A stretch of DNA of 46,946 nucleotides, taken from assembly GCA_043758305.1 (NCBI GenBank), contig JAYVNR010000098.1, positions 1-46,946 on the forward strand. Reading direction: 5' to 3'. Shown here one piece after another: positions 1 through 46,946 of the stretch (positions are counted from its first letter, which is position 1; every line of letters begins with the position of its first letter). The DNA comes from Pedobacter sp. Its GTDB lineage: Bacteria; Bacteroidota; Bacteroidia; Sphingobacteriales; Sphingobacteriaceae. Made by a program: the position numbers and the translations under genes. The notes beneath the pieces are model-generated. The model ran no database searches. It was not told the origin of the DNA and saw nothing but the letters and a program-made list of their open reading frames with translations.

Positions 1-204
1 GCAAGCTCGGGAAATGATGCAGTGCCTTATTTCAGGATTTTTAACCCATACCTCCAAACCCAGCGTTTTGATCTAAAATTACAATACATTAAAAGATGGG
101 TCCCAGAGTTCAGCGATCCATTTATATATCAAAAACCAATTGTTGAACATAACGCTGCCAGAGAAAGGGCATTGAAAGAATTTAAACTTGCTTTAAACCA
201 ATGA
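1..204 (+). CDS. Deoxyribodipyrimidine photolyase/cryptochrome family protein, C-terminal fragment (5' part outside window)
   Basis: Frame 1 is open from base 1 (ASSGNDAVPYFRIFNPYLQTQRFD..YIKRWVPEF). This matches the conserved C-terminal FAD-binding motif of photolyases (..DAAPYFRIFNP..Q..FD....YIRRW.PEL). TGA at 202-204. Confidence 0.85.
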   Translation, partial: ASSGNDAVPYFRIFNPYLQTQRFDLKLQYIKRWVPEFSDPFIYQKPIVEHNAARERALKEFKLALNQ

Positions 205-212
205 GGGCTAAA

Positions 213-914
213 TTACCAGCCCATAAAAACCATCCCTGATCCGCATATCAGCAGTGTTAACCCACCGAGAGCATGCATATAACGTTCAAGCTTTTCTGTT
301 TTTATAAAGGCAAGCCCGTAAAAGCCTATCAGCACCATCAATAACATGCTACAAAGGGTAAAAGCGGTATAAACACCAATTAGCACAAACATTCCATACC
401 ACGAATTTTTGGCGGCAGGAAAATACAAGAGTGGTATCATTGGCTCGCAGGGCCCTAAAAGAAAAATGATAAACATTACCCATGGCGTAACCTTATGCCT
501 GTCGCCTGGGCCAACCGCCTGCTCGTGCTTATGTTCGTAAACATACATAGAGCCATCATCGTACATATCAAAATGTTTATGTGGTGTATTGGTTTTGGCT
601 TTATAAAGCCCCCAAATACAGTAAAAAAATCCAAATAACAGCATTGCCCAGCCAGCAATGCCTCCTCTTACAGATTCAAGCCAGCTAACCTTAGAAAGCG
701 ACCAGCCTATTGCTGCACCGCCCAGCCCAAGCAGAACCGAGCTCCAAACATGCCCGATCCCACAGAAAATAGTCCATGAAATGGTTTTGCCTAAAGACCA
801 GCCCCGCGATTTGGACAAGGCAATAAATGGCAAATAATGATCTGGTCCGCTAATGGTGTGAAGGCAGGCAATAGCAATTGCTGTGATTATCAGAATTTGC
901 AGTTCAGATTGCAT
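213..914 (-). CDS. Putative nickel transporter membrane protein (HupE/UreJ- or UreH-like) with His-rich loop
   Basis: Last gene of the urease operon. Polytopic hydrophobic protein with an LHTISGPDH motif resembling the HP..G.DH signature of HupE/UreJ. His-rich loop KTNTPHKHFDMYDDGSMYVYEHKHEQAVGPGDRHK. Start chosen at MQSELQ (914), which overlaps the ureD stop (904-906). The longer ORF to 956 would run deep into ureD. Confidence 0.6.
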   Translation of the reverse strand: MQSELQILIITAIAIACLHTISGPDHYLPFIALSKSRGWSLGKTISWTIFCGIGHVWSSVLLGLGGAAIGWSLSKVSWLESVRGGIAGWAMLLFGFFYCIWGLYKAKTNTPHKHFDMYDDGSMYVYEHKHEQAVGPGDRHKVTPWVMFIIFLLGPCEPMIPLLYFPAAKNSWYGMFVLIGVYTAFTLCSMLLMVLIGFYGLAFIKTEKLERYMHALGGLTLLICGSGMVFMGW

Positions 915-1707
915 GTTCAGGTTTTTCTGCTGTAATTGGCGTAAGCATAGCAACATCTTTTAATAATTGATGCAACTGCTCGGCTTTATGCCCAAGCACC
1001 CGCAGAATGAAAGCATTATCGCTCAGTTTTGATAATCCCCAATTTATGCCAGCAAGCTTTTGTATATGTGAGATTACTGAAGCCATGTTTGCTTTAGCAG
1101 AATTGCCGCCAATACATATAAAACTTGCTTGGTGGCTGAAGCCTTCAAGCTGCCCCATTGCATTTACATCAACTCTATGCGGGCTTATCAGCAGGTTTTC
1201 TTTAATAAAAAGCCTGCCGTTAAGGAATATTTCAGTTAGGCTGTGGTATTTAGAAAAAAGAAATTCCTCTCCGTTCAGCTTGCGCCCGCAGGTAAGCACC
1301 TCGCCCCATTTGAGATTGCTGGTTTCAGTAAGATAAATTTTGGTTTTAGTAGCAAAGCTTGACTTTTTGTGCGGCACGCAAGGGTGTGGGATATAGCTAA
1401 AGGAGGCTCCGTTATGAATATTGATATCTATTTGCTGGCTTGCCCCCGATTCCATAGTGAAAAGCCTCTGGTATGACTGGGTTTTCAGTTCTAGCGAACA
1501 GCCATCTGCTACATTTATATTTATTAGATATTTATCGCCATCTAATATGCCGGGCGAAGAGCTCATGAGCATCAACTGCAAATTAGAGCTGCTTTTATCT
1601 TCGGTGATATTTGCCAGTTTAAAAGGTTGGCTGAAATAAGCATTTTTAAGGTATGTAGAACTACCCCGCAATGCAGTTTCTATATTGAGTTCCGAAATCA
1701 TCGCCAA
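904..1707 (-). CDS. ureD: Urease accessory protein UreD (UreH)
   Basis: 267 aa, sited between ureG and the Ni transporter with a 10-nt overlap with ureG. Size and operon context fit UreD. Confidence 0.8.
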
Positions 1708-2336
1708 AGCTTTGGCTCTTCAATGGCTTCCATCAGAGCATACTTCTTTATCCAGCCGGAAACAGAATCCAGCCCGTCCAAGCTCATCAGGTTGGTAAAT
1801 ACAAAAGGCCTGCCTTTGCGCATAGCCCTAGATTCGCGTTCCATAACGCCTAAATCAGCATGAACGTAAGGTGCCAAATCTATTTTATTGATAACCAGCA
1901 AATCGCTGCGGGTAATACCGGGACCGCCTTTGCGGGGAATCTTATCGCCCTCGGCAACATCAATTACAAAGATGCTCAGGTCGGCGAGATCCGGGCTGAA
2001 AGTGGCAGAAAGGTTATCCCCGCCGCTCTCTATAAATATAAGCTGGATATCGGGGAAACGTGAAGCCATTTCATCAACAGCTTCCAGGTTCATGCTGGCG
2101 TCTTCGCGGATGGCGGTATGCGGGCAGCCACCGGTTTCAACCCCAATGATGCGCTCGGCTGGGAGCAAGCTGTTTTTGGTGAGGAATTCTGCGTCTTCTT
2201 TTGTGTAAATATCATTGGTAATCACACCAATGCTGTAATCATCGGCCATTAATCGCGATAGACGCTCGATTAAAGCTGTTTTGCCCGAGCCAACGGGCCC
2301 TGCAATCCCAATTTTTATGTAGGTTCTTTCAATCAT
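1698..2336 (-). CDS. ureG: Urease accessory GTPase UreG
   Basis: P-loop [23 protein letters not shown] Ni-binding CPH motif, ESGGDNL and NKIDL G-motifs. Confidence 0.95.
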
Positions 2337-2578
2337 TAACTGAACAATTTTCTAATTACCTCATCTTTGCCGAGATTAAAATGTTGAGATATTCTGGCAG
2401 TAATTGAATTAAGCGTACCTATTTTTAAAGGGCTGTGGTTAGGGATAACTAAGTGGTGTTGACCTTTTTGGTTTGTAGTAAGCATAATATGGCTACCATT
2501 TTGCCTAACGGTTTCGTAACCAAATACTTTAAGATGTTTAACAAGGTTTTTGCCTGAGATATCTCTGGGGGTTTTCAT
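2336..2578 (-). CDS. hicA: HicA-family mRNA interferase toxin (YcfA-like)
   Basis: 80 aa. K.L...[13 protein letters not shown]......[18 protein letters not shown] matches the HicA pattern (GSH...PH...L..GTL..I). ATGA overlap with the upstream ORF and TAATG overlap with ureG. Confidence 0.8.
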
Positions 2579-2784
2579 AAAGCTATAATCTCATCCTTCA
2601 CAAAGTGGAGGTGAGCAAATGAGGGAGAATTTTCATCGCTATCAAAATAAAGGCTTATGCCGCTCTTAATATTTTCCTTTAATTCATCTACTGTCTCGCC
2701 TTCTGCAAAAATACCTAAGTTGGCCGCCTCTGCGTGGTAGCCGCCTTCCTCGGCTTCGTGCACTAAAAAAGTTATTTCCGTCAT
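2575..2784 (-). CDS. hicB: HicB-like antitoxin (UPF0150 fold), short form
   Basis: MTEITFLVHEAEEGGYHAEAANLGIFAEGETVDELKENIKSGISLYF is typical of the HicB/UPF0150 N-terminal domain. Start taken at MTEITF (2784); the ORF-track start at 2823 adds 13 unconserved residues. Confidence 0.7.
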   Translation of the reverse strand: MTEITFLVHEAEEGGYHAEAANLGIFAEGETVDELKENIKSGISLYFDSDENSPSFAHLHFVKDEIIAL

Positions 2785-2845
2785 ATCTCTAAAGTAAGCA
2801 AAATTTTTAAAACAGGTTGGCACAAACAGAAGCGAATTTTGGCAC

Positions 2846-2878
2846 AGTCATCCGATGACTTCGAGTCATCGGATGACT
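2846..2878. repeat. Nested 33-nt near-perfect palindrome between the ureF stop and hicB
   Basis: agtcatccgatgact-tcg-agtcatcggatgact. Each 15-mer is self-complementary, and the two are reverse complements of each other. Confidence 0.85.
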
Positions 2879-2880
2879 CT

Positions 2881-3564
2881 CTAAGACATGTACAACCTTG
2901 AATATAACACTTCATGCTGCATGCTGCGGATATCAAAACCGCTGCAACAAATACCCAACATTTCTTTATCCGGATTTATAGATTTCTCTACCATTTCATG
3001 TATTAGGGGCTGCAATGAGAACAATATCTTTTGCCCTTCCACCTGACCTAACGGAACCAGTTTCACGCTGTTAGTTACCATTCCGGCAGCGGCATTGTAG
3101 CAGAAAGCGGCAAGTGCTTCGCGTTTTTTGATGTTTAGCGATTGTGCTATTATGCCAAAGGCGATGCAATAATTTCCTGGTAAGTTTTTTGCTTCTACAC
3201 CTGTTTTAAATGCATTCAATAGCTCGCTTTTATAAAATTCAGAAAACAGCTTTACTAAGCGAAATCCTAATTTGTGGCTTGCTTCACGTATTTCTCTGGG
3301 CAGTTTTACTGCCCGGCACTCATCATCAAGCATTTGCAGCAAACCAAAATCATTTGCTAATGCTGCATCGTACGATAGGGAAACAAAAGCCAGATCGGTG
3401 TGCAGGATATTTTTAGATAACATTTCTGAAACAAATGTTTCTGCAGTTTCGGCATTGTGCACAATGCCAAGCTGAACATAGGTTTCCAATCCTGCAGAAT
3501 GCGAGAATCCGCCAATGGGGAGAGCCGTATCGGCAAGCTGCAGCAGGCTTAAAAGTTGGTTCAT
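2881..3564 (-). CDS. ureF: Urease accessory protein UreF
   Basis: LLQLADTALPIGGFSHSAGLETYV N-terminal UreF signature; 4-nt overlap with ureE. Confidence 0.9.
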   Translation of the reverse strand: MNQLLSLLQLADTALPIGGFSHSAGLETYVQLGIVHNAETAETFVSEMLSKNILHTDLAFVSLSYDAALANDFGLLQMLDDECRAVKLPREIREASHKLGFRLVKLFSEFYKSELLNAFKTGVEAKNLPGNYCIAFGIIAQSLNIKKREALAAFCYNAAAGMVTNSVKLVPLGQVEGQKILFSLQPLIHEMVEKSINPDKEMLGICCSGFDIRSMQHEVLYSRLYMS

Positions 3565-4058
3565 GATGGATTTGTGAGTTGCATAATTTTAGAAAACAAA
3601 CTGGAGCCAGATCCATGGGGATGTACTGAAGTTCGCAATGGATTTAGCAATTTCCGTTCGCCTTGTTCAATCATGTGATAGGAAGCTTTTAACATCCGGA
3701 AAAGCGGGGCATCGAACGGCACCAGTATTTCTTCATCCTGGTAAAAAAGCGGCAAATGTTTATTTCCTATTTCATAACAAATAGAAGCCATTTCAAACAT
3801 ATTCTTGGGGCTTATGATGATAGCTGCACAAGAAATAATTTCAACAGCGATAATAGTATTATCGTCTTCAAAAAGGATATCGCCTTGCGTAAGATTTTGA
3901 TTCTCTTTCAGGAATTTCAGGGTTAGCTCCCTGCCCGATCGGGTGCGCTTGTGCAGGATGCGCTTATTAGTTTCGTACCATTCTAGTTCAAGCCAGTCGA
4001 TGGTTTTATTATGAGGTGGCGATGAAGTGAGATTTGAGGATTTTTGGGTAATGAGCAT
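3561..4058 (-). CDS. ureE: Urease accessory metallochaperone UreE
   Basis: 165 aa between ureC and ureF. CYEIGNKHLPLF matches the UreE GNRH-type core. No long His tail. Confidence 0.8.
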   Translation of the reverse strand: MLITQKSSNLTSSPPHNKTIDWLELEWYETNKRILHKRTRSGRELTLKFLKENQNLTQGDILFEDDNTIIAVEIISCAAIIISPKNMFEMASICYEIGNKHLPLFYQDEEILVPFDAPLFRMLKASYHMIEQGERKLLNPLRTSVHPHGSGSSLFSKIMQLTNPS

Positions 4059-4136
4059 TATATATTTAAACGATTTATGTCCGCTCTTGCGCTAAAATGG
4101 ATTTTATGCTTTATAAAACATATCAACCGCTATAAA

Positions 4137-5852
4137 TTAAAACAAAAAATACCGCTGCGCCATTGGCAATACAGAAACTGGCTGGCAGGTAATGTGCACG
4201 CCATCAACTTTTACTTCGTAGTTTTCCGGATTTACATCAATTTGCGGAGTGGCATCATTGTGTATCAAATCTTTCTTAGAAATGTTGCGACAGTTATTAA
4301 CGGGCAAAACAATTTTTTCCAGTCCGTAACTATGTACTTTATTATTCTCTAATGAAATTTTCGACACAAAGGTGATGCAGGTTTTGAACAATGCTTTGCC
4401 ATACGCACCGAACATGTGCCTGTACATTACGGGCTGAGGAGTGGGGATGGATGCGTTTGGGTCGCCCATTTTACTGGCTATTATCATTCCACCTTTGATG
4501 ATCATTTCGGGCTTAACCCCAAAAAAAGCCGGTTTCCATAAAACTATATCTGCAAATTTCCCCTCCTCGAGCGATCCCACATATTCTGAAATGCCATGTG
4601 AAATAGCAGGGTTGATGGTATATTTAGAAACGTAGCGTTTTACCCGAAAATTATCATTGTCTTTTCCTTCGTCCTCGGACAAAAAACCTCGTTGTTTCTT
4701 CATTTTATCGGCAGTTTGCCAGGTACGGATAATCACTTCTGCCACCCTGCCCATGGCTTGAGAATCTGAGCTCATCATGCTGAACACACCCATATCATGC
4801 AAAATATCTTCTGCTGCAATTGTTTCGGGGCGAATTCGAGAATCGGCGAAAGCCACATCCTCAGGCACTGATTTATCCAGATGGTGGCAAACCATCAGCA
4901 TATCCAAATGCTCATCAATGGTGTTAACGGTGTAAGGGCGGGTTGGATTAGTAGATGAGGGCAGAATATTGGGATACATTGCGGCTTTTATAATATCTGG
5001 CGCATGGCCCCCGCCCGCTCCTTCTGTGTGGAAGGTATGGATAACCCTGCCGTTAATAGCGTTTATTGTATCTTCCAGGAAGCCTGATTCATTCAAAGTA
5101 TCAGTATGGATGGCAACCTGAATATCGTATTTATCAGCTACCTTTAATGATGCATCTATCACGGCAGGCGTTGAGCCCCAGTCTTCGTGTATTTTTAAAC
5201 CTAGCGCACCGGCTTCTATCTGTTCTTCGAGAGGTGCAGTAGCAGCGCAATTGCCTTTGCCAAAAAAACCCAGGTTCATGGGAAATGCATCGGCAGACTG
5301 AAGCATTTTTTCGATGTTCCATGCGCCGGGGGTTACTGTAGTGGCGCTTGTACCATCGGCGGGACCGGTGCCTCCTCCGATCATGGTTGTAATGCCGCTG
5401 AAAAGGGCATGGTCAATTTGCTGCGGGCAAATAAAATGGATGTGCGTATCAATGCCTCCGGCTGTGGCAATGAGCCCAGCTCCCCCGTGCACTTCTGTAG
5501 ATGCGCCAATGATGAGATTTTCATCTACGCCATCCATTGTATCGGGGTTCCCGGCTTTTCCTATGCCCACAATTTTGCCGTCTTTAATACCAATATCTGC
5601 TTTTACAATTCCCCAATGGTCTATGATCATCACACTGGTTATCACAAAATCGAGCACATTTTCACTGCGGGTGCGGGTAGCGGATTGAGCCATGCCATCG
5701 CGTATGGTTTTGCCGCCACCGAATTTTGCTTCATCGCCATAAACTGTATGATCCTTTTCAATTTCAATAATAAGGTCCGTATCGGCAAGGCGAACCCTAT
5801 CGCCAACCGTTGGGCCGTACATATTAGCGTATTTTATGCGATTGATATTCAT
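4137..5852 (-). CDS. ureC: Urease alpha (catalytic) subunit
   Basis: 571 aa. [19 protein letters not shown] (carbamylated Lys), [28 protein letters not shown] and SSDSQAMGR motifs are all present. Confidence 0.97.
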
Positions 5853-5869
5853 TTGATTTGTTTATTTAT

Positions 5870-6176
5870 TTAACCACAAAGGGCACAAAGCCCTCACAGA
5901 GATATACAAAGCATTACGTCTTGATCTGTGCGCTTTGTGACTTCCTCAGTGTTCTTTGTGGTTATTTTTCCTTTTAACCACTAAGGCCACAAAGTCCTCA
6001 CAGAGATATACAAAGCATTACGTCTTGATCTGTGCTCTTTGTGACTTCCTTAGTGTTCTTTGTGGTTATTTTTCCTTTTAACCACTAAGGCCACAAAGTC
6101 CTCACAGAGTGAATAAAAATAAATTTCTTTCTCTATCTGTGCTCTTTGCGTATTCCTCAGTGTTCTTTGTGGTGAA
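5870..6176. repeat. Three tandem copies of a 104-bp hairpin-forming unit (5870-5973, 5974-6077, 6078-about 6176) in the ureB-ureC spacer
   Basis: Copies 1 and 2 differ at 5 positions. Copy 3 shares both ends but has a replaced centre. Unit ends (aaccacNaagNNcacNaag / cttagtgttctttgtggtt) form a roughly 19-bp imperfect inverted repeat. The CACAAAG/CTTTGTG motif occurs about 4 times per unit. Confidence 0.9.
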
Positions 6177-6184
6177 TTTGCAGT

Positions 6185-6493
6185 TCAATCTAAGTCTCCA
6201 TTCACCTTGTTATTAAATCCAAAAACCCTCCTCTGACCTCCATAAGCTACTAATTCCACCTCTTTCTCTTCTCCCGGCTCAAATCGTACCGCTGTGCCTG
6301 CTGCAATATTCAAGCGCATCCCAAAAGCCTTTTTTCTATCGAATTCCATCTGTTTATTTACTTCAAAAAAATGATAATGAGATCCAATTTGCACTGGCCG
6401 ATCGCCCGTATTGACAACAACTATTGTTACAGTTTTTCTGCCTGCATTACATTCAATGGGTTCGCTTTTTAAAATATATTCGCCGGGTATCAT
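6185..6493 (-). CDS. ureB: Urease beta subunit
   Basis: MIPGEY......I..N.GR....[19 protein letters not shown] is the canonical UreB sequence. Confidence 0.95.
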
Positions 6494-6792
6494 CGTATTG
6501 GGTTATGAACAGTTACAAGTTTCGTCCCATCGGGAAAAGTTGCTTCAATCTGTATTTCATGGATCATTTCAGGAATGCCTTCCATTACATCCTCGGGAGT
6601 TAAAATTGTAGCACCAAACTGCATAAGCTGTGCTACAGATTGGCCATCGCGGGCGGCTTCTTGTAATCGGCTGCTGATCAGTGCAATGGCTTCGGGATAA
6701 TTAAGTTTCAGGCCACGGGCTTTTCTTTTTTCGGCAAGCTCCCCGGCAAGGAAAAGCAATAATTTCTCAGATTCGCGAGGTGTTAAGTGCAT
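6490..6792 (-). CDS. ureA: Urease gamma subunit
   Basis: [29 protein letters not shown] is the canonical UreA sequence; ATGA overlap with ureB. Confidence 0.95.
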
Positions 6793-6990
6793 AAGTAAGG
6801 GAATGGCCAGTGGTTAAAATATGAATTTTTATATAATTAAGCCAAACGTGCTAAAATAATTAACAAATCAATAAACCAAGCAAGTCATAATACATAGAAA
6901 ATGAGATGTATTTCACCAGTTTCTGCATTATTAGCAATACTCCTTATATAATCCTTAAGGAAATACCTTCTACAATTTAACTATAAATAT

Positions 6991-7018
6991 TATATTTGGA
7001 TAACTAACCCGGTTATCC
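6991..7018 (+). promoter_or_regulatory. Candidate Bacteroidota -7 box (TATATTTG, 6991-6998) overlapping a 7-bp dyad (ggataac-N7-gttatcc, 6998-7018) upstream of the peroxidase gene
   Basis: Perfect match to TAnnTTTG 38 nt before the ATG at 7036. No clear -33 TTG. The dyad is visible by eye. Confidence 0.35.
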
Positions 7019-7035
7019 GATCTGTTTATTGATCA

Positions 7036-8178
7036 ATGAAAAAACTTCTTGCCCTTTCGTTCATACTTTCATTTGTGGTGCTGGCATTTATCCGCATGGA
7101 TGCTGATGACACAGATTTTCCTACCGAAATAGGTGCTTTGCCTTTAAAGGGCCCAGTTAAGGCAGAAGATTCTTTAAAAGTTTCTCTTGGACGATTGCTT
7201 TTCTGGGATCCCATACTCTCAGGAAATAAAAAAGTAGCATGTGCCAGTTGCCATAGCCCCCAAAACGGGTATACAGATAATCTGGATCTTTCTATTGGAG
7301 TGGATGGTAAAGGAACGGGATTTAACAGATGGTTTGCAGAAGGCAGCAATGGCCATTTTGCAAAAAGGAATTCGCAAACTTTGTTAAATGTTATTTTTAA
7401 TGGGATTGATAAGACCGGCAATTACGATCCTGCAACAGCCCCTATGTTTTGGGACAGCCGTGCAAAAGGGCTGGAAATGCAAGCAATTGGCCCGCTAACA
7501 AACCACGAAGAAATGCGTGGCAACAGCTATGAAGAAAAGACAGCTTTAGACAGTATTGTTTATCGGTTAAATGGGATAAAAGAATATAAAAAACTATTCG
7601 AGAAAGCTTTTGGCAGGAAGAACCCTATAACTTCTGATAATATTACTAAAGCTTTAGCATTATTTGAAGGGACTTTGCTTGCTAATAATTCGCCTTTTGA
7701 TCAGTATATGAGGGGCGATAAAACTGCTATGACCAAAACACAGATTATTGGCATGAAAACCTTTGTTTCTAACGGTTGTGTGAAATGCCATAGCGGCCCA
7801 ATGTTATCTGATTATAAGCTGCATGTACTTGCAGTGCCAGACAATCCTAAGCTAGATTCGATAGACAAAGGAGCAAATCAAACCAATGCTTTCCGCACTG
7901 CATCTTTACGAAACCTGAAATTTACATGGCCATATTTTCATAATGGCTCATTTTATTACCTTGATCAAGCAGTAGCCTTTTACAGGACGATTTCTAATGG
8001 CTTAAGCACAAACCGCCGCATCCCGCAAAGGGAAATTGATATTGTTGCAAAAACTATTGCTTTAGCCGGGCCGGATGAAATTGTTGCATTTTTAGATGCC
8101 CTAAATGATGGCTCGTTTGATAAAACTGTACCTGCAAGCGTGCCAAGCAAGCTTCCAGTAGGTGGAAATATGAATTAA
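7036..8178 (+). CDS. Di-haem cytochrome c peroxidase / MauG family protein (secreted)
   Basis: Signal peptide. Two CxxCH haem sites (CASCHSP, CVKCHSG). PMFWD.RA and FRT.SLRN motifs are typical of the CCP/MauG family. Confidence 0.85.
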   Translation: MKKLLALSFILSFVVLAFIRMDADDTDFPTEIGALPLKGPVKAEDSLKVSLGRLLFWDPILSGNKKVACASCHSPQNGYTDNLDLSIGVDGKGTGFNRWFAEGSNGHFAKRNSQTLLNVIFNGIDKTGNYDPATAPMFWDSRAKGLEMQAIGPLTNHEEMRGNSYEEKTALDSIVYRLNGIKEYKKLFEKAFGRKNPITSDNITKALALFEGTLLANNSPFDQYMRGDKTAMTKTQIIGMKTFVSNGCVKCHSGPMLSDYKLHVLAVPDNPKLDSIDKGANQTNAFRTASLRNLKFTWPYFHNGSFYYLDQAVAFYRTISNGLSTNRRIPQREIDIVAKTIALAGPDEIVAFLDALNDGSFDKTVPASVPSKLPVGGNMN

Positions 8179-8180
8179 TC

Positions 8181-8209
8181 TTATTTTAAACTGAATTAGT
8201 TTAAAATAA
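8181..8209. terminator. AT-rich hairpin between the convergent peroxidase and purN genes
   Basis: ttattttaaac-tgaatta-gtttaaaataa, an 11-bp perfect stem. The stem is weak (A/T only). Confidence 0.35.
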
Positions 8210-8221
8210 TGCAGCTAAATC

Positions 8222-8824
8222 TTAACTGGATTTCATCTTTTTTAACAACTGCTCTAGCACGCGTGGATAATGCAAATGCTCTAATTGCTGGCCTTTAAAT
8301 TTGATCATTTCCAGATCATCTGTTTTTTCAATCCTGAACCGTGATTGCTGAATAATTTCTCCTTCATCAAAATGCTCATTTACAAAATGTATGGTAATGC
8401 CAGATTCTTCCTCGCCCTTCTCAATTACAGCCTTGTGCACACGGTCGCCATACATTCCCTTTCCTCCAAATTTTGGCAATAGCGCAGGGTGAATATTGAT
8501 GATTTTATTAGGAAATGCTTTTAAAAGATTCTCCGGAACAAGCCACATAAACCCGGCAAGCACTATTAAATCTACCTCTAGATTCTTTAATAAATTAATA
8601 ATTCCTGTGGAGTTGTAAAGTTCGTTGCGGTTAAAAATGTGGGTTGGTATTTCAAAATTATCTGCCCGCTGCAACACATATGCATCTGGATTGTTAGTCA
8701 TTACAATAGCAATTTCGGCATCACGGTGTTTTTTAAAATGCTCCATTATTTTTTGAGCATTTGATCCGGAACCTGAAGCAAAAATAGCAATGCGCTTTTT
8801 CAAGGTATTAATGTATTTTACCAA
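8222..8824 (-). CDS. purN: Phosphoribosylglycinamide formyltransferase
   Basis: IAIFASGSGSNAQ, VLAGFM, INIHPALLPKFGGKGMYG and GITIHFVNEHFDEGEII motifs. Confidence 0.9.
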   Translation of the reverse strand: MVKYINTLKKRIAIFASGSGSNAQKIMEHFKKHRDAEIAIVMTNNPDAYVLQRADNFEIPTHIFNRNELYNSTGIINLLKNLEVDLIVLAGFMWLVPENLLKAFPNKIINIHPALLPKFGGKGMYGDRVHKAVIEKGEEESGITIHFVNEHFDEGEIIQQSRFRIEKTDDLEMIKFKGQQLEHLHYPRVLEQLLKKMKSS

Positions 8825-8909
8825 AGATATTATTTTAACAGTATCTATAAACCCCTATAAAAAGAAAAACGAACCCTAATTTAACTTCCAAACAGTTTAT
8901 TAATTAATT

Positions 8910-10022
8910 ATGTCTGTTAAACAATACCCATTTTATATAAAAAGCACGGTTATACTTTTTGGCATAACGCTGTTGAGCTATGCACTTTTTAACCTTAAAA
9001 GCATTTTTTCGCCCTTAGCTTTTGCCATTATTATTGCCATCCTGTTAAATCCACTGGTGAACAGGGTGCAAAAGAAAAAAGTGCCTCATGTATTGGCTAT
9101 TTCGCTTGCAATACTAACTGCAATTGTAGTGCTTGGAGGTGTATTGTATTTTTTGGCAACACAGGTATCCCGTTTTAGCGAAACTATCCCTATGCTAAAA
9201 GAGAAATTTAATAGCTTATCGGTGGTTTTTCAAAATTGGCTGCAAAGCGATTTTGGCATTCCGAAGGAAAAGCAGCTGAAAACCATAACGGATATATCCA
9301 AAAATGGACAAGCCTATCTTACTACAGCACTGGGGGATATTCTGGGAACATTTGGATTAATATTACTAGTGCCAGTATATGTATTTATGCTGCTTTTGTA
9401 CAAGCCGTTAATACTTAGTTTCTTGTACAATGTTTTTTCTGTAGAGCATTCTGACAAGGTTGCAGAAATATTAAGCCAGACTAAAATGGCTATACAAAGC
9501 TACATGGTTGGCTTGTTGCTTGAAGCTATGGTAGTAGCCACCATGAATTCTATTGCACTATTGCTGTTAAATGTTCAATATGCTATTCTTCTAGGGGTTC
9601 TGGGCGCAATATTAAATGTGCTTCCTTATGTTGGGGGCATAATTGCTATCGCCCTTCCAGTTGCAATGGCAACGGTGACATCCGATGGCTATTCTACTCA
9701 GTTAGGAGTTGTTGGGGCTTACATGCTGATCCAGTTTATTGACAATAATATCCTGGTGCCCCGCATAGTATCATCAAAAGTACAAATAAACGCCTTGGTT
9801 TCTATTGTAGTAGTATTGCTTGGAGGTGCCCTGTGGGGCATAGCGGGAATGTTTTTATCAATCCCCACCATAGCGATTTTAAAAATAATATTCGATAGGG
9901 TCAACGAGCTGAAGCCCTGGGGAAAATTGCTTGGCGACGAAATCCCAACGGTCAAAAAGCGCTTCTGGAAACGGCGCAAAAAGGAATCCGTTTCAGAAGA
10001 TATGGTAGAAAAATCTACTTAA
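8910..10022 (+). CDS. AI-2E family transporter (PerM/YhhT-like permease)
   Basis: 370 aa with about 8 TM segments. NVLPYVGGIIA and F...N.LVPRIV motifs are typical of the UPF0118/AI-2E family. Confidence 0.8.
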   Translation: MSVKQYPFYIKSTVILFGITLLSYALFNLKSIFSPLAFAIIIAILLNPLVNRVQKKKVPHVLAISLAILTAIVVLGGVLYFLATQVSRFSETIPMLKEKFNSLSVVFQNWLQSDFGIPKEKQLKTITDISKNGQAYLTTALGDILGTFGLILLVPVYVFMLLLYKPLILSFLYNVFSVEHSDKVAEILSQTKMAIQSYMVGLLLEAMVVATMNSIALLLLNVQYAILLGVLGAILNVLPYVGGIIAIALPVAMATVTSDGYSTQLGVVGAYMLIQFIDNNILVPRIVSSKVQINALVSIVVVLLGGALWGIAGMFLSIPTIAILKIIFDRVNELKPWGKLLGDEIPTVKKRFWKRRKKESVSEDMVEKST

Positions 10023-10076
10023 TCCATCAATAGCTAATACAAGTTGCCACTCCGTATGTGAGCAACAACTAATTCG

Positions 10077-11033
10077 CTAAAAAATCCCCTCGGCAATTTT
10101 ACGGGTTGGCTCGGGGTTGCTCATAGTATAAAAATGCAATACAGGTGCGCCCAATTCAATCAATTCTTTGCACTGGTGGATCATCCACTCAATGCCCAGC
10201 TCTTTAACCTCTTTCTCTGATTTGCATTTCTGTATGCCATCGCTCAGTGCCTCGGGCATATCTAGATGAAATATTTTTGGCAGGCTTATGAGCTGCTTTG
10301 ATGATGTAATAGGCTTTAACCCAGGTATAATGGGCACATTAATGCCATTTTCGCGGCAAAGTTTTACAAAATCGCTGTACTTGCTGTTGTCGAAAAACAT
10401 TTGCGTAACTATAAACTCCGCACCCATCTCAACTTTCTGCTTCAAGAATTTAAAATCGGTAGCCATGTTTGGTGCTTCGAAATGCTTTTCAGGATAGCCA
10501 GCAACGCCGATACAGAAATTGGTTTTAAAGGATGTGTCGTGGTCTTCGTGCAAATAAACGCCATTGTTCATGTTCACAACCTGCTCTAAAAGATCGGTAG
10601 CGTAGGCATGTCCGCCCGGAGTAGGGATAAACGAAGCATCGGCATGGCGGGCATCGCCGCGAAGCACCAAAACGTTATCAATTCCCAAAAACTGAAGATC
10701 AATAAGCGCATTTTCCGTTTCTTCTTTGGTAAAGCCGCCGCAAATTAAATGCGGTACCGCATCTACTTTATATCTATTCATGATAGCAGCGCAAATGGCC
10801 ACAGTTCCCGGGCGCTTGCGGTAGGAAACTTTCTCTAGTAAACCGCTGTCGTGCTGTTTGTAGATATAGTCCTCACGGTGATATGTTACATCAATAAATG
10901 GCGGATTGAATTCCATTAAAGGATCTATCGCATCGTATATTCCCTCAATGCTCTTCCCTTTTACAGGTGGCAGCAGTTCGAAGGAGAAAAGTGTTTTGCC
11001 TTGTGCGGCGGTTATGTGTTCGGTAATTTTCAT
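10077..11033 (-). CDS. metF: Methylenetetrahydrofolate reductase
   Basis: FSFELLPPVKG, DVTYH, VPHLIC, NVLVLRGD and FIVTQMFFD motifs. Confidence 0.92.
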   Translation of the reverse strand: MKITEHITAAQGKTLFSFELLPPVKGKSIEGIYDAIDPLMEFNPPFIDVTYHREDYIYKQHDSGLLEKVSYRKRPGTVAICAAIMNRYKVDAVPHLICGGFTKEETENALIDLQFLGIDNVLVLRGDARHADASFIPTPGGHAYATDLLEQVVNMNNGVYLHEDHDTSFKTNFCIGVAGYPEKHFEAPNMATDFKFLKQKVEMGAEFIVTQMFFDNSKYSDFVKLCRENGINVPIIPGLKPITSSKQLISLPKIFHLDMPEALSDGIQKCKSEKEVKELGIEWMIHQCKELIELGAPVLHFYTMSNPEPTRKIAEGIF

Positions 11034-11036
11034 AGT

Positions 11037-11069
11037 ATTAGTTGTGGGTGTTCGGTTGTATGTTGTGGG
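11037..11069. repeat. Left arm of the imperfect inverted repeat flanking the four-helix-bundle gene
   Basis: attagttgtgggtgttcggttgtatgttgtggg matches the reverse complement of 11588-11620 at 26 of 33 positions without gaps; the first 14 nt match 13/14. Confidence 0.65.
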
Positions 11070-11080
11070 TGGTTGCTAGC

Positions 11081-11455
11081 TTATGATTGTTGGTTACTAT
11101 AATATCTAATGAACCCATTAAGCAGTTTTCTTACAACTATCAGGCCCTCTAATATAGGCTGTAAATCAGCTACGGAAATGTAATTTAAATCAGAGGACAA
11201 GTATAGTTGAGTTTCTAACTCGTACAATGAACCTCGTGCAATATAGAAAAACTGGGAACTGTCCTTTTTATGATTTCTTCCACATCCTTCAGCAATATTG
11301 GAGGGAATAGACACTGAGCATCGTCTCATTTGACTTACTAGCCCATATTGCTCCTCCTTTGGAAAAGATTGAGTTAGTGAATAGATTATCAACACAAGTT
11401 TACGTGCTTCCTTCCAAACATCTAATTCGATATGGCTTTTATAATTGTCAGGCAT
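11081..11455 (-). CDS. Four-helix-bundle protein (23S rRNA intervening-sequence protein family)
   Basis: 124 aa. L.VW..A..L...IY..T..FPKEE.YGL.SQMRR..VSIPSNIAEG..R....D...F..IA.GS..ELETQL is the hallmark of the TIGR02436 / 23S_rRNA_IVP family. Confidence 0.85.
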   Translation of the reverse strand: MPDNYKSHIELDVWKEARKLVLIIYSLTQSFPKEEQYGLVSQMRRCSVSIPSNIAEGCGRNHKKDSSQFFYIARGSLYELETQLYLSSDLNYISVADLQPILEGLIVVRKLLNGFIRYYSNQQS

Positions 11456-11587
11456 GGAAATCTCGATAAACTTTATTTACTGCACAACCGGCACACATCA
11501 CAACCCAACTCTAGCGGCATTCAATTATATGTTTTCCCAGCCCCACAAAACGCAACTCACTTCCCGCAAATTAAACGCTTTTCAGGT

Positions 11588-11620
11588 CCCACAACCCAAA
11601 ACACACCACCCACAATTAAT
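11588..11620. repeat. Right arm of the imperfect inverted repeat; it overlaps the metH stop codon (11616-11618)
   Basis: cccacaacccaaaacacaccacccacaattaat, the reverse-complement partner of 11037-11069. Confidence 0.65.
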
Positions 11621-14600
11621 ATCCCAAATTCGGGCTCAGCCATCGCTCTGCTTCCTCAAGCGACATGTTTTTACGTTTTGCGTAATCCTCAACCTGATCT
11701 TTGCCAATTTTTCCCAAGCCAAAATAACGCGATTGTGGGTGGGCAAAGTAGAAGCCGCTTACAGCTGCTGTTGGGAACATGGCAAAATTCTCTGTGAGCT
11801 GCAAACCAATAGTTTTCTCAGCATCGAGCAAATTGAACAACGTACGTTTTTCGGTGTGATCCGGGCAAGCTGGATAGCCTGGCGCCGGCCGAATACCGTT
11901 ATATTTTTCTTTGATCAGCTCTTCGTTGCTCAAGGTTTCGTCCTGTGCATAGCCCCAATAATCTTTTCGCACTAATTCGTGCAAGTGCTCAGCGAAAGCT
12001 TCAGCTAATCTGTCTGCTATCGCTTTGATCATGATACTGTTGTAATCGTCATGGTTTTTCTCAAACTCAGCTACTACCTCATCAATGCCAATACCTGCGG
12101 TAACCGCAAACCCGCCAAAATAATCTTGTATTCCGGTCTCTTTCTGAGCAACAAAATCGGCTAGGGCATAATACGGCTCGTCTTTAGCTTTTTCTGCCTG
12201 TTGGCGAAGAGTATGGATAATGGTGGGTTGTGAGTTGGGGGTTGCTGGTTGTGAGCCCGGACTTTCAGACTTTCCGTCTTCCGGTCTATTTTCAACTTGC
12301 AAAACAATATCGTCGCCTACTGCGTTGGCCGGCCAGAATCCGAACACGGCATTAGCTTTAAGCAATTTCTCATCTATCACACGTTTCAACAATTCCTGTG
12401 CGTCGTCAAAAAGCTTTTTAGCTTCATCTCCAACAAACTTATCTTCAAATATGCGGGGATAGCTTCCGCGAAGTTCCCAGGTATGAAAAAATGGAGTCCA
12501 ATCGATGTATGGCACCAAATCTTCCAATGGATAATCTGTAAGCACCTTTGTACCAGTAAACTTGGGCGCAGGAGGAATTGAACCGTTTAAATTTATCTGA
12601 AATTTATCTCTCCTTGCTTCGTGGATTGACTTAAAACGCTTATCGTTTTGTTTGCTTAAATGCACTTCCCGGGCTTTGTCGTACTCCTCACGGATGCTTT
12701 TCATGAAACCATCCTTATTTTCATCATTCAATAAGTTGGTGCATACGCCCACGCTTCGCGAAGCATCTAAAACATGCACCGAAGCGCCCGAATAATTTGG
12801 AGCAACTTTTACCGCGGCATGTATGCGAGAGGTTGTTGCGCCGCCAATCAACAAGGGAATTTTCAAACCCTCACGCTCCATTTCTTTGGCAAAATGCACC
12901 ATCTCGTCTAGCGAAGGCGTAATCAAACCGCTTAGCCCAATAATATCTACATTGTGCTTTTTAGCTTCTTCAAGGATTTTCTGAGCTGGCACCATTACGC
13001 CAAGGTCTATTACCTCGAAGTTGTTGCAGGCTAGGACTACGCCTACTATATTCTTGCCGATATCGTGCACATCTCCTTTAACTGTAGCCATTAAAACCTT
13101 CCCGGCGTTCTTCCGACCGGAGCCATCTCCCTCTCCAGAATCAATAACACGCTGCTTTTCCAATTCTATGAACGGCAGCAAGTAAGCCACGGCTTTTTTC
13201 ATAACTCTTGCCGATTTTACTACTTGTGGCAGAAACATTTTCCCCGCACCGAACAAGTCGCCAACAATGTTCATCCCATCCATCAAAGGCCCTTCAATTA
13301 CCTCAAGAGGCTTTGAATATTGTTGCCGAGCTTCCTCGACATCTTCATCCAGATATTCGATAATGCCTTTGACCAATGCGTGCGAAAGGCGTTGCTGAAC
13401 CGGGGTTTTGCGCCATTCTTCATCACGTACTATTTCTTTACCTTTTGATTTTACTGTTTCGGCAAAATCAACCAGCCGTTCTGTAGCATCGTCTCTACGG
13501 TTCAACAAGACATCCTCAACACGTTCCAGCAAATCTTTTGGTATCTGGTCATATACTTCAAGCATCCCGGCATTCACAATGCCCATATCCAATCCCGCTT
13601 GAATGGCGTGATATAAAAATGCTGAGTGCATTGCCTCGCGTACCGTGTTATTTCCCCGGAAGGAGAACGAAATATTGCTCACGCCACCACTCACTTTTGC
13701 TAATGGAAGGTTTTGCTTTATCCAGCGGGTAGCTTCTATAAAATCTACTGCGTAATTATTATGCTCTTCTAAACCGGTAGCTACGGTCAAAATATTCGGA
13801 TCGAAAATAATGTCCTGTGCCGGGAAGTTTACTTCATTCACCAGTATGTCGTAAGAGCGTTTGCAAATCTCTATCCGGCGCTCGTATGAATCTGCCTGCC
13901 CTTGCTCATCAAACGCCATTACCACAACTGCAGCACCGTATTGCTTTATTTTGCGGGCGTAGTTCTTAAAATTTTCTTCGCCTTCTTTCAGCGATATGGA
14001 GTTTACAACACTTTTGCCTTGCAAGCATTTCAAGCCTGTTTCTATCACGCTCCATTTAGATGAATCTACCATAATAGGCAGTTTTGCGATATCTGGCTCG
14101 GATGCTATCAGGTTCAGGAATTTGGTCATTGCTGCTTCCGAATCCAGCATCCCCTCATCCATATTCACATCTATAATCTGCGCTCCGCCCTCTACCTGCT
14201 GACGGGCAACGGTAAGAGCTTCTTCAAACAGGCCACCTAAAATGAGCTTGGAGAACTTAGGAGAACCGGTAACGTTGGTACGCTCGCCAATATTTACAAA
14301 ATTGGTTTCAGGCGTTAAAGTAACGGGTTCTAAACCACTCAAACGTAGATATGGCTCGGGTGTAGGCGGTACACGAGGCGGATATTTCGCTGCCTTTTCT
14401 GCGATGCACCTGATGTGATCGGGCGTTGTGCCGCAGCAACCACCCACAATGTTCACAAATCCATGCGATATAAAATCTTCAACATAATGAGCCGTTTCGT
14501 GCGGCACTTCATCATATGCACCAAACTCGTTGGGCAATCCAGCATTTGGATATGCAGAAATAGAGCAGCCTGCTTTTTCTGAAAGCTCTTCAATGTGCGG

Positions 14601-15392
14601 GCGCATCTCTCTGGCACCAAGCGCACAATTCAAACCAATGCTTAAAATATTGGCGTGGTTTACGGAGTTTAAGAAAGCTTCTACGGTTTGCCCGGAAAGG
14701 GTACGGCCGCTGGCATCGGTAATGGTGCCGGAAATCATGATTTCGAGCCTCCTCTCCCTAAATCCCTCTCCGGTAGAGAGGGACTTCGCCTGCTCGTTTA
14801 GCTCGTCCTCATATTTCTTGGTAGCAAAAAGAGCCGCTTTGGTTATAAGCGTATCCGTAATGGTTTCAAATAAAAGCACATCAGCTCCGCCATCAACCAA
14901 GCCTCTTATCTGCTCGTAATATGCATCAACCAGCTCATCAAAAGTAACGGCACGGTAGCCTGGGTCATTCACATCGGGCGACATGGATGCCATTTTGGTT
15001 GTTGGGCCTAAAGCGCCGGCAACAAAACGTGGCTTGTCAGGATTTTTGGCTGTATATTCTGCGGCAATTTCTTTAGCGATGCGGGCACCTTCAAAACTCA
15101 TCTCGTACGACCATTCTTCCATTTGGTAATCAGCCATGGAAATGCGCTGCGTACTGAATGTATTGGTCTCTATAATGTCTGCGCCAGCATCTAAATATTC
15201 GGCATGGATGGCTTTGATAACATCCGGGCGGGTAATGTTCAACAAATCGTTATTTCCCTTTACATCGCAGGGATGGTTTTTAAAACGCTCGCCCCGAAAA
15301 TCTTCTTCAGTAAGCTGATAGCGTTGTATCATGGTGCCCATTGCACCGTCTATAACTAAAATGCGTTTTTGTAGTTCTTCTCTAATGCTCAT
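11616..15392 (-). CDS. metH: Cobalamin-dependent methionine synthase
   Basis: Full four-module architecture: Hcy-binding (GGCCGTTP), pterin-binding, B12-binding ([10 protein letters not shown]) and AdoMet activation ([15 protein letters not shown]). Start taken at MSIREEL (15392); the 16-codon extension to 15440 is unconserved. Confidence 0.95.
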
Positions 15393-15521
15393 ATTTTTTA
15401 GATAGGAGAAATTAGATGTGAGATATGAGATATGGCGCAACAGAGGCGTCTCAAATCTATTGTCTCAAATCTATTCTCTCGATGTGCTTTTCGGAAAGGC
15501 CGGTTGGAAACTGACTTTCAA

Positions 15522-15619
15522 CTTATCTGTTCCGCCAACGGGCGGATAGAATGTAGCACCTTGTAAGCACAGGTTGCTAAGACTTCGCAGGGTCTAATCC
15601 CTCTGTCTTTCTGAATAAG
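15522..15619 (-). promoter_or_regulatory. SAM-I (S-box) riboswitch aptamer in the metH leader
   Basis: The minus strand reads CUUAUUCAGAAAGACAGAGGGAUUAGACCCUGCGAAGUCUUAGCAACCUGUGCUUACAAGGUGCUACAUUCUAUCCGCCCGUUGGCGGAACAGAUAAG. P1 is CUUAU/AUAAG. The GAGGGA, GACCC, AGCAACC and GGUGCUA.AUUC cores and a CCGCC/GGCGG P4 hairpin are all present. Confidence 0.85.
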
Positions 15620-15882
15620 CACTGCAAAGATGGGGAATAAAGTGGAGAAGTGCAAGAGGGCTAAGATCTGCAGATGGGTTGGATTTGTAGATGCGCAGAT
15701 GAGATAAGGTTTGTTCACGCAACGAAACAATGGCGCTGCGTCTCTGCCCCGTTGCGCCTTTGCGTGAATTGCCACTCCATGAGCCCGTTAAGATGGATGT
15801 GCCGATGGGCAGTATGTGCAAATACATGGCAAAAAAAAGGTCGGTTGCCTACCGAAGATATATTATGCCTGTGCAATCACTG

Positions 15883-16617
15883 TTACTTCCTGCTGCCGAA
15901 CAACCTTAACAACATCAGGAACATATTGATAAAATCAAGATACAATCTTAATGCTCCCATTACAGCCATTTTTTGAAGAGGGGCATCTCCATATTCTTCG
16001 CCAGAGCCAATGCGCTTAAGCTTTTGAACATCGTAGGCAGTTAATCCCACAAAAACGGCTACGCCAATAAAGCTGATGATATAATCTAACTGGCTGCTTC
16101 CAACAAACATATTCACAAGCGATGCAATCACTATCCCGATAAGGAACATAGTCAATAATGCGCCAAATTTAGTTAAATCCATGCTGGTACGGTAGCCTGC
16201 AATTGCCATAACGCCAAACAATGCGCTGGCAGATAAAAAACAGGTGAAAACAGATGAAGACGTATAAGCAAGCAGGATAAAGCTTAAGCTGATGCCAGTT
16301 AAGGCAGAATACAGCACAAATATTGCAGCTAAGGCAGTATAGGATAGCTTATTAAATCCAAAAGACATTGTTAGCACGAAAACTAATGGGGAAAACATAG
16401 CAATAGTGCCTAACATAGTCCGTTGACCGGTTTGTAAATTTATAAGCAATCCAAGCAGGCTGGCATCTGTGGCGAAAAAATAAGCACAGGTTGCAGAAAT
16501 GCCCAGCGCAACAAACATCCAAAGAAATACACTGCCCATAAATTTTTGGGTATTGCTTTTTTCGTCTTGTAACTGGATAACGTTTTTGTATGTGTAATCA
16601 GGATTGTTGGTTTCCAT
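15883..16617 (-). CDS. Bax inhibitor-1/YccA family membrane protein
   Basis: 244 aa, 7 TM segments. The C-terminal YLDFINMFLMLLRLFG motif is typical of BI-1/YccA. Confidence 0.85.
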   Translation of the reverse strand: METNNPDYTYKNVIQLQDEKSNTQKFMGSVFLWMFVALGISATCAYFFATDASLLGLLINLQTGQRTMLGTIAMFSPLVFVLTMSFGFNKLSYTALAAIFVLYSALTGISLSFILLAYTSSSVFTCFLSASALFGVMAIAGYRTSMDLTKFGALLTMFLIGIVIASLVNMFVGSSQLDYIISFIGVAVFVGLTAYDVQKLKRIGSGEEYGDAPLQKMAVMGALRLYLDFINMFLMLLRLFGSRK

Positions 16618-16640
16618 ATTTATTGGTTTATTCTATTTGT

Positions 16641-17207
16641 TTAATTAAGCCGTTTAACTAATTGTTCTTCTACTTTTAAATAAAGCTGCAGTGGTTTAAG
16701 GTTTCGCCAAATGGTATCATCCAGCTGGCCTCCAAAATTAATAAAGTAATCAATATTATTTCGCTTAAACTCCTCAATCACATGTTCGCGGAAATTGATG
16801 CCCGCAATCCAGCCATCTTCTACATCCTGAAACCATTCTTCGTAATAACAATCATCTGATGAATGGAAATTTAAAACATTCTCCCCTATCAGGATAAATT
16901 TATTGATGCCTTCATCAATCATCAGCTCTATTATTTCGCGTTTAAGCAGCATGATATCGTTATCTATGGCATCGTTCCATTCGCCAATAAATTCAATGAT
17001 GCCATACCCGCTCTCATAATCGGCAAAAAGAACTTTTATATACAGGGTATTGGAGCCGAAAGAATCCCATTGTGGGTGAATGTAATAGTTATAAACCTGC
17101 TTATCAAACTGAAATTCGCTGTACTGTGTTTCATATAAGGGCGATCTTTCGTCTTCGGAAGCAATATAATCATCCCGCCACCTGTAAAATGGTTCTATCT
17201 CGTGCAT
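16641..17207 (-). CDS. Hypothetical cytoplasmic protein, acidic, function unknown
   Basis: 188-aa ORF tightly packed between the BI-1 gene and murQ. No motif recognised. Confidence 0.55.
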   Translation of the reverse strand: MHEIEPFYRWRDDYIASEDERSPLYETQYSEFQFDKQVYNYYIHPQWDSFGSNTLYIKVLFADYESGYGIIEFIGEWNDAIDNDIMLLKREIIELMIDEGINKFILIGENVLNFHSSDDCYYEEWFQDVEDGWIAGINFREHVIEEFKRNNIDYFINFGGQLDDTIWRNLKPLQLYLKVEEQLVKRLN

Positions 17208-17209
17208 CC

Positions 17210-18049
17210 TTAGCCTTTGAAATTTTCTACTGCTTCACGCACATTACCATACCTTTCTAACAAAACCTGTGCTGCATCAACATCCAGCCCCGTTGCCTTC
17301 ACCACCATATCAACGGCACGCCCAACCAGTTTATGATTGGTAAGCTGCATGTCGAACATTTTATTTCCTTTTACTCTGCCCAATTGTATCATTACAGCCG
17401 TGCTGATCATATTGAGCACCAACTTCTGGGCTGTGCCCGATTTCATTCTGGTAGAACCAGTAACAAACTCCGGACCTACTACCACTTCGATAGGAAAACT
17501 GGCTTCTGCTGCCACCGGACTACCCGAATTGCAGACAATGCATCCGGTAACAATTCCGTGTTTGTTAGCCATTTTTAATCCTCCAATTACATAAGGCGTT
17601 GTGCCAGAGGCTGCTATGCCAATTAATACATCTTTATCGCAAATGGCATATTCCTGCAAATCTATCCAGGCTTGTTCAAAATCATCTTCGGCAAACTCTA
17701 CAGCACGGCGAATGGCAGTATCGCCACCGGCAATTATCCCTATCACCCAATCAAAAGGTACGCCATACGTTGGCGGGCATTCTGACGCATCAACAACTCC
17801 CAACCTACCGCTTGTGCCAGCTCCTATGTAAAAAAGCCTGCCCCCTTTTTTCATCCTTTCCACTGTGGCAACAACAAGCTTTTCTATTTTCGCCAATTCT
17901 TTTTCTACAGCAAAAGGAACAGTTTTGTCTTCGTTATTTATTTCCCTAAGCAGCTCGGCTACGGGCATCTTTTCCAAATCATTGTAAGCTGAATCTTCCT
18001 CTGTAGTCCTCTTCATTTCCATTACCGGCAAGTCTGACAAAATTGGCAA
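17210..18049 (-). CDS. murQ: N-acetylmuramic acid 6-phosphate etherase
   Basis: SIS-domain motifs GGRLFYIGAGTSGRLGVVDASECPPTYG, GIAASGTTPYV and STRMKSGTAQK. The true start could be the internal MEM (18022). Confidence 0.85.
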   Translation of the reverse strand: MPILSDLPVMEMKRTTEEDSAYNDLEKMPVAELLREINNEDKTVPFAVEKELAKIEKLVVATVERMKKGGRLFYIGAGTSGRLGVVDASECPPTYGVPFDWVIGIIAGGDTAIRRAVEFAEDDFEQAWIDLQEYAICDKDVLIGIAASGTTPYVIGGLKMANKHGIVTGCIVCNSGSPVAAEASFPIEVVVGPEFVTGSTRMKSGTAQKLVLNMISTAVMIQLGRVKGNKMFDMQLTNHKLVGRAVDMVVKATGLDVDAAQVLLERYGNVREAVENFKG

Positions 18050-18148
18050 TAATCTTTTGTTGCTGAAAGTATGTTGATTATAAAATATATTACGTTATCC
18101 TGTTAAATACCGCTAAAACATAAACCATTTGATTATTTTAGCGGTAGA

Positions 18149-19792
18149 ATGAGGATGCGAACGCGAACGAAAAAAAACCTGGTTGTTGCTGCCTGTTACT
18201 CTGGTGTATTTATACTGGGGATGTTTTTTGGCCCCAAATTTTCTAAGGAAAACGCTTCTATTGCAAATGGATCTTTCCTGATGCCGGATGCACAGGCAGA
18301 GAAGGTCAATAAGGTTTTGCAAATAATCCACGATAAATATGTTGACCCTGTAAAAGTTGACAGCCTGCAAAACCTTGCTATTCAGGATATTTTAAAAAAA
18401 TTAGATCCACATTCTGCATACCTGCCCCCAGAAGATGCTCAATTAATGCATGATGGCCTCGAAGGCAATTACAACGGCATTGGTATAGAATATTACCTGT
18501 TGAACGACACAATGGTGGTGACAAATATTGTGGCAGCTGGCCCGGCAGAAAAAGCGGGTTTGCAACGGGGAGACAAAATCATCAAAATAGGAACCCGGAA
18601 AGTAGCGGGAACCGGCACAACAAACAGAGAAATTATAGAGCTGATCCGCGGTAATAAGGGAAGCAGTTTACAAATATTTGCCAGTCGGAATGGCAACTTA
18701 AAAACTATTGATGTTGTTCGGGATAAAATAACTATTAGCACTATAGATGTTGCCTATATGCTTACCCCACAGAGCGGCTATATTAAAATAAGCAAATTTG
18801 GCGGCCGCACTGATGAAGATTTTATAGCTGCCCTTTCAAACTTACAGCACAAAGGAATGAAAAACCTGGTGCTAGACCTTCGCAATAATGGAGGAGGATA
18901 TTTAAACGCTGCTACTTCTCTTGCAGATCAGTTTCTACCGGATAAAAAACTGATTGTTTACACAGAAGGAAGCCACGAGCCACGCACTGACTATCTGGCA
19001 ACAGCCGAAGGGCAATTTGAACAAGGTGGGCTCGTAATATTAATAGATGAAAATACTGCTTCGGCGAGCGAAATACTGGTTGGCGCCGTTCAGGATTTAG
19101 AACGTGGCACAATCATAGGGCGCCGCTCTTTTGGGAAAGGGCTTGTGCAGGAACAATTTGATTTTGGAGATGGCTCAGCGATGAACCTTACCATTGCCCG
19201 TTATTATACTCCATTAGGCAGGTCTATCCAACGATCATACAAAAATGGCTCGCAAGCTTACTTTAAGGAAGTTGTAGACCGTTTTAAGAATGGCGAAGTT
19301 AATTCTGCCGGGAAATACGCAGATAGCTTATACAATAAAGAAAAGGTTTTTAAGACTGTTTCGGGAAAGTTGATGTATGGCGGAGGTGGCATTATGCCTG
19401 ATATATATGTGCCGGTTGATACTTCGGGGTACACCAATTTCTATTACGAGCTAATAGAAAAAGGAATACTGAGCGATTTTACATTTGCCAGCCTGCTAAA
19501 AACCGTTGTTGCTCCCAGTTCTCTAAATTTACTGATGCACAATTTTAAACTTAGCGATGAGCAATTTTCTTCACTTATTGCTTTGGCAAAAACAAAGGGC
19601 ATTAAAACATCCGAAACCGGCATGGCACTGGTTCGCCCCGTTATTGATACAGAACTCAAGGCAATTATAGCACGCTACTACTTTGGCGATGAGGGGTATT
19701 ATAAAGTGATCAACGGAAATGACAAAACACTTTCACGCTCTTTGCAGGTATTTGAGCAAGAGAAAGGTGCCGGCCTTATTTCAGCTAAGTAA
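18149..19792 (+). CDS. ctp: S41 family carboxyl-terminal processing peptidase
   Basis: N-terminal TM/signal segment, PDZ region (GPAEKAGLQRGDKIIKI), LDLRNNGGGYL, the catalytic segment DENTASASEI and FGKGLVQ. Confidence 0.9.
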   Translation: MRMRTRTKKNLVVAACYSGVFILGMFFGPKFSKENASIANGSFLMPDAQAEKVNKVLQIIHDKYVDPVKVDSLQNLAIQDILKKLDPHSAYLPPEDAQLMHDGLEGNYNGIGIEYYLLNDTMVVTNIVAAGPAEKAGLQRGDKIIKIGTRKVAGTGTTNREIIELIRGNKGSSLQIFASRNGNLKTIDVVRDKITISTIDVAYMLTPQSGYIKISKFGGRTDEDFIAALSNLQHKGMKNLVLDLRNNGGGYLNAATSLADQFLPDKKLIVYTEGSHEPRTDYLATAEGQFEQGGLVILIDENTASASEILVGAVQDLERGTIIGRRSFGKGLVQEQFDFGDGSAMNLTIARYYTPLGRSIQRSYKNGSQAYFKEVVDRFKNGEVNSAGKYADSLYNKEKVFKTVSGKLMYGGGGIMPDIYVPVDTSGYTNFYYELIEKGILSDFTFASLLKTVVAPSSLNLLMHNFKLSDEQFSSLIALAKTKGIKTSETGMALVRPVIDTELKAIIARYYFGDEGYYKVINGNDKTLSRSLQVFEQEKGAGLISAK

Positions 19793-19799
19793 TCTCCTG

Positions 19800-20000
19800 T
19801 TATTTAACCGAATCTTTAGATAAAGAGTCTGTTTTCAACGAATCTGTGCTTAATGTATCAGCTGAGGCTGCTTGCAACATTGAATCGGCGGCAGAAGCTG
19901 CAGCTATAGAATCCGCTTTTTCTTTGTCTCTTTCGCTTGTAGCGTTACTGCAAGCAACATACATTGCGCAAACCGTTAGCATGAGGATTATCTTTTTCAT
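19800..20000 (-). CDS. Small lipoprotein with Ala/Ser/Asp-rich low-complexity tail
   Basis: MKKIILMLTVCAMYVAC-S lipobox-type signal; 66 aa with repeated DS(L/M) motifs. Confidence 0.55.
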   Translation of the reverse strand: MKKIILMLTVCAMYVACSNATSERDKEKADSIAAASAADSMLQAASADTLSTDSLKTDSLSKDSVK

Positions 20001-20036
20001 AATATTAATTATAGTTGAACAATTGTTTTCAATTGG

Positions 20037-21338
20037 CTATTTCTGCCGGAAATAAATCTGGATAGGCACTCCCTGAAAATCAAAATTATCACGAAGCTTA
20101 TTTTCAATAAAACGCCGATAAGATTCTTTAACATATTGCGGCAAATTACAAAAGAATGCAAACATAGGCGAAGAGCCACTTATTTGGGTTATAAATTTGA
20201 TTTTAACAAATTTCCCTTTTAGCGATGGTGGAGGATTATTTTCGATAATAGGCAGCATTATTTCATTCAACTTTGACGTTGGTATTTTTTTAAGCTTGTT
20301 TTCATATACATGGGCGGCAGCCTCAAGTGCTTTAAAAATGCGCTGTTTTTCTACAACAGATGTAAAAACTATAGGCACATCTGTAAACGGTTGGAGTTTT
20401 TCACGTATCAGCTCTTCAAAAACCTTGGTTGTTTTATGATTTTTTTCAATCAGGTCCCATTTATTTACAAGTATTACCACTCCCTTTTTATTCTTCTCTG
20501 CTAGATGGAAAATATTGATATCCTGAGATTCTATCCCCTCCATTGCATCAATCATCAGGATTATAACATCCGCTTCTTCCAGAGCTTTAATTGTGCGCAT
20601 TACCGAGTAGAACTCGATATTCTCTTTCACCTTGGTTTTTTTGCGCATCCCAGCAGTATCAATCAGCATGAAATCATGCCCAAACTGATTGTAATGGATA
20701 TGAATCGAATCCCTGGTTGTTCCTGCTATTGGAGTTACAATATTGCGTTCTTTTCCAATAAGTGCATTTATCAGACTAGATTTGCCCACATTGGGCCTAC
20801 CAACAATTGCATATTTAGCCAGCGTGTTTTCCTCCATAGGGATATCTTCGAAATGAGATACCACTTCATCAAGCAACTCCCCTGTGCCAGAGCCAGTCAT
20901 AGAAGAAATCAGATAAATTTCGCCTAAACCAAAACTATAAAATATTGCAGCATCATTTCTCTGATTGTTATTATCAACCTTGTTGGCTACAACTAACACG
21001 GGTTTTTTACCTTTCCGGAGGATATGTGCAATATCATCGTCCAGATCTGTTATCCCGGTAGTAACATCTACCATAAACAAAATTACAGTAGCTTCTTCAA
21101 TTGCAATTAAAACCTGCTCGCGAATAGCAGCCTCAAAAACATCCTCAGAATGAGCTACATACCCCCCCGTATCTATAACTGTGAAAGGCTTGTTTATCCA
21201 TTCTGCAACTCCGTAATGCCTGTCGCGGGTTACGCCGCTCATATCGTCAACAATTGCTTTCCGCGATTCTGTTAAACGATTATATAATGTTGATTTCCCT
21301 ACGTTAGGGCGGCCAACTATTGCTACTATGTTGCTCAT
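20037..21338 (-). CDS. der: Ribosome-associated GTPase Der (EngA)
   Basis: Two tandem GTPase domains (GRPNVGKST twice, DTGG / DTAG, NKVD / NKWD) plus a KH-like C-terminus. Confidence 0.95.
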
Positions 21339-21463
21339 TTTTTTTAGTATCTGGTAGTTAGTATTTAGTATCAGGATACACTTTATGATACATAGATTCT
21401 ACTACTTATTTTTGCTATATTGTAGTACCAAGGTCTTTCGACTTGATACTAATCACTTGTTAC

Positions 21464-22345
21464 TCAGCCTTCGTACCCAAAGCTTTTTAAATAGTTTTTT
21501 TTATTCCTCCAGTCGGCTATCACTTTTACAAAAATCTCTAGGAACACTTTTTTATCCAGGAACTCTTCAATGTCTTTGCGTGCATAAGTTCCCACTTTTT
21601 TCATCATTGCCCCTGCAGTTCCTATCAGTATATTCTTTTGCGAATCGCGTTCCACAATAATCTGGGCGCTAATGCGGGTTATCTTCGGGTCATCCTCTTT
21701 AAATGCAGTAATAATTACCTCTGTGCTGTAGGGGATTTCCTTTTCGTAAAGTTTGAATATTTTCTCACGAATTATTTCTGATACAAAAAAACGCTCTGTT
21801 CTGTCTGTAAGGGCATCCTTTTCATAATAAGCCTCATGCTCAGGCAATTCATCCAATATAAATTGCATTACTGCAGGCACATTATGATCATGCAAGGCTG
21901 AAACGGCGAAAATTGCTTTAGGATTAAGCTGTTGCTGCCAGTGCTCAATTTTGGCTTTTACATACTCTTCTGTGGATTTATCAATTTTATTTATGATCAC
22001 CGCCACAGGCGATGTAGTTTTTTGTAATTTTTCAAGCACATCCCCTTCATCATACCGTTCATTTATATCGGTGACAAAAAGGATCACGTCCGCATCTACT
22101 AATGAGCCATTCACAAAGCTCATCATAGATTCCTGAAGGCCGTAATTTGGCTTAATAACCCCAGGCGTATCAGAAAAAACAATCTGGTATTCTGGCTCAT
22201 TCACTATGCCCATAATCCGGTGCCTTGTTGTTTGTGCTTTAGGAGTAATAATTGAGATTTTTTCGCCTACCAAAGCATTCATCAAAGTAGATTTTCCTAC
22301 GTTGGGCTTGCCTATCAGGCTAACAAAACCGGCTTTATGAGGCAT
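21464..22345 (-). CDS. era: GTPase Era
   Basis: [14 protein letters not shown] and NKID G-motifs, with a KH domain in the C-terminus. Confidence 0.95.
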   Translation of the reverse strand: MPHKAGFVSLIGKPNVGKSTLMNALVGEKISIITPKAQTTRHRIMGIVNEPEYQIVFSDTPGVIKPNYGLQESMMSFVNGSLVDADVILFVTDINERYDEGDVLEKLQKTTSPVAVIINKIDKSTEEYVKAKIEHWQQQLNPKAIFAVSALHDHNVPAVMQFILDELPEHEAYYEKDALTDRTERFFVSEIIREKIFKLYEKEIPYSTEVIITAFKEDDPKITRISAQIIVERDSQKNILIGTAGAMMKKVGTYARKDIEEFLDKKVFLEIFVKVIADWRNKKNYLKSFGYEG

Positions 22346-22366
22346 GTAAAAATTTTTGAGATTTTA

Positions 22367-22406
22367 TTTGGACTGCAAAGAAACGAAATATATCTTTGCA
22401 GTCCAA
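22367..22406. promoter_or_regulatory. Palindromic divergent promoter region between era and the tRNA genes
   Basis: 14-bp perfect inverted repeat ttggactgcaaaga (22368-22381) / tctttgcagtccaa (22393-22406). Plus strand: TTTG (22367-70), N20, TATCTTTG (22391-98). Minus strand: TTGG, N19, TTTCTTTG. Both fit the Bacteroidota -33/-7 layout. Confidence 0.5.
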
Positions 22407-22469
22407 TTTAAGGGGGATGTAAATGATTCAAAAGCCTTAAAAATTGGGTTTTAAAAACCAAAAATAGAG

Positions 22470-22542
<73 letters not shown>

Positions 22543-22549
22543 CTAATAA

Positions 22550-22577
22550 AGAAGTGTTTTAGGACGCTTCTTTTTTT
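22550..22577 (+). terminator. Hairpin plus T-run between the two tRNA genes
   Basis: agaagtg-ttttagga-cgcttct (one G-T pair) followed by tttttt. The position is odd if the two tRNAs are co-transcribed. Confidence 0.35.
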
Positions 22578-22649
22578 GGCCCGTTCGTCTAGGGGTTAGG
22601 ACCTCAGATTTTCATTCTGGTAACAGGGGTTCGATTCCCCTACGGGCTA
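22578..22649 (+). tRNA. tRNA-Glu (TTC)
   Basis: GGCCCGTTCGTCTAGGGGTTAGGACCTCAGATTTTCATTCTGGTAACAGGGGTTCGATTCCCCTACGGGCTA gives a cloverleaf with anticodon loop tTTTCAt. Confidence 0.9.
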
Positions 22650-22659
22650 CTTCAAATTC

Positions 22660-22692
22660 AAAATCCTCTGATTCAAAACATCAGAGGATTTT
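22660..22692. terminator. Bidirectional intrinsic terminator
   Basis: 13-bp perfect stem aaaatcctctgat-tcaaaac-atcagaggatttt followed by T residues. It lies between tRNA-Glu (+) and the convergent membrane-protein gene (-). Confidence 0.65.
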
Positions 22693-22717
22693 TTCATATA
22701 ACCTTATTGCTAATTTT

Positions 22718-23962
22718 CTATGCAAACCCGAATACTAAGGGGAAAATAAAGGTTACAATGATTGTCCATGCGCAATAAATGGGCAGATATAGGGCTATGG
22801 CTTTGCCAACTTCGGATATTTCTGCCTTCTTTGTTATTGCCTTATATAGTTGAACAATCACCAATAAAAGGTTGAATAATATTAAAATATTGCTTCCCAG
22901 AACCGCAGCTCTGTTTGGGGTAACTCCCATTTCTGATATCCTGAATATAATGGCAGATAAAGCAATGCCATTAACAATTATTGTAACTCCCGCCAGCAAT
23001 AGCAGAATCCATATTTCTGCCCGGCTTTTATCTGTTTTGGATATTTCGGCAACCGAAAAGAAAATGATAGCCATTACGCCAATTAATAAAGCATTGAAAT
23101 TTATCAGGAACTCACGGTCGTTATAAGGATTCTTTCTCGAATAAGCCATAGCAACAAGATAAATTACAAGCATTAACAAAACCAGCGGACTAAATATTCT
23201 GGCAATAACCGGCGAAACTTTCCCCACAAGCTGCGGATTTGTTTGTGTAAGATAAGTGCCTACAACTGGCGCAGCCGCAAGCCCGAAAATGCCAACATTC
23301 TGGAAATAAAATTCATCAATGTTAAAGCCAATCAGCTTGAAAAGCCCGATAGTGATAGCTGTCATAATACCACCAGCTATCAAAATAAGCGCAGTAATAA
23401 CTACCAGATCGCCGTTATATTTTAAATAGCTTAAACGCTTATTGTAATTGTTTTTAACATCGCTAACAAAGGCAAATGCTAAAACCGACCATAGAAATAA
23501 AAGCATATGGATGCATGATAACATCAAGGTATCGCTCTTCTTTACATCCGGTAGAAAATTGATAAAGATGAGGCCCAATAGCATTGCTCCAACTATAAAT
23601 GCAATCTTCCTTTTGGATAATTTGTTTTTCCATGCAAAATATGCCGATAACGCTGGAAAAATGATAAATCCGATATTTCTGGAATAGAAAAACTCCGGTT
23701 TTATGGATAGGAATATTGGCAGTTTTGCGACTATGCCAGCAAACAGCGAAGCAAGTATCACGAAGATTAGCTCAGCTCCTGTGCCCCAGTTTATTACCTC
23801 ATTTTCATTTTTGAGCCTTTCATGCCAAAAATCGGCAAGTATACTGTCTTTAAGTTCGGGATAGAGCGATATAAATTCTAGCTTAAATTTTAACTTATTT
23901 GTTCGGTATATTTTTTCTAGCTCCTTTGGATCATTCGAATGGATAAGGATTTCGTCTTTCAT
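22718..23962 (-). CDS. Polytopic membrane protein of unknown function (possibly DUF4153-like)
   Basis: 414 aa. Soluble roughly 60-aa N-terminus followed by about 10 TM segments. Sits downstream of the wHTH regulator. Confidence 0.65.
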   Translation of the reverse strand: MKDEILIHSNDPKELEKIYRTNKLKFKLEFISLYPELKDSILADFWHERLKNENEVINWGTGAELIFVILASLFAGIVAKLPIFLSIKPEFFYSRNIGFIIFPALSAYFAWKNKLSKRKIAFIVGAMLLGLIFINFLPDVKKSDTLMLSCIHMLLFLWSVLAFAFVSDVKNNYNKRLSYLKYNGDLVVITALILIAGGIMTAITIGLFKLIGFNIDEFYFQNVGIFGLAAAPVVGTYLTQTNPQLVGKVSPVIARIFSPLVLLMLVIYLVAMAYSRKNPYNDREFLINFNALLIGVMAIIFFSVAEISKTDKSRAEIWILLLLAGVTIIVNGIALSAIIFRISEMGVTPNRAAVLGSNILILFNLLLVIVQLYKAITKKAEISEVGKAIALYLPIYCAWTIIVTFIFPLVFGFA

Positions 23963-23987
23963 GATTTTAATATAAGTTTATAAATAA

Positions 23988-24012
23988 TTAAAGTACTTTG
24001 AAAAGCAAAGTA
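23988..24012. promoter_or_regulatory. Palindromic site 1: TAAAGTACTTTG-N5-CAAAGT
   Basis: ttaaagtactttgaaaagcaaagta lies between the regulator stop and the 22718-23962 gene start. The same 18 fixed positions recur at 24949-24973. Confidence 0.45.
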
Positions 24013-24031
24013 TATGTTTAAAAAAAAGGTT

Positions 24032-24334
24032 TCATTCTGAAACTCCTTTAATCAGTTTTTCCAATATAGTTAGATGGTTGCTAAACGCTATACGGCCAAT
24101 TTGTGTTGCTGTATAACTTGTGTTAGGCTTTTTGCCAATAAATTGCTTTTGCACCTGGATGTATTCAAGTTTTTCAAGAGCCGATAAATGGCTAGCCAAA
24201 TTTCCATCCGTAACACCCAAATATTCTTTTAGTGAATTGAAGTCAAGCATATCATTAACTGCCAGTGCCGACATTATTCCAAGCCTAATCCTGCTCTCAA
24301 AAGATTTATGCAATCCATTTATTGAAATTTTCAC
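24032..24334 (-). CDS. Winged-helix transcriptional regulator (HTH_34/ArsR-like small wHTH)
   Basis: 100 aa. R..IMS.L.....L.F..LK..LG.TDGNL..HL..LE...YI...K.F.GKKP.T.Y..T..G is typical of the small wHTH family. Confidence 0.75.
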   Translation of the reverse strand: MKISINGLHKSFESRIRLGIMSALAVNDMLDFNSLKEYLGVTDGNLASHLSALEKLEYIQVQKQFIGKKPNTSYTATQIGRIAFSNHLTILEKLIKGVSE

Positions 24335-24948
24335 TTCTTGTATTTATAGTGCATATAAATGCCATAAACAATATGTGCAAATCCAAAACCAATAGCCCAC
24401 ATTAGCAAGCCACACTCTACATAGCATGCGCCAAATAAGCCCAATAGTATTTCAACTATGCCTAAAACTCTTACTTCTGCATATGTAAACTTACCAGCAT
24501 TATATAAGGCAAGCCCGTAAAATAATAAAGAAAAAGGAGCAACCAAGCCTATAAGAGCTTTGGAAATCAATATGATAATAAGTATTGCGCCAACCATAAA
24601 AGGAACTCCCATATACGCCAATAGCCGTTTAGAGGTGGGGTTCCAAAGTTTTAGCCCACTTCGGGCAGCATCTCTGTACGACAGTAAAATAGCGGTACAA
24701 ATTGCCAGAGCAAATGTTATCACGGCAAGGAGGATAATATTTGTTGAAAACCCACTGTCTCCTATAGTATTATAAAGTATCCTATCGGGATTGAAACCTA
24801 AAATATTAAAGGCTATATATGCTCCTGCTAAAGCATAAAAGCCAGCTAGGATGCCAGCCCAGCCAGAGAGCGATACAAATTTTGTAGAGCGCTCCATCAT
24901 AGAACGTATCTCGGCGATGTCGCGAATGTAATCTGGTTCGTCCTTCAT
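24331..24948 (-). CDS. Membrane protein of unknown function (5-6 TM), first gene of the regulator operon
   Basis: 205 aa; ATGA overlap with the regulator gene. Confidence 0.6.
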   Translation of the reverse strand: MKDEPDYIRDIAEIRSMMERSTKFVSLSGWAGILAGFYALAGAYIAFNILGFNPDRILYNTIGDSGFSTNIILLAVITFALAICTAILLSYRDAARSGLKLWNPTSKRLLAYMGVPFMVGAILIIILISKALIGLVAPFSLLFYGLALYNAGKFTYAEVRVLGIVEILLGLFGACYVECGLLMWAIGFGFAHIVYGIYMHYKYKK

Positions 24949-24973
24949 TTAAAGTACTTTGTTTTTCAAAGTT
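24949..24973. promoter_or_regulatory. Palindromic site 2: TAAAGTACTTTG-N5-CAAAGT
   Basis: tttaaagtactttgtttttcaaagt abuts the start codon of the 24331-24948 gene. Confidence 0.45.
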
Positions 24974-25069
24974 AATCAATTTTCTTAAAATATTTTTTAC
25001 TTTTTTTAAAAAAAGTGATTTGTATTGTTTGCCTCATTAACAGTTAATTTACTTTTGTAATTTTAAACA

Positions 25070-26392
25070 ATGAAATCTACCTTCTCATTAATCCTGCTTG
25101 GGCTTATCCATGTTAATGCTTTTGCCACAAACTATTATGTAAGTTCTAAAAAAGGAATGGCTGAAAATAATGGGCTAAGCGTTTTAAAACCTAAGAATAC
25201 TATTCAGGAGGCTGCAAATTTGACTAAGCCTGGCGATACAGTTTTTGTTATGAATGGCACTTATACAAACGATTGCTCGTCTTGCAATGTGGTAGATATC
25301 CACCGAAGCGGTGCGCCCCAAAAATATATAGTGTATATAAATTATGCCGACCACAAACCCATTCTCAAGTTTGATGGATGGGGCGGTTTTTCCATCCGAC
25401 AAGGAGCCAGTTATATTAAAATTATTGGCTTTGAAGTGATTGGCGATAATGCCAAAGTTTCTTTAGCAAAGGCATTGAAGCAGCCTCAAAGCTGCGCCAA
25501 TAAGAAGGGAGAATATAATCCCCGTTATAATGGAAATGGGATTGCTATTGATGGGAAAAACGGCAAGCACCCACACCATATAGTAATTTCCCGAAACACT
25601 GTTCATGATTGTGGTGGTGGAGGGCTAAGCGCCAACCAGGCGGATTACATTGTTTTTGAAGATAACATAGTTTATAATACCAGCTGGTATACCGTATTGG
25701 GTTCAAGCGGTATTTCTTTTTATCAATTCTGGAATTTTGATGATGCGCCCGGATATCATAATGTAATAAGAAGGAATAAATGCTATAATAATAAATCCTT
25801 AGTGCCATGGTACTATATATGCAAAATAAGCGATGGCAATGGCATTATAATAGATGATTTCCGGAACAAACAAAATGGATCTAAATTAGGGCCATACAAA
25901 GGCAGAACACTTATAGAAAACAATATTTGCTGGTACAATGGTGGCACCGGCATACATTCTTTCCAAAGCGATCATGTAGATATATTTAATAACACGGCCT
26001 ATTGCAATTCACAAAGCAAAGAATTAGATGCAGGGCAAATACTTGCGGGCGCAAGCAGTGACATCCGCATTGTGAACAACATATTAGTATCTGACCAGCA
26101 AAACGTTATTAATTCAAATTATAAAAACAACCAGTTTATATATATGAATAATCTCCATTACAATGTTTCACATCCTGGCAATATGAAAGTATTTGTATCA
26201 AACTCAACATGTGTAAATGGCATGAGCCCTGATTTTATATCGCCAATGAATAGCTTAAACGCAGATTTTAGGCTGAAAAAAAACAGCCCGGCTATCAACC
26301 GGGGGAATCAAACATTATTTTCAAATGAAGATTTTTTCAAGACTGACCGCCTTGGAAATAACATCCCAGACATTGGAGCATTTGAATTTTAG
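25070..26392 (+). CDS. Secreted right-handed parallel beta-helix protein (pectate-lyase fold; candidate polysaccharide lyase/hydrolase)
   Basis: Signal peptide. N-terminal NYYVS..G...N.G.....P..TIQEA......GDTV.V..GTY cap motif of beta-helix proteins, then repeated N.I/N.V..N turns. Confidence 0.75.
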   Translation: MKSTFSLILLGLIHVNAFATNYYVSSKKGMAENNGLSVLKPKNTIQEAANLTKPGDTVFVMNGTYTNDCSSCNVVDIHRSGAPQKYIVYINYADHKPILKFDGWGGFSIRQGASYIKIIGFEVIGDNAKVSLAKALKQPQSCANKKGEYNPRYNGNGIAIDGKNGKHPHHIVISRNTVHDCGGGGLSANQADYIVFEDNIVYNTSWYTVLGSSGISFYQFWNFDDAPGYHNVIRRNKCYNNKSLVPWYYICKISDGNGIIIDDFRNKQNGSKLGPYKGRTLIENNICWYNGGTGIHSFQSDHVDIFNNTAYCNSQSKELDAGQILAGASSDIRIVNNILVSDQQNVINSNYKNNQFIYMNNLHYNVSHPGNMKVFVSNSTCVNGMSPDFISPMNSLNADFRLKKNSPAINRGNQTLFSNEDFFKTDRLGNNIPDIGAFEF

Positions 26393-26506
26393 AAATAAAA
26401 AATATCATTCTAATTTATTTATCTTCAAATCAATTTATTAATTTCATATTTTATTAATTTCATATTTTAGAAACAAGCCGTGGAAGAGGTTCCTGTAAAA
26501 CGAAAA

Positions 26507-26728
26507 ATGAGAAATACGTTTTTTCGAAAGAACGTGTCTATTATAAAAGACACTGCCAAACGGCTTAATCGGAATATTATTTTAAGCGCCTTTCAAAAAA
26601 AATTCCGACCTGCACCGGCAATAGAATCGGATAACGACCTAAAATCCAATACATTAAATATAATTCTGCTTATTTTTGGAAACTTGTTAGTGATTTTGAT
26701 TTTTATATTTCTTTATTTCATACTGTAG
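26507..26728 (+). CDS. Possible small tail-anchored membrane protein
   Basis: 73-aa ORF from an internal ATG (the track start at 26480 is GTG). Basic N-terminus with a single C-terminal TM segment (NIILLIFGNLLVILIFIFLYFIL). No family recognised. Confidence 0.25.
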   Translation: MRNTFFRKNVSIIKDTAKRLNRNIILSAFQKKFRPAPAIESDNDLKSNTLNIILLIFGNLLVILIFIFLYFIL

Positions 26729-26850
26729 CTACTTCTCTACTTAGCTTGATTATACTCTTCTTAAATAATCCATAATTTTTCTTTTGGCATAGTAGTTGGA
26801 TAAATCCACTCGAAATTATCTACCAATAGTTTTCGACAATAACTACTACT

Positions 26851-28236
26851 ATGGAAACACGCTACTCTTATATATTACGCTTTGCACTTGCCTGGAGCGA
26901 TATTGTTTTAGTAAACCTTTGCTTTTATTTAGGTTTTTATCTCACTAATAAATATGGGATTTTTGTAGATAAAGATATCTATAGAAACAACGTAATAATT
27001 TGTAACCTTATCTGGGTGGTATGCACAGGTATTTTTTCGTTATATGCAGAGCGCACCGTTCATAAATTGGAATACATTTATAAAGCTACAGGCCGGAGTA
27101 TTATGCTTCATTTTGTGCTTCTTATAGCATATCTGTTTTTTACTAACAAAACAGACTTTTCTAATGCATTTTTAATCTCCTTTTATTTGATTTTGATCTC
27201 CGGCTTCCTTCTTAGCCGATTTACAAGCACTGCGCTTCAAACCATGTTAAATAAAAATTATGATATACGCAAAGCAGTGGCTGTATTGGGCATGAATCAG
27301 GGAGGCTTAAAACTTGCCGCATATTTAGAGAAGGAAAGCAATCTAAATTTTGTAGGGTTTTTAGGCAATGAGCCTATGAGCATTAATAAGAAAGGCGAAC
27401 TTAGAATGCCTACTCCTGCCGAACAGCTTAAAAAAGCAGCAGAATCTGGCATAGAAGAGGTATTTGTTTCGGTTGATCCGGATAAAATGAATGATTTGAC
27501 TGATTTGATAAAAGAAGGCGAAAAACAATGTGTCCGTTTAAAGTTTGTTCCAGACTTAAGTGCTTTAGAAACTAACTTTCGGTTTGACAGGATGGGCAAT
27601 TTCACAGTAATGTGCGCTCGGAAAGAACCTCTTGAAAACATTCAAAATAGGTTTGTAAAACGCCTTTTTGATATTATTGTAAGCCTTGGAGTAATTGTAT
27701 TCATATTTAGCTGGCTATACCCAATCTTAGCTATCATTATCAAAATTCAAAGCCCGGGGCCGGTTCTTTTCAAACAGTTAAGGTCTGGCAGGGATAACAA
27801 GCCGTTTTGGTGCTACAAATTCAGGAGCATGAAAATGAATAAGGCTAGTGATCATCTTCAGGCAAGCCTTCATGATGATCGTATCACTTCTATTGGCCGC
27901 TTTATGCGCAAAACAAGCCTTGACGAATTTCCTCAGTTCTTTAATGTATTGCTTGGGTATATGAGCATCATCGGGCCAAGGCCACACATGCTAACCCATA
28001 CTGAAGAATACCGTAAAATAATAGATAAATATATGGTACGCCAATTCTTAAAGCCAGGCATCAGTGGATGGGCTCAGGTTAATGGCTTTAGGGGAGAAAC
28101 CAAAGAAACTGTGTTAATGGAAAAAAGAGTTGAACATGATATTTGGTACATGGAAAACTGGTCTGTAATGCTTGACATTAAAATCATCTTCTTTACGGTC
28201 ATAAATATTTTTAAAGGAGAAGAAAATGCTTACTAA
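26851..28236 (+). CDS. Exopolysaccharide polyprenyl-phosphate glycosylphosphotransferase (WbaP-type initiating enzyme)
   Basis: N-terminal TM block plus a C-terminal bacterial sugar-transferase domain (KRLFDI, GPVLFKQLRSG, F..YKFRSM, SLDEFPQFFNVLLGYMSIIGPRPH). Confidence 0.9.
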   Translation: METRYSYILRFALAWSDIVLVNLCFYLGFYLTNKYGIFVDKDIYRNNVIICNLIWVVCTGIFSLYAERTVHKLEYIYKATGRSIMLHFVLLIAYLFFTNKTDFSNAFLISFYLILISGFLLSRFTSTALQTMLNKNYDIRKAVAVLGMNQGGLKLAAYLEKESNLNFVGFLGNEPMSINKKGELRMPTPAEQLKKAAESGIEEVFVSVDPDKMNDLTDLIKEGEKQCVRLKFVPDLSALETNFRFDRMGNFTVMCARKEPLENIQNRFVKRLFDIIVSLGVIVFIFSWLYPILAIIIKIQSPGPVLFKQLRSGRDNKPFWCYKFRSMKMNKASDHLQASLHDDRITSIGRFMRKTSLDEFPQFFNVLLGYMSIIGPRPHMLTHTEEYRKIIDKYMVRQFLKPGISGWAQVNGFRGETKETVLMEKRVEHDIWYMENWSVMLDIKIIFFTVINIFKGEENAY

Positions 28237-28308
28237 GCAAAACAAAACTTTAAAATTTAATATTATGCATGTGAAAAACTTTAAAATTTAATTAATAATA
28301 ATAGTCCT

Positions 28309-29100
28309 ATGAACTTAAAATCAAACCCATCAATCTTTAACGCTACCAAATTAATAGCATTTGGAGCTTTAATCTCACTTCTATCTTCTTGTGCATCTTA
28401 TGACAAAATCCCCTATTTTCAGGATTTAAGCAAAACGCAAGTTACTACTACAGACCTCAACAATTATTCATCTCTTACCATCCAGCCTCATGATCAGCTT
28501 TCTATAACTGTAGGAAGCTTAAATGCCGAGGCTTCTGCCGTGTTTAACAATAATTTGGCTAGTTCTGGCTCCAATACAACCAATAACCCAACCTATGGCT
28601 ACTTAGTTGACGTAAATGGAGAAGTAACATTGCCCTATGTTGGAAAAATGAAGGTTAGCGGATTAACTACAGCCCAATTATCTGCACAGTTACAGCAACG
28701 TTTGCTTACCTATCTTAGAGAACCAAACGTTTCTGTAAGAGTAGTCAACTTTAAAGTAGCTGTTTTAGGCGATGTTATGCGCCCAAATATCTATAGCAGC
28801 GCAAGTGAAAGGCTAACTGTAACAGAGGCATTAAGCCTGGCAGGCGATTTAAATATCACTGCTCAAAGGCATGATTTATTGTTAGTTAGAGAACGTGATG
28901 GCAAAAGAGAATTTATCCCTTTAGACCTTACATCTAAAAAACTTTTTGAATCTCCATACTTTTATTTAAAAAATAATGACCTTCTGGTAGTTACACCAAG
29001 CAAGCTGAAATTAGCTACGGTTGATAATGGATATCAAAATGCAAGCATTATTATATCTGCACTTTCTTTAATAGCTATTACATACTCAATTCTGAAATAA
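28309..29100 (+). CDS. Polysaccharide export outer-membrane lipoprotein (Wza family)
   Basis: Lipobox LLSSC. Poly_export motif (LTIQPHDQLSITV), G.V.LPYVGK..V.GLT and an SLBB-like region. Confidence 0.85.
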   Translation: MNLKSNPSIFNATKLIAFGALISLLSSCASYDKIPYFQDLSKTQVTTTDLNNYSSLTIQPHDQLSITVGSLNAEASAVFNNNLASSGSNTTNNPTYGYLVDVNGEVTLPYVGKMKVSGLTTAQLSAQLQQRLLTYLREPNVSVRVVNFKVAVLGDVMRPNIYSSASERLTVTEALSLAGDLNITAQRHDLLLVRERDGKREFIPLDLTSKKLFESPYFYLKNNDLLVVTPSKLKLATVDNGYQNASIIISALSLIAITYSILK

Positions 29101-29104
29101 TAAA

Positions 29105-31459
29105 ATGAGCTCTAAACAGCCTACAAGCTTTAAGAACGAAAATCATTTTACAGACTTAGGCAGGATTTTAAAAAAGTATCTATTTCATTGGCCTCTTTTC
29201 TTGTTGTGTATTTTAATTGCACTTGCAGCAGCCTTCACTTACTTAAAAGTAGTGGAGCCTGCTTACGAGATTAATGCAACTATCTTAGTTAAAGACAATA
29301 AAAAGGCTTCAGGAGGAGATAAATCTGCTCTACAGGAACTTGATCAATCAAGTGCACCAAAAAGTGCTGAAACCGAAATCCAGATTTTAAGGTCGAAAAA
29401 GCTTCTTAATAAAGTAATCGGAGATTTGCAATTATGGGCAGGTTATGAAACTAAAGACGGTTTGTCGAAAATAGACTTGTATGAAACAAGCCCTTTTAAA
29501 TTTATTTCGGCAGACACTGGCCGTATTTTGAAAGAGGAATCTTTCGATGTTCACATCAAAAACCGAAACAGCTTTGAAATTGCTAATTTAACTGGAGTTG
29601 CAAAAAATCAGTCCTTTAATAAAATTATTAAAAATAAATTCGGCAGATGGATGCTTAAGCCAACCGAATTTCTTGACCAGTATATTGGCGCTACCATTAA
29701 AGTTACTCTTAACAGTCCTGAAAAAGTAAGCAATGAATATCTAAAGGAGCTTGACACGCACCTTCTAGACAAATCTGCTCCAACCATTGGCTTGTTTATT
29801 ACAGACAAGGTTCCACAAAGGGGTAAAGATTTTCTCAACTATTTGATAAAAACGTACAATGAAGCAAGTGTTGATGAAGAAAAGCGCACTACAAAAAGCA
29901 CAATTGAATTTATTGATACCAGATTAGCTTCCCTGACAGGAGAACTTAGCAGTGCTGAAAAACAAGTTGAAGGATATAGGAGCAGCCAGGGACTTACGGA
30001 TATCAATTCACAATCTAAAGTATATTTAGAAAATGTTCAAACCAATGATAACAAGCTAAATGAAGTTGATGTTCAATTAAATATTATTGATGGTATAGAG
30101 CAATATGTAAATTCTTCTTCCGATGGGCAAAATGCGCCTGCAACAATTGGGATAACAGATCCTGCACTAAACAGTCAAATCCAAAAACTCTCTGATCTAC
30201 AGCTTCAAAGAACGGGTTTATTAGCTACAACGCCGGAAACAAACCCGGCCTTCCAGCCTTTAAATGATCAAATTTCGAGCACTAAATCATCAATAAAACA
30301 AACCATTAAAGGCATTAAATCGTCGCTGCTTAATTCTAAGAGGCAGTTAATGTCTTTTAATAATAAATTTGAATCATCTATTAAAGACATACCGGTCCAG
30401 GAACGCCAATATGTAGGCATGAAAAGGCAGGAATCTATTAAAGAAAATCTGTATGTGTATTTACTGCAAAAGCGTGAAGAGCTTGCCCTTAGCTATGCCT
30501 CTACATTTGTTGATGCCCGCATTGTAGATAAAGCCAATGTTGGCGATATTAAATGGCCCCGGCCGATGCTTGTTTTAGCAATAGCGCTTATATGCGGCTT
30601 TGGCCTCCCTTTCCTGATAGTATTTTTCAGGCAATCTTTCAACAATAAAATAACAGAAAAAAGGGATATTGAAACTAGCGTTGAGGTACCAATACTTGGA
30701 GAATTATCCTATGAAGATTTAGGGAAAGATATAATTGTACTTGATAATTCGCGGCATATTATCAGCGAACAATTTAGATCATTGCGCACCAACCTGCATT
30801 ATTTGCATGAAAATAAAACCGGTATCGGCAGAGTTACCCTGTTCACTTCAAGCACTGCCAGCGAAGGCAAGAGCTTTGTAAGCTCTAACCTGGCAGCCTC
30901 CCTTGCGGCAACCGGAAGGAAAACTGTAATACTTGAGATGGACTTGCGCAGGCCACGGGTCTTAAGCATTTTTAGCCTGTCTGCAGAGCATGCTGGAATT
31001 AGCGATTTCCTATCTTCTGACATTCCTTTAGACAACATCATTCAACCATCTGGAGTTACGCCAGCATTGGATGTTATTGGCAGTGGTTATATTCCGCCTA
31101 ATCCTTCAGAATTGTTAGAAAGAGAAAAATTGACCGAATTGATATCGGGTTTAAAGGAGCGCTATGATGATGTTATTATTGACAGCCCACCTCTGCACCT
31201 GGTTACTGATGCTATGATCATAGCACGCTTAGCGAACGTTTCTTTATACATAATCCGTCAGGGGCATACACTAAAAGATGAATTAGATTTTATAGATGAA
31301 GTGTATCACAGCGAGAAGCTTCCTAAAATGAACATTATCTTTAACGGAATAAAAAAAGGCAAATATGGTTATGGCTATGCATATGACAATAGCTATTATA
31401 CTGCCTCTCCTAAACAAACTTTCAATACATCTTTAAAATTATTTTTAAGCAGGTTTTAA
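29105..31459 (+). CDS. Polysaccharide co-polymerase / tyrosine autokinase (Wzc/GumC type)
   Basis: Wzz-like N-terminus with 2 TM segments and a coiled-coil periplasmic region. C-terminal P-loop kinase (TSSTASEGKSFVSSNLA, VIIDSPP) with the Tyr-rich tail GKYGYGYAYDNSYYT. Confidence 0.9.
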   Translation: MSSKQPTSFKNENHFTDLGRILKKYLFHWPLFLLCILIALAAAFTYLKVVEPAYEINATILVKDNKKASGGDKSALQELDQSSAPKSAETEIQILRSKKLLNKVIGDLQLWAGYETKDGLSKIDLYETSPFKFISADTGRILKEESFDVHIKNRNSFEIANLTGVAKNQSFNKIIKNKFGRWMLKPTEFLDQYIGATIKVTLNSPEKVSNEYLKELDTHLLDKSAPTIGLFITDKVPQRGKDFLNYLIKTYNEASVDEEKRTTKSTIEFIDTRLASLTGELSSAEKQVEGYRSSQGLTDINSQSKVYLENVQTNDNKLNEVDVQLNIIDGIEQYVNSSSDGQNAPATIGITDPALNSQIQKLSDLQLQRTGLLATTPETNPAFQPLNDQISSTKSSIKQTIKGIKSSLLNSKRQLMSFNNKFESSIKDIPVQERQYVGMKRQESIKENLYVYLLQKREELALSYASTFVDARIVDKANVGDIKWPRPMLVLAIALICGFGLPFLIVFFRQSFNNKITEKRDIETSVEVPILGELSYEDLGKDIIVLDNSRHIISEQFRSLRTNLHYLHENKTGIGRVTLFTSSTASEGKSFVSSNLAASLAATGRKTVILEMDLRRPRVLSIFSLSAEHAGISDFLSSDIPLDNIIQPSGVTPALDVIGSGYIPPNPSELLEREKLTELISGLKERYDDVIIDSPPLHLVTDAMIIARLANVSLYIIRQGHTLKDELDFIDEVYHSEKLPKMNIIFNGIKKGKYGYGYAYDNSYYTASPKQTFNTSLKLFLSRF

Positions 31460-31514
31460 CTATCAGTTAAGCTTTCATGCCTTTATTTTTGAATTAACTC
31501 AAACATGGTATTAA

Positions 31515-32840
31515 ATGTCTGATAAACTGATTTTTATACTACCGGGCATAGTGTTGCTTGCCTTTTTTTTAAACTTGGTTTATAAAGGGAACAACGTTCA
31601 ATCTTGTCTCACTTTTATTCTTGTCCTTCTACCTTTTATGGATTTGAAAATAACTAAAGAAGAATGGGGAGGATTTAAAATATTTGATTTCATAAGTTTT
31701 TTCTGTTTTATATTCCTTTTTAAAGAGTTTATAACTGTAAGCCTAAAAGGAAGAAATATATTCTACTTTTTTCTTTTCCTGTTTTTCTGTATCATAATTT
31801 TAATTGGTGGTTTAGCTTCAGAATTTCCTCAGAAGTCGTTTTTAGCTTTAATAAAAACCCTGCCCATATTTATAATTGCCAGATTTTTTATAACGGAGTG
31901 CCAAAAAGACCCATCCTTTCATATAAAAGCAATTAAGGCGCTGAGGATAGCATATTTAATAGATTTAGGTTTTCTTGTAGCCCAAATGATTGTTGGACTT
32001 AGGTTTACTTTTTATCCGGGATTGGCAACTAATACAATAGATCCCGTTTTTCATATTGTTAGATACCCTGGAGTTTTTTATGATTCTCAGGCTCATGGGC
32101 AATTCCTGGCTTTAGGAAGCTTCCTCTTCCTTTTTACTGAGAAAAATGCACCCATAAAAAAAACGATATTCAACTATAGCATATTCGCCCTGTCCATCGC
32201 GGGCATTGCCCTCGCCGGAAGCAGAGCTGCGTTTGGCGGGTTTGCAATTGGATTATTTATTGTGCTTTTAATGGCAGGCAATAAATACCGAATATATGGA
32301 AGCATAGTGATTGTAATAGGTTTGGCAGCTTATATCGTAATCTCGCCAGAAACGGGTGTTTTTAGCCGTACAAAAGCTCTTTCTGAGGATTATTTATACC
32401 GTCAAAGTATTTGGAATGAAGCTTTAGACATATCTAAAAAACATGCCTACTTAGGGATTGGCTCGGGCAACTATCAAAAATATATAATGAGGCATGTGCA
32501 AGACCAATACATAGAAATTCAAGATGGGCAGTTAGTATATTTTGACCAACCCGAAAACGGTTATTTAAAAATTTTAGTTGAGCTTGGCTATCTGGGCTTT
32601 GCTATTTTTATTCTGTTTTTACTTTTGCCATTGTTTACCGGTATTATATTGTATTTTAAAAATATTAACTATAAACAGGTTGTATTTTTTATGGCCTCAT
32701 TGCTTAGCTGGATTGTAGCTTTTAATACAGTTTATTCCATCTATGATTACAGGCTCTTGCTAATGGTAGTAAGTATGATTACGTTGATCATAACTTATCC
32801 TTCGCCTAGATTTTATGAGCATGAACTGGTTGAAGAATAA
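31515..32840 (+). CDS. O-antigen ligase/polymerase family membrane protein (Wzy-like)
   Basis: 441 aa with about 11 TM segments and a large loop. AGSRAAFGGF motif of Wzy_C. Confidence 0.75.
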   Translation: MSDKLIFILPGIVLLAFFLNLVYKGNNVQSCLTFILVLLPFMDLKITKEEWGGFKIFDFISFFCFIFLFKEFITVSLKGRNIFYFFLFLFFCIIILIGGLASEFPQKSFLALIKTLPIFIIARFFITECQKDPSFHIKAIKALRIAYLIDLGFLVAQMIVGLRFTFYPGLATNTIDPVFHIVRYPGVFYDSQAHGQFLALGSFLFLFTEKNAPIKKTIFNYSIFALSIAGIALAGSRAAFGGFAIGLFIVLLMAGNKYRIYGSIVIVIGLAAYIVISPETGVFSRTKALSEDYLYRQSIWNEALDISKKHAYLGIGSGNYQKYIMRHVQDQYIEIQDGQLVYFDQPENGYLKILVELGYLGFAIFILFLLLPLFTGIILYFKNINYKQVVFFMASLLSWIVAFNTVYSIYDYRLLLMVVSMITLIITYPSPRFYEHELVEE

Positions 32841-34293
32841 AAAAACCTCCATACTTCAATCGGCATTAGTAAAAAACAGTGCCTGGGGCATAGCATCAAA
32901 TATTCTTCAAACTATATTTGTTAGCTTATTTTTTGTTATAGTAGCCCGGGAATACACGCCAACCGCTTTCGCCCAATTTCTAATATCTAATACGGTTTAT
33001 CAAATAATAGTAGCCTTTTCCTCAATGGGGCTGGGACAATGGTTTATTCGCCAATATGACCAAGAGCCCGATAAAGTAGGGTTTACCAGTAAGTTTTTAA
33101 AAACACAGATTGGCTTAGGGATCTTATTTTACCTGATCAATATCTTAATAGCATATATACTTTATCCTGAAGGGCAAATTAGATTATTATGCATTATTCT
33201 GGGCACCAATATCATTTTCGATAATTTTATAAATGCCATTAAAAGCCTCAACATAGCTGAAGAGAGGCAAAAGAAAACTGCCTCAATTTTAATAATTGAT
33301 GGCTTTTTAAAGTTTTTAGTAGGATGTCTGTTGTTTATCATTCCTTTCTCGCCTGTTGTGCTATCAATGTTAATGATAGTTGTGCGCCTTTTTACGTCAA
33401 GCATTTTTATAAACCTGGGTACAGCAAATAGCATTAGCCTGAAATTGCTATGGAAAGCTAAAATATCTTATACAGACCTAAAGGAGCTAATTTTAAAAAA
33501 TTGGCAGTTTATTGTAATCGGGAGCATTTCAATAATTTATTGGAAAGTTGCCAATATTATAATTTCTAAGTTTTTAACCCTTACCGATGTAGCTAACTAT
33601 GAAATCGCTAACCGCATATTCACAATTTTAGGAATTCTGCCCGTAATAGCATCTGCAACTATATATCCCAAATTCATAAAACACTTTAACAGCAGTGATT
33701 TTGAAGGATTAAAGTCGTTCTATAAAAACCTCTATCTTATTTATACTTTATTTGCTCTGGTTTCGTATGCTTTTATTATTTCATTTTCCACCCAAGCCCT
33801 GCCTATAGCTTTTGGCAATGGCTATCCTGGTGCAGATATTTGTTTAAAGCAAATGTTCCTTACCTTTTTGCTTTTGCCAACCGTTTTATTACAAGCCAAT
33901 TTAATTGTAGCTATTGGGCTGGAACGAAAAGATATGTGGTTCAATATTTTAAGTTTTATAATTAATGTAGCCGGGTGCTTTATTGGACTTTATTTTTACA
34001 AAACCCTTGCAGTAATTAACTATTCCATCTTCCTCTCCTTTATTTTCTTTCATATTGCCCAGGATGTTCTATTGATTTCGAAAAAATTAACATCCATCAA
34101 AAGCTGCATTATATATTATTCTGGCTTATTTGTTTTTCTGGCTTATTGCCACTACTTTTCCAATTGGTTAAATCAGTATATATTTTTTATTGTTACATCT
34201 TTTGGAGCAATCACTGCTGCCTTGCTTATTAAATTTTTACAAGGTGGAAAACATATAGGCATGAATCAATTTAGTTCTGTAACTGGAAAATAA
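32815..34293 (+). CDS. Oligosaccharide flippase (Wzx, MOP superfamily)
   Basis: 492 aa with about 12-14 TM segments; overlaps the wzy 3' end. The start may be the internal MNWL (32821). Confidence 0.8.
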   Translation: MSMNWLKNKKTSILQSALVKNSAWGIASNILQTIFVSLFFVIVAREYTPTAFAQFLISNTVYQIIVAFSSMGLGQWFIRQYDQEPDKVGFTSKFLKTQIGLGILFYLINILIAYILYPEGQIRLLCIILGTNIIFDNFINAIKSLNIAEERQKKTASILIIDGFLKFLVGCLLFIIPFSPVVLSMLMIVVRLFTSSIFINLGTANSISLKLLWKAKISYTDLKELILKNWQFIVIGSISIIYWKVANIIISKFLTLTDVANYEIANRIFTILGILPVIASATIYPKFIKHFNSSDFEGLKSFYKNLYLIYTLFALVSYAFIISFSTQALPIAFGNGYPGADICLKQMFLTFLLLPTVLLQANLIVAIGLERKDMWFNILSFIINVAGCFIGLYFYKTLAVINYSIFLSFIFFHIAQDVLLISKKLTSIKSCIIYYSGLFVFLAYCHYFSNWLNQYIFFIVTSFGAITAALLIKFLQGGKHIGMNQFSSVTGK

Positions 34294-34294
34294 T

Positions 34295-36358
34295 ATGCCT
34301 GCCCTATCTATCATTGTTCCGGTTTATAACAAAGAACAGTATTTAAACGAATCTATTAAATCTATACTAAATCAAACTTTTACAGATTTTGAGCTGATAT
34401 TGGTTAATGATGGTTCTACCGATAGCAGCCTTGCTATATGCAGAAATTACCAGGAACTTGATAACAGGGTACATGTTATTGATCAGCCTAATGCGGGAGT
34501 ATCAGCGGCAAGGAATACAGGGATTGCCTTTTCTACAGGGACTTTTATTGGCTTTATCGATAGCGATGACACTATTGAGGCAGACATGTACCAATTGCTG
34601 CTTAGCAACGCTCTGGCACATAACGCTGATATATCGGCTTGCCTGATGCAGGTAGTTTATCCTAAAAAAACTATAAAGCCAGCCGAGGATCTAAGCACCA
34701 TAATCATTGATCACGATGATGCGCTATGCTCATTTTTTAAAGGCGATTTGGAAGAAAGCGCAAACAACAAGATTTATAAATCTGAAAAAGTAAAGCATAT
34801 TAAATTTGAAGGTTCTATAAATGAGGATATACTTTATAACTGCAAAGCTTTTCTTGTATCAGATACAACTGTATTGAGCAACACCATAAAATATAATTAT
34901 TTAATACGAGACAACTCTACGAGCATGAGCGGTTTTAATTTAAAATATTTTGAAACCACAGATGTTTCTGCCAAAATGCTCAACCTTGTTTCCGAAAAAA
35001 GCCATACCTGTGTTTCGCAAGCTAAAACCTTCGATGTTGTAACCAATATTTCTGTTTTAAACTTGATATTGCTTGCCGGAAAAAAACATTATCTCACTTA
35101 TTACCACCAAACTGTTAACAGGCTAAAAAGCTATTCTTCCTTTATAAAAAACTCTCCTACAGTTAAAAGAAAACATAAATACGCTTATCTGCTGTTTTCA
35201 CTTTCATCATGGTTATATACATGGGTAATGTATGTAGTATGTGTAATCACACAGGCCGATGTAATAAAAAGGACTGCCCAAGTTGCCGTTGCGCCTAATA
35301 TTAATGATCCTAAATCAAAAGCATCCTGGATTGACAATGTTAAAGTTATTGCTATTTCTGCTATAATTACGCTCCATGCCTCTGCAGCAGGTGTTATAGA
35401 TTTTCCTAAACCTGCTTCAAATAACACCTGGTGGATTGCTAATTTTTATGATTCATTTTGCCGATTTGGCACACCGGCTTTCCTTATGGTTACCGGAGCT
35501 TTATTATTACGGCAGAACATCGGGCTTAAAGAGTTTTTAAAACGCCGACTAAACCGGATACTGGTGCCATTTGCATTTTGGTGGTCTATTTATCTGGCAT
35601 TTGGTTTAGCATTAAATATCAGGAATATCGGTTATGAAGCCACAATCCATAATTTTTTGCCTTGGGCAAAAGAACAGATTCTTCAAGGCCCGGCAGTTCA
35701 CTTATGGTATGTTTATATGATCATTAGCCTCTATCTATTTATACCAATCATAAAGCCATGGGTCCAAACTGCCAGCAACAAAGCTATAATGTACTTTTTA
35801 AGCCTTTGGCTTATAACCTTAGCAGTAAATCAGCAACAATTTTTTCTTTTGTCCACACCGTTCGACCTTAAATATTTTAGCGGATATATCGGGTATCTGG
35901 TACTCGGCTACTTCATTTCAGAGCGGCTAATTATATCGCTAACAATGCGCAAAATGGCCATCTTGTTATTCTTCACAGGTTTCATAATCACATTAGTGGG
36001 GACTTATTTGCTAAGCAGCGCAAGAGGCACTTTTGCCAATGATTTTTATAATAGATTAACTGTTAACGTCTTAATGTCGGCAAGCGGTGCTTTTATCATC
36101 ATGAGGAGCTTAAAATCTAATCTGGAGAACCTGGCATTGATAAGGATAAGGAATATAATAAGCCGCTATGGCTTCGGTATTTATTTAAACCATATTCTCA
36201 TTTTAGACATTTTATCATTCTTTAAGATAAACTATAAATTTATAAACCCTGTAATTGGCATACCTCTTAGCAGTATTTTGTGCCTGATAATTAGTTGTTT
36301 AGTGATTTATATTTTAAATAAACTCCCTTACGGGAAATCTGTTTCTGGTTCTATATAA
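34295..36358 (+). CDS. Fusion protein: family-2 glycosyltransferase (N-terminal about 300 aa) plus acyltransferase-3 membrane O-acyltransferase (C-terminal about 350 aa)
   Basis: N-terminus: LSIIVPVYNKEQYL..SI.S.LNQTF.DFELILVNDGSTD and FIDSDD. C-terminus: W.DN.KVIAI..II..H and F.RFGTPAFLMVTGALL with about 10 TM segments. Confidence 0.85.
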   Translation: MPALSIIVPVYNKEQYLNESIKSILNQTFTDFELILVNDGSTDSSLAICRNYQELDNRVHVIDQPNAGVSAARNTGIAFSTGTFIGFIDSDDTIEADMYQLLLSNALAHNADISACLMQVVYPKKTIKPAEDLSTIIIDHDDALCSFFKGDLEESANNKIYKSEKVKHIKFEGSINEDILYNCKAFLVSDTTVLSNTIKYNYLIRDNSTSMSGFNLKYFETTDVSAKMLNLVSEKSHTCVSQAKTFDVVTNISVLNLILLAGKKHYLTYYHQTVNRLKSYSSFIKNSPTVKRKHKYAYLLFSLSSWLYTWVMYVVCVITQADVIKRTAQVAVAPNINDPKSKASWIDNVKVIAISAIITLHASAAGVIDFPKPASNNTWWIANFYDSFCRFGTPAFLMVTGALLLRQNIGLKEFLKRRLNRILVPFAFWWSIYLAFGLALNIRNIGYEATIHNFLPWAKEQILQGPAVHLWYVYMIISLYLFIPIIKPWVQTASNKAIMYFLSLWLITLAVNQQQFFLLSTPFDLKYFSGYIGYLVLGYFISERLIISLTMRKMAILLFFTGFIITLVGTYLLSSARGTFANDFYNRLTVNVLMSASGAFIIMRSLKSNLENLALIRIRNIISRYGFGIYLNHILILDILSFFKINYKFINPVIGIPLSSILCLIISCLVIYILNKLPYGKSVSGSI

Positions 36359-36365
36359 TATCGAA

Positions 36366-37475
36366 ATGAATAAACCTAGAATCTTGTATAGTGTGCCTTC
36401 TCAAACACATATCGCTTTATGCCTGGATGAAGTTGAAGGCCTGGAAGAGCTGGGATATCCATGCGCAAAATTCTCCTATCATGCAAAAGATGGATTTGAA
36501 TCCAAGGTTGCACGTTTGTATATAATAATCAAAAATGCCCTTAATTTGGTTCGTATAGCTCATCATTTCAAACCAGACATAATTTATTTTAATTCCCGCC
36601 TTGAACCTACTGCCAGCACCAGAGATTTTATTACGCTTACTATTTTCAAATCTTTATATCGCAAAAAGGTTCTCATCATGTTAAAATCTCATGGTTCTGA
36701 GATTGGAACCCTTAGCAGCACAAACGCTTTATTGAAAAATCAGGTAATGCCTTATTTGAAAAAGAACATTGGCGCCTGGCTGTTTTTATCTACTGAAGAA
36801 AAAAGCAAAATAGACAAGAACGGATACCTAGTTCCAGAGAAAGTTTTTGTAACAAAAAACATTGTCCGAGCCTGGCAATTTCATCGCGATCAATCATTTA
36901 AACAACGAAACAATATACCTATAGATTGTAAAATATTGCTTTTTGTGGGCAGGATTATCAAAGAAAAAGGGATTTATAATGTAATTGAAGCATTCGCAAA
37001 AATTCAGGAAACTTATAAAACGTTTTTAATAATTGTTGGCAATGGTAGTGCCCTGAATGATGTAAAACAGACCATTCATAAACTTGGGCTGCAAGAAAAA
37101 GTTATCCTGACCGATCGTATCCCGGAAGAAGATGTAGTGGAATATTACGCAAACAGCGATATTTTAGTGTTCCCGACATTTGATCAGGAAGGCTTTCCAA
37201 TGGCTTTATTCAATTCTGTTGCTGCGGGCTTATCTATTGTTACAACTCCAATACGTGCTGCGACCGATTATCTATCAGAACCCGAAAATTGCCTTTGGGC
37301 AGAACCTCAAAATAGCGAAAGCGTTTTTACAGCACTCGAAACATTGTTAAAATCTGAGCCACTAAGCGCAAACATGAAAATCAATAATATTGAGAAAGGC
37401 CAATTCTTTGGCAAAGAAAGGGTCTGTGAAGAATTGGATAAAATTATTGAAACAGTTCTTAAACAAAAGAATTAA
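36366..37475 (+). CDS. Family-4 glycosyltransferase (GT-B, Glycos_transf_1)
   Basis: LLFVGRIIKEKG and FPTFDQEGFPMALFNSVAAGLSIVTT (E-x7-E region). Confidence 0.85.
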   Translation: MNKPRILYSVPSQTHIALCLDEVEGLEELGYPCAKFSYHAKDGFESKVARLYIIIKNALNLVRIAHHFKPDIIYFNSRLEPTASTRDFITLTIFKSLYRKKVLIMLKSHGSEIGTLSSTNALLKNQVMPYLKKNIGAWLFLSTEEKSKIDKNGYLVPEKVFVTKNIVRAWQFHRDQSFKQRNNIPIDCKILLFVGRIIKEKGIYNVIEAFAKIQETYKTFLIIVGNGSALNDVKQTIHKLGLQEKVILTDRIPEEDVVEYYANSDILVFPTFDQEGFPMALFNSVAAGLSIVTTPIRAATDYLSEPENCLWAEPQNSESVFTALETLLKSEPLSANMKINNIEKGQFFGKERVCEELDKIIETVLKQKN

Positions 37476-37648
37476 AATGGATTTGGGTTAAATGAAAAAA
37501 CAAATTGATGCCTATAATATTATTTTTAGAGCATATAAGATGTCCTCCTCATCTCATGTTGTTTTTTTGGTCTCACCTAAGCCGGGAATAGTGAAAGCCG
37601 GGGAATTTCACATAAAACAAAAATGCTTTTTGATCTATTAATTCAATT

Positions 37649-38422
37649 ATGCTTAACATAAGTATGCAAACTGCCAAGAAAAATTTTATTGACTATTCTG
37701 TATTTACGGAACCACTAAGCTTATTGCCATCTAAACCGTCAATGCTTGTTAATACAATTAATCAATATTCATTTTGCATTGCCGAAAAAGATGCTGCTTT
37801 TAAAACTGCCTTGCAGGGATCCGATGTTTTGCTCCCCGATGGAGTTGCTATTGTAGGAGCAGTAAAGCTTTTAACAGGCGATAAAATAAAAAAGATAGCC
37901 GGGGCAGATATCCATCAATATTTATTAAAAAAGTTAGATAGCAACTATGGGAGCTGTTTTTATTTAGGAGCTACAGAAAAAACTCTTACAACAATAAAAG
38001 AAAAACTTTCTAAAGAGTATCCGAATATACGAGTAGGATCATTTTCTCCACCATATAAACAGACTTTTAGTGCTGAAGATAATGATCAAATGATTTTAGC
38101 CGTAAACCAATTCAAACCCGATGTGGTTTTTGTGGGCATGACAGCCCCTAAGCAGGAAAAGTGGTCATTTGAGCATAAAACTAAACTTAACACAAACATC
38201 ATATGCACTATAGGAGCAGTATTTGATTTTTATGCCGGCACAGTAACCCGTCCGGGAAATATTTGGATTAGTTTAGGATTGGAATGGTTCATAAGGTTAA
38301 TAAAAGAGCCTAAACGCTTATGGAGGCGTTATTTGTACTATGGCCCAATATTCATAGCTCTGATGATAAAAGAAAAGATTAAGCTGGTTTTTTCCGAACA
38401 ATATCCGGCTACAACTTCATAA
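37649..38422 (+). CDS. WecB/TagA/CpsF family glycosyltransferase (GT26)
   Basis: LLPDGVAIV, CFYLGA and PDVVFVGMTAPKQEKW motifs. The start may be the internal MQTAKK. Confidence 0.85.
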   Translation: MLNISMQTAKKNFIDYSVFTEPLSLLPSKPSMLVNTINQYSFCIAEKDAAFKTALQGSDVLLPDGVAIVGAVKLLTGDKIKKIAGADIHQYLLKKLDSNYGSCFYLGATEKTLTTIKEKLSKEYPNIRVGSFSPPYKQTFSAEDNDQMILAVNQFKPDVVFVGMTAPKQEKWSFEHKTKLNTNIICTIGAVFDFYAGTVTRPGNIWISLGLEWFIRLIKEPKRLWRRYLYYGPIFIALMIKEKIKLVFSEQYPATTS

Positions 38423-38423
38423 C

Positions 38424-41009
38424 TTAAATAATATGTACTACTTTCTGATAAAGTTGCGCATTGGCAGCACTAACAACTTTAACTAAATACATCCCCCTTA
38501 CCAGTTTAATGCTCCCCGCATCTACAGAATATTTTTGAGGCTCATTTGCTTTTATAAAACCGGAATAAATGTTCACAATAAGTTTCCCCTGTAAATCATA
38601 AAGGCTTAAAGCACTATTACCAGATACTGGCAATATAAGCTCTAAGATTAATTTATTATTGAAAGGATTGGGATAAGCTTTTAATTCCGCCTTGGTTTCT
38701 TTGTTAGAAATAATTGCACTTGAATTTGCCACTCCGCTTGCTACATTTAAAATTTTAGTGGTTGCCTTTGCTGGCTGATATTGTTCGTTGCCTGATTGGG
38801 TGGCTTCGATAACAACAGTTCCATATCCTTTAAATTTTACGGTTTTTCCATCTATTTCAGCCGGGCCAGATGCAATCTTTAATTCTACCGGCAAACCTGA
38901 ACTGGCTACAGAAACAACTTCCACAGGTGCACTTGCTATTGTGGTGCTTTCTGCCTGAGAAAATGTAATAGTTTGAGAAGCTTTTATTGTAGAGGTTGCA
39001 ACAGCTTTTTGATCTGATGCTATTAAAAGAACAGATGAATAAGGGTTGATAGAAATCTTATTAGTATAAATTTTGTTGTGGACGTCTATATAAGATTTGC
39101 TTAAAGCGATAGTTTTTACTGTACTTGTAGCATTATATTGAAAAAGGATATAATTATCTATGCTGTTTGCAGGTATAGATTGCTGTGTTTTTACAGAATG
39201 CTGGTCTTTATTATAAGCGGCTTTCCATCCCGCAAGATCATAAGACTTATTTACATTAGTCCCGTTTTTTACAATATAAGCTGTGATATTGGCAAGCTCA
39301 TTAACAGGCCTGAAATAAAAATTGCTATCTAATGATCCAAATGAAGCAATATCATCTTGCTGAGTAGATAATTTTGAAGTAAGCTGTGTTCCAATTTTTG
39401 AAAAGAATATATTGCTTTTAATATCAATATTCCTAATATTAGTGCTTGTTGATGAATAATGATCTTGTTCAAGCCTTAGTTGTACACCGTTGTTATAAAC
39501 TGTATTGTTGTAAATATTAACGTATTGAGCATCATGAATTTTAATTCCATTATTTGAGCACATAGAAACTGTATTGCCTGCTACTGTTACACTTTCGCTT
39601 AAATCATCAATGTATATGCCTTCAGCAGCCAGGTATGATGCATTTGTGCCTTGAGAATTTCCAATCCCATTCAATACAATGTTGCCAATAATCTCCTTGT
39701 TGGAACTTTTAAACCAATCTCCCACATAAATTCCCGCCCCATCATCTTTTGTTAAGCAAAAATTATTGATGAAGTTATTTTTAACAGAAGCAGAATTACC
39801 ACCAAAATATATACCGTTATAGCCAGTGCTGTCAATATTGTTTTTTTCAATCTTAGCATTGGCACCAAATGAGGTAATTGCGATATTAGTGCCCGAAACA
39901 CTCTTGCCTAAGCCTACAATAAGACCTGTATTTTTAATTGTATTGTTCTTTATAATTGCATTTGTGCATCCATCATCGATGTGCATACCGCTGTTTAAAG
40001 AATGGTTGATTACAGAATTTTCAAGCTTAAAATCTGGTGAATAAGAAACTGAGAAAGCATCGGTTCCTGTTATGTTAGTAACACAGTTCTTAATTGTAAC
40101 CCCTTTTGAATTAACGATATTAAAGGCATTGATTGATGCGCCTAAAAACTCAATGTTGTCAAATGAAACATTATTAGAACGCCGGATGTCTACTAAATTT
40201 GTACCTGAGCTTGTTTTAACATGATAAGATGAAGGGTCTTTAGAGCCGAAAAATACCATCATTGTTTTTCTTGAAGCATCAAAATACCACTCGCCGAATT
40301 GATCTAATGTTTTTTCGCTATTCTGAATAAAATAACCATATCCATTAGTAGGTGCATCTTTGCTTCCTGCCTCATAATTAAGAGTATTTCCAGAGTGTTG
40401 AGTCACTAATCTCCTATCAATAGTCCATCTGTTTTTCCTTATAACAACTTCTGCTCCTGTCCAATTTATGGAAGCTGATAATTGATTATCGGTTATAGAA
40501 GAATTGCCAGAATGAGATTCGTATGAAAGATAGCCTGTATTCGGATAACGCCCCATCCCCTGTTGAGAACCGTTTATTATCAGGCTAGTTCCATCTGTAT
40601 TGCACAAAGCCTCATATATACCGCCCCCTACAGATTTCCAGGAAGTAAGAGGAATCAAACCGCTTATAACAGGTTTGCTGCCACTGCCATAAGCACCAAA
40701 AGAAATCGAAGAATGAGTTAATACAATAAATCCATCAAATATATCCCCTCTTTTAAATAAAATGGAATCCCCAGGAGCCATGCTCAAGAAAAAAGAATTA
40801 AGCTTGCTTAAAGTTTTCCAGGGAGTGTGTTGATTTTGAGCCTGGATGATGCTATTTTGATCATTCCCAATTGATGAAGAAAAATAATAATTAGCAGAAT
40901 AAGAATACTTTGGTAGCACAAAAAAAGCTCCAATCAATAATATAAATAGAAACTGGCTTGCTTTTTGGTATGCGGCAACAAAACGTGTTACAGATAATTT
41001 GCTTTTCAT
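38424..41009 (-). CDS. Large secreted parallel beta-helix protein with Ig-like region and T9SS C-terminal sorting domain
   Basis: Signal peptide. NYYFSS..G.D cap, many N.I..N beta-helix turns and an Ig-like segment. C-terminus: KAYPNPFNNKLILEL..LSLYDLQGKLIV..GMYLVKVV (Por/T9SS CTD pattern). Confidence 0.85.
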   Translation of the reverse strand: MKSKLSVTRFVAAYQKASQFLFILLIGAFFVLPKYSYSANYYFSSSIGNDQNSIIQAQNQHTPWKTLSKLNSFFLSMAPGDSILFKRGDIFDGFIVLTHSSISFGAYGSGSKPVISGLIPLTSWKSVGGGIYEALCNTDGTSLIINGSQQGMGRYPNTGYLSYESHSGNSSITDNQLSASINWTGAEVVIRKNRWTIDRRLVTQHSGNTLNYEAGSKDAPTNGYGYFIQNSEKTLDQFGEWYFDASRKTMMVFFGSKDPSSYHVKTSSGTNLVDIRRSNNVSFDNIEFLGASINAFNIVNSKGVTIKNCVTNITGTDAFSVSYSPDFKLENSVINHSLNSGMHIDDGCTNAIIKNNTIKNTGLIVGLGKSVSGTNIAITSFGANAKIEKNNIDSTGYNGIYFGGNSASVKNNFINNFCLTKDDGAGIYVGDWFKSSNKEIIGNIVLNGIGNSQGTNASYLAAEGIYIDDLSESVTVAGNTVSMCSNNGIKIHDAQYVNIYNNTVYNNGVQLRLEQDHYSSTSTNIRNIDIKSNIFFSKIGTQLTSKLSTQQDDIASFGSLDSNFYFRPVNELANITAYIVKNGTNVNKSYDLAGWKAAYNKDQHSVKTQQSIPANSIDNYILFQYNATSTVKTIALSKSYIDVHNKIYTNKISINPYSSVLLIASDQKAVATSTIKASQTITFSQAESTTIASAPVEVVSVASSGLPVELKIASGPAEIDGKTVKFKGYGTVVIEATQSGNEQYQPAKATTKILNVASGVANSSAIISNKETKAELKAYPNPFNNKLILELILPVSGNSALSLYDLQGKLIVNIYSGFIKANEPQKYSVDAGSIKLVRGMYLVKVVSAANAQLYQKVVHII

Positions 41010-41450
41010 ATTTACTCTACTTTAAATTAAATGCTACAGCCTGAAACTGTTTATTTTAAATCAAAAAGATATAACGAGAAGCAATAAAAGAAGAGATACA
41101 AGAAAATTTCCCACTATTAGTGCAGAAATTATTGTTGAGTTTGAAGCATGTCCCACGATGCTTATGTTTTTCTGTTCTTTCAATTGCTAGACGATAATAG
41201 ATGTTAACTCAAATATACAACAGTTTGTTCTAAAAAAATAACAAACTGTCCCCAATAACATACTTTATGCTTTTAATCTGTATAGCAATTGCTACAAAAC
41301 CTCTTATTGGATAAATTGAGGGCATATTATTCTTGATTAAGATTTGATTGATTGCTTTAGAATGACATTAATCTCATTGCTATAAGATTTATAAGAGATG
41401 TAAACAAACAATTAATCCACAATAGCTATTTATTAAAAAATCAAAATGCC

Positions 41451-44036
41451 ATGCTTGCCAATTGTTTTATACAGCCTTTAGAGAAATGCTATCTTCAAAC
41501 TGAAAAAGATAATTATACCTACGGATGGCTTAGAGATAGGATTCAAAAAATAACTTTCGTGTTCCAACAATTTAATGTTGGTATAAATGACAGGATAATC
41601 CTATCTACTACCAATGAAGCTGAGATAAGTGCAATATTTCTTGCAGCCTTAAACCAAGGTATAGGTGTAATTGTGGTTGATAATGATACCAAAACTCCAC
41701 GGGTTGAAGCAATTGTAGATAAAGTTGACCCTAAGCTGATTATAGCAGATGCAGGCCTTATAGCAAGCTGGGAATTAAAAAATACTGCTACCTCTACTCT
41801 TATATCTATTGATAGCCTAGCTCTTGATCAAACTGATCTTGACCAGTATTTCGATCTTATAGATAACGCATCCGATATAACTATTGAAGTTAAAGAATAC
41901 CCCGATTCACTTGCTTATATAATGTTTACTTCGGGCACTACTTCAGATCCTAAAGGTGTTGCCATATCACAAACAAACCTTGTAACCCATTTAACAACCT
42001 TACAAAATGTTTATGGACTTACGGCTGATAGCTTACTTCTTAACCAGTTAATTCTGTCTCATGCAGATGGATTGATCCAGGGGCCTGTATTAGCTGCGTT
42101 TGTGGGATGTACCTGGCATCGCCCTTTTGGATTTTCAATAAATACCGTGTCAACGCTATTGCAATATATATATACAAAAGACATAACCCATTTTATTGCT
42201 GTGCCAACCATGTTGCATTTCCTGGTGCATAATTCCGAAGGGCATGAGAACAGCTTCCATAATCCTAAATTCCAATTAATTATATCAGTATCTGCCAATC
42301 TTAACAAAAGCCTATGGGATATTTTTGAAGAGACTTTTAAGGTTAGCCTTAGCAATGTATACGGTTTAACGGAAACAGTTGCAGGAAGCCTATTTTGCGT
42401 CCCATTAAATAATAATTATAAAAAATATACAGTGGGAAAGGCAGTAGATTGCTTTACTAAGATCATTGATGAGAATGGCAATTTGGTGCCTTCAGGAGAA
42501 TCCGGGCAATTATGCTTGAAAGGTGACCATATTATGCGGGGCTACTGGAAAAACCAGGAGAAAACCGATGAAGCCATAAAAGACGGTTGGCTATATTCTG
42601 GGGACAGGGCCATACAGGATGAGGATGGTTTTATCACGATAGTTGGAAGAATTAAGAGCGAGATAATTTCAGGGGGCATGAATATCCAGCCTCAGGAAAT
42701 TACAGAATGCATATTATATCACGAAAAAGTATTCGATGCTTTTGCCTTTGCATTGCCTGATGAAATATTAGGTGAAAAACTTGCTTTGGCAATAGTTCCG
42801 CAAAAAGGAGAATCTCTAACCAAACAGGATATTATTGCTTACTGCACCCAAAAACTTGAAAAAAAGTTAGTACCACAAGAAGTGTACATTTTAAATGAGT
42901 TGCCAAAGGGAATATCCGGCAAGGTTCAAATAGAAAAATTAAAAGATATATGTAAAACTATTCATAATAATGCTTCAAATACACCATCCACCGGAGAAAG
43001 CAATATCCTGAATATTATTTTCGAAATTTATAACAAGCCACTGTCGCAACTTTCGCTAGATTCTGATTTCTTCGATTTAGGAGGAGATTCTATGCTTGCG
43101 GCTCTTTTCATTGCCAAAGTTGAACAGGTTTACAAGGTAAGATTGCAGTTTCGGGAGATTTATAAAACTTCAAACCTCAAAGAACTTGACGCACTAATTG
43201 TAAAGCTGCAATCTAAAGAAAGCTTTGCTGAACAGGAAATCCAACGCATAAAGCCTCAGGTTTACCCTTTAAGCGAGGGAGAAAAAAACACTAAAATAAT
43301 TATTGTAGCAAATGATTATTACGAGATACATGAGCTAGCCGATCATTTAACAGAAACTTACGATTGCTATTTTGTGCAATACCCCATTACTTTTAAATAT
43401 GCTGATAATAAAAAGAAGGGGATTAATAAAATACCAACCGTAAACCAAATCTCTCAGGAGATTATAGAATTATTGAAAAACAATCAGCTTATTGATGATA
43501 GAACATTATTTATGGGCTTCTCTTTTGGAGGCCTTGTAGCTTTTGAAATAGCACGGCTGTTAAATATTCATGCTAGGGTTAAACATAAAGTTATACTGAT
43601 AGATGCAATAGTTTCAGATTTGCGGTTCCCGCTCCTTACAAGATATCTAATTAAAGTTAGAAGAAAGATTGATACTATATCTTCAAATTTTGAACCTAAA
43701 AAAGCATCCATCGATAACCACGCAAAAAAGCATTTAATGACATTTGTGAAAAGCCATAGCAATTTTAAAAATGAATACATGTCTTTGGCTAAAGAAATAG
43801 AGGATGATTATATACCAGATGAAATTGAAGATGGCGTTGTTGTATTGATAACAAGCGAAACCAATGAAGCAAAGGAAGAAAATATACGATATTGGAAAAA
43901 CAAGGTAAAATGCGGCTTGCTGGTAATAGAAGCTAAGGGAAATCATAGAATGTGCTTATTAAACCCAGAGTTAAGCAAATGGGTATTTAAGCTAACCCAC
44001 TTATTGAAAGCATTGACAGGAGTTTCTGCCGCTTAG
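41451..44036 (+). CDS. Stand-alone NRPS-like tridomain enzyme: adenylation (ANL) - carrier protein - thioesterase
   Basis: Adenylation domain: FTSGTTSDPKGV (A3), NVYGLTET (A5), YSGDRA..DEDGFITIVGRIK (A7/A8), PKGISGKVQ (A10 Lys). Carrier domain: FFDLGGDSMLA, Ser547 at codon 43089-43091. Thioesterase: GFSFGG (Ser691, 43521-43523) and C-terminal GNHRM. No condensation domain. Confidence 0.85.
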   Translation: MLANCFIQPLEKCYLQTEKDNYTYGWLRDRIQKITFVFQQFNVGINDRIILSTTNEAEISAIFLAALNQGIGVIVVDNDTKTPRVEAIVDKVDPKLIIADAGLIASWELKNTATSTLISIDSLALDQTDLDQYFDLIDNASDITIEVKEYPDSLAYIMFTSGTTSDPKGVAISQTNLVTHLTTLQNVYGLTADSLLLNQLILSHADGLIQGPVLAAFVGCTWHRPFGFSINTVSTLLQYIYTKDITHFIAVPTMLHFLVHNSEGHENSFHNPKFQLIISVSANLNKSLWDIFEETFKVSLSNVYGLTETVAGSLFCVPLNNNYKKYTVGKAVDCFTKIIDENGNLVPSGESGQLCLKGDHIMRGYWKNQEKTDEAIKDGWLYSGDRAIQDEDGFITIVGRIKSEIISGGMNIQPQEITECILYHEKVFDAFAFALPDEILGEKLALAIVPQKGESLTKQDIIAYCTQKLEKKLVPQEVYILNELPKGISGKVQIEKLKDICKTIHNNASNTPSTGESNILNIIFEIYNKPLSQLSLDSDFFDLGGDSMLAALFIAKVEQVYKVRLQFREIYKTSNLKELDALIVKLQSKESFAEQEIQRIKPQVYPLSEGEKNTKIIIVANDYYEIHELADHLTETYDCYFVQYPITFKYADNKKKGINKIPTVNQISQEIIELLKNNQLIDDRTLFMGFSFGGLVAFEIARLLNIHARVKHKVILIDAIVSDLRFPLLTRYLIKVRRKIDTISSNFEPKKASIDNHAKKHLMTFVKSHSNFKNEYMSLAKEIEDDYIPDEIEDGVVVLITSETNEAKEENIRYWKNKVKCGLLVIEAKGNHRMCLLNPELSKWVFKLTHLLKALTGVSAA

Positions 44037-44039
44037 AAA

Positions 44040-44753
44040 ATGATATTTCTAAGTAAGCTTGAAAAGCTGACCCCCGATATTCGAACTTATTTGTTGGCTA
44101 ATTATTTATCCGGCGACGAATCTGCCAAAGCATTAAAATTACAGGATACAATACAGGCAGATAGCTATATCCAATCTCATGCATTTCTGCGCAAGGCACT
44201 TTCCAATATCTTGAATACCCAACCCCTTTCCCTGAAATTTTATACTAATACCTGGGGGAAACCATTTCTGCAAAATTGGCCCAATATCCATTTCAATCTT
44301 TCTCATACATTTGGAATGGCGGCGCTTATTGTGAATAAAACATATTGCGGTATTGATGTAGAATGGATTAAAGAACAAAATATTGAACTTATTAAAAATG
44401 TGGTATATCATCCGGATGAACTCGCAAATGAAAAGCTATTGAAAAAGAGGCCTGAAATGCTTTCTAATTTTTATCGTATTTGGGTTATAAAAGAAGCTTT
44501 TTTAAAAACCTTGGGCACAGGCTTATCTACCGATCCCACCTCGCTTAAAGTGATACATATAAAAAGCAATCAATATAAGGTACAAGGCGGGGAAAATGGT
44601 TTAATAGATGCAAAAATCATTTACAGCCAGTTTCAGGATTGGGCAATGGCGTATTCTATTTCAGCAGACGAAATCAATGGGCCTACAAAAGAAAATCCTA
44701 TCCAATGGGTTTCAGTACCGGATTGCTCAATAAACAAAATCACCTATAGCTGA
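44040..44753 (+). CDS. Sfp-type 4'-phosphopantetheinyl transferase
   Basis: FNLSHT, GIDVEWI and WVIKEAFLKTLGTGL are the canonical PPTase motifs. The gene starts 3 nt after the A-T-TE stop. Confidence 0.85.
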   Translation: MIFLSKLEKLTPDIRTYLLANYLSGDESAKALKLQDTIQADSYIQSHAFLRKALSNILNTQPLSLKFYTNTWGKPFLQNWPNIHFNLSHTFGMAALIVNKTYCGIDVEWIKEQNIELIKNVVYHPDELANEKLLKKRPEMLSNFYRIWVIKEAFLKTLGTGLSTDPTSLKVIHIKSNQYKVQGGENGLIDAKIIYSQFQDWAMAYSISADEINGPTKENPIQWVSVPDCSINKITYS

Positions 44754-45942
44754 AATGCAGGCCATAACTTTCTTCATCTAAAACATCTTTCCACTCGCTT
44801 ATCAGCTTTTTATAAGCCTCGCCTACTGGCCGAATTTTCCTATCCATATCAAAAAGCCCCATTTCATTAACCTTGCCAGCATTTGAGCGAAGGGCAGTAT
44901 CCCAATCTACCTGATCAATAAGGCTATACCAAGTAAAACCTACAATGGGGAAACCGTCCTGCTTAAACCTGTAAAGGTTTGCCCACTCCTTTTTAAGCCA
45001 GTTTACCGAATATGGCTCGGCGATATTAGTTTCGGTGTGCATTACCGGCAAATTATATCGATTATAATATTGGTGGGTAATAATATAATATCCAAATATT
45101 TCTCCCGCAGCAGATGTGCTTCCATCGGCATGCACCATATGTTCGTTGGTAATATAATAATCATTGCCCATGATACAGTTGGCTTTGATATAGCTTTTTT
45201 CAAACCATTGATATTCTTCATCTGTCATTCCATTTTCCAACAAATACTTATACATAGGCACGTTTACCGGATGCCCGTAAGACAAATCAAGGGAGAGGAA
45301 GCGCTTTTCATTTAAAAAGTCGGCCTGTTGCCTGCAAGAAGGGTCTTCCGCATGAAAATATTCTGAGGATTCGCTTTGGATGAAAGTAGCTTCGGGAGAA
45401 ACTTCCAGAATGGCCTGCATGGCGAGTACGTTGGCTTTGCATAGATTTTTTAAAGCTGTAACGAAAGCTCTGTCGCTGCTTAAGCTTTCATTCCACCAAC
45501 CGTACTGGGCAGAAAAAGTAGCAGCAATAAAAATCTCATTAACTGGGGTAAAAAATTGGAGATGTGGATATCTGGCGGCAAATGCTTTAGCATACTCTGC
45601 AAAATACTGTGGCCAATCTGCGTTTTGAAAATCCCCTATCCAGTCTGGCACACCAAAATGGCATAAATCAACCAAGGGGACTATGCCTAATCGTTCCAAT
45701 TCTGTAAAAGTTTCATCAGAAAAAGACCAGTCATATTTCCCGGGCGCTAAATGAGTCTTATAATAGGGTGGCCCGTAGCGCAAAAATTCTATGCCCATTT
45801 CTTTAACTAATGCAAAATCTTCCTTCCACAATTTGTAATGGCCACATTTTTCCATTTCATCAATCCGTATCTTTTTTCCATCAATCAGAATTGTTGGATA
45901 GCTGTTTTCTATACCGGTAGCAAACATGAACTTATTCCTCAT
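44740..45942 (-). CDS. Glycoside hydrolase, GH1-like (clan GH-A TIM barrel)
   Basis: 400 aa. FMFATGIENSYP N-terminus, a FTPVNE acid/base-type motif and a MHTETN nucleophile-type motif. Exact family not verifiable here. Confidence 0.65.
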   Translation of the reverse strand: MRNKFMFATGIENSYPTILIDGKKIRIDEMEKCGHYKLWKEDFALVKEMGIEFLRYGPPYYKTHLAPGKYDWSFSDETFTELERLGIVPLVDLCHFGVPDWIGDFQNADWPQYFAEYAKAFAARYPHLQFFTPVNEIFIAATFSAQYGWWNESLSSDRAFVTALKNLCKANVLAMQAILEVSPEATFIQSESSEYFHAEDPSCRQQADFLNEKRFLSLDLSYGHPVNVPMYKYLLENGMTDEEYQWFEKSYIKANCIMGNDYYITNEHMVHADGSTSAAGEIFGYYIITHQYYNRYNLPVMHTETNIAEPYSVNWLKKEWANLYRFKQDGFPIVGFTWYSLIDQVDWDTALRSNAGKVNEMGLFDMDRKIRPVGEAYKKLISEWKDVLDEESYGLHFSYR

Positions 45943-45962
45943 ATCACAAATTAAAGATTAGG

Positions 45963-46691
45963 TTAAAGTATATCAAGCCTGCCACCATCAACAATTAAAG
46001 TAGTGCCATTAATATATACGGCCTCATCAGAAGCAAGAAAGCAAATTGCCGCAGCCAGATTCTCTGGCTTGCCAACAGCACCCTCTATTTTTTCTTTCCC
46101 GCTTTTTACATTTGGGTTAGACCATAGCATTGGAGTATCTATAGCACCGGGCGCTACTGCATTAAAGCGTGCCTGGGTAGCGGGATACTCCAAGCTTAAA
46201 CCTCTTGTAAAAGCCTCTAATGCTCCTTTACTTGCAGCGTAAGGCAGCACATTAGGCGTAGTTTGATGCCCATGGACTGAACTGATATTTATAACCGCAG
46301 CGCCTTTCATGTAGGGGAGGGAATATTTGCAAAATAAAAAGGCAGATCTAAGATTTACAGCCATAAGCTGGTCCCATTCTTCAATCTCAAGTTCTATAAT
46401 GGGCTTAAATGTCATCATAGCGGCATTATTAACAATTACATCAATTCTTCCATACGTATCAATTACAGTCTTGATGCATTTCTCAATTTGATCTGGAAAG
46501 CCAATATCAGCTTTAATGTACTGAGCTCGGCCATTGTTTTCCTTAATAAGCCCAACGGTTTGAGCACCTTCTTCGTCATTTCTTCCAACAACAATAACTA
46601 TAGCTCCTTCGGCCCCAAATTGCAGGCATGTTGCTTTTCCTATCCCAGAAGTGCCTCCGGTTACAAGGCAAACTTTATTTTCAAATCGCAT
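45963..46691 (-). CDS. Short-chain dehydrogenase/reductase (FabG-like)
   Basis: TGGTSGIGKA, NNAA and S..(13)..YAASKGAL catalytic motifs, plus PGAIDTPM. Confidence 0.9.
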   Translation of the reverse strand: MRFENKVCLVTGGTSGIGKATCLQFGAEGAIVIVVGRNDEEGAQTVGLIKENNGRAQYIKADIGFPDQIEKCIKTVIDTYGRIDVIVNNAAMMTFKPIIELEIEEWDQLMAVNLRSAFLFCKYSLPYMKGAAVINISSVHGHQTTPNVLPYAASKGALEAFTRGLSLEYPATQARFNAVAPGAIDTPMLWSNPNVKSGKEKIEGAVGKPENLAAAICFLASDEAVYINGTTLIVDGGRLDIL

Positions 46692-46793
46692 GGGTTATTT
46701 CTTTAGGGCATAACCTTCAGAAAATAAATCTGTTTGAAATTTCTGTAACCGCTTGGCTAAAACTTCGTAGAAATATTAAAAAAAAATAAATTA

Positions 46794-46946
46794 TGGAAAA
46801 CAGGCTCGCTGTTAATGTAAGCTCACCTAAAAAAGCTTATACTTTAAAATCAGTATATATTACGATGATAAGCATGTACATCCCTCTTTTAGGCATTATT
46901 TGCATAATCTTTTTTAACAAAAAAGCGGAATTAAATTCAGGATTTG
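46794..46946 (+). CDS. Possible 5' end of a membrane-protein gene running off the window
   Basis: ATG at 46794 opens a frame with no stop to the window end (MENRLAVNVSSPKKAYTLKSVYITMISMYIPLLGIICIIFF...). Only 51 codons are visible. Confidence 0.25.

Follow-up and report, generated by a model that had tools for sequence, protein, structure and literature searches.

The presence of a toxin-antitoxin (TA) pair in the middle of a urease operon raises the question of whether the pair belongs to the machinery of urease maturation or simply resides in the operon. In this study, we have analyzed a stretch of 46,946 nucleotides from Pedobacter sp. (hereafter the window), in which the minus strand carries, in this order, ureA, ureB, ureC, ureE and ureF, a spacer of 96 nt, hicB, hicA, and then ureG, ureD and a permease gene. 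A first-pass annotation had described a hicBA pair between ureF and ureG, and our open reading frames and coordinates confirm this order, as do independent gene calls on a public contig of identical sequence (L001), which also give products of 69 and 80 aa. Upstream of the insertion lies ureF (2881-3564; Pfam UreF, 149 bits; stop codon TAG at 2883-2881), followed by hicB (2575-2784; ATG start, 69 aa), hicA (2336-2578; 80 aa), ureG (1698-2336; NCBIfam ureG equivalog, 367 bits), whose product has an N-terminus of the same length as in its relatives, and ureD (904-1701; Pfam UreD, 149.5 bits; 265 aa in the L001 gene call), all on the minus strand. Translation of ureD likely starts from the ATG at 1701, in an ATGA shared with the ureG stop. 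The last gene of the operon (213-914, minus strand) encodes a 233-aa membrane protein and putative metal permease that gave no significant match in Pfam or NCBIfam; the gene is present downstream of ureD in most related operons (53-74% identity), and we presume it to be a Ni transporter only from its position and from an HxxxGxDH-like motif of the HupE/UreJ family. Also as described earlier, hicB ends and hicA begins within a single ATGA (2578-2575), and the hicA stop shares one base with the ureG start as TAATG (2338-2334), an overlap that resembles the other overlapping junctions of the urease operon. No paralogous copies of hicBA were found within the window, and no compositional sign of recent transfer was seen, the GC content of the cassette (0.35-0.42) being inside the range of the operon and of the window. 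The sole match of an Rfam scan of the operon was 5_ureB_sRNA, antisense within ureC, which we read as conservation of coding sequence and not as evidence for a regulatory RNA.

The identity of the toxin is straightforward. The hicA product matches Pfam HicA_toxin (PF07927) with 46.8 bits against a cut-off of 27 (E = 3.2e-12, residues 9-59), which places it in the HicA family of mRNA interferase toxins. G28-S29-H30 and H41-H42 are invariant among 20 family members, and in profile searches the GSH aligns with the KGSHIK of Streptococcus pneumoniae HicA (5yrz) and with the GSH of 9svk. In HicA toxins, the histidine of this G-S-H is the catalytic residue. The closest homologue of the window HicA (71%) is encoded in another urease operon, L014. 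The earlier naming of both genes held directly for HicA, while HicB stayed below the profile thresholds and is supported by its fold and its structural matches. With UPF0150 (PF21748) and HicB_lk (PF15919), the window HicB scores 13.9 and 12.7 bits against gathering cut-offs near 27. Among 32 family members, UPF0150 is the best match of 18, although below threshold (best E = 9.9e-5), and 7 match HicB_lk at E <= 1. The family profile aligns to residues 10-70 of Escherichia coli HicB, EGGY and H-x-H-F included, at E = 0.4; phmmer searches of HicB or HicA against the PDB gave zero matches, and profile searches alone returned weak HicB and HicA matches. Judged by sequence, membership of the HicB family is therefore remote.

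The predicted structure is more informative. An AF2 model of HicB (pLDDT 88.5, pTM 0.75) has strands at residues 3-10, 16-20 and 26-29, a helix at 32-46 and a strand at 56-61, the order of a partial RNase-H-like fold. Its top Foldseek matches are the Burkholderia pseudomallei HicB structures 6g26 and 6g1c (probability 0.99, 40 residues, rmsd 1.3-1.4 Å), followed by 2yzt and the antitoxin 3k6q, with E-values (0.16-0.6, top match 0.16) that are weak because the domain of this 69-aa query is small. The C-terminal motif AHLHFVKDE is invariant in the family of the window HicB, which itself keeps HLHF-V-DE. In about 46 of 53 metagenome loci, the gene after hicB encodes a HicA homologue, truncated or frameshifted in several cases, and the two genes mostly overlap by 4 nt; the remaining loci gave no HicA match behind hicB. 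The pairing was also found in all six loci looked up separately. On its predicted fold, best structural match and constant pairing with hicA, the 69-aa protein is identified as a HicB N-terminal domain. Some records label homologues of the 69-aa gene as “2-oxoisovalerate dehydrogenase,” a name that neither the fold nor the genomic context supports. No residues are left past the N-domain, and the pair differs from a canonical autoregulated type II TA system in that HicB has no DNA-binding domain and no conserved palindromic operator was found. The missing domain had been pointed out in the first-pass annotation; it is indeed missing, but this is no anomaly, being the feature of Class 2 hicBA, the commonest hicBA arrangement, with a small HicB devoid of this domain (Gerdes, 2024, mBio, PMC10865869).

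The pair belongs to a large cassette family found in Bacteroidota, usually co-oriented between unrelated genes. The 171 close homologues share 60-81% identity and, with few exceptions, have a length of 68-80 aa, and the family profile is matched by 2278 clusters at 50% identity. Contexts other than urease account for 52 of the 53 metagenome loci and 5 further contigs (>55 unrelated contexts), among them ilvC-ilvA three times, a LUD-domain gene three times and glycosyltransferase clusters. Decay of the toxin gene and orphan hicB are frequent in the family. Both hicB and hicA are real genes, with dozens of homologues each, found always as an adjacent pair, and with pN (~0.15-0.23) far below pS (0.71-0.95); the synonymous sites are saturated, and dating by dS between the window and L014 cassettes was uninformative for that reason. 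Downstream junctions elsewhere in the family measure 18-60 nt where they are reliably called, which makes hicA/ureG the tightest seen; the -4 overlap called in L028 depends on a TTG start that is doubtful. This tight junction hints at long residence and at integration into the translation of the operon.

Within urease operons, the pair is rare. A scan of a genome collection gave 23 related urease operons, none closer than 64% UreF identity, and in 21 of these ureF adjoins ureG (roughly 4-150 nt between matches), which bears out the earlier view that the two genes are normally neighbors and that the pair is an insertion. Only one of the 23 (L014) has an intact hicBA, and there two inserted genes of unrelated kind, not ureG, come after hicA. 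In a further metagenome operon (L077), a frameshifted hicB remnant stands at the ureF-ureG junction, with hicA lost and both ureF and ureG intact; the spacers of this operon also hold a PIN-domain pair. Conservation in related urease operons, which defines the accessory gene set (ureD/E/F/G), is not found for hicBA, and hicBA is no urease accessory component. The sole mildly unusual point is its recurrence at one junction. Random insertion is an unlikely account of the same junction being hit in three divergent operons, so a preferred site of insertion, an old insertion common to all three or some benefit under selection are all possible. Small TA cassettes recurring in urease-operon spacers provide a modest lead toward an insertion-site preference.

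The first-pass annotation had also argued that the overlaps leave no room for a terminator or promoter. This is true of the hicA/ureG junction but not of the 96-nt spacer between ureF and hicB, which contains a hairpin and promoter-like boxes. The hairpin (2846-2878, minus strand) has a perfect 15-bp stem and a 3-nt loop and begins 2 nt past the ureF stop; each arm is near-palindromic (AGTCATC-S-GATGACT), and the spacer folds at -28 kcal/mol (z = -3.6). The motif occurs once in the window and is absent from 76 other loci, and stems of at least 9 bp upstream of cassettes, with unrelated sequences, were found in 3 of 38 loci. As strong hairpins recur in insert-free ureF-ureG spacers (L003, L013, L017, L019), that of the window is probably a native element of the spacer. 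We rejected it as a HicB operator or cassette end, given that HicB has nothing to bind DNA with, that the motif is unique and that hairpins are not a trait of the family, and also as a clear intrinsic terminator, as a U-tract is missing and a terminator scan did not list it.

Between the hairpin and hicB, a promoter-like region (2785-2806, minus strand) contains two boxes, TACTTTAG at 2796-2789, 4 nt before the hicB ATG, and AAATTTTG at 2806-2799, 14 nt before it. Each fits five of the six specified bases of TAnnTTTG, the -7 element of Bacteroidota, which lies 4-5 nt from the transcription start (PMC6847099, PMC9723704). A perfect TAAATTTG is present at -12 to -5 from the ATG in 18 of 34 homologous cassettes, and such a conserved box 4 nt from the start codon would imply a leaderless transcript in the cassette family, a feature of which we found no mention in the literature consulted. 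From these boxes, we infer promoter activity upstream of the window hicB as well; the box here has a T-6 to A mismatch at a nearly invariant position, which could make the internal promoter weak or inactive. Because cassettes of the family bring along a promoter box just ahead of hicB, transcription of ureG may not hang on the ureA promoter alone.

The comparison with relatives suggests that the pair is a dispensable passenger and not a working part of the urease system. We consider it probable that it is a compact type II TA cassette of the Class 2 hicBA kind, a self-maintained passenger in the ureF-ureG spacer with no part in urease maturation. Both genes are intact and conserved, and the pair is absent from most related operons, including the nearest one sampled. 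HicB would bind HicA and block its active site, and the hicB-first order with its ATGA overlap would keep the output of antitoxin equal to or above that of toxin. The pair would be transcribed within the urease polycistron, through read-through of the hairpin that follows ureF, and probably also from the -7-type promoter of the cassette directly upstream of hicB. Ribosomes ending hicA could then reinitiate at the overlapping AUG of ureG; such translational coupling from hicA to ureG is plausible from the arrangement of the codons. The module would persist by its own TA properties (addiction and/or phage defense), and its main effect on the operon would be structural, with ureG, ureD and the permease gene placed 0.55 kb further from ureF and possibly supplied with an extra internal promoter. 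Of the earlier idea of a selfish module fixed in the operon, “selfish” fits the comparative data; “fixed” does not, as the closest relatives sampled lack the module and L077 has it in decayed form.

How the cassette reached this junction can be approached through the urease tree. It is possible, if rather doubtful, that a single insertion took place long ago, in an ancestor shared by the lineages of the window, L014 and L077, followed by vertical inheritance and several independent losses, without any hotspot. Junction and orientation are identical in the three operons, the saturated synonymous sites between window and L014 fit an old divergence, and the ilvC-ilvA and LUD-domain contexts hold divergent cassettes at one junction, suggesting that such cassettes can stay in place for long. 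A five-taxon clade containing all three carriers does appear, at 5% support, in a tree whose deep nodes are poorly resolved. However, the three hicB-bearing operons cluster in 0 of 100 bootstraps, the window operon groups with an insert-free Mucilaginibacter operon (86%) and L077 with an insert-free Segetibacter operon (100%), so that at least three losses would be needed, and no hicB- or hicA-coding remnants were detected in the ureF-ureG spacers of insert-free operons. The upstream flanks also differ, the gap before hicB being 96 nt with the hairpin in the window, 27 nt in L014 and 157 nt in L077. Moreover, the L077 remnant is closer at the nucleotide level to a cassette from a non-urease context (L032, 88.5%) than to the other two urease-embedded copies (70-77%, with 70% to the window), which implies mobility. 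One could also propose that mini-TA cassettes, leaderless and equipped with a promoter, land repeatedly in the urease accessory spacers of soil Bacteroidota, mainly ureF-ureG, and are then functionally wired into the operon. We regard this as a long shot. If true, hicBA would give ureG, ureD and the permease gene an internal promoter and a reinitiation ramp; in addition, shut-off of the urease operon would set HicA free, autoregulation being out of reach for a HicB that lacks a DNA-binding domain, and growth would be tied to nitrogen and urea status.

A function in urease control had been the other first-pass suggestion. As a domesticated regulator, the pair would adjust UreG, UreD and permease in amount or timing against UreABC, by HicA cleavage or by HicB:HicA stoichiometry, or would alternatively impose growth arrest once transcription of the operon stops. 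The recurrence at ureF-ureG in three divergent operons, the ureG overlap made like the other junctions, the long-term purifying selection on both genes and the proximity of the L014 HicA (71%) all agree with such a role, but cassettes of the same family are equally conserved in the >55 unrelated contexts, and this speaks against recruitment. The pair is also missing from 21 of 23 related operons, among them the sister of the window; in L077 it has become a pseudogene although the urease genes are intact, and in L014 the gene behind hicA is not ureG. Both terms occur together in 49 papers, of which the two most promising name them in unrelated sections and gave no tie of HicAB to urease. We hold domestication to be very improbable. 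That the pair is an abortive-infection or defense system, its position in the urease operon being incidental, seems unlikely to us, though less so: a defense role has been argued from HicA contexts (PMC10865869), and the family is mobile, patchily distributed and often decayed in its toxin gene. Against it, PADLOC models match neither HicB nor HicA, the neighbors here and at most loci are housekeeping or metabolic genes and not defense islands, and experimental data on Class 2 modules are absent (PMC10865869). The imperfect -7 box of the window and the decay of hicA in many family members could instead suggest an inert relic, in which intact reading frames encode an inactive toxin or are not expressed and persist as a neutral remnant. 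This too is improbable, as both genes are full length, all family-invariant residues are kept (GSH and HH in HicA, HLHF-V-DE in HicB), pN is far under pS, and the position in the operon guarantees transcription of hicBA whenever ureG is transcribed from upstream.

With the passenger reading preferred, there are consequences for annotation, as the 69-aa gene should be recorded as a HicB-type antitoxin and the pair should not be counted among urease accessory genes. Nature offers here a clean case of a TA cassette that sits in a regulated metabolic operon and overlaps the start of the next gene with its stop codon. The locus can serve to study the control of Class 2 hicBA modules and to ask if inserted TA pairs shift the stoichiometry of operons.

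A familiar parallel is relA-mazEF of E. coli, in which a type II TA is co-oriented and co-transcribed with a housekeeping gene, so that synthesis of toxin and antitoxin follows a physiological operon. It belongs to another TA family, in which MazE binds DNA and autoregulates, and no downstream metabolic gene joined to the pair by a stop/start overlap is known to us there. Among the closest known systems is Class 2 hicBA, with hicB before hicA, linked or overlapping genes, a HicB of 60-90 aa and a HicA of 60-85 aa, and a mode of regulation stated as unknown (PMC10865869). The window pair has every one of these traits (69 aa, 80 aa, ATGA). Embedding in a metabolic operon is not described in that account, and the family of the window adds the Bacteroidota -7 box, conserved at a distance of 4 nt before the hicB ATG. 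With UPF0150-type single-domain proteins, such as that of Thermus thermophilus (2yzt, 67 aa), the window HicB shares a stand-alone length of ~67-70 aa and a HicB-like fold, although the Foldseek match is weak (TM ~0.65, rmsd 6 Å, E = 0.5) and the AHLHFVKDE motif belongs to the family of the window. The HicAB systems of E. coli (6hpb) and B. pseudomallei (6g26) lie below significance in sequence (profile E = 0.4; no phmmer match), and E. coli has hicA before hicB, the reverse of the window. What is common to all is the G-S-H histidine context of HicA, which in these two species is a toxin of dsRBD type whose histidine is catalytic, and a HicB N-terminal domain of partial RNase-H-like fold, which in these two species covers HicA; on that of 6g26 chain B, the window HicB model superposes over 40 residues at 1.4 Å. 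In the E. coli and B. pseudomallei proteins, this domain is followed by a C-terminal HTH or RHH domain that allows autorepression through operators; the window HicB ends where the linker would begin, and autorepression of that type is therefore impossible.

In the window, the urease operon runs on the minus strand from ureA (6490-6792) through ureB (6185-6493), ureC (4137-5852), ureE (3561-4058) and ureF (2881-3564) to a 69-aa ORF, hicB (2575-2784), an 80-aa ORF, hicA (2336-2578), ureG (1698-2336), ureD (904-1701) and, as its last gene, one for a 233-aa membrane protein (213-914). The stop of the 69-aa ORF overlaps the start of the 80-aa ORF as ATGA, and the stop of the latter overlaps the ureG start as TAATG. 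This order and these overlaps, described in the first-pass annotation, are confirmed, since gene calls on a public contig of identical sequence (L001) agree with those of the window. ATGA overlaps also occur at ureA/ureB, ureE/ureF and ureG/ureD, and tight junctions are therefore the style of this operon. The suggestion that no room is left for a terminator or promoter holds only for the hicA/ureG overlap and not for the ureF-hicB spacer, whose 96 nt contain a hairpin and promoter-like boxes. For ureD, translation most likely begins at position 1701, with an ATG that forms an ATGA with the ureG stop and yields the 265 aa called on L001; the TTG at 1707 proposed by the ORF finder is less likely. 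The 233-aa gene lies 3' of ureD in most related operons. Its product has no significant match in Pfam or NCBIfam, and carries an HTISGPDH stretch resembling the HPxxGxDH motif of HupE/UreJ-type proteins; a putative role as "Ni transporter" is plausible. The ureB-ureC spacer (332 nt, 5853-6184) holds a tandem repeat at 5869-6173 (2.9 copies of a 104-nt unit, 89% match), and a CACAGAGAACAC motif resembling it was also seen upstream of a hicB remnant in L077, a metagenome urease operon. An Rfam 5_ureB_sRNA match (90.8 bits, 5408-5706 on the plus strand, antisense within ureC) was not retained as an sRNA, coding-sequence conservation with Helicobacter ureB being its likeliest cause.

The toxin-antitoxin identification made from the sequence is firm for HicA, whose match to Pfam HicA_toxin (46.8 bits) is above the cut-off of 27, and which carries a family-invariant G28-S29-H30 aligning with the GSH motif in HicA toxins of known structure. 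For HicB it is reached through fold and context. The 69-aa protein falls below the Pfam thresholds (UPF0150, 13.9 bits; HicB_lk, 12.7 bits), and 18 of its 32 relatives likewise give weak UPF0150 matches. From an alignment of 33 sequences, AlphaFold gives a confident model (pLDDT 88.5) with a strand-strand-strand-helix-strand arrangement. In the PDB, this model comes closest to HicB of Burkholderia pseudomallei (6g26 and 6g1c; probability 0.99, with 1.3-1.4 A over 40 residues); next come 2yzt, a 67-aa Thermus protein, and 3k6q, annotated as an antitoxin. The E-values are weak, as expected because the query has just 69 residues. The family profile aligns with residues 10-70 of E. coli HicB, with EGGY, (Q/E)GET and H-x-H-F in common, and in about 46 of the 53 metagenome loci hicB is followed by a hicA homologue, mostly overlapping it by 4 nt as in the window. 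Together, the predicted structure, its PDB matches, the profile and the pairing with hicA support a HicB N-terminal domain.

Scanning one genome per species with the window UreF returned 23 operons, the closest with a UreF identity no higher than 64%. In 21 of these, ureG comes directly after ureF, with about 4-150 nt between matches. A Chitinophagaceae MAG (L014) has an intact cassette at this junction, with hicB 77% and hicA 71% identical to those of the window. Two further genes, for a 230-aa exonuclease of the RNase_T family and a 635-aa cNMP-binding/CBS/DUF294 nucleotidyltransferase, separate the pair from ureG (L014 6709-9789), so that 3.3 kb of foreign genes have gathered there. In a Ferruginibacter MAG, an unrelated insertion, a 248-aa TPR-repeat membrane protein, occupies the same junction (L018 6733-7479). 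L077, found among the hicB-based metagenome loci, has in its ureF-ureG spacer (3845-4790) a frameshifted hicB, a hicA of which just the first codons are left, and a retropepsin-like ORF that is broken. Between ureG and ureD (5491-6104) it has a second small pair, in which a 78-aa ORF overlaps the gene of a PIN_3-domain protein of 126 aa. When UreC, UreE and UreF are used for a neighbour-joining tree with bootstraps, the window pairs with the insert-free operon of Mucilaginibacter sp. PPCGB 2223 (86%) and L077 with that of Segetibacter aerophilus (100%), and a clade of the three hicB-bearing operons appears in 0 of 100 bootstraps. The L077 remnant is 88.5% identical in nucleotides to a cassette from another context (L032), 77% to L014 and 70% to the window. 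Thus, the cassette is polymorphic, can decay while the urease genes are kept, and has moved between contexts; across these relatives, hicBA is dispensable for urease operons. For its presence at one junction in three operons, either insertions favour this site or one early insertion was lost repeatedly, two histories that the deep nodes of the tree do not separate.

The wider family lies mostly outside urease operons. A word-indexed search gave 171 close homologues, with identities of 60-81% and, in nearly all, a length of 68-80 aa. Where an organism is named, it belongs to the Bacteroidota (Mucilaginibacter, Segetibacter and Sphingobacteriales, for example); some sources call them "RNase H-like HicB family nuclease" and others, wrongly, "2-oxoisovalerate dehydrogenase". 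An exhaustive profile search yielded 2278 clusters at 50% identity. The context is non-urease in 52 of 53 metagenome loci and in five more individually inspected contigs, and the cassette usually sits co-oriented between unrelated genes: after a LUD-domain gene downstream of ftsH (L035, L081, L084), inside glycosyltransferase clusters (L079), between oxidoreductase genes (L072) or in an ilvC...ilvA setting, among others. The ilv site, directly upstream of ilvA and co-oriented with it (L027 99-544, L063 4001-4449, L078 1569-2017), is the second operon junction at which the family recurs; the HicB proteins there are 54-77% identical, and ilvC lies farther upstream in L063 and L078, the L027 contig ending before that side. 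Among the downstream junctions reliably called in the family, hicA/ureG of the window is the tightest, the others leaving 18-60 nt. Orphaned hicB genes are frequent, with hicA truncated or frameshifted, or a HicA match absent, beside an apparently intact hicB (L039, L044, L040, L052, L054, L057, L058, L063; L055, L059, L060, L066, L067). The toxin gene seems to go first when cassettes decay, and such hicA decay leaving an orphan hicB is typical of toxin-antitoxin turnover.

Upstream of hicB, a perfect TAAATTTG preceded by a T-run lies exactly 4 nt from the ATG in 18 of 34 cassettes (-12 to -5; e.g. L028 3989-3996). The Bacteroidota -7 element is TAnnTTTG, 4-5 nt before the transcription start (PMC6847099, PMC9723704), and a box at this distance implies a leaderless mRNA; most cassettes would accordingly bring a promoter of their own for such a hicBA transcript. 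The window has TACTTTAG at -12 to -5 (five of the six specified bases, T-6 being A) and a second five-of-six box 10 nt farther upstream, and a distant sub-clade (L063-L065) has TATATTTG about 25 nt upstream instead.

The perfect 15-bp hairpin in the ureF-hicB spacer (2846-2878; AGTCATCCGATGACT-CGA-AGTCATCGGATGACT) lies in a stretch of 99 nt, bounded by the ureF stop codon and the hicB start, that folds at -28 kcal/mol (z = -3.6). The motif has no second copy in the window and is absent from all other loci save the identical L001, and a hairpin upstream of hicB is not a trait of this cassette family. Insert-free ureF-ureG spacers do have strong hairpins (L003, z = -3.6; L013, z = -4.1; L017, z = -5.9; L019, z = -3.5). 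The hairpin is therefore read as a probable native post-ureF element, the cassette having presumably entered between it and ureG. It might protect an mRNA 3' end or attenuate partially; a role as terminator is not supported, for the U-tract is absent and the terminator scan made no call. Four Saprospiraceae ureF-ureG spacers (L013, L015, L017, L019) share a TACTGAGGGGG motif, three of them (L013, L017, L019) with strong hairpins and L017 with two ACGGAC...GTCCGT palindromes; motif and hairpins together may form a conserved spacer element.

How, then, would the pair work, and for whom? By analogy with the HicAB family, HicA would be an mRNA interferase kept inactive by the HicB N-domain, the hicB-first order and ATGA coupling would favour antitoxin excess, and a HicB that lacks a DNA-binding domain would be incapable of autorepression. 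The anatomy suggests transcription with the urease polycistron, possibly also from the cassette's own promoter, and translation of ureG either by ribosomes that reinitiate at UAAUG or through initiation of its own; Shine-Dalgarno-led initiation is lacking in Bacteroidota (PMC6847099). The pair is co-oriented with ureG and overlaps it. The proposal that it is a recruited regulator of urease is unsupported: we found no evidence linking it to urease function, and no such link in literature naming both HicA/HicB and urease. The other proposal, a selfish module fixed in the operon, is favoured as to the module and not as to fixation, the cassette being polymorphic across sampled relatives. We consider it probable that hicBA is a self-maintained passenger rather than a urease component.

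Compared with known systems, the absence of a DNA-binding domain from HicB stands as first noticed, but it is no oddity. "Class 2" hicBA, which combines a HicB of 60-90 aa without this domain and a HicA of 60-85 aa, is the commonest bicistronic arrangement, and its regulation is not known (Gerdes, mBio 2024, PMC10865869). The window cassette, intact and conserved, is a further Class 2 hicBA.

Follow-up and report, generated by a model that had tools for sequence, protein, structure and literature searches.

An IVS-protein-family gene between inverted heptamer arrays fills the metH–metF junction of a Pedobacter genome

A four-helix-bundle gene bracketed by inverted arms

The window analysed here, a stretch of 46,946 nucleotides from a Pedobacter sp. 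assembly (GCA_043758305.1, contig JAYVNR010000098.1), carries the methionine genes metH and metF, and the 582-nt gap between them is filled wholly by a gene for a four-helix-bundle (4HB) protein bracketed by two inverted arms, an insert of 584 bp (Table 1). The start of metH is likely ATG 15392 rather than TTG 15440. We infer that the cassette is co-transcribed with the SAM-riboswitch operon, because it lies on the same strand with the riboswitch upstream, no terminator-like site was found in the metH–metF gap, and the corresponding gaps in relatives with an empty junction measure 6–30 nt.

Table 1 Features of the metH–metF unit and its heptamer elements, in window positions
Feature	Position	Strand	Description
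SAM-I riboswitch aptamer	15520..15621	-	heads the metH–4HB–metF unit
Gene-less inverted heptamer-array hairpin	15400..15480	-	GAGATNT family; between SAM riboswitch and metH start codon
metH	11616..15392	-	cobalamin-dependent methionine synthase; five Pfam domains
Solo heptamer array	12223..12255	-	CACAACC type on the gene strand; cassette-arm family; inside metH
5′ arm (gene strand)	11588..11621	-	heptamers TTGTGGG TGGTGTG TTTTGGG TTGTGGG
Leader	11456..11587	-	132 nt, from 5′ arm to 4HB start codon
4HB gene	11081..11455	-	124 aa; PF05635 and TIGR02436 matches
3′ arm (gene strand)	11036..11069	-	heptamers CCCACAA CATACAA CCGAACA CCCACAA
metF	10077..11033	-	methylenetetrahydrofolate reductase

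The arms are 34 nt long and 518 nt apart, and with 27 of 34 positions complementary (79%) they are the top inverted pair in a repeat search of the window. Each is made of four degenerate heptamers of the TTGTGGG type; the 5′ arm is G/T-rich and C-poor, with three GGG tracts and one GG, and the 3′ arm is G-poor. The TAA stop of metH (11618–11616) falls within the 5′ arm, and the 3′ arm ends 2–3 nt ahead of the metF ATG (11033). These results bear out an earlier note on this DNA, which had described arms matching at 26 of 33 positions (13 of 14 at the outer ends), with the metH stop inside one and the metF start close to the other, and had placed a gene of the four-helix-bundle IVS-protein family between them. 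The leader contains further, decayed GT-rich heptamer-like stretches, and no sigma-70-type promoter stands out in it.

Local alignment of the 180 nt upstream of the 4HB gene with the reverse-complemented 180 nt downstream gives a score of 33, compared to a mean of 17.4 (s.d. 2.6) at 2,000 random genome positions with the same geometry, one of which reaches 33; the inverted repeat is thus real and not a product of chance. This alignment was used in place of RNAduplex, which did not discriminate between 150–190-nt flanks and their shuffles (z −1.5 to −4.6) and is uninformative because long flanks inflate the energies. A flank window of 120 nt misses the 5′ arm, which lies 133–166 nt upstream of the 4HB ATG. 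As GTTGTGGG is only weakly enriched across the genome (73 observed, 41 expected), the arms are not copies of one abundant octamer. When a 621-nt sense RNA of the junction is folded with RNAfold, both arms enter one long-range stem in the minimum-free-energy structure with a mean pair probability of 0.78, in agreement with the earlier proposal that they would pair in the co-transcript.

The encoded protein matches PF05635 (23S_rRNA_IVP; 136.5 bits against a cut-off of 33.8, E value 4.8e-40) and TIGR02436 (130.6 bits against a cut-off of 24, E value 2.5e-38). PF05635 and bAvd-like are its only Pfam matches, and the profile search found no nuclease, recombinase or Y1 transposase domain in it. Its closest solved structure, by sequence relation, is XCC0516 (2GSC, E value 2.3e-25), which is a pentamer (PMC4990558).

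Paralogues and recurrence across phyla

The assembly (2.33 Mb in 349 contigs, 75% complete) contains four PF05635 genes, each between co-directional housekeeping genes, and the motifs SIPSNIAEG and ELxTQ are invariant in all of them. Besides the studied locus (contig C98), they lie between thiolase and a gene that by eye we take to be a fadB-type 3-hydroxyacyl-CoA dehydrogenase (C320); between sdhB, which Pfam confirms, and a neighbour that we named sdhA by eye (C193); and between pth and what is presumably a gene for ribosomal protein L25, again judged by eye (C240).

Inverted repeats bracket all four paralogues, with flank scores of 33–42 that are each reached by at most 1 in 2,000 random positions, so that no copy of the family in this genome stands without them. 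The earlier note had expected such repeats at every copy and had expected them to be similarly rich in GTTGTGGG; the repeats are there, but the likeness is not, as each paralogue has a heptamer family of its own (AGTACAG/AGTAGTT, GAGATNT at sdhA–sdhB, a long purine-rich array, and TTGTGGG at metH–metF), and the arms of the other three paralogues have no G-tracts. In the sense junction RNAs of all four, RNAfold predicts a long-range stem in the minimum-free-energy structure, with pair probabilities of 0.67–0.82, and the genome encodes RNase III (rnc).

Beyond this genome, the sample comprised eighty loci on contigs of a set with one genome per species, drawn from many phyla, and sixty loci from family relatives. 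The flank score is at least 32 in 39 of 79 relatives of the gene compared to 3 of 237 cross-locus controls, and 78 of the 139 sampled loci, spread across phyla, are armed (score at least 30). The best arm period is seven in 35 of 43 armed loci, and in 56 of 71 loci the genes on either side run in the same direction as the 4HB gene. The metH–metF insert is one copy of a widespread module that consists of a PF05635 gene and inverted heptamer arrays. In the full-text literature that we searched, we found no paper linking PF05635 to heptamer arrays outside rRNA, and one may exist elsewhere.

Gain, loss and replacement at the metH–metF junction

In the 61 relatives compared, metH and metF are adjacent in most family members. 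The empty site that the earlier note proposed to look for exists in the nearest relative, a same-genus genome (G001), where the junction measures 27 nt; nowhere does that genome carry a 4HB gene of this type (best match 44% identity), and the filled and empty junctions show no target-site duplication when compared. About 19 other family genomes are likewise cassette-free between metH and metF, with gaps of 6–154 nt. The empty G001 junction contains a possible remnant of the 3′ arm (…CGACCAAACCCACA ATG), a very short sequence.

Five genomes of the bacterial family have an occupied metH–metF junction. The residents belong to three 4HB lineages that are unrelated to one another and differ in their arms. 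The first (G022) is 69% identical to the studied gene and has GTTGTGG/GTTGTAA arms; the second (G014, G024 and G027, with 55–62% mutual identity and 36–41% identity to the studied gene) has AGTA-type arms; and the third (G026), a protein of 145 aa that is about 30% identical, has hexamer arms. Further orthologues of the first lineage occupy metH–metF in Daejeonella, three Pedobacter species, a Sphingobacterium and Flavobacterium cellulosilyticum. All of these have arms of the GT-only ‘GTTG…’ kind, and thus related flanks rather than the unrelated ones that the earlier note had named as speaking against a cassette. In Pedobacter nanyangensis, the 4HB gene between metH and metF is a pseudogene, and its arms are perfect.

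Genes of this type at met operons, taken as those with at least 54% identity, are found across Sphingobacteriales and Flavobacteriales, and nine Flavobacteriales loci have the same protein clade within a split metH, between an ORF for the homocysteine domain and one for the pterin domain. Genomic context is strongly clustered on the protein tree (18 label changes, where shuffling gives 31.6 and none of 200 shuffles reaches so low a number), and the Flavobacterium metH–metF copy is sister to a split-metH copy with a support of 100/99. Such sister copies at two met-operon junctions point to relocation inside the operon. Comparison of these loci shows the cassette, as judged from the genomes at hand, to be an old met-operon resident in Bacteroidota that has been repeatedly lost, replaced and occasionally relocated. 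No recombinase that would account for its entry was found. Proteobacterial ahcY–4HB–metF loci, considered as a link between this clade and metF, fall into a separate Pseudomonadota clade of the tree and are treated here as independent of it, their likeness being possibly a coincidence.

Heptamer arrays across the genome and its relatives

Tandem Repeats Finder (at least 2.9 copies) returns 91 arrays of period 7 in the genome, compared to 23, 14 and 23 for periods 6, 8 and 9. Most of the clear arrays belong to the families GAGATNT, GTTGTGG, AGTAKTT, TAAGTNN and a purine-rich one, four of which are the arm families of the paralogues, and several gene-less arrays form inverted pairs with loops of 12–70 nt. 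Neighbouring arrays on opposite strands are G-first in 15 of 15 pairs, also where the two motifs differ and are not complementary. Of 32 skewed arrays that lie between co-directional ORFs, 13 have a G-rich sense strand beside the upstream stop and 17 a C-rich one beside the downstream start. Thus, 30 follow the rule that G-rich arrays come after stops and C-rich arrays before starts, and 2 are exceptions.

These arrays resemble the published intergenic heptamer repeats, namely the GGGNATC heptamers of Xanthomonas and Nostoc (Rehm et al. 2015, PMC4692102), the TAACTGA repeats found just upstream of start codons in Beggiatoaceae (MacGregor 2015, PMC4679880) and cyanobacterial STRR. They share 7-nt units in variable number with about four preferred, a position between co-directional ORFs, and the rule that the G-rich strand follows stops and the C-rich strand precedes starts. 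Unlike the arms studied here, which are inverted pairs around a 4HB gene with a motif that follows the 4HB lineage, the published repeats have been associated with no named gene family, and G-quadruplexes or unknown regulators were proposed for them (PMC4692102, PMC4679880). The G-quadruplex-forming kind (Rehm et al. 2015) is defined by four successive tracts of at least 3 G.

The placement rule, the fact that Xanthomonas and Nostoc obey it too, the position of the Beggiatoaceae repeats and a Flavobacterium orthologue with a full hairpin on each side of its gene would all fit arrays that are ordinary gene-end signals, acting in translation, stability or G-quadruplex formation and unconnected to the 4HB gene that lies between them. 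We consider this highly improbable. Arm motif and 4HB clade vary together; the five occupied metH–metF junctions carry the motif of the resident gene, whereas the empty junctions of relatives have no paired arrays; and a G-quadruplex would not suit the GAGAT, AGTA and TAAGT motifs and does not extend to other motif families as a general role of the arms. Array abundance also tracks 4HB copy number across genomes. In the 61 relatives, copy number ranges from 0 to 10 and correlates with the count of four-unit GAGA/GTTG-periodic arrays (Spearman 0.60, p 4e-7; 0.36 for genome size against arrays), and of the 47 genomes that have a 4HB gene, 32 contain arrays, compared to 2 of the 14 that lack one (Fisher p 5e-4). 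In one relative, whose only 4HB gene is GAGAT-armed and similar to the sdhA–sdhB paralogue, there are 58 GAGA arrays.

Pairing, polarity and protein lineage as constraints on the arms

It is conceivable, along the lines of the earlier note, that the arms serve solely to form a double-stranded RNA stem, at which RNase III would excise the 4HB mRNA, just as rRNA intervening sequences are removed, and separate the metH and metF messages, the heptamers being incidental. The stem predicted at all four loci of the genome, the encoded RNase III and the immediate contact of the arms with the neighbouring stop and start codons agree with this, as does the homologous stem in Coxiella, where the RNase III cleavage site is the first heptamer (PMC4990558); moreover, the locus-specific variant of the unit is always common to both arms of a locus. 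A constraint on pairing in the sense RNA would be expected to leave mostly G·U-compatible mismatches. Over the 78 armed loci, however, there is no excess of them on the sense strand, with 70 arm mismatches that are sense G·U-compatible compared to 91 antisense-compatible transitions, and 196 transversions.

Other properties of the arms also make a purely stem-forming role unlikely. A register test counts 768 in-register matches compared to a mean of 750.5 when the order of units is permuted and the best register chosen again, a marginal excess, so that the complementarity of the arms is almost wholly that of two arrays with the same motif. Numbers of units are often very unequal between the arms of orthologues (for example, 10 versus 4–5, or 5 versus 10), non-complementary adjacent array pairs occur, and the Flavobacterium orthologue has its complete local hairpins on either side of the 4HB gene and not one stem spanning it. 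The 5′ arm has more G than C in 74 of 78 armed loci, a near-universal polarity that pairing does not need. As G-first on one strand is also G-first on the other, this polarity is relative to the centre of the module or to the flanking gene ends rather than to the orientation of the 4HB gene.

The motif, in turn, follows the protein. In a Mantel test of protein identity against shared arm 5-mers, 0 of 2,000 permutations reach the observed value, and 44% of arm 5-mers are shared in pairs at least 60% identical compared to about 5% in pairs less than 50% identical. The arms fall into five motif classes that correspond to protein groups, with GTTG, GAGAT, AGTA and TAAGT arms each having a group of their own. 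The GTTG core is retained between orders, while the order, number and even period (7 or 8) of the units vary. A pure stem requires neither a motif conserved across orders nor one that tracks the protein clade, and on the strength of the sequence tests above we argue that base pairing of the sense RNA is probably not the sole, or even the main, constraint on the arms.

We favour the reading, with a probability of roughly one half, that the arms are lineage-specific recognition arrays that can also pair, because the protein lineage predicts the heptamer type and because 4HB copy number tracks array abundance in the 61 relatives. Several observations weigh against it. The correlation between protein and motif could be plain co-inheritance of the cassette; the perfect arms of Pedobacter nanyangensis surround a pseudogene; about 12 TAAGT-type arrays occur in this genome with no TAAGT-type 4HB gene in the 75%-complete assembly; the two relatives that have arrays and no 4HB gene are a further exception; and 4HB proteins are just mildly basic (median pI 8.4). 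Nor does a recombinase, a target duplication or any observed movement explain how the unit would have entered.

Comparison with mobile and rRNA-borne elements

A mobile element acting at the DNA level would make the arms terminal inverted repeats, a cruciform or a single-strand hairpin. Their recognition by the 4HB protein or by an enzyme of the host would lead to excision and insertion, and the gene-less arrays would be non-autonomous derivatives comparable to those of REP–RAYT systems. The presence/absence polymorphism, the colonisation of one junction by three lineages and the relocation within the met operon seen in close relatives suggest as much, and so do the gene-less inverted arrays of the same families dispersed in the genome, the tracking of array abundance by 4HB copy number, and the inward polarity on both sides, as in terminal repeats. 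We nevertheless judge it unlikely, as neither a nuclease nor a recombinase domain is present in the 4HB protein and the filled junction shows no target-site duplication against the empty one. The same lineage keeps the same junction across orders, so that movement is rare at best, and the paralogues of one genome have different arms, which argues against a recent burst.

The likeness to REP/REPIN–RAYT systems is nonetheless extensive. In both, a single-copy gene is flanked by inverted short repeats, the repeat is dispersed between genes, often as hairpin pairs, and each gene lineage has its own repeat family; here, the four array families of the paralogues also occur gene-less in the genome, and protein clade and motif are associated. 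The two differ in that RAYT is a nuclease of the Y1 transposase type whereas the 4HB protein has no catalytic domain, and in that REPs are palindromic units of 20–40 nt whereas the module has tandem heptamer arrays. The gene does not encode a Y1 (IS200/IS605-like) transposase, Pfam giving PF05635 and bAvd-like alone. We rejected an identity with a transposon or integron, as there is no transposase and no target-site duplication relative to the empty G001 junction. The Avd protein of diversity-generating retroelements has a homologous fold, a pentameric four-helix-bundle barrel to which both nucleic acid and a partner enzyme bind. The 4HB protein differs from it, with 25 bits against NF033474 where the cut-off is 80; its neighbours are metH and metF, with no reverse transcriptase or template/variable repeat (TR/VR) nearby, and an identity with a diversity-generating retroelement was likewise rejected.

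The closest counterparts are the ORF-bearing intervening sequences (IVSs) of 23S rRNA in Coxiella and Leptospira (Warrier et al. 2016, PMC4990558), the ORFs of which belong to the same S23p (PF05635) family. Like the cassette, they hold their ORF within stem-forming terminal inverted repeats (about 28 bp in the IVS) and depend on a host transcript, and both have heptamers, which in the IVS stand in tandem between stem and start codon. The Coxiella burnetii IVS in helix 45 has a 28-bp stem with tandem GACAGAT heptamers before the S23p start codon, RNase III cuts it at the first heptamer repeat, and its ORF is decaying and probably untranslated (PMC4990558), whereas the cassette ORF is intact and conserved. 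Furthermore, the IVSs reside in an rRNA helix (9, 25 or 45) and the cassette in a protein-coding junction, where its arms, unlike those of the IVSs, abut a stop and a start codon. The earlier description of an ‘IVS-like cassette’ therefore suits the architecture, an S23p-family ORF between inverted heptamer arms, and the behaviour as a unit that is gained and lost, but not the location, which is outside any 23S rRNA helix: an Rfam search found no rRNA in the window, and metH and metF flank the cassette.

A module at cistron boundaries

On the favoured reading of the arms as recognition arrays, and judging from the comparison of filled and empty junctions, a module made of a PF05635 gene and two inverted, lineage-specific heptamer arrays would have entered the metH–metF gap as a unit and would be transcribed along with the SAM-riboswitch-controlled operon. 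The arms would primarily be arrays recognised in a 4HB-lineage-specific manner, most simply by the encoded protein, which presumably forms a ring. The G-rich version of the heptamer always reads 5′ to 3′ toward the gene from both sides. As both arms carry the same motif, they could also pair in the operon transcript, in a predicted imperfect stem of about 30 bp that would bring the metH stop beside the metF start and that, on the model of rRNA intervening sequences, might be a substrate of the RNase III encoded in the genome. With the 5′ arm starting at the metH stop and the 3′ arm ending at the metF start, the layout is compatible with a ribosome that, on terminating at metH, would open the outer part of the predicted stem, so that the metF leader, which is G-poor and CA-rich, would be released; such opening would be compatible with an insert that leaves the translational coupling of metH and metF intact.

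More broadly, PF05635 proteins may be sequence-specific partners of tandem heptamer arrays, each lineage matched to its own 7-nt motif, with gene and arrays maintaining themselves at the boundaries of housekeeping cistrons and in rRNA helices. We put this forward tentatively, with the odds against it. PF05635/TIGR02436 is a very large family of unknown function, and gene-end heptamers have been unexplained since the 1990s; if true, a partnership would explain both the orphan ‘IVS protein’ family and the excess of heptamers near bacterial gene ends. Were the two linked, both would gain a testable function, that of a protein reading 7-nt arrays at cistron boundaries, and rRNA intervening sequences would be one habitat of a broader, operon-dwelling module. 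The metH–metF locus is one more instance of the module and, with its relatives, offers a testable tie between the orphan protein family and heptamer repeats.

The operon itself tolerates the 584-bp insert together with a repeat hairpin in its leader and an array translated within metH, which makes the locus a compact system for the effects of arrays on transcription, processing and translational coupling. The leader hairpin is of the same heptamer family as the sdhA–sdhB cassette. The solo array inside metH is read in frame and encodes part of a 15-aa loop insert in MetH that is missing from the same-genus genome.

Four-helix-bundle cassettes at other met loci

In Flavobacteriales, metH can be split into an ORF for the homocysteine domain and an ORF for the pterin domain, and in such loci (L062, L065-L068, L070 and L073-L075) a four-helix-bundle (4HB) cassette of the window's type lies exactly at the split point. 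Here the frame remains open across the C-rich arm, which is situated where the downstream ORF begins (…NNQQPTTNNQ…). In Pseudomonadota a 4HB gene again directly precedes metF, as a second and phylogenetically separate instance: two loci (L123 and L097) show the order ahcY (S-adenosylhomocysteine hydrolase), 4HB cassette and distant metF, with heptamer arms that are the cassette's own.

The metH-metF junction itself has varied occupants. In Flavobacterium cellulosilyticum (L076, ~880-1426) a full hairpin of G-arm and C-arm stands on either side of the 4HB gene, so that two flanking hairpins take the place of a single gene-spanning stem. The 4HB gene of Pedobacter nanyangensis (L072, 995-1447) is broken by a premature stop, its remaining frame recognisable downstream, and the 3' arm beside it still consists of five perfect 8-nt units (CAAACAAC). 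A small palindromic element of another kind, with abundant CCCCCTGAAGGGGG-type hairpins at both ends, lies in the gap in L012 (genome G009) and L014 (genome G025). In L023 (genome G026) the gap is taken up by a 4HB gene of divergent sequence (145 aa) that has arms made of hexamers (GCAGTA/GCACT-type) and whose ORF reads through the 3' arm into a low-complexity tail (…NTPATATASATSN…).

Heptamer arrays within and ahead of metH

The activation domain of the window's MetH has a 15-aa loop insert that is partly encoded by an in-frame heptamer array (table) and is missing from the same-genus genome G001 and from most relatives; G009 and G014 have a similar insert. The array belongs to the same heptamer family as the cassette arms at the metH-metF junction. 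In the metH leader, a hairpin of inverted heptamers is placed between a SAM-I aptamer and the metH ATG (15392); no classical terminator was seen.

Features located in the window and in other contigs (C-numbers) of its source genome
Feature	Position	Strand	Details
RF02514 '5' ureB small RNA'	5408-5706	+	Rfam match, 90.8 bits, full length
In-frame array in metH	12223-12255	minus	CACAACC AGCAACC CCCAACT CACAACC
Gene-less inverted heptamer hairpin	15400-15480		GAGATNT family, 13-nt loop
SAM-I riboswitch aptamer	15520-15621		upstream of the hairpin
Adjacent array pairs	C266:5628-5700; C188:187-259; C290:7366-7479		G-first, unlike motif families

Arrays elsewhere in the source genome

A fifth heptamer family, TAAGTNN, forms about 12 arrays in the source genome (on C173, C188, C217, C242, C170, C178, C223 and others), part of them as hairpin pairs. 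No matching 4HB gene was found in this 75%-complete assembly; TAAGT-armed 4HB genes are present in the relatives G022, G033 and G007, where they constitute a separate protein group. The adjacent array pairs on C266, C188 and C290 each combine two non-complementary motif families and are unable to form a stem.

Separately, the RF02514 match is situated in the window's urease region.

Follow-up and report, generated by a model that had tools for sequence, protein, structure and literature searches.

The gene pair at positions 41451 to 44753 of the window (the whole stretch of 46,946 nucleotides of Pedobacter sp. DNA analyzed here) is best explained as a self-contained acylation module belonging to the adjacent exopolysaccharide (EPS) locus. 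We give a probability of roughly 0.4 to the reading that the pair acylates the EPS repeat unit in a carrier-dependent way, with a thioesterase domain as the transferase. By analogy, the enzyme probably decorates the exopolysaccharide, since the family of its adenylation domain appears to work elsewhere like the Dlt decoration of the cell wall.

The first gene (41451..44036, plus strand; ORF call and Pfam) encodes an 861-aa protein with a single module, in which Pfam finds PF00501, PF13193, PF00550 and PF00975 in this order and nothing else. The adenylation (A) domain (residues 17-491, 41499..42923, +) comprises AMP-binding at residues 17-366 (199 bits, E 1e-58) and AMP-binding_C at residues 417-491 (43 bits). 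It is followed by a carrier (T or PCP) domain (residues 519-579, 43005..43187, +; PP-binding, 43.5 bits) with the phosphopantetheine site Ser547 (nt 43089-43091) within FFDLGGDSM, a motif of the NRPS type, and by a thioesterase (TE) domain (residues ~603-856, 43257..44018, +). Pfam calls the latter only weakly: in the whole protein PF00975 scores 28.3 bits (cut-off 26.4), and with the excised region it reaches 31.3 bits (E 3e-7) across residues 40-187 of that region. The call is backed by the predicted fold, since an AF2 model of residues 600-861 (pLDDT 74.8, pTM 0.78) when compared with the PDB by Foldseek matches mostly thioesterase domains of NRPS, PKS and FAS enzymes (probability 1.00, TM ~0.6). 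Lower down the Foldseek list are a few other alpha/beta-hydrolases. The alpha/beta-hydrolase fold and the triad Ser691 (nt 43521-43523), Asp718 (27 residues further on, nt 43602-43604) and His832 (nt 43944-43946) are those of a type-I (PF00975) thioesterase. The carrier at Ser547 and the TE motifs had already been read from the sequence in the original prediction, and Pfam, the homologue alignment and the fold search agree with it; likewise no condensation, reductase or KS domain was found in the protein by the Pfam search.

Three nucleotides downstream and on the same strand lies the gene of a 237-aa 4'-phosphopantetheinyl transferase (PPTase; 44040..44753, +; ORF call, Pfam, NCBIfam). It can be assigned to the Sfp type by its ACPS domain (PF01648, 47 bits), its length and the motifs GxDxE (104-108) and WxxKExxxK (148-156), both invariant in four syntenic orthologues. 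The N-terminus weakly matches AASDHPPT_N (PF22624), and in NCBIfam HetI scores highest, with AusB and AcpT also among the best. The predicted unit of A-T-TE protein and dedicated PPTase is thus real in the window, but as a fixed pair it holds only in part: the PPTase gene adjoins the A-T-TE gene in four of seven loci and is missing beside the other three.

Only seven protein clusters of this A-T-TE form were found, probably all from one bacterial family. In the alignment of the seven full-length homologues, which are 50-71% identical, GGDS (with Ser547), GxS691xGG, Asp718, GNH832, the LSHADG of the A domain and a large part of the TE core do not vary, and we conclude from this that the carrier and TE domains are under selection. 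The N-terminus ML..CF.Q is kept in the seven homologues as well, so that the start codon of the A-T-TE gene is credible. The TE family is isolated, its own cluster scoring 464 bits and the next match among 1.84e9 representatives 65 bits.

Judged by motifs and model scores, the A domain is of the acyl-CoA-ligase type and not of the NRPS type. It carries the core motifs TSGTTSxxKG (160-169), YGLTET (304-309), GD (384-385), GR (399-400) and PKGxSGK with Lys491, all invariant across the homologue alignment. The model for NRPS-type A domains, TIGR01733, reaches 164 bits against a cut-off of 317.4. The A4 region, with His204-Ala205-Asp206 (42060..42068, +; in the alignment equivalent to His214-Val215-His216 of AtAAE3), reads ILSHADGL and aligns gap-free with PLFHVHGL of oxalate-CoA ligase, and it fails to align with FDxS in genuine NRPS modules, as had been foreseen. 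The acyl pocket was mapped with the residue list of an earlier study (PMC8905533) and is predicted to include A205, D206, V280, S281, G305 and L306. In the conservation table all five A-T-TE proteins and nine of 12 proteins linked to an MBOAT gene have the same residues at these six positions. Asp206, which is invariant, possibly binds an amino or hydroxyl group of the acid substrate. Because it occupies an acyl-pocket position, the original conclusion that the substrate is not an amino acid was too strong.

In the Dlt pathway of Gram-positive bacteria a carrier-loaded acid acylates a cell-envelope polymer. The closest relatives of the A domain, with 37-51% identity in this domain, are A-T proteins of Bacteroidota, and in all four of the relative loci examined the A-T (or A-A-T) protein is encoded together with an SGNH-like protein, a DltB-like MBOAT protein and a microprotein. 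These uncharacterised cassettes (loci L004, L006-L008 and L093) consist of a ~940-aa AMP-binding protein, the ~605-aa A-T protein, an SGNH-like protein (~285-317 aa) with the motif GxSL...DxxH, the MBOAT protein, for which LTA_dltB (169 bits) is the sole NCBIfam match and DltB (97 bits) gives the sole PDB matches, and a microprotein of 37-45 aa ending in FRYLRW, FRYANW, FRYLQW or FLYLHL. One of the cassettes adjoins Poly_export and exosortase EpsH/EpsI genes. The FxYxx(W/L) end of the microprotein resembles the acyl-shuttle motif FXYXXF of DltX (PMC12148441), and a Gram-negative example of Dlt, the Bordetella dra locus, is cited in PMC4448142. A Dlt-like route had been offered before as one of two possibilities, and it gains unexpected support because the nearest relatives of the A domain lie in DltB-like MBOAT cassettes.

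The window protein shares with the cassette proteins the motifs HADGxIQGP and YGLTETV and the six predicted pocket residues. However, the cassette A-T proteins have no TE and rely on a membrane MBOAT partner, whereas the window protein has a T-TE unit and is encoded in an EPS locus. The carrier domains are only 18-26% identical, with LGGDS of the NRPS type in the A-T-TE protein and GWDSLAHL in most of the MBOAT-linked relatives. Since A domain and pocket match these relatives while the carrier is so divergent and NRPS-like, the A-T-TE protein can be read from its sequence as a chimera in which a Dlt-type A domain is joined to a T-TE unit of NRPS-like character. With the Dlt pathway proper (DltA, DltC, DltB, DltD, DltX) it has in common an ANL-family enzyme and a phosphopantetheinyl carrier. 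It differs in that DltA is of the NRPS type with the FDxS Asp and works with a free-standing DltC, whereas here the A4 region is LSHADG, the carrier is NRPS-like and fused to the A domain and a fused TE would take the place of the membrane relay; models and structures of DltA were absent from the top 25 NCBIfam and top 60 PDB matches. The proposed target is also different, EPS here and teichoic acid in Dlt.

The Wzx/Wzy-type EPS locus (26851..38422, +; Pfam) encodes an initiating sugar transferase, Wza, Wzc, Wzy, Wzx, a fusion of a GT2 and an acyltransferase-3 (AT3) domain, a GT1 and a glycosyltransferase of the WecG/TagA family; its presence beside the gene pair, including the GT2/AT3 fusion, was confirmed by Pfam. 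The A-T-TE gene is separated from the EPS genes by the gene of a secreted protein (38424..41009, -; Pfam) that has a right-handed beta-helix and, at its C-terminus, a T9SS sorting domain. The A-T-TE gene is divergent from this beta-helix gene and not part of the EPS operon. In the 441 nt between the two (41010..41450), presumably the promoter region, a scan found sigma-70 sites to be no more numerous than in shuffled controls, and an Rfam search gave no match at E<=1.

The linkage to EPS genes recurs in every locus that holds such genes: in all four (the window, P0003, P0004 and P0005) the A-T-TE gene is found at the WecG end, and this position is kept although the intervening genes differ, the beta-helix gene being present at the same place in P0003 and replaced by other genes in P0004 and P0005. 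Part of this synteny may be due to shared ancestry, as there are only seven clusters, probably from a single bacterial family. In the P0006 locus no EPS gene was found within 4.8 kb upstream. The GC content of the A-T-TE gene (0.358) and of the PPTase gene (0.364) falls in the range of the EPS locus (0.33-0.37), and in both GC and GC3 the pair resembles the EPS genes rather than the genes downstream. The GH1-like (0.404) and SDR (0.417) genes differ in GC from the pair and from the EPS locus and are absent from every other locus, and their suspected link to the pair is not supported.

We propose the following mechanism. The PPTase would prime Ser547, and the A domain would adenylate a small acid and then thioesterify it onto the carrier, the acid being the same as, or very similar to, that of the Dlt-type A-T/MBOAT cassettes of Bacteroidota. 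From the carrier the acyl group would move to Ser691 of the TE, which would hand it, on the cytoplasmic side, to a hydroxyl group carried by the EPS repeat unit or by a sugar precursor. In this way the TE would replace the relay of MBOAT, DltX and SGNH proteins that the relatives use outside the membrane, and the chimera would have joined the EPS locus at its WecG end. If the acid were simply hydrolysed off unmodified, the result would be an ATP-wasting futile cycle. We propose that the TE acts as a transferase; the fold matches fit a hydrolase or a cyclase as well: they include the TE of Vlm2 (E 1.7e-11), AB3403, NocB, Pks13 and FAS as well as the type II editing thioesterases RedJ and YbtT, and span all TE chemistries at ~15% identity, which the fold search does not separate. 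A precedent for the release of an acyl group onto a sugar by a type-I TE is given by Pks13 of mycobacteria, whose TE, likewise of the PF00975 fold and among the top structural matches, uses trehalose (PMC12933137). Pks13 is, however, a PKS condensing very long acyl chains and its TE is only ~15% identical, and sugar transfer by the window enzyme is our inference.

Rather unlikely, in our view, is a stand-alone NRPS-like small-molecule synthetase that lies beside the EPS locus by chance, its TE cyclising, dimerising or hydrolysing the acid, which may first be tailored in trans, to release a diffusible product. An A-T-TE protein with a dedicated Sfp-type PPTase is typical of secondary-metabolite genes, the TE fold is as close to the oligomerising or cyclising Vlm2 and NocB as to any other, and the A-T-TE gene does not run on from the last genes of the EPS operon under a promoter common to both; the P0006 locus, too, fits this explanation. 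The A-T-TE layout itself is common in bacteria and not unusual: a very large family of A-T-TE proteins of the acyl-CoA-ligase type (P0170-like) extends across phyla, with examples in Cylindrospermum stagnale PCC 7417, Cohnella, Nostoc and Bryobacteraceae. Its members (800-930 aa) share the four Pfam domains and their order, and A4 FHTHG, GGDSL and GYSFGG lie at almost identical positions, but the window protein is only ~24% identical to them (213 bits). Neither of the two P0170-like contexts examined is a polysaccharide locus or has an adjacent PPTase gene, and the source annotations of the family name no function. On the other hand, no conserved tailoring, transport or regulatory gene was found beside the A-T-TE gene in the homologue loci, where only EPS genes and the PPTase gene recur, the A domain, with its pocket, stems from a family linked to Dlt-type acylation of a polymer, and base composition groups the pair with the EPS island. 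Counted against an acylation of the EPS were that the locus already encodes an AT3 acyltransferase, the divergent transcription, the PPTase missing beside three of seven homologues, the P0006 locus and the two P0170-like members outside polysaccharide loci.

Still less probable is that the A-T part feeds a separate membrane acyltransferase, either the GT2-fused AT3 or a DltB-like MBOAT encoded elsewhere, and that the TE is confined to editing or recycling, freeing the carrier of wrongly loaded acyl groups. In the relatives of the A domain the acyl group does go to a DltB-like MBOAT, the window has an AT3-encoding gene 5 kb upstream of the A-T-TE gene, and editing thioesterases are among the Foldseek matches. 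But the window encodes no MBOAT or SGNH-like protein among the ORFs of at least 120 aa scanned by Pfam (all non-nested ones except 8222-8824 on the minus strand), and none of its small ORFs has a credible FxYxx[FW] C-terminus as expected for a DltX-like microprotein. The carrier has diverged from those of the relatives and lost GWDSLAHL, and a fused TE with an invariant triad defines the A-T-TE family. The suggested link to the GT2/AT3 fusion found no support either: the available upstream part of the P0004 locus encodes a hexapeptide transferase and no AT3, and a review of AT3 proteins names no carrier-protein donor, does not use the term 'acyl carrier' and names acetyl-CoA in its keywords (PMC9558356).

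An ordinary acyl-CoA synthetase with accessory or vestigial carrier and TE domains is very improbable. Homologues are labelled 'long-chain acyl-CoA synthetase' in public annotation, the best PDB match of the A domain is oxalate-CoA ligase (5ie0, 201 bits), and in NCBIfam the highest scores go to models of fatty-acid, malonyl and oxalate CoA ligases; yet none of them reaches its curated cut-off, the best one (PRK06187) scoring 283 bits against 476, and the selection on Ser547, the TE triad and the TE core as well as the PPTase gene adjoining in four of seven loci argue against it. Among solved structures the oxalyl-CoA synthetases of Arabidopsis (AAE3) and grass pea (5ie0-5ie3, 6qjz) are closest, with the gap-free A4 alignment and AAE3 Ser289 retained as Ser281. 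The oxalate-specific His319, however, has a gap as its counterpart and Asp206 stands in the place of His216, so that oxalyl-CoA synthetase was rejected; moreover AAE3 makes a CoA thioester and has neither carrier nor TE domain. A PEP-CTERM/exosortase-A-associated acyl-CoA ligase was likewise rejected (TIGR03098, 174.5 bits against a cut-off of 592), and the TE region gave no match to exosortase-associated alpha/beta-hydrolase models even at E<=10. In fatty acyl-AMP ligases (FAALs) an insertion of ~20 residues in the N-terminal domain blocks the CoA-ligase conformation. No FAAL-type insertion is present before the hinge, as judged indirectly from the alignment to oxalate-CoA ligase, which has no gaps over residues 320-493.

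The fungal enzymes of the TdiA/AtrA type and RalA of Ralstonia have NRPS-type A domains which activate aryl alpha-keto acids, and a TE that dimerises them in a Claisen/aldol-type reaction. A quinone or furanone synthetase of this kind, dimerising such acids as the TE of non-reducing NRPS-like A-T-TE enzymes is described to condense two alpha-keto acids (PMC9047271), had been considered and is hardly credible here: domain order, length, stand-alone single module, the requirement for an Sfp-type PPTase and the lack of the amino-acid-binding FDxS are alike, but the A domain is of the acyl-CoA-ligase type with a predicted pocket of small residues plus Asp, it is most closely related to Dlt-type A-T proteins, the gene lies beside EPS genes, and Pfam found no aminotransferase to supply an aryl-pyruvate among the window neighbours of the pair.

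Returning to the acylation of the EPS, we tentatively suggest that a small lineage of the Sphingobacteriaceae has rewired a Dlt-type system, keeping its A domain and pocket and giving up the membrane relay with its carrier, MBOAT, DltX and SGNH proteins for an NRPS-type carrier and a fused TE. The TE would esterify the lipid-linked EPS repeat unit directly, within the cell, with the acid that the Dlt-type system uses, possibly one with an amino or hydroxy group to which Asp206 binds. If true, this would be a previously undescribed, TE-catalysed and carrier-dependent route of polysaccharide acylation, and it would point to a complete and uncharacterised Dlt-type pathway with a DltX-like microprotein which is widespread in Bacteroidota.

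Both open reading frames lie where originally predicted, at 41451–44036 (+, 861 aa) and 44040–44753 (+, 237 aa) with a spacing of 3 nt, and the proposed pairing of an adenylation–carrier–thioesterase (A-T-TE) protein with a PPTase was confirmed by Pfam domains, invariant motifs and a fold match of the thioesterase. In the 861-aa protein Pfam finds AMP-binding (residues 17–366, 199 bits), AMP-binding_C (residues 417–491) and PP-binding (residues 519–579, 43.5 bits). The thioesterase call (PF00975) is marginal, with 28.3 bits for the whole protein against a cut-off of 26.4 and 31.3 bits for the excised region. This weak call is supported by the AlphaFold model of residues 600–861 (pLDDT 74.8, pTM 0.78), which resembles known thioesterase domains: its matches in the PDB (TM about 0.6, probability 1.00, identity about 15%) are mostly NRPS, PKS and FAS thioesterase domains (Vlm2, AB3403, NocB, Pks13, FAS, RedJ, YbtT), a few other alpha/beta-hydrolases following further down the list. 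The full-length AF2 model is of moderate quality only (pLDDT 64) and no inference was based on it. We aligned seven full-length homologues retrieved from about 5.8 billion proteins. The adenylation core motifs and the LSHADG segment, the carrier motif GGDS with Ser547, and the thioesterase residues GxS691xGG, Asp718 (27 residues after the serine) and GNH832 are invariant in all seven. The 237-aa protein is an ACPS-family PPTase according to Pfam, with a weak AASDHPPT_N lobe, and since HetI, AusB and AcpT head its NCBIfam matches it is of the Sfp type.

The best curated models for the A domain are acyl-CoA ligases (PRK06187 with 283 bits, then malonyl-CoA synthase, FadD and MenE), all scoring below cut-off, and the NRPS amino-acid adenylation model TIGR01733 reaches 164 bits against a cut-off of 317. 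The closest solved structure is the Arabidopsis oxalate-CoA ligase (201 bits), followed by luciferases, the LgrA A domain and MatB. The segment ILSHADGL aligns without gaps with PLFHVHGL of the oxalate-CoA ligase, and His204 corresponds in the alignment to the pantetheine-tunnel residue His214 of AtAAE3 (PMC8905533). When A4 was aligned directly with genuine NRPS modules of other loci, the alignment was gapped or failed altogether, and because of this instability we do not regard the region as NRPS-like. The gap-free match and the poor NRPS alignment thus bear out the original prediction that A4 is not of the FDxS type. This does not justify the further claim that the substrate is no amino acid, as the predicted pocket contains an invariant acidic residue to which an amino or a hydroxyl group could bind. 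We transferred the acyl-pocket residues listed for AtAAE3 (PMC8905533) by pairwise alignment: Val215, His216, Cys288, Ser289, Ala313, Met314 and Lys500 correspond to Ala205, Asp206, Val280, Ser281, Gly305, Leu306 and Lys491, respectively, and His319 falls on a gap. Oxalate was rejected as substrate on these predicted residues. Curated-model searches with the protein and with the TE region also led us to reject identity with the PEP-CTERM/exosortase ligase–ACP–hydrolase cassette.

The full A-T-TE form of this family is rare, with seven clusters of 50–71% identity among about 5.8 billion proteins, and the only cluster with a name is annotated 'hypothetical protein' and comes from a Sphingobacteriaceae MAG. 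The thioesterase itself is isolated: in an exhaustive profile search of 1.84 billion representatives its own cluster scored 464 bits and the next match 65 bits. It supersedes a query of the 5.8-billion-protein index with the TE alone, which gave zero matches and missed known family members too. Among the matches listed for the TE alignment against species-representative genomes there were only generic NRPS/PKS thioesterase domains (at most 34% identity), and the back-translated ANDYYE motif gave two chance matches in a metagenome collection from which the known JGI members are evidently absent.

The next relatives are at least 100 Bacteroidota proteins, mostly of about 605–617 aa, from Chitinophagaceae, Spirosoma, Niabella, Cytophaga and others, which have the A and T domains and no TE. 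In all four loci examined (L004:7178-13908; L006/L007:7329-14054; L008:7138-13900; L093:8001-13450) they are part of one shared cassette. Besides the A-T protein it encodes another large AMP-binding protein, which may be separate or fused (A-A-T), a DltB-like MBOAT protein (sole NCBIfam match DltB with 169 bits, sole PDB matches DltB with 97 bits), a 283–317 aa SGNH/DltD-like protein and a microprotein of 37–52 aa. The SGNH-like protein has an N-terminal hydrophobic stretch reading as a transmembrane helix; it gave no Pfam match and no PDB homologue, and its assignment comes from two motifs alone, the invariant GxSL and DxxH. In the microprotein a hydrophobic stretch is followed by the C-terminus FRYLRW, FRYANW, FRYLQW or FLYLHL. 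The acyl-shuttle motif of DltX is FXYXXF, and other MBOAT/SGNH pathways have neither a carrier protein nor a DltX-like microprotein (PMC12148441). The cassette, having both, therefore resembles the Dlt type, and judged by their gene content these MBOAT-linked relatives have the appearance of complete Dlt-type pathways, here in a phylum of Gram-negative bacteria. In our literature searches we found no description of a Dlt-like system in Bacteroidota, nor of ligase/ACP cassettes in O-antigen loci. In L093 the cassette adjoins Poly_export and exosortase EpsH/EpsI genes.

The domains of the window protein differ in their closeness to these relatives. Its A domain is 37–51% identical to the MBOAT-linked proteins (55–85% within the A-T-TE group), the carrier region only 18–26% (41–70% within the group). 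The carrier motif is GWDSLAHL in the MBOAT-linked proteins versus the NRPS-type FFxLGGDS in the A-T-TE proteins, and the excised carrier region of the window protein scores best with NRPS models. The six predicted pocket residues, by contrast, are shared without change by five of five A-T-TE proteins and nine of twelve MBOAT-linked proteins. No MBOAT gene, SGNH-like gene or DltX-like ORF was found in the window. We read the window protein as a putative chimera, in which a Dlt-type A domain with unchanged substrate pocket has been fused to a T-TE unit of NRPS-like origin.

We compared the surroundings of the gene in seven loci. In the window a Wzx/Wzy EPS locus (26851–38422) and then a divergent T9SS beta-helix gene lie upstream, and the PPTase gene followed by convergent GH1-like and SDR genes downstream. 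The P0003 locus has the same EPS and beta-helix genes upstream and the PPTase gene followed by different genes downstream. In the P0004 locus the A-T-TE gene is preceded by EPS genes, the last of them WecG, then by a 243-aa gene and one for Acetyltransf_6, in the P0005 locus by WecG and a 246-aa gene, and both are without the PPTase gene downstream. P0006 has 4.8 kb without EPS genes upstream; for P0007 and P0002 the contigs are too short on this side. Downstream follow the PPTase gene (P0006, P0007) or a convergent NTP-transferase gene (P0002). The WecG end of the EPS locus is thus the one recurring neighbour, being found in four of four EPS-containing loci, and the PPTase gene is adjacent in four of seven. 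The GH1-like, SDR and AT3 genes, which had been considered as partners, are not conserved in that role across the compared loci. The A-T-TE (0.358) and PPTase (0.364) genes resemble the EPS genes (0.33–0.37) in GC content, unlike the GH1-like (0.404), SDR (0.417) and most other genes outside the island (about 0.37–0.49). In the 441 nt upstream of the A-T-TE gene no riboswitch or promoter was found.

The low-GC EPS region including both genes spans 23000–44800, and the GC content climbs right after the PPTase stop codon, which would fit a polysaccharide island that is variable or has been exchanged horizontally. Two tRNA genes (22470–22542 and 22578–22649, +) separate the era/der GTPase genes from this region and could mark its boundary. 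Two right-handed beta-helix proteins flank the EPS genes (25070–26392, +; 38424–41009, −, the latter with a T9SS C-terminal sorting domain) and may be EPS-modifying or EPS-degrading enzymes. The sorting domain identifies the organism as a member of the Bacteroidota. At 34295–36358 (+) GT2 and acyltransferase-3 form one 687-aa ORF; in the syntenic locus L002 (of a 70%-identical relative) they are two genes with a 4-nt overlap (2374–3390 and 3387–4436), and in L001 the AT3 part is annotated as a gene of reduced length (207 aa), a small gene on the reverse strand having been called between the two. In the P0004 locus (JGI 3300050046) a hexapeptide acyltransferase takes the place of AT3, and the A-T-TE gene is divergent from the Acetyltransf_6 gene (PF13480), a family which we take to be FemAB-like. 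Towards the other end of the window, the urease accessory genes ureD, ureG, ureF and ureE (904–4058) accompany the urease alpha-subunit gene (4137–5852, −), within which an antisense match to Rfam 5_ureB_sRNA (5408–5706, +, 90.8 bits) probably reflects coding-sequence conservation and not a real sRNA. A SAM riboswitch (RF00162, 71.5 bits; 15520–15621, −) closely precedes the B12-dependent methionine synthase gene (11616–15440, −), which is adjoined by an MTHFR gene (10077–11033, −).

By its sequence, the catalytic equipment for priming, adenylation, thioesterification and formation of acyl-O-Ser is intact. The acid activated would be that of the Dlt-type relatives, and the TE would probably pass the acyl group on to an acceptor, since hydrolysis of the unmodified acid would amount to a futile cycle. 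The most economical acceptor would be the EPS repeat unit or a sugar precursor at the cytoplasmic face, and release by a type-I thioesterase onto a sugar has a precedent in Pks13 and trehalose (PMC12933137). We give this reading, TE-catalysed transfer of the carrier-bound acid to such an acceptor, a probability of roughly 0.4. An independent small-molecule synthetase, compatible with the P0006 surroundings and less so with the recurring WecG neighbour, is unlikely. Still less probable is an A-T acyl donor for another acyltransferase with the TE in an editing role, an arrangement recalling the relatives with their MBOAT partner, which the window lacks. An ordinary CoA ligase, despite the ligase models heading the A-domain matches, is very improbable given carrier and TE, and a quinone synthetase of the TdiA/RalA type, for all its shared domain order, hardly deserves consideration next to a Dlt-type A domain.

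The A-T-TE architecture itself is not new. Of the 8000 candidates scored in a search seeded with P0170, a distant A-T-TE hit (24% identical), more than 7000 had E ≤ 1e-30; the best 120 all share the four Pfam domains of the window protein, and nearly all have a length of about 800–1050 aa. Firmicutes, Cyanobacteria (including Cylindrospermum stagnale PCC 7417), Acidobacteria, Binatia and other groups contribute to this family, whose annotations go no further than 'AMP-binding protein', 'acyl-CoA synthetase' or 'oxalate--CoA ligase' and name no function. The two contexts inspected (L094:10001-12640, L095:10001-12643) are not polysaccharide loci and have no conserved partners. Acyl-CoA-ligase-type A-T-TE proteins are hence very common in bacteria and the window protein is less exceptional than the original prediction implied. 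The novelty lies in where its A domain comes from, a cassette of the Dlt type, in the domain swap and in its repeated association with an EPS locus.

In the literature cited here polysaccharides are acylated from acyl-CoA by AT3 or by MBOAT/SGNH enzymes, the Dlt pathway being the sole carrier-protein route. If the TE truly moves a carrier-bound acid onto the EPS repeat unit, this would be a third mechanism, cytoplasmic and carrier-dependent, and the gene pair would offer a simple two-gene handle on EPS charge or chemistry. The more interesting lead may, however, be the Dlt-type cassette found outside the window: that many Bacteroidota have it, together with an FxYxx(W/L) microprotein, bears on the generality of the acyl-tyrosine shuttle mechanism.
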